The position numbers and the translations under genes were made by a program. From the NCBI GenBank assembly GCA_043228905.1, contig JBHGNT010000007.1:5394001-5458000 (forward strand): 64,000 nt of DNA. The letters run 5' to 3'. A model generated the notes under the pieces. That model was not told where the DNA came from. It ran no database searches and worked only from the letters and a program-made list of their open reading frames with translations. The stretch comes from Azolla caroliniana (Eukaryota; Plantae; Polypodiophyta). The first letter of the stretch is position 1. Every line of letters begins with the position of its first letter. Positions 1 through 64,000 of the stretch are shown piece by piece.

Positions 1-1957
1 TTCTTCATCCCGACTTGACTCTTATTATTCACACAATTACATGAGTGTGAGTGCACATGGTGCACCCCGCCGATGTAGCCAATATTTCCCGGTTTCTGCC
101 TCTGGACGAAATTCTTCACGACATCCGCCCCCACCTAACCGCATGTCCACTGGTACGTGCCAAATCCGGTGAAGGGTGAGAGATTTCGGCCGGTGAGAAA
201 CCGGTCTTCCGTAATCCGCATCCCGGCTCGCTGTCGGTTTGAATCGTCGGCTGCGATTCTCCCTTCACGCTTACCTCTCCGTAGGCTTGTTCGACCCATC
301 GATGGGTCCTTCGCCGTGATCTCCGTAGTACGCGTACTTCCGCTGGGCCTTGTTCAGCCGTATGCACGCTCCGTTCTCCGCCGTACATCCGTTGCCCTTC
401 GCTTGAGGAACGCCCGTTGTGGCCCGCCTGGCCTCCGTCGACCATTCATGTCGTCCTGATCGTCGTCCCACATTGTTCCCCGCCGCATTCGTCCCCTTGC
501 TGCCACCTTCCTTCTCCTTGGTCTTACGTCGCTACGTCAGCTCGGACCGCCAAGGCCTTCGGAACTGTCTGGAGGTTCCTTCTCCGGTCTTCTACGCACG
601 ACCTCCGAACCGGGCGACCCATTCTTCACGCTCACCTTTCCGGTCCGGCACCTCCGTGTGCCGTCTTCCGCTTCCTTTGTTCGGCGCCACCTGTGCCGAA
701 CACCGTCCCGTAGTCACGCTTCGATCCGGCCCGCGATGGCCCCTTGCGAGACTCTTGTTCTGCTTCGTTTCTTTGCTTGCCGAAATTCAGGGTATCTTTG
801 TTTGAGTCCCTCCCGGATTTTCCTCGTGTCTTCCGCGTAGTCGGGTCTCGTTTCCCGCCGCCACCAACCTCTCTTGGTCTCATGTTACCACGTTGGCTGA
901 ACAACCAGAGTCTCTGGTTTGGTGTGGGGATCCCATAGGACTGGACTTCCTTATGCCCACTCACCTTGTCGGAAGGTTTGAGATGGTTCGTAGCCGCCTT
1001 GCCGACCTGATACCTTCTTTCTCTGCTTCCGTCGTCCGATCACGTTCACCTGCCGCCACCGATCTCCCCTATAGGACTCACGCCGGCACTCGGGCTGACC
1101 GCCGGATCGGTGTGAGGATCTTCGTGGGACCTCGGTTTGCCCGCCCTTGTCCCCCCGCCGCCACCGTCAGTATCTTGATCTTACGCCGACCGCGCTGTTG
1201 ACTGCCGAAGTCTCTAGATCCGGTGTGAAGGATCCTCCTTGGGCTCCTCGTATCCTTGACCCTTATCCCGGGTCTTTCTTCTTTCGCAAGTCGAGAGGGT
1301 GGCTTGCTCCACACCCTCTCCCATGGTACCGACGTACCGTGTTCCCGGCCTCTTCGTAGGCCTGCTCTCTTCCTCCCTCCCGGAATGGTTATCTGGGAGT
1401 CCGCTCCGCCCGGTTCTCGTCCGGGTCCGTTCGTCATTCCCCGGATTGCCGGGTCCCGTTTTCCTGTCGCCACCGACCTCTCCTATAGGACTCACGCCGG
1501 CACTCGGGCTGACCGCCGGATTGGTGTGAAGATCTCATGGGACCGGTCTTTGTTCTCCTCTTCATCCCCGTACTTCTCCGTAACTCGTCGCCGCTCTCCT
1601 TGCTGCATTCCCGCCTCCATCTTCCATCTCTTTCGGTCTTACGTTGCCCCGTCGGCCGAACAACCGTAGTCTCCGGATAGGATGTGGCGTAACCGATTTC
1701 GCAACGTCTTTCGGCAACTCGTCTGGGCCACCGCCCCCTTTAGTGGTGTCAGTGGATAGCATCTGTTTTGTGATCAATCAAGCCCCACCTGAGCTTGATT
1801 CTCCAATGTTCGGAGTTTCGGCTCCGATGCCGATCTTGCCAGACTCTTTCCGAACCTCTGATCACCCTCCTTCCAATTCTCGACCTTCGCCTGGTCGGTC
1901 TTTCTCCCCATGTAAAAGAGGGCGGCTCGTCCCGCACCCTCTCCCGTATCGGCACCT

Positions 1958-2926
1958 TTATGCTGAATCCGGCCCCGATCGAACAATCCACGACTGGATT
2001 ACGCTCCACCCGTATCGGAGCGTCGCGTGGTTCGGTTCCCGGTCGGGTCGTTCCTTGGTCAAGAGGGCGTTTTGTTCCGCACCCTCTCCCGTGGTACCGT
2101 GGTACCGACCTTCCGTCATCGCGTGGGGCAAGTCCGTCTCCTCAGTCTCGGCTTGCGACCTTGATCTTTCCTCTTCCTCGAGCATCGCCTCGAGAGCTGC
2201 GTACGCCTTCGCAATCCTGGCCCCAACGCTGACCCTTGCCGACTCTCTTTGTTGTTCGGCCTCTTCTCGCTGTGATGGCATGCCGTCACGCGCCTTCCTC
2301 TTAGCCTTCTCGGCTCGCTCATTGTCTAGCCGTTGGCACACCCTTCCGACCTTCGACCAGTCCTCCGTAAGCCCATTCGCTCCGTCATCATCTTCGAGCT
2401 CAATCCCGATGGCGTCCCGTTCCGCTCGGTCGATCGACCTGACGAACAATAGAACTTTGTCCACCCCCACCAAACCTTGTTCCCGCTCCGGGAGCCGAGC
2501 AAGCCGTCGCTCAAACTCCCGGAACGCCTTCGTTGCGCCCCGGTGGGTCTTTGCCGATGCTACCCACTGGTCGAAGTCGTGCCGTCCCCGGCTCTTCCGC
2601 CGTCCTCCATATGCCTGCAGGAGCGCCTCTTCAAAGGCCTCCCACGAACTATGAGCTAGCCCGAGCTCCTTCACTTCCGCGTGCATACGGACGGCGACAG
2701 CCCGACAGAAGAACTCCAGCCTCAACGCTTCGTCCACGTCTCGCTCCTCCATTTCCGTGTTGTAGGCTTCCAAGAAAGATGGGACTTCGTCCCCGTTGAA
2801 ACGGCCGACTCTTTCGACCACTCGCTCAACCGCTTGTTGCGCTGCTTCTCGCCTCATCACCACTCGTGCCGACTCCAACACCACTTCGGCCACCATCTCC
2901 GCGAGGTCATCATCTTCTGGCTCCAT
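1958..2926 (-). CDS. Gag-like protein (322 aa) of the non-autonomous element
   Basis: ORF starts just after the PBS. Motif VGRFNGDEVPSFLEAYN...WEAFEEALL is homologous to the gag of the autonomous copy (IGRFSGKDATNYLASY, 27019-27588). Confidence 0.75.
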   Translation of the reverse strand: MEPEDDDLAEMVAEVVLESARVVMRREAAQQAVERVVERVGRFNGDEVPSFLEAYNTEMEERDVDEALRLEFFCRAVAVRMHAEVKELGLAHSSWEAFEEALLQAYGGRRKSRGRHDFDQWVASAKTHRGATKAFREFERRLARLPEREQGLVGVDKVLLFVRSIDRAERDAIGIELEDDDGANGLTEDWSKVGRVCQRLDNERAEKAKRKARDGMPSQREEAEQQRESARVSVGARIAKAYAALEAMLEEEERSRSQAETEETDLPHAMTEGRYHGTTGEGAEQNALLTKERPDREPNHATLRYGWSVIQSWIVRSGPDSA

Positions 2927-2942
2927 CCTCCCTTGCCGCCTT

Positions 2943-2959
2943 TCACGTCGGGTTCACCA
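2943..2959 (-). promoter_or_regulatory. Primer binding site complementary to tRNA-Trp
   Basis: Minus strand TGGTGAACCCGACGTGA, 4 nt from the LTR edge. Variants recur at 19386-19402 and 27611-27627. Confidence 0.8.
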
Positions 2960-3260
2960 AATATGTCGCGTTGTTATGCGCGTGCGTGTAGAAAGGTGGG
3001 ACCACGGGGGTCCTGGACTAGGGAGTGACGGAGCGTAGGAAGTCGTGCTTCACCCTCTTCGGGGCACCCCAGGAGCACACCGGAAGCAACCGACCGAGAG
3101 AGACAAAGAGATGGAGACAGAGAGGGAGCGCGCGCTTGACACCGACTCACGCACACACACACACACACACACCGACCCGACTCACGCCCTTATGTGCAGG
3201 AACACAGGAAAGGGGAAGCACCCGACACCAATAGAGACACGAGTATACACAGACAGACGC

Positions 3261-4255
3261 AAAAGTATGTATTACAAGGGAAAGATTACAACCCTGACTT
3301 CGAGTCGGACCAAGCTAGGGTAGGTTACAACAACAGTCTGCAGCCAAGCCGCCGTCCGGGGAGCTCTCGAGCTCGTCACGCAGAGCGGGGTCTTGCACAA
3401 GAGACCGAGCGGGAACAACCCTCCACAGTCCACCCACACCGTGAAGAAGAGGAAGAAGAAGTAGAAGAACTAACCCTAAATCTAACGGTATACCCTCTAA
3501 CACAAGACACAAAAGTATGTATTACAAGGGAAAGATTACAACCCCGACTTCGAGTCGGACCAAGCTAGGGTAGGTTACAACAGCAGTCTGCAGCCAAGCC
3601 GCCGTCCGGGGAGCTCTCGGGCTCGTCACGCAGAGCGGGGTCTTGCACAAGAGACCGAGCGGGAACAACCCTCCACAGTCCACCCACACCGTGAAGAAGA
3701 GGAAGAAGAAGTAGAAGAACTAACCCTAAATCTAACGGTATACCCTCTAACACAAGACACAAAAGTATGTATTACAAGGGAAAGATTACAACCCCGACTT
3801 CGAGTCGGACCAAGCTAGGGTAGGTTACAACAACAGTCTGCAGCCAAGCCGCCGTCCGGGGAGCTCTCGGGCTCGTCACGCAGAGCGGGGTCTTGCACAA
3901 GAGACCGAGCGGGAACAACCCTCCACAGTCCACCCACACCGTGAAGAAGAGGAAGAAGAAGTAGAAGAACTAACCCTAAATCTAACGGTATACCCTCTAA
4001 CACAAGACACAAAAGTATGTATTACAAGGGAAAGATTACAACCCCGACTTCGAGTCGGACCAAGCTAGGGTAGGTTACAACAACAGTCTGCAGCCAAGCC
4101 GCCGTCCGGGGAGCTCTCGGGCTCGTCACGCAAAGCGGGGTCTTGCACAAGAGACCGAGCGGGAACAACCCTCCACAGTCCACCCACACCGTGAAGAAGA
4201 GGAAGAAGAAGTAGAAGAACAAACCCTAAATCTAACGGTATACCCTCTAACACAA
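3261..4255. repeat. 4 x 250-bp near-identical tandem duplication inside an LTR
   Basis: Unit starts aaaagtatgtattacaaggg at 3261, 3511, 3761 and 4011. The homologous LTR at 49502-50262 has one unit. Confidence 0.95.
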
Positions 4256-4816
4256 AATGGGCAACCCCTCTACAAGGGACCATCCCTTCCTTTTATAGAA
4301 CAAGGAGAGGGATGCGTTACAATGTGGGATAAATTCCGATTTACATGGGATTCTTCCTCCTGACTTGACTCTTATTATTCAACATCTTGACATGTTGTCC
4401 AACATCTTTGCATCCCAATGAGCCATTATAATATATGGCTGTCCTAATATGATGGTGTTAGAGGATGTTGTTAAGTATCTAGAACTCAACACACCAGTTG
4501 TGGAGATTTTGGAGCTAACAAAAGACACTGAGCTAAACCAACCTATGGAAAATGGGGATAGAACAAACCAAAGAGGAAACAATGTAGGCCAATGGGGAAC
4601 CTAGTGTCAAATGGAGACACTTGCCTTGTAAAAAGCTATAAAAGCCACCTTTTGGTGACTTTGGAAGCTCTTCTCGATTCTTAGGGTTTCTCCTTTTTTA
4701 TCAGTACACTAAGGGCTAAGAGAGATTAGGGTTAAGAACTAAATAAGCCGAATCCTAATCTCCTCCTCTTGTATGGGTGTATTAAGAGTGGTGTTAATAA
4801 TAATATATCTTATTTG

Positions 4817-4822
<6 letters not shown>

Positions 4823-4863
<41 letters not shown>
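4823..4863. repeat. (GA)n microsatellite
   Basis: Uninterrupted GA run. Confidence 0.9.
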
Positions 4864-4867
<4 letters not shown>

Positions 4868-5111
4868 ATTATCGTCTTTGGAGGTCAAATATGACCTATG
4901 AGACCAAAAATATTACATTTCACGTGATACGTGTGAAAGTGTGTTGCCAATGGCATACAATGGGAAAGCTCTTCCAAACCAAATAATTAAATATGTATTT
5001 TAGAAGGGTCATGAAGAAAGTGATTTTTGAACCTTTTCTTTACGAAAGAATGTAAATACCACTAGGATAAACTATTTCATATATAAAATAAGTATATTTA
5101 TAACAATATAG

Positions 5112-5136
5112 GGGTAAAAGCATGCGAGTGGAAACA
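5112..5136 (+). repeat. Left terminal inverted repeat (25 bp)
   Basis: Reverse complement of 15646-15670 with one mismatch; preceded by ATAG. Confidence 0.92.
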
Positions 5137-5590
5137 CTATTATAGCTAATTAGCTACTAAAATGGCCATAGCTAATTACCTATTTGTTTAGCTAGTCTTT
5201 TTTGTGGGAAAATGAAATATTTGAAAAACTAATTTATGAAAAAACTCAAATATTTGAACTTCTGTTTCAGACGTAGTGGAACTTGGGGAATAGCACCATC
5301 ATCTAAGGTCGACTTCAATGTCATCAATTTCCTGTTTAGCCTAAGTCTGATTTTGAACGCAGATGGAGTACTTAGAGCACGAACGCAGACGTAGCTCCCG
5401 CAACAGCAGAAAATCGACATTGCAGATTGAGAGCTACAACACAGAACCCGCTCGATCATCGTCCAGGTATGTTTCAGTTACAGAAACCCCAAATATTTGT
5501 TTTTTCTTTTTGACTATTGTCTGAACTTTGGTGCCGATTCATATTTCCCCAAAATCGAATAGGGCGAAGTCCTTGGAGTCCCATACAAGG

Positions 5591-8500
5591 ATGTCTCGCA
5601 AATCGGGGAGTAGCAACAGGTGTGTTTATATTACTTTTTTTGTGTTTAATCCTGTCTTTAGTGATGATTGGGGTTTTTGATTGAAATTCTGATTAGGGTT
5701 TTTGTTTATAAATTTCTGATTAGAATTTCTGATTAGGGTTTGTGATTGAAATTTCTGATTATGGTTTCTGATTGAAATTTCTGATTAGGGTTTTTGATTA
5801 TAAATTTCTGATTAGAATTTCTGAATAGGGTTTTTGGTTACAAATTTTGATTATAGATTAGAATTTCTGAATAAGGTTTTTGTTTATAAATTTCTGTTTA
5901 GGATTTCTGATTAGGGTTTGTGATTGAAATTTCTGATTAGAATTTCTGAATAAGGTTTCTGGTTACAAACTTCTGATTACAGATTTTGATTAGGGTTTTT
6001 GATTTCAAATTTCTGAATACAAATTATGATTAGGGTTTCTGATTTGCTAAGTTAAAGATTTTGCACCATTTTTGTTGTTGTTGATTGGGGTTTTTGATTC
6101 TCACATATTCTGATTTTGCACTATTTCTGATTTCTGAAATGATATTTCAGATGGCTCGTTCCTCCGTATACGAGAGTGCTAAACTTCGCAAAATTTTGCG
6201 AGACAAAGGATGACTTCCACAACACCTATGGTTTGTCACTCGAGGGTGTTGACCCTGCTGTCCTAAGTGATAAATTGATCAGTGATGTAGACTGGATGAC
6301 AGTATATACAGTGCCTAGAGTCAAAGGCAAGGTCAAGCTGAAGCATGTACGAGCTAACTTGTACGATGACTGCATGAGACTGCACCAGAAAGTTCATCAG
6401 GAGATCCTAGTCAACAATGAGTTGACAGTTTCATTTGCTAGAGCATTTGCATATGAGTACTGCAAAACAACGAAGGAATCTAGAGACCCTGAAATGTATA
6501 GGGTAGCTTGGGCAGTCTATGGTGAGGCATCGGTAAAAAGATGCCGAAAGATGGGGACCTTGGCACAAAAAATAGACAGATTTTGGAGCATGGCAGCTGT
6601 TGATGCAACTGCTGACTCCCAGCAAGACCGGGGGCATACACCACACCGACACCCAAGGAAAGCCAATGTCGATGATACAGGTGAGACATTGGTTAGCTAT
6701 ATGCTAAAAAATGTCCATGAAGCCTGTGAGACATTGGCATTTTTTAAGACTGATTTAGAGAAAGCCACAATGGCTTCTACAATGGAGAGCAAAGTTACTT
6801 CCGCTGTTACAACAATTAGAAATAAGATTCAGGTAACTATTGTTTTGCTGGTATGTGATTGTGTTATAAATAACGGGTAAAATGTGCTAATCAAGCATTA
6901 TCTGGAATAGGTTGCGCAATAGGAGCTTGAATTAGAGGGGCCACTGGATCCCCAGCGTAAAATAGAACTGCAAATAGAGATCCAGGTTCTTTCAATGAAC
7001 CTGGACCTTCTAGGTGTAAATACTGTTGCAGATTACAATTTGGATAAGCTTCAAGTAAGTTAACGATTCCTGAGCAAAGTTGGTGTATCTTTCAACAACA
7101 AGAATAATTAATCGGTAAATTTCTCTGTTGCGTTGAAGGAACAATACATTAATCAAGAACAGGTAGTTAGCTGCCTTAAGAAGCAGCTACATTTTGTGGA
7201 GGGAATGGTAAGGACCAGACATGATTTGAACCTGAACATTCTTGCTCCCTTACCAAATGAAGTAGAACCAGAAAATGATTTATTGACAGTACAAGCACTT
7301 TGCATCGCTTGCGGGTTAGGTGTGGAGGACAAAACTGCGTCTTTGTTGGTTCACCTACAACCATGCAACCACACATACCATCTGCTTTGTTTTCAACATG
7401 CCTGTCGAATTGCTGCATTCTGTTTGGGAGATTGCAGTACAACTCTACCAAATGAGTGGAGAAAACTAACAGGTATACCATACTGTAGCTAATAAGCTTA
7501 GTCTTTTCTAATTAGCTATCCTAGTAGCTAATTAGCTATGGTACTAGCTAATTAGCTAGTACCATAGTTGTGTAAAAAAGCTAATTAGCTATCCTACTAG
7601 CTAATTAGCCACTGGCAACTAATTAGCTATCCTAGTAACTAATTAGCTACTGCCATAGTTGTGTAAAGTAGCTAATAAGCTATCCTAGTAGCTAATTAGC
7701 TATGGTACTAGCTAATTAGCTAGTACCATAGTTGTGTAAAAAAGCTAATTAGCTATCCTACTAGCTAATTAGCTATCATAGTAGCTAATTAGCTACTGCC
7801 ATAGTTGTGTAAAGTAGCTAATAAGCTATCCTAGTAGCTAATTAGCTACTGGCAGCTAATTAGCTATCCTAGTAGCTAATAAGCTATCCTAGCTACTACA
7901 TAGTTGAGAAAGTAGCTAATTAGCTTTCATTGTAGCTAATTAGCTATCCTACTAGCTAATTAGTTATCCTAGCTACTACCATAGTTAGTAAAGTAGCTAA
8001 TTAGCTATCCTAGCTACTACCATAGTTGAGTAAAGTAGCTAATTAGCTATCCTAGCTACTACCATAGTTGAGTAAAGTAGCTAATTAGCTACCATAGTAG
8101 CTAATTAGCTATCCTAGCTACTACCATAGTTAGTAAAGTAGCTAATTAGCTATCCTAGCTACTACCATAGTTGAGTAAAGTAGCTAATTAGCTATCCGAG
8201 CTACTACCATAGTTGAGTAAAGTAGCTAATTAGCTATCCTAGCTACTACCATAGTTGAGTAAAGTAGCTAATTATCTACCATAGTAGTTAATTAGCTATC
8301 CTAGCTACTACCATAGTTGAGTAAAGTAGCTAATTAATTAGCTATCCTAGCTACTACATAGTTGAGAAAGTAGCTAATTAGCTATCCTAGCTACTACCAT
8401 AGTTGAGTAAAGTAGCTAATTAGCTACCATAGTAGCTAATTAGCTATCCTAACTACTACCATAGTTGAGTAAAGTAGCTAATTAGCTATCGTACTAGCTA

Positions 8501-9146
8501 ATTAGCTATCCTAATTAGCTATCATACTAGCTAATTAGCTATCCTAGCTTCTACCATAGTTTAGTAAAGTGGCTAATTAGCTATCCTAAATAGCTGCCAT
8601 GTTATTGTAGAATCTTGTGGATTAAGGACGGCACATGATGTGTCTGGTGCTGATGACGTTGCAACAGATGAGGATACTACTGCCAACGTGGCTGAAAGTA
8701 AGAGTCCTGCTATCACATCTCCTTTAGATCAACTCCACCCTATTCTTTTGGAACAGTGTACTGAATTAGGCAACGATGTGAAATGCCATGAAATAGTGGA
8801 AAAAACATGTAAAACTGAGGTTCACAACAACAGTGTTTATGAACACTTGATGCAACATTTCTTCGAGTCTCAAGACCTTGATTCCACCCCACCGAGCCCA
8901 ACTACTGAAAATGTCCAAACAGATCCCTCTGTACTTGAAAAGCTAGTTCAAGAAACGGCTGATGTGCAATTAGCTGCTGAGGCGATGGGAAGGTTGTCGG
9001 AGGAGGACACACTTGCGCATTGGGTGAAAGAAGCAAGGCTAAATGGGGAACCAACCAGAAAAAGGCTGAAGAAGGGGCCACGATCGGGAACAAGACCAGT
9101 TACTCGGTCAAGGGGCCCAGACGTAGTGGAGCGAAATACTGTTTAG
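5591..9146 (+). CDS. Transposon accessory gene, isoform 1 (~570 aa): unknown N-terminal domain, helical/coiled region, RING-H2 finger, acidic tail with a basic NLS-like end
   Basis: Predicted exons 5591-5619, 6151-6832, 6923-7054 (or from 6911, which includes a TAG), 7139-7472 and 8611-9146. All introns are GT-AG and phases match (2,0,0,1). RING-H2 pattern CIAC...CNHTYHLLC...CLGDC in 7300-7440. Confidence 0.72.
5660..6135. repeat. Degenerate tandem repeat (ttctgattagggttt...gattgaaat) in intron 1 of the accessory gene
   Basis: Repeated ATTAGGGTTT / TTTCTGATT units between donor 5620 and acceptor 6150. Confidence 0.8.
7486..8595. repeat. Array of the palindrome TAGCTAATTAGCTA (higher-order ~42-bp unit) in intron 7473-8610
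   Basis: Dozens of copies, e.g. unit tagctaattagctatcctagctactaccatagttgagtaaag. Confidence 0.95.
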
Positions 9147-9395
9147 TTGGATATGATTGTTAGCTTAGGGATTTTGCTAGGGTTTTATGAAGTTTTACTA
9201 TCCTGTTGGACAAGTAAAACCTCAGATTGGTTGTTGCTTGATCCACATTATGTAATGGAACTCTATGATGTTTTTCCAAGATAATTTGAAGAGTGTTGTT
9301 CTATGACTGAAACTCTTTGATGTTCAGGATATTGTTTTGTGAGACTGTTAGTTACTTTGTGAGTGTGAATATGTTGGTGTTTTCTGATGTTGCAG

Positions 9396-10450
9396 AGTCT
9401 AAAGGGTTTGATTCTATTGCTCGTAAGGCCAATGGCAGTGTGGATACTGTTGATATTGCTGCATGTTTAAAGGGCCCCATCTTGAAAGTAGATGTAGCAA
9501 CTGACACAAGTGATCTGGTCACACAAGTTGATCAAGCATGTAGCACAGATGACTTGGTGTTGCAGGTAGATGCAGCATGTAGCACGGATGACTTGGTGTT
9601 GCAGGTAGATGCAGCATGTAGCACGGATGACTTGGTGTTGCAGGTAGATGCAGCATGTGATACCAGTGGACTGATATCGAGCAGATCAGTAGCTACATGC
9701 ACCGAGGTAATCCAAGGATTGATAACTAAGTCGACAAAACAAGAGCACCAGAATGTGAAGCCAGGCCCAACACAGTCGACTAGGGGTTTGAAGAGGAAAA
9801 GGACGCCAGTTGTGTCGGCCGAACCTGAGCTGATTGAGATTGATCGTATCCTACCAGAAAATGGTGTAACAGCGGCTCAGTTTCAGGAATGGAAACCTAA
9901 ACCACTAGAAGTCGAAAGAAGAGCCTTGATCTTGGAGCTTGATAAAGTCTTGATGAGTGTGAGATATATGCAGCCAAGGAGGGACGCGAATCAGTTTCTA
10001 GAGTGGGCTGTGGAATACTTTGATTTGTTTATTTGGAGTGAAAAACCAAAATCAGATGTGTGGAAGTGTTTGGCAAGATTCTTCCCAAAATGGCGAAGTC
10101 GTTTTAAAGGTCAATGGGCACGAGAAAATTGTGAGCAAATGGAAGCTGCAAGATTCAAGAGACTTTCTGATTTTTGGGCTACTTGGCCTGAATATAATGC
10201 CGACAATACATTGATTTTGGATACAGAACATTTCCGGCACTACTTTAATATTCGGAGATGCTGTCTCATTCTACCTGAGGAAATGCCTGAACAGTACCTG
10301 GTGCAAACAGTGAGCTGCCAACTAGGTGCATGGTTGTGGACTCCATACCGAGCTCGATATGCGGATAATATATGTAGACTCGTTCCACTGACTAGCAAGA
10401 GCTTAACTGTTTATAGGAGATTTGTAGACATTTCCAATGGTAATTTATAA
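9396..10450 (+). CDS. Exon encoding 13-aa repeats and an FCP1/NIF-like (HAD) phosphatase domain with a degenerate catalytic motif; probable alternative last exon of the accessory gene
   Basis: Lies within ORF 9317-10450; acceptor ttgcag at 9395, phase 1. RRALILELDKVL...PRRDANQFLEWAVEYFDLFIWS...WARENCE...KRLSDFW...YNADNTLILD resembles the NIF/FCP1 domain, with DxDxT changed to ELDKV. Confidence 0.68.
9517..9660 (+). repeat. 39-bp coding tandem repeat (STDDLVLQVDAAC, 3-4 copies)
   Basis: gcatgtagcacggatgacttggtgttgcaggtagatgca repeated in frame. Confidence 0.9.
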
Positions 10451-10797
10451 ATATGTAAAGAGATGACATTATTCAACGAAGAATTTAATTACTTGTTCCC
10501 ACTGTACTTATCTACTGTGTAATTTGAGGAATATGTTGCAGATTGTTGATTTCATGCTATTGATGACTATTTAGCTATTGACAGCTAATTAGCTGCATTT
10601 GTACAGCTAATTAGCTACTGATGACTATTTCGCTATAACTTATAACTTAAAACTTAACAAAAAAGACATGATTTTATTGAGAAAGAAGCACAGAAAGCAG
10701 ATTGTATACAAGAAATTGATTCCAAACGAATTTATTTAACTGTTTTCGCGAAATACATGTTTGTTTTACAAGAGAACATGGTAAGTGCTACTTGTAG

Positions 10798-13700
10798 CTA
10801 CAAATTCCATGACATACTATTGTAAATACATTCATACACATTAGCACCAACAGTGTATAAACCGGAGCAGCTATTGTATTCTGACATTGGGACGTTGATG
10901 CACCTGACCAAATGAGAGTACATATACGCCGCTGGTTTGTCTTCTAACAGCCTGTACACATATTCGTAGTCATCTAGTTTTGCATAAAAAATGCCTTCGA
11001 TGTAGAATGTCCCGGCAGATACAAAATTTCCCCATGCATCTACAATATTCTGCCTTGCACACTGTTTACTAACCGTGCACTTTAATATATAGAAATCAGC
11101 ACCCTCTGAATTGCCTTCTTCAGCATTTACAGCGAAGTTATCCCCAACGTTCAGGACATCACTCAAAGTATCTCCAAGTCCCTCATATGTGAAGTCAGCA
11201 TTCTGCCCTGTTTCTCCATCAACTGCTTCCTTATCATTCAGAGTGTGATACTCCCAATTCTGAATGTATGCTTTGTTTAGACAATATCTCCAATTTCCCT
11301 GCACACAATGGAAGCAAAAACAAGTCAATTCTCTAACCGCAATACAATGACCATCCAACCTGGAATAACCGCGAACAACATGCAGAGATCGCAATTCGGG
11401 AATTCCTTGGCACTCCCAGGTCTTCTCCCTATTTACTTCATCTATCTTCACTTCCCAAAATTCACGTTTGTTATCTCGGACTTGTGAGGAATAAACACCT
11501 GTGGCACTCGTTGACATATTTGTTCTTAAAAATTCAACTACATGTGATGCACAATTCATGTGCACACCATCTGTCTTTAGTTGTTCATGGGTAAGTGCCC
11601 GCTTTATAACAGCCCCTGCACCATCATGTTCACCTTTACCATGGCCAGACCCAAAAAAATTCCATCTCATCTCCAAACCTGTTATAGCAGGATACCTCCC
11701 CACAAAATAAAATGGACGTCGAGCCTTGAATTGTGACGCAGCTCCGTCAGACTAGACCCAATGTTGAGTAAGCTCCAAATGTTGAGCTAATAACCACTGC
11801 CAATGTAACTTAAAACAGTGTTGGACGAACAAGGTATCATGCTTCTTATCATCGGAAATAAAGAAATGAATTACTTTTTTAACATCACCTGAAACTCGAA
11901 AATATGTTATGTGCACAAAAATGGTTACCTGAACTGAACACCAATGCATAGATTGAATTTCATTCTGTTGCTTGAAAGTATAATTCTCTGCGAAATCTAC
12001 TACTGAGACTACTACATCATTTGGGAAATCAGATATGCAAGTCTTAAACTGATGGGCCTGCCATGAATAAATGAAGTTGTGTTTAATGAACTTTCCTAGA
12101 GATACTACAAACAGAGACACCAAATCCCTTGGTTTAAGCATCTTCCGAACTAGATCCTTTCTTTTACACACCTTTCCTTCGAAATTGGTGTTCATTGACT
12201 CAAATAACTTCACAGAGATCAATATTTCACTACTCAATTCATTTGGACAACACCTAAATCTAGTAGGGCCACAATCTTGACATAAACCCATGACACATTT
12301 ATGAATATGGAAGATAGCGTCAGTTTCTCTCGGACACAATATTGAATCTAATAAATAACTCATGGAAGAGATAACGTGCTCATATGATTTACACTCCTCT
12401 TGTGGGCTTGATCGACAGATTGGGCACCCACATGTGCAAACTGTATTAGTTAGGGATGCGCTATGGTGACGTAGTAGATTAACAGAGTCCTTCAGAAAAC
12501 CCATCTGTACATGGTAAATGCAACAACATGTGTATCGATCCTTTAAGCGTCTCACAAAGTGTGGCTTAAGAGACTCGAATGTTCGTAGTTGAACTTTGAT
12601 AGTTGGATGCATTCGTTTGAACCTAATAAATAAATCGACCTGCGTAATAAAGGGGAATTAGTTATTCTCGTAACTAGCTAACTATCCTAGTAGCTAATTA
12701 GCTATTCTAGTAGCTAATTAACTATTCTAGTAGCTAATTAGCTATTCTAGTAGCTAATTAGCTGTCCTAGTAGCTAATTAGCTGTCCTAGTAGCTAATTA
12801 GCTGTCGTAGTAGCTAATTAGCTATCATGGTAGCTAATTAGCTGCTCTAGTAGCTAATTAGCTATCATGGTGGCTAATTAGCTTTCCTAGTAACTAATTA
12901 GTTGGTCTAGTAGCTAATTAGCTATCATGGTAGCTAATTAGCGGGTCTAGTAGCTAATTAGCTATCATGGTGGCTAATTAGCTGTCCTAGTAACTAATTA
13001 GCTATCATAGTAGCTAATTAGCTATCATGGTAGCTAATTAGCTGGTCTAGTAGCTAATTAGCTATAATGGTGGCTAATTAGCTGTCCTAACTAATTAGCT
13101 ATCATGGTAGCAAATTAGCTGGTCTAGTAGCTAATTAGCTATCACGGTGGCTAATTAGCTATCCTAGTAAGCTAATTAGCTATCATGGTAGCTAATTAGC
13201 TTTCCTAGTAGCTAATTAGCTGGTAATAGCGAAATAGCAAACTAGCTACCAGTATAGCTAATTATCTGGTAGTACCTAAATTAGCTATTGAGAATAGCTA
13301 ATTAGCTATCATGGTAGTAGCTATTGAGAGTAGCCAGTTACCTATGTAGTAGCTATCATAGTAGCTAATTAGCTATCATGGTAGCTAATTAGCTTTCCTA
13401 GTAGCTAATTAGCTGGTAATAACAAAATAACTAACTAGCTACCAGTACAACTAATTATCTGGTAGTACCTAAATTAGCTATTGAGAATAGCTAATTAGCT
13501 ATCATGGTAGTAGCTATTGAGAGTAGCCAGTTACCTATGTAGTAGATATCCTAGTAGCTAACTGAGGTAAATGTAACTGATAAGCTAATTAGCTTTTCTG
13601 CTAATTGAGCTAATTAACTTTCTGAGTAGAGTCAAAACAAATGTTGAGATAAATGTAAATACCTGAGGTACATCAAGAAGATGAATGGGATGCTCCTCGT

Positions 13701-14412
13701 ATTGATTTCTTCCAACACGTTTCCTGCATAAATCCTTTTTATTGGGTGAAACCCTACTCTCATTAGTCCAAAACATTGTGATTACATCCTTGATTTCAAA
13801 TGTTATGGGTGTCATTGGCTTACATCTTGTAGTTAGCTTTAGTAGACTAGTTCCTTCACCCGAGGAAATTATACGGTTCATTGTATTGTACACTGTTTTT
13901 CTACTAACACCAATTACCTTAGATAGCTCACTGATGTTTATATCGTCAACATCACTATTAAGTAACATCATTAGACTAGACCTTTTTAAGACAAGATCAT
14001 CTTCTGACCTGCTCATGGATACGAAACTATTACGCAGATTATTTACTAAAATAGATGATATGTTTGCATTAAGACCATCACAATCAACTAAGTCCTTTAT
14101 CGATGGATCATTACATATTCCATAAAGTACTACCTTCTTTTCTTCATTGCTGATGTGCTTGGTTTGAACATTGAAATAGTCTACAACCTTTCTCTCTATG
14201 ATGGTAGTCGCATTACTTACATTCTCATCTAAACTATCCTTACCTTTACTGAGTGTGGCTTTCGTATCCTTCAACAATTGACGATGTTTCCTTTTTTTTT
14301 CTGCCCAATAGTTTCGTATGGCTTGTTGTGTCTTGATAACATCATCCCTATCCTTATGATCATTGAGGGGTAATTCTAAACACCCTTCTTCCCCTTCCAT
14401 TTGGCTGGACAT
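10798..14412 (-). pseudogene. Sola2-type DDD transposase, two exons (~863 codons), one premature stop
   Basis: Exons 14412-13663 and 12639-10798, joined by GT-AG phase-0 intron 13662-12640 (LLDVPQ|VDLFIRFKRMHP). Motifs TCCCIYH, VDFAENY, WV*SDGAASQFK (TAG at 11752-11754, likely from TGG), FFGSGHGKGEHDGAGAVIKR and C-terminal CFCFHC. Confidence 0.85.
12656..13618. repeat. Second TAGCTAATTAGCTA palindrome array (20-bp unit) in the transposase intron
   Basis: tagctaattagctattctag-type 20-mers in tandem, entirely within intron 12640-13662. Confidence 0.95.
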
Positions 14413-14746
14413 GTTAAAACCCTAAATTTCCAGAAAAAAAAACAAGTATTAAAGATGGCTATGGGCAACAACAATACACAAAAATATTCCACAATACACA
14501 AGATTAGACACAACAATACACAAGATAATCAATAGAAAGAAAAGTTATTGCAATCCAAGACCGAACAGTAGAGGATTTCACTCCGTTGGATCGAACAGTT
14601 GAGGAGACGATCCAAGACCGACCAATGGCAACAACTGAGTGTAGAATGTTGCCGTTGGATGAGTGAACTCCGTCAACTCGAAATGTGGAAGCAATCCGGG
14701 ACTGGACAATAGCGGCAACTGAGTATAGAATGATGGTAATGGAGGA

Positions 14747-15317
14747 GAGAACCCCGTCAGATTAAACAGTTATCGATGATGCTTGGAACGCACATAGAAG
14801 GCACCTGAGAGTAGAGTGGCACAAAGAAGAGAACCCCTTCAGATTGAACAGTTACCAATGATGCTTGAAACGCACAGTAGCGGCCCCTGAGTGAGAGTGG
14901 AAAAGAGAAGAGAACCCCGTCAGATTGAATAGCTCTTTGATGATGCTTGGAACGCACAGTAGCGGCCCCTTGAGTGTAGAGTGGCAAAGAGAAGAGAACC
15001 CCGTCAGATTGAACAACTCTTTGATGATGCTTGGAACGCACAACAGCGGCCCCTGAGTGTAGAGTGGCACAGAGAAGAGAACCCTGTCAGATTGAACAGC
15101 TCTTCGATGATGCTTGGAACGCACAATAGTGGCCCCTAAGTGTAGAGTGGCACAGAGAAGAGAACCCCGTTAGATTGAACAGCTCTTTGATGATGCTTGG
15201 AATGCATAGTAGTGGCCCCTGAGTGTAGAGTGTCACAAAGAAGAGAACCCCGTCAGATTGAGCAGCTCTTTGATGATGCTGGGAACGCACAGTAGCGGCC
15301 CCTCAGTGTAGAGTGGC
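14747..15317. repeat. 7 x ~83-bp tandem repeat upstream of the transposase
   Basis: Unit starts gagaaccc at 14747, 14829, 14910, 14994, 15077, 15160 and 15243. Confidence 0.93.
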
Positions 15318-15645
15318 GGCAGGTGGACTCGATAGGGTTTAGCAACAGTGGTAGCAACTAACCCACAGTACTCAACTAGAGATGGCCTACGTGATGTGGC
15401 AAAGGATCATGCATAATGGACCTAGGAATTCGATATATAATTTATGGTTCACATTTATGGTGCACACATCAATTTATGTTGCACATTTATGGCACTCATT
15501 TACATATGTAATTAAAACACTCTAGTATTTTCAATGGTAGTTTTTTGCATATTTAATTTATTAATGATGGCTTTTTATTAAAATGACTATTTATCAATGG
15601 TAGCTTTTTGCATAGTTAATTAGCTATTTCAAGGACATAGCTAAT

Positions 15646-15670
15646 TGTTTCCACTCGCATGCTTTCACCC
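15646..15670 (-). repeat. Right terminal inverted repeat (25 bp)
   Basis: Reverse complement of 5112-5136; followed by ATAG. Confidence 0.92.
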
Positions 15671-16064
15671 ATAGTCAAATAACCATTATATGTAAACAAA
15701 GCATGAGAGACAAATGACGTCATGCTCTTAAGCTCTTAGTTCATGTGAGACCCTATATAAAGGGACTCTTTTCTTATGTAAAGAGGAAAAAAAAGGGGAG
15801 AAGAGAGAAGAAGAAGAAAGAAAGATATATTAACGTCTTCTAAGGCCAAAATTGGCCCATGAGACAAATTCCTATTTTCCGAGAGGCATTTGTAAAGCTT
15901 AAAAATGTTTTAAAGAATCTTTACAACCACATGCAAATAAAACATTTTCACAGTAACAAAAAATGGGATATTTACCCATTCATCGAAAGTAAAAATTAAA
16001 AATAAAAAAAAAGATAAAAATAGAGTTGTAAGCTAAATAGTTCTAGTAAAATAACAAACATGTT

Positions 16065-17210
16065 CTATATAAGAAACATGTTTTGCAATGAAAATGATGT
16101 TATACTAGGCCTAATTTCATTTCCATCCAAGTCTCTCGAAGAGAAGCGGGAGGTCAAAGGGTTTCGATGTGGATGTGGCCGTGGTCCCAATGTAAAAGGT
16201 ACCCCAACCATAACTTCTAGTCGACGTAGCTCACATTCCCTTATCTTCTTAATCTTTTCTACTCCGTGCCGACTTGTTTTGAAGCCCAACATCTGAGGGT
16301 GTTTGGTTGTTCTTTGCATTTCTGCTTCCTCAAGAGAGAGGCCAAGCGGCATAAGTGTATCCACATTCATCGTCTCCCCTTGTTCCTGAAAAATTACACT
16401 AGTTACATGTTGATGAATAGCAAAAGGGTTATGGTTAACACTTTGTAATTTATTCTCCCTATGTTGTTTTAGCTCTAAGATATACCTACCCAGTCCCTTT
16501 ACATCCGGGGTATCTAATAGTTTGGAGAGGGTGGGAGAGGGTCCTAATATGTCTTGGTATTCCGCCCGTATCTTGGCATAAGTTGGCCACTTGCATGTTA
16601 AGTGATACTCATCCTCTATCTCTATGTGGCATAACCTACATAGCCTTTCCTCTCTAGGGACTCTATTAGCTCGACCATTCTCAATCTCAAGTTGGTGAGA
16701 TGATATCCTAAGTTGTCCAATGGTCACCCTTAGTGCATTTGATAAGAATGTATCTAGATATCTTGGTCGTGTAATAAAACCTAACTTAGAGAAGTGCAAG
16801 AAGTGTTCCTTATAATACAACATTTTAGATGGGAGTGGTTCTCGTGGGGTGATCCATTTATATCAAGTGTAAATTTGCCATATTTCTTGGCGTATCACTT
16901 TATTACAGTCTTCATGAGAGATTAGAGTTTGATCAATCCCATGGTTGTACTTAAGGGGAGGTAGGTTATTAATGTCTATGCCGTTTGCAAGTAACCAACT
17001 CACCACAATGCTATACCAAGAGCTAGTGTCTCCCGATGCATGTAGTGATCGGGATGCCTCAAAGGCTCGACGGGATATCCTATCTTGTGGTTGGCTATGT
17101 ATATGATCAATAAAAACTACCACTTGAAAAAGTGATTCTACTAACATCGGGGGGAGAATGAACTTTGCTCTAATAATGTCATGTGGTACTGTCAATTTGC
17201 TTCGGAGTTG
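16065..17210 (-). pseudogene. 3' fragment of a non-LTR retrotransposon (LINE) ORF2
   Basis: LRISSHQLEIENGR...REERLCRLC...EIEDEYH...Y..IR is the post-RT Cys/His region of LINE ORF2. Truncated on its 5' side by an LTR insertion at 17215. Confidence 0.75.
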
Positions 17211-17214
17211 ACGT

Positions 17215-17303
17215 TGTCGCAGTAATTCGCGAGTACGTGTAGAAAGGGGCGGGACCACGTGGGTCTCGGACGAGGAAGAGATGGATGTCGAGAAGCCGAC
17301 TCT
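17215..17303 (-). mobile_element. LTR fragment of the Trp-primed family
   Basis: Reverse complement of the LTR end at 19295-19381; preceded by acgt; cut off at 17303. Confidence 0.7.
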
Positions 17304-20300
17304 TGTTGTCCACTGGAATAGTAACCGACGAACAGGAGTGCAGAAATATAGAATATAGTAAAAATGTAACGCATGTAAACGATTCACGCGGGAAGTGTGA
17401 ACGGCTAAAAGACCTTGTGTATATAAAGGGCAAAAATCCTCTGATAGAGGTAGCGTGTAAATTTGAATGCAGAAAGTGTATCTTAATAGAGTTCTATCTT
17501 CTCTGATCCCTGTGCGTATTTGTGATTAATCTACTGTGTGTCTGTGATTCTTGGTGGCGTAGCATAATTGTAAGATCGTAGGCGTGAGTGACAGTGTGGT
17601 TACTAGTGCACTGTCTAAGGAGTTTGGTTGTAGCCGTCTCCCTTCTACGCTACTAGGATACAGGAAGTATCCCATTAAGTATTACGGTATGACTGTACCA
17701 TTCATTGCAACGCAGTCACTTTGAGGTCTAGGTCGAAGGATTGACTGTAGACCGTGTTCCTAATCGGTAACACTTTTGGCACACTTGGTGATCTGTGTCT
17801 CCTCACAGACGAACAACGACGAATGGATGTTTAGCCGCAGACATCCCAGAGAACCAACACGACAAGACCGACCAATCACACGGTCCATCACACGCCAGGC
17901 AGAGGAACGCGCACGACAGAAACCTCGCCTCAATGACCTCAGTGATACCTGTCGGAACCACAAAGACGATTTCTCGCTCCCCAAATACCTCATCGACAAG
18001 CAAGAAGTGCGCTCACCACATAAGCACTGTGGTCTTTCCCTGCCCACCGTAGTGTCCAGCATGGCCTTCTCTTATCCCCACTTCAACGGCGAAACTGACG
18101 CCGCAACCCACATTCGACTGTTCCTGAATGTCTGGAATGCAAATCACATGGCACAGAGACTTTCCAAAGAAGTAGCGCACCAGTCCAAAATGATAGAGTT
18201 CAGATTAACCCTGGATGGGAGAGCAACGTTTTGGCATTCGTAGATGCATCTACTAGCAATCACGACCTTCGACCAGCTGTAATCGGCCTTTCTGCGTTTC
18301 TTTCATCGGAGGGTGCCGCAACACGAAATCCTTGGGCAGTTTTATACAATTAAATAGTTGTCGGTTAAGACTGTAGCGGATTTTAATTTACGCTTCCAAA
18401 ATCTACGACGGAAATTAAAACGGGGCCCGACAGAGGACGAGGCTCGGGAGACATTTCTGGCAGCTTTACGACTACCAATACGGACGACGCTTAACAACAA
18501 TAGCGTGAAAGGAGAAACGAGCGCTACAACTTGAGCTAGATGAAGAAGAGGAAAGGTTTTCGGTGTCCTCATTACGGCAAGCGTTGTTGTGAAGATTTCC
18601 GGCTATAGAGTAAAACCAGGGTGGAAAGGGCAAGTCGGTGGTGTGCAACATGTGCACATCTATAATAGGAAACGATGTATAGAATAAGAGGGAGTATTTA
18701 TCCCACATTGTAACGCCCTCCCCTCCTTGGTCTATAAAAGGAGGGAGGGGTCTCTTGTGAAAGGGTTGCCCATTTTGAGTTAGGGAGGGTATACCACTTA
18801 GGTCTAGGGTTTGGTAGTGTTCTTCCTCTTCCTCTTATTCTTGTTTCCTTAGGGTTTCTACTTTGGTCTTTTCACTCTATTTCGTTTAGGGTTTATTCTT
18901 CTCCTTCGTGTCTGTTTAGGGTTTAGCTCGGTGAAGAGCTTGTATGTTCAGTGGGGTTTGCTTTTGCTCGGTCTCTTGTGCAAGACCCCGCTCGGCGCGA
19001 TGAGCCCGAGAGCTCCCTGATCGGCGGCTTGGCAACAAATGGTTGTTGCAATCTAATCTACCTTGGTCCGGCTCGAAGCTAACATTGTATCTTGGTCTTG
19101 TATTTTTATATATATAAAGGGTTGTGCGTATTTGTGTCTATGTTGGTGTCGGGCGCGTTCCTTTCCCTTTGTTTCCTGTACATAAGAGGCATGTGTTGAG
19201 TCGGTATTGCGCGCGTAGTCTCTCTCTCTCTTCCTCTCTCGTGTTCGGTAGCCGTCGGTACGCGCCACGACTAGTGCAACCGGGATTGGAGAGAAGTCGG
19301 CTTCTCGACACCCATCTCTTCCTCGTCTGAGACTCCCATGGTCCTGCCCCTTCCTACATGTACCCGTGGATTACCGCGATATCTTTGGTGAACCCAACGT
19401 GAAAGGGCGGCAAGGGAGAATGGAGTTGGAAGAAGACAGCTTCGCACAACTTTTTCTCGAAGCGGTGAGGGAGTTTGGACGAGCAACAACAAGAAGAGAG
19501 ACGACACAACAAGCTATTGAGCGAGTGGTCGAAAGAGTCGGCCGTTTCAACGGGGACAAAGTCCCATTCTACTTGGAAGCCTACAATGTGGAAATGGAGG
19601 AGCGAGGCGTAGACGAGGCATTGAGGCTGGGTTCTTCTGTCGGGTTGTCGCCGTCCGCATGCACGCAGAAGTGAAGGAGCTCCGAGAAGCTCATAGTTCG
19701 TGGGAGGCCTTTGAAGAGGCGCTCCTGCAAGCATATGGAGGACGACGGAAGAACTGGGGATGATGTGGCTTCAACTAGTGGGTGGCATCGGCGAAGACCC
19801 ACTGGGGCGCAACGAAGGCGTTCTGAGAGTTTGAGCAATGGCTTCGTCGGCTCCTGGAGCGGGAGCAAGGTTTGGTGGGGGCGGACAAAGCCCTATTGTT
19901 CGTTAGGTCGATTGACCGAGTGGAACGGGAGGCCATCGGGATTGAGCTCGAAGACGAGGACGGAGCGAATGGCCTTATGGAGGACTGGTCGAAGGTTGGA
20001 AGGGTATGCCGACGAATAGATGACGAGTGAGCCGATAGAGCTAGGTGGAAGGTGCACGACGACGCGCCATCACAGCGGGAAGAGGGCGAGCGGCAAAGAG
20101 AGTCGGCAAGGCTCGACTTCGGGGCCAGGATTGCGGAGGCATACGTAGCTCTCGAGGCAATGGTCGAGGAAGAGGAAAGATCGAGGCTGCAAGCTGACGC
20201 CGAGGAGATGGACTTGCCCCACGAGATGGCAGAAGATCGGTACGATGGTGCCTTGGGAGAGGGTGCGAAGCAAGCGACCCTCTCGACTTGCAGAGAAAGA

Positions 20301-22173
20301 CGGGCCAAGGAGGAGGTTGGAAGCGGAGAAGAGCCCTACACGCGGATTTCGGAGACTCCGGCAATCGAGCCCGTTTGCCAACATAAGACTGGAGAGATGG
20401 AAGGTGCAAGTGAGGAGTCCTGGCACGATGCCTGCGAAGATGAATTGGGAAACGGCCTACGAGAAGGTCGAGGACGGAGCTGTGGCAGAGAAGGAGGAAA
20501 TGAGAGCTGGTGCCGATGGGAGAGGAATCGGGAGTCAAACCAACTGGGGATCGGACTGGTCGGTATCCCGATTTGGGTGGAGCACGATCCAAACGTGGAT
20601 CGTGCGACTAGGGCACGGTTCGGCATGAAGGTGCCGACACGGAAGAGGGTGCGAGACGAGCCACCCTCTTTTACATGGGGAGAAAGACCGACAGGGCGGA
20701 GGTCGGGAAGTAGGAAGAAGAAGATCGAGAGTACAGAACGAGTTCGGCGGGATCTGCATTGGAGCCGAAACTCCGGATGTTGGAAAATCAAGCCTAGGCG
20801 GGGCTTGATCGATTATAGAGTGGATGCTTTCTGCCGACACCACTAAAAGGGTCGGTGGCCCCAGATGTGTCGTTGGTAGTTGTTACGAAATCGGTGTCCC
20901 CCACATCTTGACCAGAGACTTCGTCAGTTCGGCCGGCATGGCAACGTGAGACCAAAAGAGAAGGGAGATGGTGGGGAAGCGTATGGAAAGAAGCCGACCA
21001 AACCGGAACATGATCGGTTGGGACCAAACAGGGCAAGGACCAAGCTGGCATGATTGGAGATCGGGTAGGACGAGTCGCAACACATGGTGGGAGCCGGTGA
21101 GCGCAAGAAGGAGGCCAAGCAGGCATGACGACTACGGTTCCATGAAAGACCAAAAATGGGTGGGACCCTCCAAACCTATTCTAGAGACTTCGGCGGTTGC
21201 GGATGAACGTAAGACCGGAGAGACGTCGAGTGGCGGCGAGGAGTCGGTTACTGGAGTGGAACAAGAGATGCGCGAGTGGCCATCGAGGGCCGAAGCAAGC
21301 ACGGGTACGGGACGACGTTTGGCACAGGTAGTGCCAAACAAGGAAGGCGGAAGACGCCACATGGCACGGCGACCATAGAAGGAACAAGGAGCACGTTGTC
21401 GCTTTGTTATGCGCGTGCGTGGAGAACAAGGCGGGACCACTGGGGTCTTGGACTGAGGAATAGGTGAGAAAAGGGAGAGAGAGAGAGACACGCTCACACA
21501 TGTATAGACAAAGAAGCGCACGGGAACGCGGCCAACAACACAGGAGACACGAGTTGAGCAGGAGATAGAGTATAAGAACACTAGTGTGTGTATATAAATA
21601 TATGTATGTATTTGTATGTATGCAGACGACTCGAACGGTTACAGCCAATCAGGTCGGCGAGATGGATGCCGACGCCTGATCACCCATGCACACAGGGGAG
21701 CAAGATGGAGATTCTGCCACAAGCACACGGGCATTCCACAGAGCCGAATCAGCCTCTCGAGAACCTGCGCAAAAGAAAGCTATGGAGAACGACAGGGAAG
21801 AAGAGCTCGGTCCCAGTCCGACAGCACTTCGTCCCCTCAGGCGCGTGATACCTTCTCTCCCCGTCTCCCTCTCTTTTATAGCTGAAGGAGGGAGGCCGTT
21901 TCACCCGTTTACATCACATTAATTCTCTGTCCTTTCGGATAGAGATACTCCTCGATTCTCCTTATAGAATATTGCTACCTAGGATTCGACTTTTGTGCCT
22001 ACCTATCTACTATACAACAAGGGGTGTGCCCACGTGTAAGGGCCGGTTCACACACGCTATACGCGGTTTGCGCCTGGGGACGGTTTTCTTCACGACATCC
22101 GCCCCCACCTAACCGCACATCTACCAGTATGCGCCAAAATTGGGTTCCTACTGGAGAAAACCGGTCCTTGCTT

Positions 22174-25100
22174 TTATTCCTCGTTTACCGGTTCGTCCTC
22201 CACCTCGGGTTGCTCGTCGTTGTTGTCCATGGCCCCTAGCTCCAGCTCACCGTCGTGTTGTTTCTTGAATGCTTTGATGCTCTTCCCCGCTACCGGTATT
22301 GCCATTCTCGTACCGTCGAGCTCCGCGAGATGGTACGTCCCATTGTCGTTGGCGCTTGTTACTACGTAAGGCCCGAACCACCTCCTCGCAAACTTCTGCC
22401 TGGCCCTGTGCTGATTGTCGAGGCTGCTGTCGTAGACTAGCACCCAATTGCCTTCCTCGATCTTCCTTGGCCGGAGCCGGTGTGTTCGGTCGAACCGGGC
22501 TTTGTTCCTTATCCTCGCTACCCGAAGTTTCTCCGCGGCTCGCTTTACGTCCTCCGGCCTCCGCTCGAGCTGTCGAATCCGCGCCGCCAATAGTTCCTCC
22601 TGGCTCATCTCATCCCTCTAGTCCACCGTGGCCAACGAGGAGATCGTTCGCTCTGTTGGCATGATCGGCTTCTGTCCGAACATAAGCTCTGCCGGCATGA
22701 ACCCGGTTACCGAACTGTGCGTAGTCCGGTCCGCCCACAAGGCATAAGGTAGCCGCCGTGGCCAGTTCCCGACTTGGCCTCTTCGGCCTCTTCTGCGTCC
22801 AACTCACCACGGTCAGCCACGATCTTCCCTACGCACCCGTATCGACATACTACGTCCTCAATAAAAAACTGGCACACGGCTGCATTCGTCTTGTTCTGCA
22901 GGGCTCGGCCTTCAACTTGGTTCGTTAGATCCTCCCGAGCGAACACCAGATATTGCATTTGTCCTACCCCCATTGGCATCGTCACCAAATCTACCATCCA
23001 CTTGAAGTGGACGGTTGGAGGGTAGGTCGGGTGAAGCTCGTCCCTGTGTCGGATCATGGAGTGCACCTGATAGCTTTTGCAAGTCATCACGAACCGATGC
23101 ACGTCCCGGTATAGTCCCGGCCACCAGTACTTCCCCTTTAGCTTTTCGAACGTGGCCCACATTCCATGGTGTCCAGCCCAAGGACTATCGTGGTACGCCG
23201 CCAGCAAATCCTCCTGTTCCTCCTTCTTCGCCACCACTCGGAGTGGGATGCCGTTCCTCTTCTTCGGGGTCTTCCATATGTACCCGTCCTGGAGAAAGAA
23301 TCGGTACGCTTTATTCCGAATCCTGTTGGCCTCATCCTTTGTCCATGCCGCGTCCGGTGTCATTGTTTTCAGGAACCTGCCGATCTGCAGCCACTCCCCG
23401 TTGTACTTGCTCTCGTTGAAATCGTTAAGCTTTGGAGTGCATTCCCTGCCGGTTGTTACGTAAGCCGCCTCGAAGAAGTCCACGCCGACTTCCTCGTCCT
23501 CCGAAACCATGCCGCCCTCGTTTTCGAACCTTGCCCTTGAAAGCATGTTGGCCATGGCATTGTCTTTCCCAGAAATGTGTCGTATTTCCGGATTCAGGGA
23601 CATGATGTACACTATCCACCTGAGCATTGCCAGGTCCAGCGTCGCGCATCCGGAAACCATGCCAAGAATTGGCAGGCAGTCCATCTCGATAATTACCTCT
23701 GTCCCGATCAGGTAGTCTTTATCGGCCTTTATCGCCGAAACGATACCCCAGAGCTCGCGTTTAACCTGGGCGTATCCTCGTTGTCGCTCGCTGAGGACCT
23801 TCGCGCCGAACCGGATCGGGAAATGCATGCCGTCCTCGTCCATCCGATCCCGGTCGGACTCGTGTCTACCGTTACGTAAATTGGAGTGTCCTTTCCGTAG
23901 ACAGCCTTTCGGAGCGCCGGAGCTGCAGCAAGTGCTTCCTTCATCTTTCGGACAGACTCTGTATGCTTGTCTCTCCACTCGAATTTTCGCCCCTTTTTCA
24001 GCGACCCGTATAACGGCTCCACGACGTGGGCGTAATGCGGGATCCATATGTGGTAGAACACGCATGCTCCCAAGAACCTCCGAACCTTCGTGACCGAGCT
24101 ACAGTCGTGCTTCATCGCGGAGATGGCTTCTACCTTAGCCGGAGACGGTTTCCGGCCGTACGACCTGCATAGGTGTCCGACGACCATGATCTCTGATTGC
24201 CTGAAGGCCGATTTTTCCCCGGAGAAGGTGAGTCTCGCACCCTCTAACCTCTGCAGCACCTTCTCGCAGTCATCGATGTGCGTTGCCACGAATTTCCGGC
24301 ACCCATCCGGTCCGATCGTCTCGTCCTTTTCCTCCACCGGGCATCCCTTGATCGGGACGTCGTCCAAAAACAGCATGGTGATGTCCGGGATACAATCCCT
24401 CAGCACCTTGTTCATTGCTTTGACCATGTGAGCCACCGAGTTCGTCCCTCCTTGCGGTAGGGTACACATCTGTACTAGGCCGAGAGGAGTTCGCATTGTC
24501 GTGATGTCTCTGCTCTCTATGGCTAGCTGGAACTGATCGTACCCCGAGTAGAGATCACCGACTGAGTAAATCGACCTTCCGGCGAAGGCCTCCGTGAACT
24601 CGTCTATTGTCGGTCCGATTCCTGCGTTTCGAATGGTCACCTTGTTGACCGGCTGTAGGTCTTGAATAAAGCGCAGCGTGCCGTCCTTCTTCGGCACGGT
24701 AAACCACCGATTCGAGTATGGGGCACTCGACGGTTCGAGGATGCCCATCTTGACCTTCTGCTTTAACAACTCCATCAGCTTCGGGATGTGAGCTCTGGGT
24801 ACTGGAATCGGTTTGAGACTCCACGGCACATGCGGTACCGTGAATATCACCATCGGTTCCACGACTGTCGGGTCTATGCACCCGATCTCCTCCGGTGAGA
24901 ATTCGAAAGCCTTCCCGTGCCTTCCGAGCATTCCCCGAAAACGGTCCTCTTCCGCCAGCAGTAGGAAGCCCCCCCCACCGATTTTGAGCTCACGTAGCGT
25001 TATGTCGGTGAACGTGTGTCCTATGTGGGCCGGATTTCGTAAACTCGGGTCCGACGCAACCCCCTTTATTCGCAACTCGCTGCCCTCTGGCAAGGGAGCT

Positions 25101-25528
25101 ACGACTGGCCTCACCTTCCGGTCCACAGTCTTGTACCTCCTGTCCACCCGGGCCGTCCGATCCGACTCAAGCCCTCTACTGAAGTCCGCGATGACTTCGT
25201 ACATCCTTTCCGAACATACCAAAATCGTCCGGTCCTCTTTAAGGACTCCTCCGACTACCTCTCGCAGTTCCCCCAAGGTATCGTCGAAAGAGACTGCCTC
25301 CACGGCTCCGTTGATTTCCTCTCCAGGGCCGAGGATACCACATGCTCGAAGTCGCTCCTCCGCCCTTTTCTTCTTCCGGCCAACGACGTCGACTATCGTA
25401 CACCCTCCGTTGTCGGAGAACCAAAATTTCCTACTTATAGTACAGGTCTTCTTCGCTATCGTACACTTGTGGGGTTTTCCCGGAGTGTCCGGACTATCGC
25501 GGCCCCACGCCTTGATAGCCCTCTCTAA
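22174..25528 (-). pseudogene. Pol (RT-RNase H-integrase), frameshifted and partly deleted
   Basis: RT motifs DLYSGYDQF, LPQGGTNS, FLDD; RH VTVDTSPTG; IN HDSPWAGHHG..C, WMVDLV, ADRGE, WFGPYVV. Deletion near 22780 relative to the copy at 56299-56757. Confidence 0.9.
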
Positions 25529-27588
25529 AAATCCTCTCGGCTTTCGCCCCCGAGGGTCTCGCGGTTCCGCTCATGGTTCAGTCTCACCGTCAGGAACTGG
25601 ACCGAGTGACGCCCATCCTGGCTCTTGACCCTTGCATAGGCTGAGCCGTTGTCCAACACCTTGGTCTCCATCCGTGCTGCCGTGATGTACGGTTCTCCTA
25701 GTATAACCGGATGTGAGGACATCTCCTGCACGAAGAAGTGTTGGTCAATCTCGACATCGCCGATCTTTACTCGTACATTCGGGCAAGCTCCATGCAGTTC
25801 TTCGGTGGCACGCGTTGCTGCCCGAATTTTCCACCCATGCTTGGTGTTGATCGGCCATTTCCCCTTCTTGTAGAAGTCCATGGACATCAAATTGATTTCT
25901 GAACCGTGGTCCACCAACGCCATCACCGGTTCATGAACATCTCTGATCTTCACGGGAGTCTCTGTGGTCGTTCTGGCCCAGTGCGGCCTCGAATAGTGGC
26001 TCTCTGCCAACTCATCTTCCAGCGCCATGTCCTCTATGTGCGTTGTCCGCACCTCCACCGGCTTCTCCGGTTCTGTCTTCGTCGACAACCTCTTCCTCTT
26101 CACCAAGTCTATGATGGAGTCGTGGAACTCCTTCTTGGCGATTTCGAGCACTTCCCTCAGCGACAGTTCCACCTTGCTGTCGAGGATTCGTTCTTCCAGG
26201 ACCTTTCACAGGTCCGTGGATCTTTCAATTTTTGTGCCCAGCCGGTACCCGCCCCTCTTGGGATTATCCTAGGCGCCGGTTACACCGGCCTCATTCTGCC
26301 TTTGCCCGAATCGAATTTCATATCGTTGCGAGGGCCGACCCCTCCGGATTTTCCTACCTGCTTGTCCTCCACCAGAGCCTCGTAGTTTTGACAAGCGGCT
26401 TCGACGAAGCCTGTCTTTTCTTCCACCGGGTCACTCCACCCGGTTACCTCCCGGACCCGTTTTCCCGCGCGGTTCGCCTCTTCTTTCCTTAGTCGTGCGC
26501 CGACGAGGCCTTCTAGCATTGTCGGCCAGAACCCGGCTTTGTTCGTCTTCGGGGCCTCGCCACCTCCGACCCGAATACCAGCTGACGCCGAGTAGTGGAC
26601 GGTCTCCGCGTGGCGAGCCGCCTCCTCCTCCATCAGCCTTTTCATACCTCCTCCCCCGACGTTTAGGTTTAGGGCCCTTCGGGTCTCGTTGGCGTGCACC
26701 CGACCGTTCCACAGGTACACCACATTGCTTCTCATCGCCTCGGCGAAGTCCCCGCAGTCCTTCTGGATGTGGCCAACCGTGTCACACCACATGCACCTGT
26801 GTCCAGCCAGAGGTCGTCGGTCACAGGCCTGTTCGCCACCATCCCTCTGTGCCTAGGCGATCTGGAGATCCTCCAGAGCTGCTCCCTCGGACGAGCCCTT
26901 GACCATGCCGGTCGAAGCCGATCCGGTCTCGAGCCAATCTCGGGTCTCTTCCCTTCGCGTTGGTGGTGTTGGCTCGAGCTTCCTTGCTGCGACAGAGCCC
27001 TCCCTTGTCGATCCTTTGTCAACCCATTCCCGCCATTTGTCGAAACGGCCACAGACCCTCTTCACCACTGCCCAGTCGGCCGTCATCCCGCTCGTCAACT
27101 GACTTAACAAACAATAGGACAGAACTTGTCTCCAGAATGGTCCGGTCAATCACCGAGAGGCGCGCGAAGCGTTCCTCAAACTCCCGGAGGAGCACCGACG
27201 CGTTCCTTCCTTTGTCGGGGGTCTCAACCCACTCCATGAAGTCCCACTTCGAAAGTCGAAGCGCATCTTCAAGCCCGTATTTTTTTATGAGCCGACCTTC
27301 GAACTCCAGCCAGGTCCGGCTCTCGGCCCGTACCTCGAGCACCTCCGTATGGATGCCTGACATCGCCACTCGAGGGAATCTGGCTAGACGCCTCTCTTCC
27401 GGAATGTCCCTCATTACCATCTCAGCCCGGTAGGACGCCAAGTAGTTCGTGGCATCCTTCCCACTAAACCGGCCGATCGTACCGACAACCGCCTCGATAG
27501 CCCTATCAAGGGCGCCGGTGCCTTCGCGCGCACTCACTATACGGTCCACAGCCGAAGCCATGGCTTCTGCGAGGTTCGACCCCCTCAT
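25525..27588 (-). pseudogene. Gag-protease ORF, frameshifted
   Basis: GRFSGKD gag, zinc knuckle CMWCDTVGHIQKDC, protease ALVDHGSEINLM...ILGEPY; ends REDF*. Confidence 0.85.
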
Positions 27589-29793
27589 CGTCTACTCCTC
27601 TGCCGCCTGTTCACGTTGGGTTCACCAAAAGATGTCACATTGTTACGCGCGTGCGTGGAGAACAAGGCGGGATCACTGGGGTCTTGGACCGAGGAATAGG
27701 TGAGAAAAGGGAGAGAGAGAGAGACACGCTCACACACGTATAGACAAAGAAGCGCACGGGAACGCGGCCAACAACATAGGAGACACGAGTTGAGCAGGAG
27801 ATAGAGTATAAGAACACTAGTGTGTATATAAATATATGTATGTATTTGTATGTATGCAGATGACTCAAACGGTTATAGCCGATCAGGTCGGCGAGATGGA
27901 TGCCGACGCCTGATCACCCACGCACACAGGGGAGCAAGATGGAGATTCTACCGCAAGCACACGGGCGTTTCACGGAGCCGAATCAGCCTCTTGAGAACCT
28001 GCGCAAAAGAAAGTTATGGAGAACGATAGAGAAGAAGAGCTCGGTCCCAGTTCGATAGCACTTCATCCCCTCTAGCGCGCGATACCTTCTCTCCCCGTCT
28101 CCCTCTCTTTTATAGCTGAAGGAGGGAGGCCGTTTCACCCGTTTACATCACATTAATTCTCTGTCCTTTCGGATAGAGATACTCCTCGATTCTCCCTATA
28201 GAATATTGCTACCTAGGATTCGACTTTTGTGCCTACCTATCTACTATACAACAAGGGGTGTGCCCACGTGTAAGGGCCGGTTCACACACGCTATACGCGG
28301 TTTGCGCCTGGGGACGGTTTTCTTCATGACAGCGTTTTGGGGTCACCTAAGGAACGAAGAACGAATGCGCATTCGGGGAACGATAACGGCACACGGGAAG
28401 AGCCTGCGGAAGGCAAGCGCGGAGCAGAGAGAGTCGGCACGCGGAGGTGTTTGGGACGCGGAAAAGATCGAACCAAGGGAGGGACATGCGCGACACGCAA
28501 GGCGCGGAATCCGGCGTACAACCGAAGTGACCAGGGGTGCGTTCGGAGAACATACACAGTGGACAAAGGAGGGGTGACTGGATCGGCAACGATGTTCAGG
28601 AGGACCGATTGGGGAAGAAGGCGCGAACGCGGGATATGGGTGGGGTCGATAAGGAGCCGGCGAGACGGTCAGGTGCCGGTAAGGCGGAGGACCAGGTTAA
28701 TCACCACCGCTGAAATCTCTCATCCTTTTCCTTTCTTGGCACATACCGGTGGATGTGCGGTTTGGTGGGGGTGGATGTCGCGAAGATTTCCGGCTATAGT
28801 GTGAAACTAGGGTGGAAGGGCAATTCGGTGGTGTGCAACATGTGCACATGTATAGTAGGAAACGGTGTATAGAATAAGGGGGAGTATTTATCCCACATTG
28901 TAACGCCCTCCCTTCCTTGGTCTATAAAAGGAGGGAGGGGTCTCTTGTGAAAGGGTTGCCCATTTTGAGTTAGGGAAGGTAAACCACTTAGGTCTAGGGT
29001 TTGGTAGTGTTCTTCCTCTTCCTCTTATTCTTGTTTCCTTAGGGTTTCTACTTTGGTCTTTTCACTCTATTTCGTTTAGGGTTTATTCTTCTCCTTCGTG
29101 TCTATTTAGGGTTTAGCTCGGTGAAGAGCTTGTATGTTCAGTGGGGTTTGCTTTTGCTCAGTCTCCTGTGCAAGACCTCGATCGGCGCGATGAGCCCAAG
29201 AGCTCTCCGATCGGTGGCTTGGAAGCAGGCGGTAGTTGCAATCTAACCTACCTTGGTCCGGCTCGAAGCCGACATTGTATCTTGCTCCTTATAAAGGGTT
29301 GTGCATATTTGTGTCTATGTTGGTGTCGGGTGCGTTCCTTTCCGTTTGTTTCCTGTACATAAGAGGCATGTGTTGAGTCGGTATTACACGCGTGGTCTCT
29401 CTCTCTCTTCCTCTCTCATGTTCGGTAGCCGCCGGTACGCGTCCGGAATAACTCCGGGGTGCGCCACGACTAGTGTAGCCGGGACTGAAGAGAAGTCGGC
29501 TTCTCGACTCCCATCTCTTCTTCATCTGAGACCCTCGTGGTACCGCCCCTTCCTACACGTACCCGTGGATTACTGCGATAACGTTACCTAAGGACGAGGA
29601 ACAACGTTTTCGCCAGGCAATCCAGTGCACGATTTGGTTAAATTCTGGGCATTCCCCAGTTGAATGCAACATGCGAATCCACTGGCCAATCTGGCACTCG
29701 AAAGCTCACACGATCGAGCAGTGTGAGTACAATATGTTGAACAGATCCACGCCCACAATACGAAGCATGGAAACACAATGCCCCCCTCGCCGT

Positions 29794-32700
29794 TGTTGTA
29801 GGTTTTTAGGGTTAGGGTTAATGAGAATGATAATGATGATGATTGATGATGACGAAGATAAACATGGTGAAATAGCAAAGATGATGAAGAGTATGATGGT
29901 GAGAGAGATTGACATGAAGATGTTGAGAATTATTGAGAAGCATCGCGGGGTAAGGATGACATTGATGAGCATTGCGGGGTGGGGGGTGGTGCCTAGAATG
30001 GCTCCACCCCCCTCAACGTTTAGGGGGAGAGAGAGAGAGAGAGAGAGAGATGAAAAGAGAGATAGAGAGAAATGTTCATTCATTCATTCATTCCCCATAA
30101 AGGGGTTAAATAATACAAGAGGGGGTAGATACAAAGGGGTGTAAGCCCCTTAGAGCATTCATATTGGACACTCACTCACACCTCATCGTATCCCTCCACA
30201 TGCACACACGTGTGCATGTGTTCACATACATATCGACTCACAATTACATTTATGTTCCCTACACATATACAACATCATCATGATAATATTCGACCCTCGC
30301 TCATCACACTTGACTCTCCGTACAGCTCGTACGGGGTAACACAATATGGCACGCCCGTGGGAAAGTGCCTTGCACGTCGATCCCACATGCCTTGATGACT
30401 ATATCTCTTCGACCGGAACTTCCATCGGTCCTTTCAACGATCGACTCCCTCGATCGGAGCGCTTGACTCGATCATCTCCATCGGTTAGCGACTTTTCCGT
30501 GACACGAACATTCTCATTCTGTCGTCTTACAAACTTTGGTATCCTCTTTCGGGTCCTTAAAAATGTTGTGTGTATGTATGTTATTCTTTGTTGATTTTGT
30601 GAGTTGTCGTGGTCGATCACGTCCATTTCTTTAGGTGGATGAGATTTCAAAATTTCATAGGTGCCCTTTGATTTTTAAAATTTTCTTATATACCCTCAGG
30701 TTTTTACAATTATGTTTGATACCCTCATGTATCTAGAATTCCAATAGTGCCCTTAGGTTTGTTTTTCGAAATTTCTTGGATGTCCTCAGTTTCCAAAATC
30801 CGAGGATGCTCCGTATGGTTATCTTTTTCCCTCCCTCTCTCACACTCTTGCCTCTTTGCAAACCCTAATTTTTCTACTCAATCTTTCTCTTTTTATTTTT
30901 TTGTTTCCTCTCTTTCTCTTCCTCTTTTTCTTTCGCTTGTTTTTCTCTTTCTTTTCTGTTTTTACATATCCCGTCAGCCTCCTGTCAGGTCTCTGCCTGA
31001 GGTGGTGGTTGTTTCACCATTCCGGCCACTGGCCGGCTATTCTGATTGTGTCGGCTACTCCTGCCACTCCATCTCTGTCTCCGGCTCCGTTGCCATCCAG
31101 CCCATCGTTTCGGCAACTCTGGCTGTCTATTTAGGGATTCAGGCCACCGCTGCTATCTAGCCGCCGCTGTGCATTGAGACCATCATCTGGCCGTTGCTTT
31201 CCTTGGTCGCTGTTCAGCCGCTTCGGCCGCTGATTTTTGGCTATCGCCGCCCTTTGTCCGGCTATCACCACTTCATCTCACCGGCCATTCCCTCCGGCCG
31301 TCGATTGCTGTCCGGCCATCCGCTGTCCACTCGTATCTCCAACCATTTTCATCTCCCATCTCTGTGTCCATCTGGCCCGTCCGATTACTCTTCCGCGGTT
31401 GTCCCACCGTCGGTCCGGCGATCTCCATCGTACGGCCCGTTCGTCCATCCACCCGGTATGGTCGACGGTCCGGTCGATGTCTGGCCGTCTCCATCTTAGT
31501 CGTTGTCCGGCGTTGTCCATTTGTCCAGTCCGGCCGCCTTCGTTTCGATGTTGTTCGGCCACTCTGACCGATGTTCTGCCATTCCGGTCGCTCTTGCCGC
31601 TCTCCGGTCACTCCGGCCGCTCCGACTTCTATCTGGCCACTCTGCCCGCTCTTCGGCCACTGTCCGACCGTCGTTGCTTTGGTTGTTGTTCGGCCAGTGC
31701 CACTATTGGGCTATTGTGAGGCCGACGCCGCTGTCTTTGTCAGGGGCATCCGGTTGCCGCCACTCCGTCCGTTGCTATTCGACCACCGCTCCGGCCATTG
31801 GTTGTCTGCCCACCACAATCCGGTGATCGTCCTGGCTTCATCATCATTTCGGCCATTCAGCCCATCCGGTCATGTTTGTCTCTGTCCGACCAGGCCGCTA
31901 CTGGTCAGCCACCACTCTATCCGTTGGTATGTGGCCACCGCCATCCGATCGTTGTCATTCTGGTCGTTGTTTGTCAGTTCTCTGTCCAGCCCGTCTAGCC
32001 ATTCCAACCGCTGCTGTCGTCCTTGACTTGCCGTCTTCGTTTTCCATGGCTGTGCATTTCGGCTGTCGTCTCCATCTATTTGTTGTTGACTATTTTAGCA
32101 ATGGTGACCCTAATGATTATGATTACAACGAAGAATAACCACACATTCCTTCATATGCATCATCTTGGAGATCATGGTTTATGAACAAACGATGCTTATT
32201 ATGAGTGCCACCATGATATGAATCATGCTCACATGCGTTGTGGCGGTTAATGTAGGTGTTAGTATCAGGGTTAGTATAAGGGCTAGAGGCACGCACTTAG
32301 GGTTAGTACACGAAGAGTTTAGGCTAAACTCATAAGGCCCATGGGTGTAGAAGAAACTAGGGCTAGGGTATCCAAAGACCAAAAATGATGATAATGCTCA
32401 GAGACATCATCAATCTACCATTTTCATCATTTCTCGCACATTTCTTGTACATTGTCGGTTTGTATCGCCGTGTATCATTCTTCGACTCCGTTTCCAAAGG
32501 GGGGTTGCCTTAGTGGTCGCCAAAAGGTGTTGTAGGTTTTTAGGGTTAGGGTTAATGAGAATGATAATGATGATGATTGATGATGACGAAGATAGACATG
32601 GTGAAATAGCAAAGATGATGAAGAGTATGATGGTGAGAGAGATTGACATGAAGATGTTGAGAATTATTGAGAAGCATCGCGGGGTAAGGATGACATTGAT

Positions 32701-33023
32701 GAGCATTGCGGGGTGGGGAGTGGTGCCTAGAATGGCTCCACCCCCCTCTGAAGGGGGTTCAACGTTGAGGGGGAGAGAGAGAGAGAGAGAGAGAGATGAA
32801 AAGAGAGATAGAGAGAAATGTTCATTCATTCATTCATTCCCCATAAAGGGGTTAAATAATACAAGAGGGGGTAGATACAAAGGGGTGTAAGCCCCCTAGA
32901 GCATTCATATTGGACACTCACTCACACCTCATCGTATCCCTCCACATGCACACACGTGTGCATGTGTTCACATACATATCGACTCACAATTACATTTATG
33001 TTTCCTACACATATACAACATCA
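29794..33023 (-). mobile_element. Non-coding LTR element (LARD/TRIM-like, ~3.2 kb)
   Basis: Near-identical LTRs 29794-30277 and 32528-33023 (TGTTGTA...TACAACA). PBS-like TGGCGACCAC (tRNA-Arg) on the minus strand at 32513-32522. Interior is CGGCC-rich with no recognisable protein. Interrupts the host gag with duplicated cgt. Confidence 0.78.
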
Positions 33024-35676
33024 CGTATGGGGTAACAACCGTAATGAGCAAAGCCGCCAAGAAGAACAACCCCGGTATATGGATCGGAACCCACGCGATG
33101 ACCGACATTACCGGAATCGCCGGAATAACAACGATTCCGAGGAAGAAGAGCCGGAGGATGAAGACTACCGAGCCAACCATAGATATAGTAAAGGAGGCCG
33201 ACGCTACGAGAATTACCCTCCGACGAACAAACGGGGTGGCTTCAATGGGCCTCGCGGGAAACATCGTCAGTATCAGGACCAACAGCGGTACGACAAAAGT
33301 TCGGACAATGACCAGCACCAAGAACCGCGCCGGGACCAACAACCACCACCGCGTACGCTGAGAAGAATGAATTAGGACTGGGAGGAGCAAGTCACACCCG
33401 GGGATCAGCACGCACCAGCAATTGCCGAGGAAGGCGAATCTAGCGTCCATTGTTTTGTTTGGCAACAACCAGGACATTATGCCACACAATGTCCACTACG
33501 CAAAGGCAAGGGGCCCGCCGTCAATACGATTATGGCGGAAGTCCAGCAAGTCACGACACGACAACAAACAAAAAATGATGGTTGGGCCGCGCAAGATGAG
33601 ATACGTCAGACGGCCCAAGCATGGGTAGAAAAAGCGAACGCGGCAAATACGAAACGCATGCAGAAGGAGTCCGCGAACAATGTGGAGCCTTCGGAGGAAG
33701 ATGTAATATCTCCGGATCCCTTATGGCAACCATTGGCAGGCTGCGAGATAACATTGACCATGGAGAAGCTACTTCAACTAGTCCCACGGTTCCGTCAGGC
33801 TGTGGAGGATCGCATAACGGGTAGACCTGGGGTAGGCGTCTTCGCCAATTTTACGGACATCAGCGTCGGACCATCAGTGGTGGATCACCACAATCTGGCT
33901 ATTAAGTTGATATTACACAGTCAGGAAATCACAGGATGCGTAATTGACGACAGCTTTTGCGTCAATGTAATTAGCGCGAAGACATGCGAACAATTGGGAA
34001 TTTCAAAATGGGAAGCTTGCCCGTTTTGGCTTCGCATGGCGGATACCCGCTCAGTGCAGCCTTTAGGCTTAATACGCAAGTTAGGCATTATCATTGGAGG
34101 ACATCGCTTCGACATCTCGGCGGTGGTCCTCGCCCTCGACGCCCCAGGAGCGTATCCTATGCTGCGTGGTAGACCGTGGCATCGTTCAACGAATATCAAA
34201 CCGAGCTAGCAGCATAAGTGCATCAGCTTTCGACGCGGACGCACCAAGGTTTGCGTACCAATAGAGGAAATGGTGAAACAACCCAAGGGCATCACACTGT
34301 TATACGTGGAAGATATAAATATGTTGGCTGGGGTGGATGATACAAAATTAGAAGTATACTTAGACGAGCACCCCCGAATCATTCCGCTATTTGAAATCAA
34401 CGTCATAGAAACTGCGGCTTATGAACCAGACCCAGAGTCAATATTAGACCTAAGCAGAGCACGAGCGGCGTTCGAGAAGGGAATGGAAATTTCATGACGA
34501 GTCACGGCCTCAACCCTAGAAGAAATAAACATGGGTACAGAATCAGAGCCCCGATTCCTCTCCATCGCAAAAGAATTACTGTCGGATCAGAGAGACGCGA
34601 TGATAGCACTACTCAGGAAGTATAAAGATGTGTTCGCTTGGTCCCACGAGGACATGAAGGGATTAGATCTAAAGTTCTATCAACATAAGATCAATTTAGC
34701 GACCGACACAAAATTGGTCCAACAACGTTCATACCGTATGAACCCAAACTACATAGCTCGCGTAAAAGGAGAAATTGACAAACTCCTCAAGGCCGGATTC
34801 ATTCGACCAGTCAAACAAGCTACATGGCTAAGCCCAATAGTAGTCGTACCAAAGAAAAATGGCAAAATACGTGTATGCATGGACTACCGGAAATTGAACG
34901 CGGTCACCATTACCGACGCATTCCCTTTACCATTCACCGATAACGTACTGGACACCGTCGTCGGGCATGACACGTAGAGCTTTTTAGATGGCTTCAGTGG
35001 GTACAATCAAGTACGCATGCACTTCGACGACCAAGAAAAGACGACGTTTGTCACACACCAGTCGTACAGCCACCAGTTTGGGCGAAGCCATTTCACGTGT
35101 TCGTGGATGCCTCAGACATAGCAATAGGTACTGCGTTGATGCAGCTCACGGAGCCGAATTGGTACCGACCAGTGTACTACACTAGTCGGAAACTATCAAC
35201 GGCTGCGCATACCTATTCCACAAGGGAACGGGAAGCATTGGGTATGATATAGAACATCAATAAATTCCGGCATTATCTGCTCGGGCGGAAATTCACGTTT
35301 CTCGTGGATCATACGACATTGCTATATCTGGTAGGGAAACATGTTAGGAAACAGGTCCCTCCGGATGGGAAGTGAGAAGAACAGTGTTGAAACCGGATGT
35401 GGTGTACCAGGCTACGGAAGACCCGGTGAGAACCGGATGTGGAGTACCCGACAACGGAAGACCCGGTGAGAACCGGATGTGGAGTACCCGGCTACGGAAG
35501 ACCCGGTGAGAAGTACTCACTGGATGAAGGGACATATTCGTAAATATGTTTTATGAGAGTCCATCGGGGCTATATTTGTAAATAGCCGAAAAGTCATATT
35601 AGTATAAATATGACTTAGGGCAAACTTAATTGTAGTCGTCATTCTTGTCGGTGCAAGATTTGAGTGCGTAACTGTG

Positions 35677-35730
<54 letters not shown>

Positions 35731-37530
35731 GAGGTCGTTGCCTCTGTTGTAACCGCCGCCTGTGGCGAAGATAGCAAGGAAGAGGTTGTTGCCTCGGTGC
35801 TTTACTATTGTACATTGTGATATAGTGATAGTTTGAAGTCAGTGGGCTGCCGTGGTTTTTCCCTAGTTTGGGTTTTCCACGTTAACATCCCGTGTACTCT
35901 TCTCTTCACTATGTCGTGCGTTCATTACCCGTTTTCTGTGTTTGATTCTAGGCTCGGTTGTGGCCGAGCGTTGTTCATTGGGAGCGTGTATTCCTGTCAA
36001 AACAGGCACTGATGGGAAAATTGGCTAGATGGATGCTGTTGCTCCAAGAATTTTACTTTGTAATTCAGCACCGATCGGGTACGCAACATGTGGTGGTAGA
36101 TTTCTTGAGCAGACTAGATAATGGAGAAATGACGCAAAAAGATGACGATGACTTTCCGGATGCAGACATTTTGCGTATAGCAACTCTAGCAGAACGAATA
36201 GAAAAGACTTTTCCGGATCGATGGTTGATGGAAATGACCTACTTCCTGACCACGGGGTTACCACCACCCAAATTAAGGACAGACGAGAAAAAACGGCTGG
36301 CAGTACGAAGTCGGAATTTCTGTTTAGTCGAAGACATCCTATACCACAAAGGCAGTGACAGCATCTGGAGGTGCAGAATACGACAGGATGAGAAGGTTGC
36401 GGTTTTACGCGAAGCCCACTGTGGTACGGCGGGAGGACATTACGCGGGCGATGTTACGGCCCAGAAAATCTGGCAAGCAGGACTTTGGTGGCCGACTACG
36501 CAAAAGGATGCGTATGAACATTGCAGACAGTGTGATTTATGCCAACGACTGGGTCAACCCACGGAAGTCGCGAGAATGCCACAACAACCGGTGTTGCCAC
36601 TAGATCCTTTCCAAAAGTGGGGGCTAGATTTTGTGGGACCCTTTACCCCGGCGGCGGCTCGAATAGGCAATAAGTATATCCTAGTGGCTACGAATTACTG
36701 CACCAAGTGGGTAGAAGCGAAACCACTACGCGAGAATACAGCGGCAGTCACGACGAAATTCCTTTACGAGCATATCTGGTGTCGTTTCGACTGCCCTATC
36801 GAGCTCATTAGTGATCAAGGGAGTCACTTTCTGAACACGGTCATTAGAGAGCTAACCCAACACTACGCTGTGGTTCACAAAAAGAGTACGTCGTACTACA
36901 CCCAGGCAAATGGGTTGGCCGAATCCACGAACAAAACATTACAAACTATCCTCATAAAGATAGTCAATGAAAACAGAACAGATTGGGATACCAAATTGCA
37001 CAACGCCTTATGGGTGTATTGAACTAGCTATAAGACCAACATACAATCCACACCTTTCAGGCTAGCATTTGGGATGGAGGCCGTGATGCCAGTCGAATTC
37101 TAGGTACCCAGTCTGCGGATTCAAGTATGAACCCGGTTGCTAGAGGGCAAATCCGAACTATTACGGCTACAACAACTACTAGAACTAGGCGAAACAAGGG
37201 TCCGCAGTATGGCCATATTAGAGCAAGAACAACAGCGGCACAAAGCATTCATGGACAGACATCGGCACGCGTGTGAAAAGGATTTTATGGTGGGGAGAGC
37301 AGTATTAGTGTTTCAAAAACGCATGGGGAAATACCAGGAAAATTACGATTCCGTTGGACAGGCCCGTATTGGATAGTAGGAGCGGAATAGGGCACGTTTC
37401 AACTGGGCACCTTGGCCGAGGAAGTGCTACGACAAAAGGTGAATGGGTTTCGCCTTAAACCCTACTTGGGACGTACGCCACCAAACCCGTTCCCCTCCGG
37501 ACGGGACAAAGCCGGAGAATCCACGGGGTA
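33024..37530 (+). pseudogene. Gag C-terminus, protease, RT (largely deleted), RNase H and integrase of the Athila/Tat-like element
   Basis: RT start WLSPIVVVPKKNGKIRVCMDYRKLN; jumps from KTTFVT to RH near 35055; [42 protein letters not shown]. Multiple stops. Confidence 0.85.
35342..35999 (+). mobile_element. Solo LTR (658 bp, probably Copia-type)
   Basis: TGTTAGGAA...TTCCTGTCA with perfect 5-bp TSD AAACA (35337-35341 and 36000-36004). Removing it restores [13 protein letters not shown]. Contains 3 copies of a ~40-bp repeat (35391-35510) and (GA)n. Confidence 0.9.
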
Positions 37531-37899
37531 GGTATAGGGCCCTACTTGTACTATAGTGTAAACATAATAGTGCATGTAACCGTTAAAAAAGAAAAAAAAG
37601 AAAAAAAAAGAAAAAAAGAGAGAGAAGATATCGATGTTAGAAGAGAAAAAAAGAGAGAGAAGAAAACAAGGACTTACGGCATGCAACAACTTCTAGACCA
37701 AGAACACGCGGCACCACGATGGCTCACTGACCAATGAACCCTAGGCCCCAAAAAGAAGAAAATAGAAGGTTTTTTGCACAGTACAGAAAACAACTTTCTA
37801 ACTCTCATCGCTCTCATCGCTCCCCTCACTCACCCTCCTCTCCGTCCTATCACAAAGCTCAAGTTCGCCATCGCCAACAGTCCTCACCCAATAGCCATG

Positions 37900-40234
37900 A
37901 GCCTCAGCATCCTACTATGTCGATACCCATTTCTGCCGCCTTGTGTCGATGGCTCGTGGAGAAACGCCTGGATGGATACATCAGAGTCGCCGAGGCACCC
38001 CCTCACCCTGAAGCCCAGGAAATTGTTAGGAAGCTTAATATCGACACGGTCACCAACACATCCATCCGGAAAAAGCTTGACCTGTCATCACTGGGAGAAA
38101 GGCATTTCGAAATCCCTCCTACGGAAACACTGCAGAGATATTTCGGGCCATATTCAGCGTCCGTCAAGGCATACAGAACGAAAGAAATCCCCGACCCTTC
38201 TTCCGTGAAATAGCCAAGTTCCTGTTGGAGGTCGGATACGTGCATGTAAATGCATAGGGATGCCCAAGTAGAAGGCCGGTATCATCATTGATACCTTTGA
38301 AGGGCACACGGTTGATTGGGGGGTCATTACGGGACCAACGTTACGGGAAGGCCTGCACGCGTATCAAGGAGGCAAAAAGCTAAGACCTATTATACAACAG
38401 TATCTGATGATACTATTCCCACCCCGGGGTCTGCCGGCACCACAACCAAACAAACCCATGCCGCCACCACGATCTGCGAAATGAAGGTTAGTGGAGTTGG
38501 CCACCACAGAGTGGGAGGATGAACCCCAATCAGCCCAGCCTAGCACACGAACAACATAGGAGGAACGGGCGGAGCACAGGGAGGAAGCTTCACAAGAGTA
38601 GGAAGCCGAGCAACGTCAAGAAAGCCCGAGGCCGAAACGACAGAGGCTGGATAGGAAAGATGGGCGCGGGTTAGTTAAAGACACACTCGCGGCCATAGAG
38701 ACGACGACCATAGTCGACAACTCCGTAGCTACGGAGCCCAACACCACCTTCGAAGTAATCCGGGAACCACGGCCGATCATTTCGGCCCAGTCACAACGAT
38801 GGAAAGGTGTATTTACGTCGGAAAGCGAGGTCCTGGTGTATCCGGACATTCCGGACACGGTCCATGAGTTCGGCGCACTATTACAGTTCGGAACTAGTTT
38901 TGAACTCATGGAATTTTTGGCAACCCAACAAATAAAAGTCTCCCAACGAAAGGCCAAGGAGCACGCGGAGCGACAAATGATCGAGCGCGCGCTAACGTAA
39001 ATGGCAGAATGCGACGATGAGGAGCAGCTAGCCAGAGTCGACAGACAGCGGAACGCCGGTATACGCCGAATGGGGATGGAACTACCCCCATTAAATGCAG
39101 CCCTCGTCGAAGTTCATAGGGAACTGGCTAAGGTTAGTATTGGTGCCAAGGATATGGCGATTAAAAATAAAAATGTTTGGAAAATGGTTAAACTGACCCA
39201 AGCCGAGCTACAAAAGGCCAACGCACGCATTGCGGAGTTGGAACATAACGTGACTACGGCGCAACCGGCAGCTCAACCAACAGACAATGCCGTCGAGGCC
39301 CTGAGAGAAGAAATTGAAGCACAAACCGCCATTGCCTCGAAAGCAAAAAGGGTCATGCAACTGGCGGAATCAGAGATTGACCGCCTCCACTCCGAACTTC
39401 GCCAGTCCTCGGACAGAGAAAAGGACATCCGGGCCAACGGTTGAAAGACAGTGAAGACCCTTGAAGAGAAACTCATAGCGGAGGCAGCACAACACACCCG
39501 CACGAAAGAAGAAAACACCAAACTACGGGAGGAAGCGAAAAAATTGGAAGCGGCAATTACGGGACTCTGGGGGTTATTAGAAAAGAAGAAAGCATGGTTC
39601 GACGAGCAGCTGGTAGGGGAACAGGAGAGGAGGCATCGGCTCAAAATCCGCCTGAACAATGAAATGGGAAAGCTAGAAGAATTACATTCAAAGGAATCTC
39701 AGCTATGGGCAGGAATGAGGAGCAACTATGAGGAAGCGGAGACGGTCAGTAAACAAGAAATCGAAAACCTCAAGAAAACCATAGAAGACGCACACAACCG
39801 GCAGCACGCGACCAAACGCGGAATCCGTCGCAATACCAGTAAAGGATACTGTCGAACGAAAGGAACCTCAACCCACGTTACCGGAATTAACCACTATGGA
39901 GGGCAGCACGGAACCGCAAGCGGAGATCACTGATCGGGAGGAACCCCAACCCCATTCACCGGAGCGTACACCTATGCCCGGCACCACGGAGGACGTTATG
40001 AACGAGACAAAACCTCGACCTACCGAGAGCCCACCGACGGTTGAGCCAGCCACAGTAGAACAGGACAAGACAACGGAACCCGGACCGCCCACACAGGAAG
40101 CCAACGACACCATGGAAAGCCCTACCGACCAAGTCCTGGAACCACGCAACGACGCATCTACGGACACTACGTTGTCCCCAGACCCGGACACTGGGGCAAA
40201 GCCAAACATCTGGGCCATTTTGGAGGAAGATTAA
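37900..40234 (+). pseudogene. Extra 3' ORF (coiled-coil, P/T/E-rich tail) between integrase and the 3' LTR
   Basis: Consecutive sense-strand ORF fragments 37734-38213, 39001-39444, 39451-39933 and 39896-40234 with E/K/A/L-rich heptad-like composition. Confidence 0.55.
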
Positions 40235-43200
40235 AGAGGTGGGTCCGACGTGCCATGGCACTGTCCCATAGGCGTGCCAGGTGTTGTCCGTCGGAATAGT
40301 AACTGACGGACAGGAGCACAGAAATATAGAATATAGTAAAAACGTAACGCATGTAAATGGTTCACGTGGGAAGCGTGAACGACTAAAAGACCCTGTGTAT
40401 ATAAAGGGCAGAAATCCTCTGATAGAGGTTGGCTTTTGCCGGTCCGAACCTTCGGCTCCGGTTCCATCCTCGCGCTTGCCTCTCCATAGGCTCGTTTGAC
40501 CTGTCAACAGGTCGTTCGCTGCGATCTCTTCTTGTACGCATGCTTGTCTCGTGGCCCTTGATCGAACATATACATGCCCCTTTCTACGCCTTATACCCGG
40601 TGTCCTCCACGTCCGAGGAGCACCCCGTAGTGGCCCACTTGGCCTCCGTTGATCGTCGCGATGCCTTGATTACTCGTTTTGTGTTGTGGTTCGCTATTGC
40701 CTTTGTCCCCTCGCCCCAACCTTCCTTCTCCTCGGTCTTACATTGCCACCACGGCCGGACTGTCGAGGTCTCTAGAAATGGTGTGTAGGATCCTTCTAGG
40801 GCCGTCGATGTTCTTCGAGGCTACCGACCCAAACAATCGGTCCTCGCACTCATATTCTCGTCCAGGCACCTCCGTGTGTTGCGTAACTCTTGACTACGCC
40901 CCACAAGAGGCTCAGTCCGCCATCCTCCTTCGCTCGGCGCCACCCGTCCTGAACTCCGGTCTTTTTCCGTGCACGCTTCATCGGCCCATGCCCAGCTAGA
41001 TCGTGCATCTTCGCTGGTCGTTTCTCCGCATACCGGTGTCCTCCGCATTCGAGGAACACCCTGTGTCGGCCCGCTTGTCCCCTTTCTATCCGCGCTGTTG
41101 CAATTGGTTCGGCGCCATACACTTGTCGTCGTCCCCTCGCCCCTACCAATTTGTTATCTCGGGCTTGGCTTGCCACATGAGTTGTTGCCACTCCAACTGA
41201 GCCGCCGAGATCTCCAAAGCGAGTGTGGAGGATCCTCCTTTGGTGATCAATACCGTTTCCAGTTACAAACCCGTGCAGCCTATCCTGCGCCCAGTTTTCG
41301 ACGCGGCACCACCGTGTGCCATCTTCCACCTTCCTTGCTTTGCACCGCATGTGCCGAACACCGTCTTGTACCCGTTCTTTACTTCGGCCCTCAATGGGCA
41401 CACACATGTCTTCCGATCCGCTTCCAGGTGTGCCGTTTCGGCTCGACACACCGCTCCCCGCTTGGGTGTCCTTGGTAGCTTTCCGTGCTGCTACCCACGA
41501 AGGATCAACCTTGCCGATTTCGGCCCGCCTGGCTTTCGTTGTTCTCGCGACGGCTTGGTTGCTCGGTGCCTCTGTTGCTACGACCTTCATCCCCTCGCTG
41601 CCACCGTTTGTATCTTGGTCTGACGTTAGCTCCCCGTGCTGACCGTTGAAATCTCTAGATCCGGTGTGGAGGATCCTTCTCGGGCCTCCGATCCGTTAGG
41701 CAACCGACTCGCATACCAAGCGTGTCCGATCTTCATCCTTTTGACCTTGCCGATTGGGTCTGTATCCGGTTTGTGGCCGCGTCGCCGGCCTGATACCTTT
41801 TTCCACTCCTTTTCAGCCCTTCGGCTTGATCCCGTTCCCCTACCGCCATCGTCCTTCTCTCTAGGTCGACCGCCGGCTCTCGGGTCGACCGCCGGAGTCT
41901 CTAGATCAGTGTGAGGATCGTTGTAGGATTGCCCATCTGCACTTCTACTCTGTATCTCGGGATCCGGTTCACCTGACGCCATCGTCCTTCTCTCTAGGTC
42001 TCATGTCGGCTCTCAGGCTGACCGTCGGAGTCTCCGGATTGGTGCGACGATCGCCGTAGGACGGCCCCATTGCTGCCTTTGCCCTCGTCCCCTCGCCGCC
42101 ACCGTCAATCTCTTGGTCTTATGTCGGCTCCGCTGCCGACTTTTGAAGTCTCTAGATCCGGTGTGAAGGGTCCTCCTTGCGCCTCTCGTCTTTCCCGACC
42201 CTATCCTGGGTCGTCCTTCTCCACAAGTCAAGATGGTGGCTCGCTCCACACCCTCTCCCGTGGCACCACAGTACCGTATTCTTGGCCTTGCCCTAGGCCT
42301 GCCTCTTCCTCCCTTCCAGGTCGGTTATCTGGAAATCCGCTCCGCCCGGTTCTCGTCTAGGTCCATCCGTCACTCTCTAAATTGCCGAGTTCCGTTCTCC
42401 TGCCGAGTTTCGAGTATCTTGGTCTTACGTCGTATCCGATGCCTACCGCTGAAGTCTCTAGCTCGGTGTGAGGTGACCCATAGGACCGGTCTTCGTTCCT
42501 CCATTCGTTCGACCCTGCCGATCGGGTCCAGTTCCGGTTAGTGGCCGCCTTGCCGGCCTCATGCCTCTTGTGCGCTCCGCATACCGCTTCCCGCCTTCCG
42601 AACATGTCCCTTGCCGCCACAATCCATCTCTCTAGGTCTCACGTCGGAGTCTCCGGATCGGTGTGAGGGTCCCTTTTTTGTCTCCTGAACCTTTCCTGGG
42701 TCTTCTTTCTCCGCATGTCGAGAGGGTGGCTCGCTCCACACCCTCTCCCGTGGTACCGCTGTACCATGTTCCCAGCCTCTCCGTAGGCCTGCTTCCTCCA
42801 CCCTTCCGGATCGGTTATTTGGAAGTTCGCCTCGCCCGATTCTCGTCCACATCCACCGACCCTTTTAGTGGTGTCGGTGGAAAGCATCCGCTCCATGATC
42901 GATCAAGCCCCGCCTGGGCTTGATTCTCCAATGTTTGGAGTTTTGGCTCCGATGCCAATCCTGTCGGACTCGTTTTCTACTCTCGATAATCTTCTTCCCG
43001 ACTCCCGACCTTCGCTCGATCGGTCTTTCTCCCCATGTAAAAGAGGGTGGCTCGTCCCGCACCCTCTCTCGTATCGGCATCTTCATACTGAACCTGGGCC
43101 TTGTCGATCGGTTCTACCGCCTCGGGCCGGTTTCGGATGAATGATCCACATCCAGATCGTGCTCCAACCGAATCGGAATGCCGACCAACTCGATCCCTGG

Positions 43201-43701
43201 TCGGGTCGACCACCGATTCTGCTCCCCTCGGCGCCGCTTCTCATTCCGTCCTTCTTCTCTACTGCGGTTCCGTCCTCGACGTCCTCGTAGGCCGTTTCCC
43301 ATCCTTCTTCGCTGGCATCGTGCCAAGACTCCTCGTTGGCGCCTTCCATCTCTCCGGTCTTATGTCGGCACACGGGCTCGACTGCCAGAGTCTCCGGAAT
43401 CCGCGTGGAGGGCTCTTCTCCGCTCCCAACCTCCTCCTCGGCCGGTCTTTCTCCGCAAGTCGAGAGGGCGTCTCGCTCCACACCCTCTCCCATGGTACAA
43501 TCGTACCATTCTTCGGCCTCTGCCTGGGCCATGTCTGCCTCGTTTGGAAGGCCGACTAACTCTGAGTCTTCGGAATCCATCCGCATGCCGGATCTCTCTT
43601 CTTCTTCAACCATCGCCTTCAGAGCCTCGAACGCTTCCCGGACCAAGGCTTCGACATCGAGCTTCGCCGATCCTTCTTGTTGCGTGCCCGCTTCCTTCCG
43701 T

Positions 43702-44447
43702 TGTCGTGTTGTTCCGCTTTCGCGTAGGAAACAAGCCGGGACCGCAGGGGCCTTGAACCGAGGAGGAAGAGAGAGAGAGGGAGGCAGAGCGGGAGAAGAG
43801 TGCAAGCGTAGGCCAGTTAGGCCTGTTTGCAACTGACAACACTTGCCGGCTGAATGAACCACTATGCGTATTGGAACAAGATGCACACTAGCGTAAAAGA
43901 GAGACTCATAGAAACACAGAGAGAGAGGGAAAACAAGAGATTCAATTACAATAACAGTAAAGGTTACACTGTTTGCAAGATTATAGCCAGATAGTCGACG
44001 ATAGACCCAACCGAGACAATCACGCACCCACGCATACACACACACACATTACAGCCTTTGCCAGAAAGCACACGGGCTTTCCTTGAAGCAGAGGCAACAA
44101 ACTCAGAAATCCTGCAGAGAACAACAATAGAGGAGGAGAGAGCTCGGTTCCTAGTCCGATAGTACCTTGTCCTAGCCAAAAACGCCTCTTTTTCAGTCTC
44201 CTCCCCTTCCTTTATAGTCCGCCGGGGAGGGACCGTTACATCCTGGTCACATCACTTTTACTCTTTGTCCCTTCGGACAGAGATCCGCTTCTATTTACTA
44301 GCTTATTAATATATATTTCCTAGGATATACAAATCACGCCAGCCTATTCCTAGTTATGTACAGTGTGTTGGTTTGAGTGCACACGCGTAAGTGCTGTTTC
44401 ACGTGCCGAATTCCATGATTCCACCTAAGGCCGGTTTCTCCACGACA
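43702..44447 (-). mobile_element. Solo LTR of the Trp-primed family
   Basis: tgtcgtg...cacgaca; similar to LTR 21397-22097; flanks ccgt/tcgt. Confidence 0.8.
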
Positions 44448-45121
44448 TCGTGACGACACGCCGTCACTCATTATCGTCCCTTTGCCTTTTGCGAACCGCT
44501 CCTCATCCAACCGTCGGCATACTCGCTTGACTTCCGACTAGTCCTCGGTAAGGCCATTCGCTCCGTCCTCGTCTTCGAGCTCAATTTCGATGGCCTCCCG
44601 TTCCACTCGGTCGATCGACCTAACGAACAACAGGACTTTGTCCACCCCCACCAGTCTTTGATCCCGCTCCGGGAGCCGAGCAAGCCGCTGTCAGGAACAG
44701 TACTAAGATAGAGAAGGAATTAGTACTAAAAGAAGTATTAGTACTAAGAGAGGTGAAGAACTCTCGAGAGAAGGAAGGAGTGAGTGAGAGGGAGGAGAGA
44801 GAGAGAGAGAGAGAGATCGAGAGAGAGAGAGAGTGATGATAAGAAAAGATATATATTATGTGAAGAAAATGTACAGTAGCTAGGAGGCTTAAGACTAGCG
44901 TTGAACCAATTTGGTTCGAAATAATGCCTTGTGCCTCCTTTTATATTGCTCTCAAGATTAGTCCTGAAGCTTCTAGAATGTTCTAGAGAAATTTGGAATA
45001 TACATCAATTTTCTATAATAAAATATAAATGAAAATAATATTTTATGTATTATAATGTATAGTTTAATGGTTAAGAGCTCGACCCATGTAGCATAAGGTC
45101 ATGGGTTCGAGTTTTGCCATA

Positions 45122-45742
45122 TCATGACACTATCCCCCCTTTAAAATGACGAGTGTAACGAGTCGTTTTGGATTGAGGACCTGGCTTGTCTGGATATTGA
45201 CGATGGAAGTCTTCAAGAAGAGCACAAGCATTGGTGACATTCTCTATCGGTTCCCAAGTACGCTCGCTGGGACTATATCCTAGCCAGTCGACTAGATAGT
45301 AGAGCTTGTTGCGAACAAGGTTGGAATCAAGGATGGCGGCAACCTCGTACTCAGGTCCATCTTCAAGCTCGATCGGGGGTGGAGGCTGTGTAATACGTCC
45401 TAGGATGGTGCTTTCTTGATAGGGTTTGAGGAGAGAACTATGAAACACCGGATGTATCCGAAGTTGTGGAGGTAGATCAAGACGAAAAACGACATCATTA
45501 ATCTTTCCGATAATACGAAAAGGACATAATCGCCGATAATCCAACTTCTCGCATGGGCGAGTAGTCTTGATGTGTCGTCGGAGTAGCCATACCCAATCTC
45601 CAATGTTAAAACTAGATGGGAGTCGATGACGATCTGCATAAACCTTGTGTGTTTGTTGAGCTTGTTGGAGATGAGTAGATAAATCCGCTTGTATCTTGCG
45701 TAACCTCTCCAAACGATCTTCTGCGCAAGGATTTGTGGACAC
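45122..45742 (-). pseudogene. Integrase C-terminus (GPY/F region) plus chromodomain
   Basis: KLDYRRLCPF...IHPVFHSSLLKPY...EYEVAAILDS...YYLVDWLGY..SERTWEP. Confidence 0.88.
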
Positions 45743-45767
45743 CTTTGGGGTTTCAAGTACACTACAG

Positions 45768-45800
45768 AGGGTTTAGGGTTTAGGGTTTAGGGTTTAGGGG
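45768..45800 (+). repeat. Interstitial telomeric repeat (TTTAGGG)4
   Basis: agggtttagggtttagggtttagggtttagggg at the RNase H / IN-C junction. Confidence 0.9.
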
Positions 45801-48800
45801 TGCTAGATACGAATGCCGTGATAATGCATCTACCTTCCCTTGGTGCTTCCCCAGACGATATGTAATTTTGAAGTCGAAACGCGTGAGGAAGTGGGCCCAC
45901 CGAGCTTGACGTCGATTCAACACACGAGCATCCTGAAAGTAGGCAAAGTTCTTGTGGTCACTAAATACGGTGACCGGATGAGAGGATCCCTCCAGAAAAT
46001 GCCTCCATTGCATAAAAGAATCCACTATTGCCAATAACTCCTTATTATGAATTTCGTAGTTGATTTCAGCGGTGTCAAACTTGCGTGAGTGAAAAGCCAC
46101 AGGATGTAGCTTCTCATCATTCCCCTGTTGTGACAGAATGCTCCCCAATGCAAAATCCGATGCGTCAGCTTCGATAATAAATGGTTTTTCTGGATCGACA
46201 TGAGCTAGAATTGGAGCCAATGTAAATGCCTTTTTAAGACTCTCGAAAGCCACGTCCGTTTCTTCAGACCAAATGAACGGTTGTCCCTTCCTAGTAAGTT
46301 GTGTGAGAGGTAGAACGATCTTTGAGTAATCTTGTATGAACTTCCGGTAAAAATTGGCAAAGCCTAGGAAGCATTGCACATCCCGCACCGAACGTGGAGT
46401 CTGCCATTCTACCACCGTTTTGACCTTAGCTGGGTCCATGGAGATGCCTTCTGACGAAATGATGTAGCCGAGAAATTCCACTTGGTTGCACCCGAAACTA
46501 CATTTTTCCAGCTTTGCATACAGACCATGTTCTCGAAGTTGTTTTAGTACTAATAGTACATGAGAATCATGTTCTTCTTGGGTCTTTGAATAAACCAGTA
46601 GATCATCCAATTAGATGATCAAACAATCATCCAATAGATCTCGGAATATATCATTAGCCATGTGCTGGAAGACTGCCGGTGCATTAGTGAGGCCGAACGG
46701 CATGACCGTATACTCGAAGTGCCCATATTTGGTGCGAAACGCGGTCTTCCATTCGTCTCCTGGTCGGATCCGTACGAGGTTATATGCTCCCCGTAAGTCG
46801 ATCTTTGTGAAGAACCTGGCACCATTGATCCGTTCTAAAAGACTTGAGATAAGGGGAAGAGCATACCTATTCTTGATTGTAACCTTATTCAGGCCACGGT
46901 AATCTACAACAAGACGAAGCAATCCATCCTTTTTCTTGACGAAGAAAATGGGCGCGCCGGCTGGAGATTTCGAATGCCGGATGAAACCATTTTCCAAATT
47001 CTCCTCTATATAGGCCCAAAGGACTTCCAGCTCAGTTGGTGACAAATTGTAGATCGGTCCCCATGGCGGCTCTTTTCCCGGTTGTAAATCGATGGGGCAA
47101 TCGTACGGTCGATGATGAGGAACTGTGTTGGCTTGTACTTTATCGAACACATCGGCGTAATGACGATACTTCTCGGGAAGTTGAACGGTGGATCCTTCTT
47201 TAGTGGTGCTGTAGGGGTTTACTGTTATTGCAAAGAGGAACATTTCCTCCTTGTGCCCTTCTTTACGCAACTGACGTAGCGAAATGGTTGCCATCTTCTG
47301 AGTTGACCCTTGGGTTTGTCGACACCGGATTTCTCTTGTTCTCCGATCTATATCTGGGTTATGTAACTCGAACCACGGTAATCCTAAAACTATGGGATGT
47401 TCTGGGATACTAATAATATTAAATGATACTACACATGCTAAGTTATCTAGGACAATATTAATGGGTTCTGACTCTTCTATGATATTTCCGGAAGCAATGG
47501 GACGTCCATCAATGACTACTACAGAGGCTGGACACTGGAGTTTTCTTAGGGATATCTTATGAGCTTGAGCAAATTTCTTATCCATAAAGCAAGAGTTACT
47601 CCAGAATCTAGGAGTGCTAGGACATGTACTGGAGGGGTATTTTTAGTACTAACTATTACTTGGGCTACGAACACATCACTAACTTGCTTAGAGGGAATGG
47701 AACCACTAATGGGCTGCACAGATCTAGGGTTGTCCAACCAAACGGCTCCTATTTTGGCTGGACTTAGTCGTTTAACTCTTCTTCTAACTGATTAAGGACA
47801 TCAAATCTGTTTGGTAGATTTGGGCTATTAGTACTATTAGGACTATCAGATATCCCTACTGAAATAGGCTCGGGTTTAGTACAATGAGAACTAGCGACTA
47901 TTTGGTTTACCGGTCTTCTTGGCCTATGGGGGCAATTTATTGCAATATGTCCTGGTCCACCGCAGTAAAGACATAGTCGATTTGTACGGCGTCGCTGCTT
48001 TTCTTCTTCGGATAATGGCCCTCGACGACGTGTAGTGTCAATTTCCATCGGAGTCGGAGTATTCGTTGGAGGCGCATTATATGACTCCCTCGGAAAAGGT
48101 CTTGCTACCGTTGAGGCGTAGGTGGGCTCTGATCTTGCCCTCGACATCTGTAGTTGTCGTTTCGAACATCGCTCAAAGAGGCGGTTGTCACATCTCACCG
48201 CGCGACTGATTGCTTCTGTTAAGGACTTTGGCTCTTCGGGGAAGGTCAAGAGTAAATCCTTGACGTCGTTGCGTAAACCAGAACGGAATTGCTCCATCAA
48301 CGCTTGATCATCCCAAGGGATATCGGTGGCGAGTAGGCGAAAATTTGCAGCATATGCGGAGGATGGACGGTCACCTTGGCGTAATCGCCGAATTTTGTTG
48401 ATTGCGGTCCTGATGCTGTCAGTATCTCTGAAACATGCTTTAAACTCACCTAGAAACTCTTCAAAATTGTTGAGTAACGGGGATTCCTTTTCTAATAGTG
48501 GAGCGAACCATGCCAACGCTGAGCCACTTAACAAAGTGCCTACTAAACCCACTCGTGATGCATCAGTGGGATACCGGGAAGGATGCATTTGAATAACTAA
48601 TCGTACCTAGTTAAGGAACCCTCTAAACTGCGATCGCGTTCCATCGAACTTCGTGGGAAGGCCAATCTTGGGTTCTTTATGAATCCCTTGTGTTCCGGGC
48701 CCTTGTTGTTGCATCGCTATGATGGTTGCTTCGAGTTGTTGCACGCGTAACGCAAGTTCCCCATGCTGTTGTTGCGTTTGCTGCTTTTCTAAGGAGATTT

Positions 48801-48915
48801 GCTGAAGATCCCCCAACAACCGTTGGTTTTCTTGTTCCAAAGCATAGAACTTCTCTTTCAAGCATTGAAATTCCAAGAAAACAGATTGATATTCTTCAGC
48901 GCTAACAGTGGCCAT
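45780..48915 (-). pseudogene. Chromovirus gag-PR-RT-RNase H
   Basis: ORFs 48607-48915, 47764-48588, 47546-47737, 46611-47585 and 45780-46610; motifs [23 protein letters not shown]; YLDD has become *LDD. Confidence 0.9.
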
Positions 48916-49501
48916 GGGATGAAAGAAAAGAGGAATAAGAGATTAGTAGGAAATGAGAGAGACAAAAGGTAGGAAAAATCGGTTCAAACTGTCAGGAACA
49001 GTACTAAGACAGAGAAGGAATTAGTACTAAAAGAAGTATTAGTACTAAGAGAGGTGAAGAACTCTCGAGAGAAGGAAGGAGTGAGTGAGAGGGAGGGAGA
49101 GAGAGATCGAGAGAGAGAGAGAGAGTGATGATAAGAAAAGATATATATTATGTGAAGAAAATGTACAGTAGCTAGGAGGCTTAAGACTGGCGTTGAACCG
49201 ATTTGGTTCGAAATAATGCCTTGTGCCTCCTTTTATATTGCTCTCAGGAGTAGTCCTGAAGCTTCTAGAATGTTCTAGAGAAATCTGGAATATACATCAA
49301 TTTTCTATAATAAAATATAAATGAAAATAATATTTTATGTATTACAATGTATAGTCTAATGGTCAAGAACTCGACCCATGTAGCATAAGGTCATGGGTTC
49401 GAGTCTTGCCATATCATGACAGTCGCCGCTTGAACTCTCGGAATGCCTTCCTTGTGCCCCGATAGGTCTTCGCCGATGCAACCCACTGGTCAAAGTCGCG
49501 T

Positions 49502-52500
49502 TGTCGTGAAGAATTTCGGCCAAAGGCGGAAACCGAGAAACATTGGCTACATCGGCGGGGTGTAGCGTGTGTACGCACCCGTGTACATTTAGTGTGAATA
49601 TCGAGGGCCCCTTTATGGCGCCGAAGAGTAGTCAAGTCGAGACAGTCGATCCCATGTAAGTCGGGATTTGTCCCACATTGTAACGCATCCCTTTCCTTGT
49701 TCTATAAAAGGAAGGGAACGCTCTTTGTGTAAGGGTTGCCCATTTTGCATTAGAGGGTATACCGTTAGGTTTAGAGTTAGGTTTCTTCTCCTTCTTCTCC
49801 CCCTTCGTGTTTTGCTTAGGGTTTGCTTTGGTTCGGCCTCCTGTGCAAGACCCCGCTCGGCGTGACGAGCTAAGAGCTCCCCGACGGCGGCTTGGCAGCA
49901 GACGACTACTGTAACCTACCTCAGTCCGGCTCAAATCCGGGAATGTATTCTTCTTCTATATATATATACATACGTTTGTCTGTGTATATTCGCGTTGTTG
50001 GAGTCGGGTGCCTACCCTTTCCTGCGTTTTCTGTACATGAGGCGTGAGTCGGGTTGGGCTGTGTGTGTGCGTGTGTGTGTGTGTGTGCGTGAGTCGGTGT
50101 TAAGCACGCTCTCTCTCTCTCTCTCTCTCCCTTCGGTTGCTTCCGGTGTGCTTCTGGGATGCCCCGGAAACGGTGAAGTGCGACTTCCTATGCTCCGTCG
50201 CTCCCTAGTCCAAGACCCCCGTGGTCCCGCCTTTCCCCACGCACGCGCGTAACAACGCGACATATTTGGTGAAGTTGGAGTCGGCACAAGTGGTGATGAG
50301 GCGAGAAGCAGCGCAACAAGCGGTTGAGCGAGTGGTCGAAAGAGTCGGCCGTTTCAACGGGGACAAAGTCCCATCTTACTTGGAAGCCTACAACGCGGAA
50401 ATGGAGGAGCGTGGCGTAGACGAGGCGTTGAGGCTGGAGTTCTTCTGCCAGGTCGTAGTTGTCCGGATGCATGCAGACATAAAGGAGCTCCGTGAGGCTC
50501 ATAGTTCGTGGGAGGCCTTTGAAATGGCGCTCTTGAAGGCATACGGAGGACGGCAGAAGAGCCGGGGACGACACAACTTTGACCAGTGGGTAGCATCGGC
50601 AAAGACCCACCGGGGCGCGACTAAGGCGTTCCGAGAGTTCGAGCGACGGCTTGCTCGGCTCCCGAAGCGGGATCAAGGTTTAGTGGGGACAGACAAAGTC
50701 CTTTTGTTCGTCAGGTCGATCGACCGAGCGGAATGAGAAGCCATCTGGATTGAGCTCGAAGACGATGACGGAGCGAATGGGCTTACAGAGGACTGGTCGA
50801 AGGTCGGAAGGGTGTGCCAACGGCTAGACAACAAGCGAGCCGAGAAGGCTAAGAGGAAGGTACGCGACGACGTGCCATCACAACGGGAAGAGGCCGAATG
50901 GCAAAGAGAGTCGGCAAGGGTCGGCGTTGGGGCCAGAATTGCGGAGGCGTACGCAGCTCTCGAGGCGATGCTCGAGGAAGAGGAAAGACGGAGGCCGCAA
51001 GCCGAGACTGAGAAGACGGCCTTGCCCCACACGACGGCGGAAGATCAGTACCACGGTACCACGGGAGAGGGTGCGGAACGGAACGCCCTCTCGACTTGCA
51101 GAGAAAGAACGGCCAAGGACGAGGCCGAGATACTGATCGCGGAATCGGAACGTTGGGACCAGCGGTTTCGGGTGTGTCAGCCCGAGATCCTGGTCATTGG
51201 GGAAGCAAGCCCAGACGGGGCTTGCGCAATCGGTAAGAAGACGACCGCCGACCACGAAGAGTCGGTGGCTACGGACAAGGGCGTAAAACGGACGGGCGAT
51301 TCTTTGTGTCTTCCCACACTTGCTCCCGAGACGATGGCAGTCGGGCCCGAGTGCCCACGTGAGTCCCAAGCGGAGGAAGGCGGCGGCAGGCCAAGAATCA
51401 TCGGCGAGACGATACGGGGAAGGAGCGGACGAAAGCCCACGGACCCGATTTCGGAGAACTCGACATTCGGGCCCGTATGCCCATGTAAGACCGAGGAGAT
51501 GGATGGCGGTACCGAGGAGTCCTGGCACGATGCCAGCGAAGACAGATGGAAAACTGCCTGCGAGGAGGCCGAGGACGGAAGCGGCGCGAGAAGATCGGCA
51601 TTCGGATTCGTATGGAGCAGAATCCAGTCATGGATCGTTCGATCGGGGCCGAATTCGGCATGAAGGTGCCGATACGGGAGAGGGTGCGGGACGAGCTGCC
51701 CTCTTTTACATGGGGAGAAAGACCGATCGGGCGAAGGTCAAGATCTGGAAAGAGAATGCAAGCCGGTCCTATGGGATTCCTTACACCGATCCGGCTGCAG
51801 GCCCGAGGGCCAGCGTGAGTCCTATAAGAGAGATCGGTGGCGACAGGAGAACGGGACTCGGCAATCCGGAGAAGGACGAACGGACCCGGCCGAGAACTGG
51901 GCGGAACGGACTCCTGGATGACCATTCCGGGAGGGAGGAAGAAAGCGAGGCCTATGAAGAGGCCGAGGAGATGGTACGTCAGTACCACGGGAGAGGGTGC
52001 GGAGTAAACCGCCCTCTCGGCATGCGGAAAAGGACGACCCGGGATAGGGTCGGAAAATACGGATCGGGAGCCTACGGAGGATCCTTCACACCGGTTCTAG
52101 AGACTTCGGTAGTCGGCAACGCGGTCGACGTAAGACCAAGATACTGACGGTGGCGGCGAGGTGACGAAGGCAAGGGCTACGGATCGGGAGCCTACGGAGG
52201 ATCCTTCACACCGGTTCTAGAGACTTCGGCAGTCGGCAACGCGGTCGACGTAAGACCACGATACTGACGGTGGCGGCGAGGTGACGAAGGCAAGGGCTAC
52301 GGATCGGGCGCGTACGGAGGATCCTTCACACCGGTTCTAGAGACTTCGGCAGTCGGCAACGCGGTCGACGTAAGACCAAGATACTGACGGTGGCGGCGAG
52401 GTGAAGAAGGCAAGGGCTACGGATCGGGAGCCTATGGAGGATCCTTCACACCGGTTCTAGAGACTTCGGCAATCGGCAACGCGGTCGACGTAAGACCAAG

Positions 52501-53090
52501 ATATTGACGGTGGCGGCGAGGTGACGAAGGCAAGGGCTACGGCAAGGAGGTATCAGGCCGGCGAGGCGGCCACGAACCAAATCGGACCTTCCGGCAAAGT
52601 CAGTGGGCGTAAGGAAGTCCGGTCCTACGGGATCCCCACACCGGTTCCGGAGACCCCGGCTGTTCGGCCAAGGTGGCAACGTAAGACCAAGGGAGAAGGA
52701 AGGTGGCGGCGGGAAACGGGACCCGACTACGCGGAAGACACGAGGAGAGTCCGGGAGGGACTCAAACAAACGACACCCGAATTTCGGGAAGCATAGAAAC
52801 GGAGTCCGGTCCTATGGGACCCTCACACCGATCCGAAGAATCTGGCTGTTCGGCCAACGTGGCAATGTAAGACCGAGGGAGAAGGAAGGTGGCGGCAGGG
52901 AACGAGACCCGACGACACGAGGTTTCGGAAGGAGCCGGTAGGGGTGAACACGGGGAGGTGTGTTAGGCCGGAAAGGCACACCTTGCATGGAATAAGAGTC
53001 TCACAAGTGGCCATCGCGGGCCGGATCAAAGCGTGACTACGGGACACTGGAAAGGATGTCGGACCCTCACGGAGATACGAAACCCGATTC
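49502..53090 (+). mobile_element. Non-autonomous Trp-family element (copy 4): 5' LTR, truncated PBS, gag-like ORF
   Basis: LTR 49502-50262 is homologous to LTR 2964-4380/1-123. PBS is cut to tggtgaa. GRFNGD gag at 50270-51663 with one stop. Confidence 0.78.
52058..52542. repeat. 4 x 120-bp tandem repeat
   Basis: Unit starts tacggatcggg at 52058, 52178, 52298 and 52418. Confidence 0.93.
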
Positions 53091-56000
53091 GGGCCGAAAC
53101 AGAACGAGGCCGGTGAGACTAGTGCCCGGGATAACCACAAGAACGGCGGATACCGGTTGGGCACGGAGATCGAAAGGACCACGGACCTACGAAAGGTCCT
53201 GGAAGAACGAATCCTCGACAGCAAGGTGGAACTGTCGTTGCGGGAGGTGCTCGGAATCGCCAAGAAGGAGTTCCACGACTCCATCGTAGACTTGGTGAAG
53301 AGGAAGAGGCTGTCGAAGGAGACAGAACCGGAAAGGCCGGTGGAGGTGCGGACGACGCACATAGAGGACATGGCGCTGGAAGACGAGTGGGTGGAGAGCC
53401 ACTATTCGAGGCCACACTGGGCCCGAGTGACCACGGAAACCCTGGTGAAGATCGGAGATGTTCAGGAACCGGTGGTGGCGCTGGTGGACCACGGTTCGGA
53501 AATAAACCTGATGTCCATGGACTTCTACAAGAAGGGGAAATGGCCGATCAACACCAAGCACGGGTGGAAGATACGGGCGGCGACGCGTGCCACCGAGGAA
53601 CTACACGAGGCCTGCCCAAACGTGCGAGTCAAGATCGGCGACGTCGAGATAGACCAACACTTCTTTGTGCAGGAGACGTCCTCGCACCCGGTCATACTGG
53701 GAGAACCGTACATTACGGCAGCACGGATGGAGACCAAGGTGCTGGACAACGGGTCGGCTTACGCGAGGGTCAAGAGTCAGGACGGGCGTCATTCGGTCCA
53801 GTTCCTGATGGTGCGACCGAACCACGAGCGAAACCGTGAGTCCCTCGGTGGCGAGAACCGAGAGGATTTTTAGAGAGGCCTGTCAAGGCGTGGGGCCGCG
53901 ATAGTCCGGACACTCCGGGAGAACCCCACAAATGTACGCTAGAGGCGAAACCGAAGAAACCTTGTACCATAAGTAGGAAGTTTTGTTTCTCCGACAACGG
54001 AGGGTGTACGATAGTTGGCGTCGTTGGCCGAGAAAAGACAAGGGCGGAAGAGCGACTTCGGGCCCAGCGAGGAAATCAACGGAGCCGTGGAGGCGGTCTC
54101 CTTCGACGATACCTTGGGAATACTATGAGAGGTGGTCGGAGAGGTCCTTAAAGAGGACCGGACGATACCGGTTTGTTCGGAAGAGATGTACGAAGTCATC
54201 GCGAACTTCAGTCGGGGGCTCAGGTTGGATCGGACGGCCCGGGTTAATACGAAGTACAAGACTGTGGACCGGAAGGCCAGTCGTGGCACCCTTACCGGAG
54301 GGTAGCGAGTTGCAAATCAAGGGGGTCACGTCGGACCCCAGTTTATGAGATCCGGGCTGCATAGGACACACCTTTACCGACAGAACGCTACGGGAGCTCA
54401 AAATCGGTGGGGGCGGGTTCCTACTGCCGGCGGAAGAAGACCGGTTTCGGAGAATGCTCGGAAGGCACGGAAAAGCCTTCGCATTCTCACCGGAAGAGAT
54501 CGGGTGCGTAGACCCGACAGTCGTGAAGCTGATGGTGATATTCACGGTACCGCATGTGCCGTGGAATCTCAAACCAATTCTGGTACCGAGAGCTCACATC
54601 CCGGAGCTGATGGAGCTGTTGAGGCAGAAAGTCGATATGGGCATCCTCGAACCGTCGAGTGCCCCGTACTCGAACCGGTGGTTTACCGTACCGAAGAAGA
54701 ACGGGACGTTGCGCTTCATTCAAGACCTGCAATCGGTCAACAGAGTGACCATTCGGAACGTAGGAATCAGACCAACAATAGACGAGTTCGCGAAGGCCTT
54801 CGCCGGAAGGTCGATCTACTCGGTCGGTGATCTGTACTCGGGGTACGATCAATTCCAACTAGCCATGGAGAGCAGAGACATTACGACGATGCGAACTCCT
54901 CTTGGCCTAGTGCGGATGTGTACCCTGCCACAAGGAGGGACGAACTCGGTGGCCCACATGGTGAATGCGATGAACAAGGTGTTGAGGGATTGTATCCCGG
55001 ACATCACCATGCCATTCTTGGACGACATCCCGATCAAGGGATGTCCGGTGGAGGAAAAAGACGAAATGATCGGACCGGACGGATGCCGGAAATTCGTGGC
55101 GACACACATTGACGACTACGAGAGGGTGCTGCACTGGCTAGAGGATGCGAGGCTCACCTTCTCCGGGGAGAAATCGGCCTTCGGGCAATCAGAGATCATG
55201 GTCGTCGGACATCTATGCGGACCGTATGGCCGGAAACCGTCTCCGGCTAAGGTGGAAGCCATCTCCGTAATGAAGCCCGATTGTAACTCGGTCACGGAGG
55301 TGCGGAGGTTCTTGGGAGCATGCGCGTTCTACCACATATGGATCCCGCACTACGCCCACGTTGCCGAGCCGCTGTACGGGTTGCTGAAAAAGGGGCGAAA
55401 ATTCGAGTGGCGAGACGAGCATATGGAGTCGGTCCGAAAGATGAAGGAGGCTCTTGCTGCAGCTCCGGCACTCCGGAAGTCTGTCTACGAGAAAGGCACT
55501 CCCATCTACATAACGGTAGATACAAGTCCGACCGGGATCGGATGGGTCGTCAACCAAGAAGATGAGGACGGCATTCGGTTCCCAATCCGGTTCGGTGCGA
55601 AGGTCCTCAGCGAGCGACAACGAGGATACGCCCAAGTTAAACGCGAACTCTGGGGTATCGTTTCGGCGGTGAAGGCCGATAAAGACTATCTGATCGGGAC
55701 AGAGGTGATTATTGAGACGGACTGCCTGCCGATTCTCGGCATGGTTTCCGGATGCGCAATCCCGGACCTGGCGATGCTCAGGTGGATAGCGTACATCAAG
55801 TCCCTGGATCCAGAAATACGACACATTTCCGGGAAAGACAATGCCATGGCCGACATGCTTTCGAGGGCGTGATTCGACGATGAGGGCGATATGGTTTCGG
55901 AGGACGAGGACGTCGGCGTGGACTTCTTCGAGGCGGCTTACGTAACAACCGAGGGGGGGAGCACTCCGGCGCTTAACGATTTCAACGAGAACAAGTACGA

Positions 56001-58074
56001 CGGGGAGTGGCTGCAGATTGGGGGATTCTTGAGGACGATGACGCCGGACGCGTCATGGACAAAGAACGAGGCCAACCGGATCTGGAAGAAAGCATACCGA
56101 TTCTTTCTCCGGGACGGGTACCTGTGGAAGCACCCGAAGAAGAGAAACGGCATCCCGCTCCGAGTAGTGGCGATGGAGGAGGAACAGGAGGAGCTGTTGA
56201 AGGCCTACCATGACAGCCCCTGGGCTGGACACCGTGGGACGTGGGCCACGTTCGAGAAACTAAAGGGGAAGTACTGGTAGCCGGGACTGTACCGAGACGT
56301 GCATCGGTTCGTGACAACTTGTGAGAGCTGTCAGTTACACTCCATAGTCCGACATCGGGACAAGCTTCACCCTACATACCCTCCGGCCATCCACTTCAAA
56401 TGGATGGTAGATTTGGTGACGATACCGATGGGCGTAGGGCAGATGCGATATCTGGTGCTAGCCCGGGAGGACCTGACAAACCAGGTGGAAGGACGAGCCC
56501 TGCAGAACAAAACGACCGCGGCCGTGTGTCGGTTCCTGATCGAGGATATGATATGCCGGTACGGGTGCGTCGGGAAGATTGTGGCTGACCGCGGGGAGTT
56601 GGACGCCGAAGAAGCCGAGGAGTTGTTCGACCGGTTAGGGGTCAAGCTCTCGCTCACCACAACGTACAATCTGGAGGCGAATGGGAAGGTGAAGCGCGGA
56701 CACGGACCGATCGTCAAAGCGCTAGTCCGGGCTTGCGGAGGCCAGGTCGGGAACTAGCCACGACTGTTACCTTATGCCTTGTGGGCGGACCGGACAACGC
56801 ACAGTTCGGTAACCGGGTTCATGCCGTCAGAGCTCATGTTCGGATAGAAGCCGATCATGCCGATGGAACGGACGATCTCCTCTTGGGCGACAGTGGACTG
56901 GAGAGACGAGATGAGCCGGGAAGAACTGCTAGCGGCGCGTATACGGTAGCTCGAGCGGAGGCCAGAGGACGTGGAATGAGCGACGGAGAGACTTCGGACG
57001 ACGAGGATGAGGAACAAAGGCCGGTTCGACCGAACGCACCGGCTCCGACCAAAGAAAATCGAGGAAGGCGACTGGGTGCTAGTCTACAACAACAGCCTCG
57101 ACAACCAACACCGGGCAACACAGAAGTTTGCCAAGCGGTGGTTCGGGCCTTACGTGGTAACGAGCGCCAACGACAACGAGACCTATCACCTGGCGGAACT
57201 CGACGGTACGAGGATGGCGATACCGGTAGCAGGGAAGCGGATCAAAGCGTTCAAGAAGCGCCACGACGGCGAACCGGATCTAAGAGGCCTGGACAGCGAC
57301 GATGGACAGTCCGAAACGGAGGACGAACCGATGGACGAGGAACCGGAACCCGGACCAGTTTTCTCCAACCAGAACCCAATTTTGGCGCATACCGGTGGAT
57401 GCGCGGTTAGGTGGGGGCGGATGTCGTGAAGAAAACCGTCCCTTAGCGTAATCGGTGCATAGCGCTCGTGAACCGGCTCTTCACGCGTGCGCGCCCTTTA
57501 ATGTATATAATAGAGAATGGGGTACAAAGGAATATCCTAGGTAGTTAGATTCGGTAGGTAGGAAGTTAATGAGGGAAACGGCTCCCCTCTTGAAGCTATA
57601 AAAGAGAGGGAGACGCGGGGAGACAGGGGCATTAAATTTATTGAGGAGGACGAAGTGCTGTCGGACCGAAACCGAACGCTTCTCCTCTGTTCGTTCTCCA
57701 TCGCTCTTCTTTGCAAGTTTTCGGGAGGCTCGCGCTGCTTCGAGGAACGCCCGTGTGCTTCCGGCAACAACTCCATCCTATCCCCTTTCGTGCGCAGACG
57801 AACAGGCATCAGCATCTGTCTGCCGGCCTGTTCGGTTGTAACCGCTCGCGTGCTCTGTTGTTTATTTGTCATTCATTAATATACAAACATTCGTGTCTCT
57901 GTCTCTGTGTCCGTTCGTGTCTTCTACGTTGACAGGGCCGTGTCCCTGTGTTTCTTTGCTCATACGTAACCGAGCGTCTCTCTCTTTCTCTTTCCCCTTT
58001 TATCACCTGCTCTTTGGTTCAAGACCCCGGTGGTCCCGCCTCGTTTCTCCACGCACGCACGTAGTAACGCGACA
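53090..58074 (+). mobile_element. 3' part of a second autonomous-type Trp-family Gypsy (PR-RT-RH-IN plus 3' LTR)
   Basis: PR ORF 53157-53873 and pol fragments 54454-57429 are highly similar to 22174-26172; PPT ggtgggggcgga; LTR 57422-58074. Confidence 0.88.
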
Positions 58075-58580
58075 ACGTGTCCACCTATGTAAGAGCCGGT
58101 TCATGCGCCTTTTTCTCCAATTCCACCTATGGCCGGTTTTCTTCACAACACCGGTCTGAACCATTGGCTCCGGTTCCATCCTCGCACTCGCCTCTCCGTA
58201 GGCTCATTTGACCTGTCGACAAGTCGTTCGCCGCGATCTATTCTCATACGCATGCTTGTCTCGTGGCCCTTGATCGACCATATGCATGCCCTTTTCTATG
58301 CCGTATACCCCGTCCAGGCACCTCCGTGTGCCGCGTAACTCTTGACTATGCCCCGCAAGAGGCTCAGCCCGTCGTCCTCCTTCGTTCGTCGCCACCCGTG
58401 CTGAACTCCGACCTTTCTCCATGCACGCTTCATCAGCCCCTGCCCGGCTAGATCGTGCATCATCGCTTGTCGTTTCTCTGCATACCGGTGTCCTCCGCGT
58501 TCGAGGAACACCCTGTGTCGGCCCGCTTGGTCCCTTTCGTTCCACGTTGCTACAACTGGTTTGGCACCATACACTTCACT
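58075..58580 (-). mobile_element. LTR end fragment plus internal fragment of the Trp family
   Basis: 58075-58150 resembles the LTR end (...ggttttcttcacaaca). About 58165-58575 resembles 40453-41123 with a deletion. Confidence 0.6.
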
Positions 58581-58929
58581 ATAATAAGTTCATTATGAGG
58601 TGTAAGTTCATTATAATAAAATATAAGTTGTGAATTATGAGTTATAAGTTAGTATTTCAAGATATATATAATATATATTTGATTTCAAAGATAAGTTGTG
58701 GTCTATTGTTTTGAATGATCCTTTTGATCCTCCATCACCACTTGCGGATAGAGGCTCAATGCTTGTCCACGCATGTGTGACACGCACTACGTGACACCGT
58801 GAGGCTACCGAAATATTTTGGCATAGTGGATTGGAAAGGGATATCCACCCGGGCCTCTAGAGTAGAACACAAAGATGCAAGCAGATTCTAGATCAAGTTT
58901 GGAGGATTCGATCATGTACAAGAAGATTG

Positions 58930-59330
58930 TGGGAGTTGTGAGTCAGTGCATGTAGAACCTCGAAAGCCCCATCTAGATTGTGTCAAGAGGATCCAGAGAC
59001 ATGTTAAATCCAGGATGGACTTTGGTGTTTGGGACGGTGCATTAGCGCTAGTTGGGCTGAGCGGGTACACAAACGTTGATTGGGCAGGAAGCCTTGTGGA
59101 TACATGTTATTGCTTGGTAGTAGAGTAGTAGCATGGAGCAACCAACGATCACGGTCTCCAGCACAGAAGCACAATGCAAAGGAGTAGTAGTTGTTGCTTG
59201 TGAAGTTGTTTAGCTGAAGAATATTCTACTTGATCTAGGAATCAAAGCACTAAGCATGACAACAATATACCACAATAACATAAGCAGTAATCAGCTTGCT
59301 ATAGCAATCCTAGTAGCCCTACACCTTCAA
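58930..59330 (+). pseudogene. Highly degenerate Ty1/Copia RT-end/RNase H fragment
   Basis: HLDCVKRIQRHVK...GYTNVDWAG followed by an SSTEA-like motif. Confidence 0.65.
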
Positions 59331-59337
59331 ATCGTTT

Positions 59338-62300
59338 TGAAGTATAGCCAACTAGATGAGGTGTTAAATGAGTAATTCCATGTTGAGAATCGATCTCAAC
59401 TTCCCACAGAGATAGTGTTCACACTAACCAGTGGACAACATACTAGGCTAGTTTTGTAATTAGTAGAAAGGGCACTTGCCCTAGATCAGTTGGTATTTAA
59501 ACCAACCCTTTGTAACTTAGTTACTGTTGGATGTAATTCTATTTTACGTATATAGCTTCTTGTTCAAGCTCTCTCTCTCTCTCTTGCCTTATGTGTATTC
59601 ACACACATAGAGTTCGCTTTCATTGCAAAGCACCACCTACGTCTCTCCTTCTTTGCATGGTATCAGAGCGTGTCATTGGCTGATCAACTCGCTAACTGTG
59701 ATGTGATCACAACATCAACGATTAACAGAACCGGTTCAAGCAACAAAGAAAGAAATCAACATCATGAATACTCAGATGGGAAGCGCTCTTCCTACGGAGA
59801 AGCTAGACAGGACAAACTTTGCATCATGGGAATACAAGATGCATCAATACCTTGTCAGACAAGTTATTGGAGCTATATCGAAGGAGCTCACGAAACGCAA
59901 CCCAACCCAACACACGTTGACTACCCAGCGTGGGAGTAGGTCACAAGTTGTGTGTTGTATTGCCTTGCATCATGCGTACATGATCACATGTTCGACTATA
60001 TTCGAGAGTTGAAAACACCAAAAGAAGCTTGGGGCAATCTCAAGAAGATTTCTACAGCCAATACGGCTGCACGAAAGCTCCAACTTTGACAGGATTTGAA
60101 TAACATGCAACAGAGGGATATGTCGATCACCAGCTATACCTTGAAGATCAAGGAGTTGTGCGACGCCCTCGGATCGATCAATGTCGTCATCGATGATGAA
60201 GAAATGGTGGAAATATATGCCTCAACGGCTTGGCACCTAGATTTGGCACGATTAGATCGGCCATTCTCGCAAGAGAGAATCCACCTTCCCTTTCCTACCT
60301 TCAGTCGATACTATTGGTGGAGGAAAATCATGCCCGACAAAGGAGAAATGCACCCGATGGTCAGAAGATAGAAGAGGATTTGGCCGAGCAAATAGAGGTC
60401 GATTCAGTCAAGGGCGACAGAGTCAACCGACCCGAGAATGCAACTCCTACCAATGGCAAGATGGTAGGAGCAATCCAAGAGAGTTCAACAAAAGTGGTAG
60501 CCATCCTGCCGAACCAAGCCATCACAATAACCTAATCGAATGCGGTGTGGTGAAGGATTTGCTTCACGATATAAAAATGAACTTAAATATTATATTCAAT
60601 AATATTTTAGAGACTTGAACCCATAACCTCACACACCAAGTGTGAAGTACACACCACTAGGTAAGGTGTTGTAAAGGATATAAAATTAAATTAAATATTG
60701 TGTTGAGTAACATTAAGAGACTTAAACCCACAACCTTACATGCCAACTACAAAGCATATACCACTAGACTAGGTTATTTGTTTTTAGAATTATATTTTCA
60801 TGATTCTACTTATCCCATGCCTATTTTCATACATGAAAGCTCAAGTGAGTGAGATGTCTATCATGCATCATGTGTAATGCAAGTCTTTTACCCTCACATG
60901 CATTATATGCATGGGGGCACCTATAAAAAGTGGGGAATCAAGTAAGGGAGAAATCAAAAGAAAGTTAGAGAAATAATATGATCAAACAAACAAGTTAGTT
61001 CATTTGGGAAGAGGCTCGTGTTTCGAAATTGGAGTCAAGGGAAAGAAAAGTCGCATTTTGTGATCGACATTGTAACTTTGGTAAAATATTGTGTTGTTAA
61101 TATAAAGCTTGGTCTTATAATACATTTTCACTTCCTAAATCATACATTGTCTCTTATCTCTTATCTATGATCATCTGTCTCGCACACATTACTTCTAACT
61201 CTTGTTCTTCCTATCCTTAATCTTTCTAACATTGTTGCACAAACCTTATAAAATATATAGCCAACTTCCTTTAACCTTAGTCCTTGCAACTTCGCCGCAT
61301 GAACCACAACTACCCCAAAAATGGGTACTATGGAAAACTCGGCCACTACGAAGAGGAGTGTCGAAAGAAGCAACGAGAATCAGCCTTGACTAGTCGACAA
61401 CTCACAAACTATGCTTCAAATTTCGACTACGACGATCGTGGCGGAATGTTCATGATGGGGCACAAAGCGCATTCAATGTCAACACAAGGTGAGAGAAGCA
61501 CATCTCCTTCAGATAATGTATGGTTTGTTAACTCGGGAGCATCCAATCATATGACTTCCCACGAAGATTGGTTCTGAGAATTACGAAAGCCCGATTGGTC
61601 CGGCTATGTTGAATCCGGAGATGACACAACTCACTTGATTCGGCATATCGAAAATGTCCAATTCGGGAACGATGGCAAACAAACCTACCTCAAAAAATTC
61701 TTGCATGTCCTAACCATCACGAAAAATCTTGTCTCTATCGGCAAGATAGTAGAACAAGGCATGCAAGTGCGGTTCAATATTGACGGGTGCTTCATTGACA
61801 AAGATGATCAAATCATAGTGCACGATCATCAAGAAGGCCGGATGTTCATCCTCGAGTCCACCATGTTCACAAACGGCATCAGAGTCGAAACCGACTTGAA
61901 ACTGTGGCACAAGCGAATCGGCCACATTAATCTCCAAAAGCTTAAAAGGATGCATGCAAAAGGAGTCATAATCGGACTTTCGACATTTACCCAGAAGGAG
62001 ATTACGGGTGTATGTGAAGTCTGCCAATTCGGCAAACAACATCGACAACCATTCCCAAAAGAAGAGAATATGAGCAAAGGGATCCTTGATGTCGTACATT
62101 CAGATGTATGGGGATGTCGATACTATGTCATGTTTATCGATGACTTCTCGAGGCATGTATGGATTTATCCGATGGGGCAGAAGAGTGAAGTGTTCGGACA
62201 CTTCCAAAGGTTTAAAAACAAAGTCGAAAAATCCACAAGTCGGCATGTTTGATGCCTTTGATCGGATGGAGCCAAAGACTATTTCTTGGACAAATTTATG

Positions 62301-63562
62301 GCGTACCTCCGAAAGGAAGGAATTCGACGAGAATTCTGATGTCGACACACACCTCAGCAAAACGGGGTAGCCAAACGAAAGAATCGGCACATAGTAGAGG
62401 TAGCAAGGGCCATGATGAACGAGAAGAACCTGATGAAATCGTACTGGGCAGAAGTGGCTAACACAACTATCTATCTCATGAATAGATGTACAACCTCATG
62501 AGAAGTTCATCGGAAAGAAGCCGGATCTATCACATATCTGGATATTTGACTCGGTCAAGTATGTGCATATTCCTGACGAGAAGCGACAAAAGCTCGACCC
62601 GAAGTCGGAGAAATGTATCCTCGTAGGGTACTCACTCGAACAAAAGGGGTACAAATGTTACAATCCTTCTACCCGAAAGGTTCGAGTAAGTCGAGACATC
62701 GTTTTCGACGAGTTGGCATCCTGGTACGACCAGAAACGACTTAGATTTCGACTCCAGTGGACCCGGAATTGACAGAACGAGAGATAGAAGACGGATTTTG
62801 ACTTGGACACATGTTCGAAACAAGTCTGATTACAACAAGGATTAGTGGAACATAGGAGCCCCCGAGTAACCAAAGCATATCTCGGCCGAGTTCGAAACTC
62901 GACAAAGGGAAGGCCAAGATGTCAAAATACAAAGATCCAATCAACAACGAGTCAACTCACTCCCTTGACAGTGAGTTCGAAGGCTTGGACATCCCAATCA
63001 TCCGGACGAATGGAACAAAGAAAGCCTTAGGCTTTGTAAACAAGAAGCTCCGTCGCTCCACCTGAGAGAAAAATCCGGTTAGCCAATTCGGCTACGATGA
63101 GTATATGGCATACCACTATGCCTTTATGATGAAGGTCCTGACTGTCTGAGAACTGGAAACCTTTTCTGAGGCAGCCAAGGATCCGCGATGGATCGAAGCA
63201 ATGAATGAGGAGATGCAGGCATTAAGCAAAAATGAGACATGGGATTTTGTCCCCCATTCTACACACAAGAAAGCGATCAGCCATAGATGGATCTATAAGA
63301 TAAAATATAATGCCAATGGCTTGGTAAATCACTACAAGGCATGACTCTTAGCTAAGGGATACGCTCAAACACACAAAGTCGATTACTAGGAGACCTTTGC
63401 CCCGGTGGCAAAGATGACGACTGTTCAGACAATCATTGCTCTCGTGGCTGCAAAAGGGTGGCACCTCCATCAAATGGATGTAAAGATCGCCTTTCTCCAA
63501 GGCGAATTAGCAGAGGAGGTCTTCATGATTCAACCCCCCGATTTCAAATCGCATAACCACCC
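59338..63562 (+). mobile_element. Decayed Ty1/Copia element (5' LTR, PBS-iMet, gag, PR, IN, start of RT)
   Basis: LTR ends ctttgca at 59657 (its start is approximate); PBS tggtatcagagc 59658-59669. Motifs KLDRTNFASW, WFVNSGASNHMT, LWHKRIGH, CEVCQFGK, FIDDFSR, KLDPKSEKC and LHQMDVK appear in Copia order. Confidence 0.88.
60546..61299 (+). mobile_element. AT-rich insertion in the Copia gag, probably a solo LTR
   Basis: tgtggtgaag...cttcgccgca ends and a TATA-like ctataaaaa. Interrupts the zinc knuckle (..IEC | YYGKLGH..EC). No clean TSD. Confidence 0.5.
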
Positions 63563-64000
63563 TGTTGAGAGATCAAACTAAACTTAGTTTAGTTAGTTAG
63601 TTAACCATGTAACTTCGTAGTTACCTAGATAGAATCTAGTTAGAAGTGTTGACTATAACGCCTTAAATAGGACCTTGTACTTAAGTGGGATATTCTAGAT
63701 CCTCCACTCCCAAGTACATTTAATATAGGACTTACACCCTTGTACCTATATTCTCCTCACACATGTGCACCCTTGCACATGAGATCTATAAATACCTTAT
63801 TGTGGGTATTTTTGTATTTGATGATGCTTTTTAATATAGTTAATCATCCCCCATCTTGTCTTGTTGTTCATAAGTGTTAACTTCCTCTCACACACATATA
63901 CACACATATAACTTAATCTTTCGCTTAACTTAATCACATAATTAGGTACTAATTAAACCGTAGTTAATTACTTAATTCTTAACATGGTATCAGAGCGCGT
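63563..64000 (+). mobile_element. 5' LTR and PBS of another LTR element inserted in the Copia RT
   Basis: tgttgag...cttaaca (63563-63984) followed by PBS tggtatcagagc (63985-63996); continues past the window end. Confidence 0.85.

What the first reader, a model, noticed from the sequence alone, without database searches (positions are those of the whole stretch)
5591..10450. Transposon-borne RING-H2 gene with two alternative last exons, one an FCP1-like pseudo-phosphatase
Seen: the scattered ORFs join into one gene through phase-compatible GT-AG introns. The RING exon ends in phase 1 at 7472. Two downstream acceptors are both phase 1 and begin alike: 8611 (E-S-C-G, acidic tail, ~570 aa) and 9396 (E-S-K-G, 13-aa repeats plus NIF/FCP1-like domain, ~743 aa). 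Established: RING-H2 domains are typically E3 ligases, and FCP1/SCP phosphatases act on phospho-substrates such as the Pol II CTD and need DxDxT, here ELDKV. Inference: one isoform could couple a catalytically dead phospho-substrate reader to a ubiquitin ligase, acting as a transposon-encoded anti-silencing or regulatory factor. I know of no such cargo in Sola elements.
Basis: partly seen in the sequence, partly recalled or inferred. Interest (0 to 1): 0.82.

Follow-up and report, generated by a model that had tools for sequence, protein, structure and literature searches.

The report
Transposon carrying RING and dead phosphatase
A 10.6-kb cut-and-paste jumping gene, likely from a fern or another seed-free plant, carries a spliced extra gene for a predicted ubiquitin-ligase (RING) protein followed by a likely dead phosphatase exon and 64 copies of its own DNA palindrome, a set that would likely let the element shield itself from host silencing, although splicing of the RING part to the phosphatase part is untested and this copy is broken.

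Summary
The element is real: a Sola2-type DNA transposon at 5112-15670 (25-bp TIRs, ATAG duplication), with a transposase on the minus strand and a cargo gene on the plus strand. Spliced contigs of related copies show two cargo junctions (5619^6151, 6832^6911). All eight RING-H2 zinc ligands are invariant across homologs only 21-38% identical. Exon B folds as an FCP/SCP-type HAD domain with Glu at the nucleophile. The order N-domain, coil, RING, acidic tail, NIF recurs in a family of at least 69 Adiantum gene models, so this is maintained cargo, not a one-off capture. Not shown: neither 7472^8611 nor 7472^9396 was seen; I put RING-to-B splicing at about 55%. The phospho-CTD-reader idea is weakened: the domain comes from a DxN-motif subgroup and lacks about 23 residues where Scp1 builds its CTD pocket. 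New here: 64 phased TAGCTAATTAGCTA palindromes confined to the element's non-coding DNA, a VANDAL-like layout. I found no report of this cargo.

The parts
5108..5111 (.). Left target-site duplication, ATAG
   Evidence: Same four bases follow the right TIR
5112..5136 (+). Left terminal inverted repeat, 25 bp, starts GGG
   Evidence: 24 of 25 identical to the right TIR; a related end lies in L002
5591..5619 (+). Cargo coding exon 1 (ATG; phase-2 donor)
   Evidence: Joined to 6151 in one contig of run X1; ATG and donor kept in the 69%-identical copy L002
5620..6150 (+). Intron 1 with degenerate 13-bp repeats and seven telo-box (AAACCCTA) matches
6151..6832 (+). Exon 2: conserved N-terminal domain of no known family (about residues 15-135 of the exon), then start of a predicted helical or coiled region
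   Evidence: 36% identity over 124 aa to Adiantum P0043, E 1e-21; pN/pS 0.32 and 0.35 on listed differences to X3 and X1; no Pfam, PDB or Atlas match
6833..6910 (+). Intron 2, 78 nt
   Evidence: GT..AG joint in one X1 contig
6911..7054 (+).
   Evidence: weak similarity to the Adiantum coil region, 33 of 1000 shuffles as high
7055..7138 (+). Intron 3, 84 nt, predicted
   Evidence: GTAAGT donor and AG acceptor; five of X3's six indels fall here; junction not seen in RNA
7139..7472 (+). Exon 4 with RING-H2-type finger at 7301-7435 (C-x2-C-x17-C-x-H-x2-H-x2-C-x10-C-x3-C); phase-1 donor
   Evidence: Eight ligands invariant in 12 of 12 aligned rows; coordinates; Pfam RING hits below cut-off, E 0.03-0.18
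7473..8610 (.). Intron 4 holding 34 copies of the palindrome TAGCTAATTAGCTA, mostly 20 or 42 bp apart
8611..9146 (+). Exon A: acidic tail (17.5% D+E) ending in a basic, NLS-like cluster and a stop; predicted default last exon
   Evidence: held in order with the A-B gap by X3 contig 15; junction not seen
9147..9395 (.). A-B gap, T-rich and CpG-free; in-frame ATGs at 9320 and 9371; donor-like GTGAG motifs at 9339 and 9359
   Evidence: alignable with L002
9396..10450 (+). Exon B: acidic stretch with 13-aa repeats (9535-9658), KRKR at 9791-9802, FCP/SCP-type HAD domain about 9899-10369 with ELDKV at 9935-9949
   Evidence: acceptor CAG|AG kept in L002; pN/pS 0.28 on listed differences to X3
10798..12639 (-). 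Transposase exon 2 with Sola2-type motifs; premature stop at 11752-11754
   Evidence: copies in X1 and X3 differ at 11753; P0195, 96% identical with 34 members
12640..13662 (-). Transposase intron holding 26 copies of the palindrome, predicted
   Evidence: GT..AG, phase 0
13663..14412 (-). Transposase exon 1 with helix-turn-helix; spliced model 863 aa
   Evidence: HTH_11 E 6.6e-5, below the curated cut-off
15646..15670 (-). Right terminal inverted repeat
15671..15674 (.). Right target-site duplication, ATAG

Best explanation
This is a broken copy of a multi-copy Sola2-type transposon whose spliced accessory gene encodes a predicted nuclear RING ubiquitin ligase that likely acts on the element's own palindrome arrays to keep it active, with a likely dead phosphatase exon that would serve as an optional protein-binding tail. 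Shown: the element's bounds; transcription and splicing of exons 1-3 in related copies; conservation of the N-domain, the eight RING ligands and the HAD fold; recurrence of the gene order in fern families; the palindrome arrays. Inferred steps: (1) exon 4 splices by default to exon A, giving N-domain, coil, RING, acidic tail and nuclear signal (about 85%). (2) Read-through past A's 3' end lets the same donor, or a donor inside A, reach exon B, adding a second acidic tail, a nuclear signal and the pseudo-phosphatase (about 55%). (3) The helical N-domain or the transposase docks on the phased palindromes (about 50%). (4) The RING ubiquitinates a chromatin or silencing factor at those sites, and the dead HAD domain acts as a Tim50-like binding surface that widens or changes target choice, not as a Pol II CTD reader (about 40% overall).
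For: TIR/TSD bounds. Two spliced junctions in X1. All six indels of the X3 copy lie in predicted introns 2 and 3 (162 nt), none in exons 2-4. pN/pS 0.28-0.35, binomial p 0.007-0.015, on listed differences. RING ligands invariant at 21-38% identity, and 10 of the 12 PDB sequence hits are RING-H2 E3 chains of RNF38/RNF165/ARK2C, all weak, E 0.09-0.66. HAD model pLDDT 88.5, Z 16-17 to SCP/Tim50/UBLCP1. Window and Ceratopteris form a 100/99 clade sharing Glu at motif I, the deletion and D-T/S at motif IV. 69 Adiantum clusters carry the N-domain/coil/RING region; 16 of the 21 models with a detected RING also carry NIF; P0043 joins RING straight to NIF; a second family (P0077) has RING, acidic linker, basic cluster, NIF in the order of isoform B. 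64 palindromes, 0 in exons, 0 in 53 kb of flank, 0 of 100 shuffles; this matches VANC target layout in introns and ends (PMC5735166, passages).
Against: Only 1 of the 16 Adiantum RING-plus-NIF models skips the A-like tail; 15 run through it, and all are pipeline predictions whose RNA support I could not see. An in-frame ATG eight codons before acceptor B is kept in L002 and in close copies. The RING's last pair is C-x3-C without the usual Pro and is followed by an invariant Ser, where many E3 RINGs have Arg (the rule is recalled). Pfam RING scores are under the cut-offs. One related fragment, P0082, reads DLDKV, a complete catalytic motif, and the first motif-IV Asp, the motif-II Ser and the motif-III Lys are kept. 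No Adiantum transposase hit had a locus tag next to a cargo model, so the Adiantum families are not shown to ride on Sola elements. Palindromes also flank both TIRs and may be plain transposase sites. Exon A is not detectably homologous to the Adiantum tail (839 of 1000 shuffles as high). This copy has stops in both genes.
Confidence: 0.4

Rival explanations
1. Two separate accessory genes: a RING gene ending in exon A, and a stand-alone pseudo-phosphatase gene starting at ATG 9371 (or 9320) from its own start site in the A-B gap. The two proteins may still work together in trans.
For: ATG 9371 is in frame and kept in L002 and in 14 close protein fragments, a set biased by gene calling. Many NIF relatives are on record without a RING, though mostly from short contigs called without splicing, plus Ceratopteris models. 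No junction from 7472 seen.
Against: 9396 is the most T-rich of the 28 open phase-1 acceptors downstream of 7472 and is kept as CAG|AG in L002. The gap is T-rich and CpG-free like the introns. ORFs of four other NIF sublineages begin with a hydrophobic stretch then Ala/Thr-Gly/Asp, as expected from reading through a phase-1 acceptor (P0024, P0035, P0046, P0191; inference from protein). P0077 and P0043 are fused models.
Confidence: 0.3
2. The cargo is a transposition cofactor, not an anti-silencing factor: the finger and coil dimerise or bind DNA, the palindromes are transposase sites, and any ubiquitination serves transpososome turnover or repair, as proposed for the RING of RAG1 and Chapaev transposases.
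For: RING fingers occur in RAG1 and two Chapaev subgroups (PMC4411706, passages). Palindromes sit next to both TIRs (5143, 5169, 15613) and the transposase has an HTH. The finger lacks some usual E3 features.
Against: 60 of the 64 palindromes lie in introns, far from the ends, which fits VANC-type sites better. The cargo is a separate transcript on the opposite strand, like the accessory gene of Sola1-1_Ec32 (PMC12477816, passages).
Confidence: 0.2
3. Passively captured host fragments (Pack-element style) decaying without function.
For: This copy has stops in both genes; L002 and many protein fragments are decayed.
Against: Purifying-selection signal and intron-only indels, invariant zinc ligands at 21-38% identity, and a 45-row clade (100/99) of diverged multi-copy NIF domains separate from the Morus host-type gene.
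Confidence: 0.05
4. One reading: the dead domain reads phosphorylated Pol II CTD and brings the RING to it.
For: FCP/SCP fold with the phosphate-binding Ser and Lys kept; top structural neighbours are SCPs (Z 17.0-17.3).
Against: SCP, Tim50 and UBLCP1 are tied within about 1 Z; the sequence profile prefers UBLCP1 (E 4e-14 against 2e-6 for SCP1); motif I to motif II spans 33 residues here against 55-59 in most relatives, removing the stretch where Scp1 has Phe106 and Val118.
Confidence: 0.05

Closest known systems
Sola2 DNA transposons, including Sola2-Fanzor1 elements of Dictyostelium and Polysphondylium (PMC3627910; passages and rows of supplementary file S10)
   Same: 4-bp AT-rich duplication, short TIRs, transposase of similar size (863 against 888 aa) with the same motif series, and a second passenger gene.
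   Different: The passenger there is a TnpB-like Fanzor; here it is a multi-exon N-domain/RING gene with a HAD exon. The duplication ATAG is not of the AWWT form given for those elements.
VANDAL21 / VANC anti-silencing system of Arabidopsis (PMC5735166; passages)
   Same: Accessory gene with variable exon structure and tandem peptide repeats; a short motif amplified as tandem arrays in introns and terminal non-coding DNA, absent from coding DNA.
   Different: VANDALs are Mutator-like; no sequence link to VANC was found (no DUF1985 or PMD hit); binding and demethylation are shown for VANC and untested here; the motif here is a palindrome.
Sola1-1_Ec32 of Ectocarpus and red-algal Plavaka elements with ParB/methyltransferase accessory genes (PMC12477816, bioRxiv 10.1101/2025.02.11.637652; passages)
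   Same: Large TIR element with an accessory gene on the strand opposite the transposase; inverted-repeat arrays proposed as self-binding sites (Plavaka).
   Different: Their cargo is ParB, DNA methylase, SET or 2OG oxygenase; 'phosphatase' does not occur in either main text and no RING accessory gene is described in the passages seen.
RAG1 and Chapaev transposases with a RING finger (PMC4411706; passages)
   Same: A RING finger travelling with a DNA transposon; RAG1's has ubiquitin-ligase activity.
   Different: There the RING is part of the transposase; here it is RING-H2 in a separate protein. That 2015 paper states RING fingers were unknown in other elements; a RING ORF in one aphid Mutator-like element was reported later (PMC6446971, passage).
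FCP/SCP (NIF, PF03031) phosphatases: SCP1-3, CTDNEP1, UBLCP1, Tim50, and the uncharacterised DxN group (Morus XP_024026493)
   Same: Same HAD fold (Z 14.5-17.3), motif II Ser, motif III Lys and first motif IV Asp.
   Different: Glu at the nucleophile; about 23 residues missing after motif I; nearest relatives have DxN/DxQ.

Membership tests
Sola superfamily / Sola2 | 4-bp target-site duplication | tested here: met
   ATAG at 5108-5111 and 15671-15674; feature from PMC10741241 and PMC3627910 passages
Sola superfamily / Sola2 | Terminal inverted repeats (11-1124 bp reported) | tested here: met
   25 bp, 24 of 25 identical; range. The 5'-GRG rule for Sola2 ends is recalled; the ends here start GGG
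Sola superfamily / Sola2 | DDD transposase with Sola2 motif series (DFAENY, SDD..H, SDG.A.Q.K, W.FF...HGK...DG.G) | tested here: met
   Motifs at residues 465, 512, 547, 576 of the 863-aa model, compared by eye with rows of the published Sola2 alignment
Sola2 versus Sola1 and Sola3 | Placement in a transposase tree with reference members of all three groups | not testable with these tools
   No named Sola references were available as sequences; Sola1 and Sola3 alignments were not seen
RING-H2 (C3H2C3) finger | Eight zinc ligands in C-C-C-H-H-C-C-C order with RING spacing | tested here: met
   Invariant in 12 of 12 rows; last pair spaced by 3-4 residues instead of 2
RING-H2 (C3H2C3) finger | Score above a curated RING profile cut-off or a cross-brace fold | tested here: inconclusive
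   Pfam E 0.003-0.18, under cut-offs; PDB profile hits E 0.09-0.66, nearly all RING; Atlas leads 0.81-0.83, all RING-type; no model of this exon was folded
RING E3 ubiquitin ligase | E2 binding and ubiquitin transfer | not testable with these tools
   Needs an assay; Ser follows the last Cys and the loop-2 Pro is absent (significance recalled)
FCP/SCP (NIF) HAD domain | PF03031 match and HAD fold | tested here: met
   30.8 bits against cut-off 21.8; pLDDT 88.5; Z 17.3, rmsd 2.6 over 147 residues to SCP2
Active FCP/SCP phosphatase | DxDx(T/V) with a nucleophilic first Asp | tested here: not met
   ELDKV; 0 of the 58 tree rows with a parsed motif I have DxDx(T/V); one fragment outside the tree, P0082, does; feature from PMC7281111
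SCP-type CTD binders | Hydrophobic pocket including Phe106 and Val118 in the insertion after motif I | tested here: not met
   Motif I to motif II is 33 residues against 55-59 in most relatives; Scp1 residue numbers
VANC-type anti-silencing factor | Short motif arrayed in the element's non-coding DNA | tested here: met
   64 palindromes, none in exons or flanks
VANC-type anti-silencing factor | Homology to VANC | tested here: inconclusive
   No Pfam family for the N-domain at E up to 10; its model was too poor to search (pLDDT 41)
VANC-type anti-silencing factor | Protein binds the motif and causes hypomethylation of its own family | not testable with these tools
   Needs binding and methylome experiments

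The most novel reading that the evidence does not exclude
A radiation of DNA transposons in ferns and kin encodes its own sequence-targeted ubiquitin ligase: a new DNA-binding domain docks on phased palindromes in the element's introns, a RING-H2 finger ubiquitinates host silencing or chromatin proteins there, and alternative 3' exon choice switches on a captured, catalytically dead HAD phosphatase as a swappable substrate receptor. It would be the first transposon anti-silencing system built on targeted ubiquitination rather than on DNA or histone modification enzymes.
Probability: 0.22. Interest if true: 0.88.

Novelty: new variant of a known kind. Interest (0 to 1): 0.6.

Why it matters
Only VANDAL/VANC is cited as a proven case of a transposon binding and modifying its own DNA (bioRxiv 10.1101/2025.02.11.637652, passage). 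A second plant design using a RING ligase, a new domain and a pseudo-phosphatase would show that transposons recruit the ubiquitin system against silencing, and the palindrome gives a ready binding test. Whatever the mechanism, many fern gene models annotated as 'FCP1 homology domain-containing' or hypothetical RING proteins (Ceratopteris, Adiantum) are likely cargo of mobile elements, which bears on counts of phosphatase and E3 family expansion in fern genomes.

Tried and rejected
No whole genome is held for this window, so copy number and full-length dN/dS could not be computed. The run search listed no holder on record as RNA; X1 was judged RNA only from its two spliced joints. X1 had no cover of 6981-7500 or of 9135-9539, and X4 had none of the cargo exons: absence of cover is not used as evidence. 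The two layings left out 7501-8594, so a junction from 7472 could only have shown as a loose end; none listed did, and 29 loose ends were not displayed. Exon 2 against proteins over 399 aa found nothing (0 of 1042 candidates), although P0043 is a clear relative, so that search is insensitive here. N-domain: no Atlas hit, no Pfam, no PDB sequence hit, AlphaFold pLDDT 41, so no fold search was run; my recalled idea of a link to PMD, DUF1985 or PF20167 got no support. Viral-contig scans: 0 of 14 and 0 of 2 candidates. Adjacency of Adiantum cargo models to a transposase by locus tag: none among three Adiantum hits of 118. Rejected: exon duplication as the origin of the two E-S-x-G starts (619 of 1000 shuffles), and homology of exon A with the Adiantum tail (839 of 1000) or the P0077 tail (103 of 1000). 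A first transposase splice model had wrong bounds and was corrected. The original Sola paper was not held. Look-ups of earlier findings by these words or sequence gave nothing. No complex prediction was run: no E2 reference is offered and neighbouring exons are not reason enough.


Full report
Element. The finding lies inside a cut-and-paste transposon at 5112-15670 (10,559 bp): 25-bp inverted repeats, 24 of 25 identical, flanked by ATAG on both sides. The minus strand holds a two-exon transposase model of 863 aa (14412-13663, 12639-10798) with a premature stop at codon 546. Its motifs match, by eye, rows of a published Sola2 alignment (PMC3627910 file S10). A 96%-identical transposase cluster has 34 members, and named relatives among the 118 hits come from a moss, a liverwort, two conifers and ferns. 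The host is not given; the nearest named relatives of the cargo are ferns, so a fern or other seed-free plant is likely (inference).

Gene structure. Run X1, whose kind is only guessed as RNA, gave two spliced contigs from related copies. One carries exon 1 ahead of 6151 (27 of 30 displayed letters match 5587-5616). The other skips 78 nt with GT..AG ends, 6832^6911. With it, this copy has a stop at codon 241; it may be rescued by the 6923 acceptor or be dead like its transposase. That second contig runs into unrelated sequence after 6954, so it comes from a truncated copy. No X1 contig covered the RING exon, and no junction from 7472 was seen.

Selection and copy number. In the DNA-like run X3, all six listed indels over 6050-7500 fall in the 162 nt of introns 2 and 3, none in exons. 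On the differences the tool listed (the best-supported subset: 40 rows in each call, with 152 and 560 more not shown), pN/pS was 0.32 (exon 2, X3; 11 synonymous, 13 not; p 0.007), 0.35 (exon 2, X1; 10 and 13; p 0.015), 0.28 (exon B, X3; 8 and 8; p 0.011) and 0.29 (L001; 3 and 3; p 0.13). X3 contigs hold exon A with the gap (8595-9403) and exon B with the transposase end (9613-11377). L003 has NIF facing a transposase end at 70-75% identity; L002 is a decayed copy that keeps acceptor B, a TIR and the exon-1 ATG and donor.

Homologs. Exon B found 99 representatives. P0043, an Adiantum nelumboides model, matches exon 2 (36% over 124 aa), exon 4 (34% over 95 aa) and the NIF domain. Its N-domain/coil/RING region found 69 clusters, all A. 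nelumboides. By motif census of all 69, 21 have a detectable RING: 15 continue through an acidic tail into NIF, 1 goes straight to NIF, 4 have the tail without a detected NIF motif (one of these, P0164, does hit NIF), 1 runs into a retrotransposon domain. The models diverge from each other just before the Arg-Trp where the window has its first acceptor, and just after the RING exon, where every next residue has a G-starting codon, as a phase-1 donor would give (inference from protein). A second Adiantum family, P0077, has RING, acidic linker, basic cluster and NIF in one model. These models come from a pipeline mixing homology, ab initio and RNA evidence (PMC9387920, passages); I could not see their DNA or read support. 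They show a conserved gene order, not a proven splice. No Adiantum transposase hit had a neighbouring locus tag, so their carrier is unknown. Exon A is only analogous to the Adiantum tail (acidic, then basic): 839 of 1000 shuffles scored as high; exon A and the start of exon B are also unrelated (619 of 1000).

RING. Cys55, Cys58, Cys76, His78, His81, Cys84, Cys95 and Cys99 of exon 4 are invariant in 12 of 12 rows at 21-38% identity. Profile hits are weak but consistent: Pfam RING families under cut-off, 11 of 12 PDB sequence hits RING proteins at E 0.09-0.66, Atlas leads all RING-type at 0.81-0.83 (lead only). The last pair is wider than usual and is followed by Ser. From recalled knowledge, that departs from the Pro and Arg of many E3 RINGs, so ligase activity is likely but not assured.

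HAD domain. The model is confident (pLDDT 88.5) and aligns with SCP2, SCP1, Tim50 and UBLCP1 at Z 17.3-16.2, tied, and Fcp1 at 15.1. The family profile prefers UBLCP1 (E 4e-14), which a reference title in PMC7281111 calls a 26S proteasome phosphatase. A tree of 64 rows (74 domains covered over 75% of the profile; 10 near-identical Adiantum rows dropped; midpoint root; long branches flagged) puts the window in a 45-row clade (100/99) with Ceratopteris, both Adiantum species and unnamed records, apart from the Morus host-type gene and unnamed DxN proteins. None of 58 parsed rows has DxDx(T/V); most read DxN. The window and Ceratopteris (100/99) share Glu at the nucleophile, a motif I-II span of 21-33 instead of 55-59 residues, and Thr or Ser after the motif IV Asp. 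Scp1's nucleophile is Asp96 and its CTD pocket uses Phe106 and Val118 (PMC7281111, passages), which fall in the missing stretch. So a dead enzyme is likely (loss of activity on Asp-to-Glu change is recalled), but a CTD reader is not. Against: fragment P0082 reads DLDKV, and Ser, Lys and one Asp of the site remain.

Palindromes. TAGCTAATTAGCTA occurs 64 times with at most one mismatch: 34 in intron 4, 26 in the transposase intron, 2 by the left end, 1 by the right end, 1 between the 3' ends; none in exons or in 53 kb of flank; 0 of 100 shuffles. Spacing is mostly 20 or 40-42 bp, near two or four helical turns. L003 has one copy. VANC21 binds a short motif arrayed in introns, intergenic and terminal regions of its element (PMC5735166, passages). 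The layout here is the same; which protein binds is unknown.

Mechanism. Most likely a nuclear accessory protein (N-domain, coil, RING, acidic tail, basic signal) acts at the element's own arrays and ubiquitinates a chromatin or silencing factor, with the dead HAD exon as an optional binding tail reached by alternative 3' exon use. Bounds, splicing of exons 1-3, conservation and arrays are shown; splicing to A (about 85%), splicing to B (about 55%), DNA docking (about 50%) and ubiquitination against silencing (about 40% overall) are inferred. Rivals: two separate genes (0.3), transposition cofactor (0.2), neutral cargo (0.05), CTD reader (0.05).

Literature. Ten searches of the open library listed no paper describing a RING plus FCP-type cargo in a DNA transposon; subscription journals and Repbase Reports are not covered, and the original Sola paper was not held. 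Seen as passages only: PMC4455052, PMC3627910 (supplement list 67; file S5 whole by mistake 62; file S10 rows 72), PMC5751038, PMC6446971, PMC7281111, PMC9387920, PMC12477816, PMC10741241, PMC5735166, PMC4411706, bioRxiv 10.1101/2025.02.11.637652 (supplements closed, and they, like the Ectocarpus supplements I did not open, may list other accessory genes). Precedents exist for Sola elements with passengers (Fanzor1, ParB-methylase), for RING fingers in transposons (RAG1, Chapaev, one aphid Mutator-like ORF) and for motif arrays (VANDAL, Plavaka).

Verdict. A real, maintained transposon accessory module with a domain set I did not find described; the headline splice is unproven, this copy is broken, and the CTD-reader step is unlikely. 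New variant of a known kind; interest 0.6.

Noticed in passing
window 7525-8583, 12691-13501, 5143-5182, 10604, 15613: 64 copies of the palindrome TAGCTAATTAGCTA, spaced mostly 20 or 40-42 bp, all in non-coding parts of the element; the motif has no CG or CHG site.
   Followed up: yes
window 9339 and 9359; L002 about 243-270: Two donor-like motifs (GTGAGA, GTGAGT) sit 57 and 37 nt before acceptor B and are kept in a 69%-identical copy. Splicing from ATG 9320 through the first would give a stop; they might instead influence 3' end choice after exon A.
   Followed up: partly
window 8697: A strong phase-1 donor (AAA|GTAAGA) early in exon A could give a third form, RING, 29 residues of A, then B.
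   Followed up: no
window 5620-6150; L002 1900-2056; L003 1-260: Intron 1 is built of degenerate repeats with seven telo-box matches; similar ATTAGGGTT arrays occur in L002 and L003.
   Followed up: partly
window 5467-5562: A further GT-AG intron is predicted in the 5' untranslated region; the X1 contig has 296 letters ahead of exon 2, more than exon 1 alone explains.
   Followed up: no
window 14742-15317: Seven copies of an 83-bp unit (88% matches) upstream of the transposase gene.
   Followed up: no
L002 1394-1493: A left TIR follows directly after the NIF exon, then exon 1 of a next unit: a tandem or rearranged derivative lacking the transposase.
   Followed up: partly
window 10096 and 11312-11314 (run X1): Two X1 contigs join the NIF exon to the transposase across a 1.2-kb gap without GT-AG ends: an internally deleted copy.
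   Followed up: no
P0032, P0035, P0046: Three NIF sublineages of the same clade carry long charged C-terminal tails, and two read NLNG at motif I: a second, independent loss of the nucleophile.
   Followed up: partly
window 1958-2953 (-), 3255-4255, 19252-20335: Flanking gag-like ORFs of LTR-retrotransposon type (label recalled; no Pfam hit for 1961-2953) and four tandem copies of a 250-bp unit at 99% identity.
   Followed up: no
window 16065-17525 (-): Two abutting ORFs that resemble the C-terminal end of a non-LTR reverse transcriptase (recalled; no Pfam hit).
   Followed up: no
P0299: A fish relative of the transposase is annotated as sentrin-specific protease 2, hinting that other Sola-type elements carry ubiquitin-like-pathway enzymes.
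   Followed up: no
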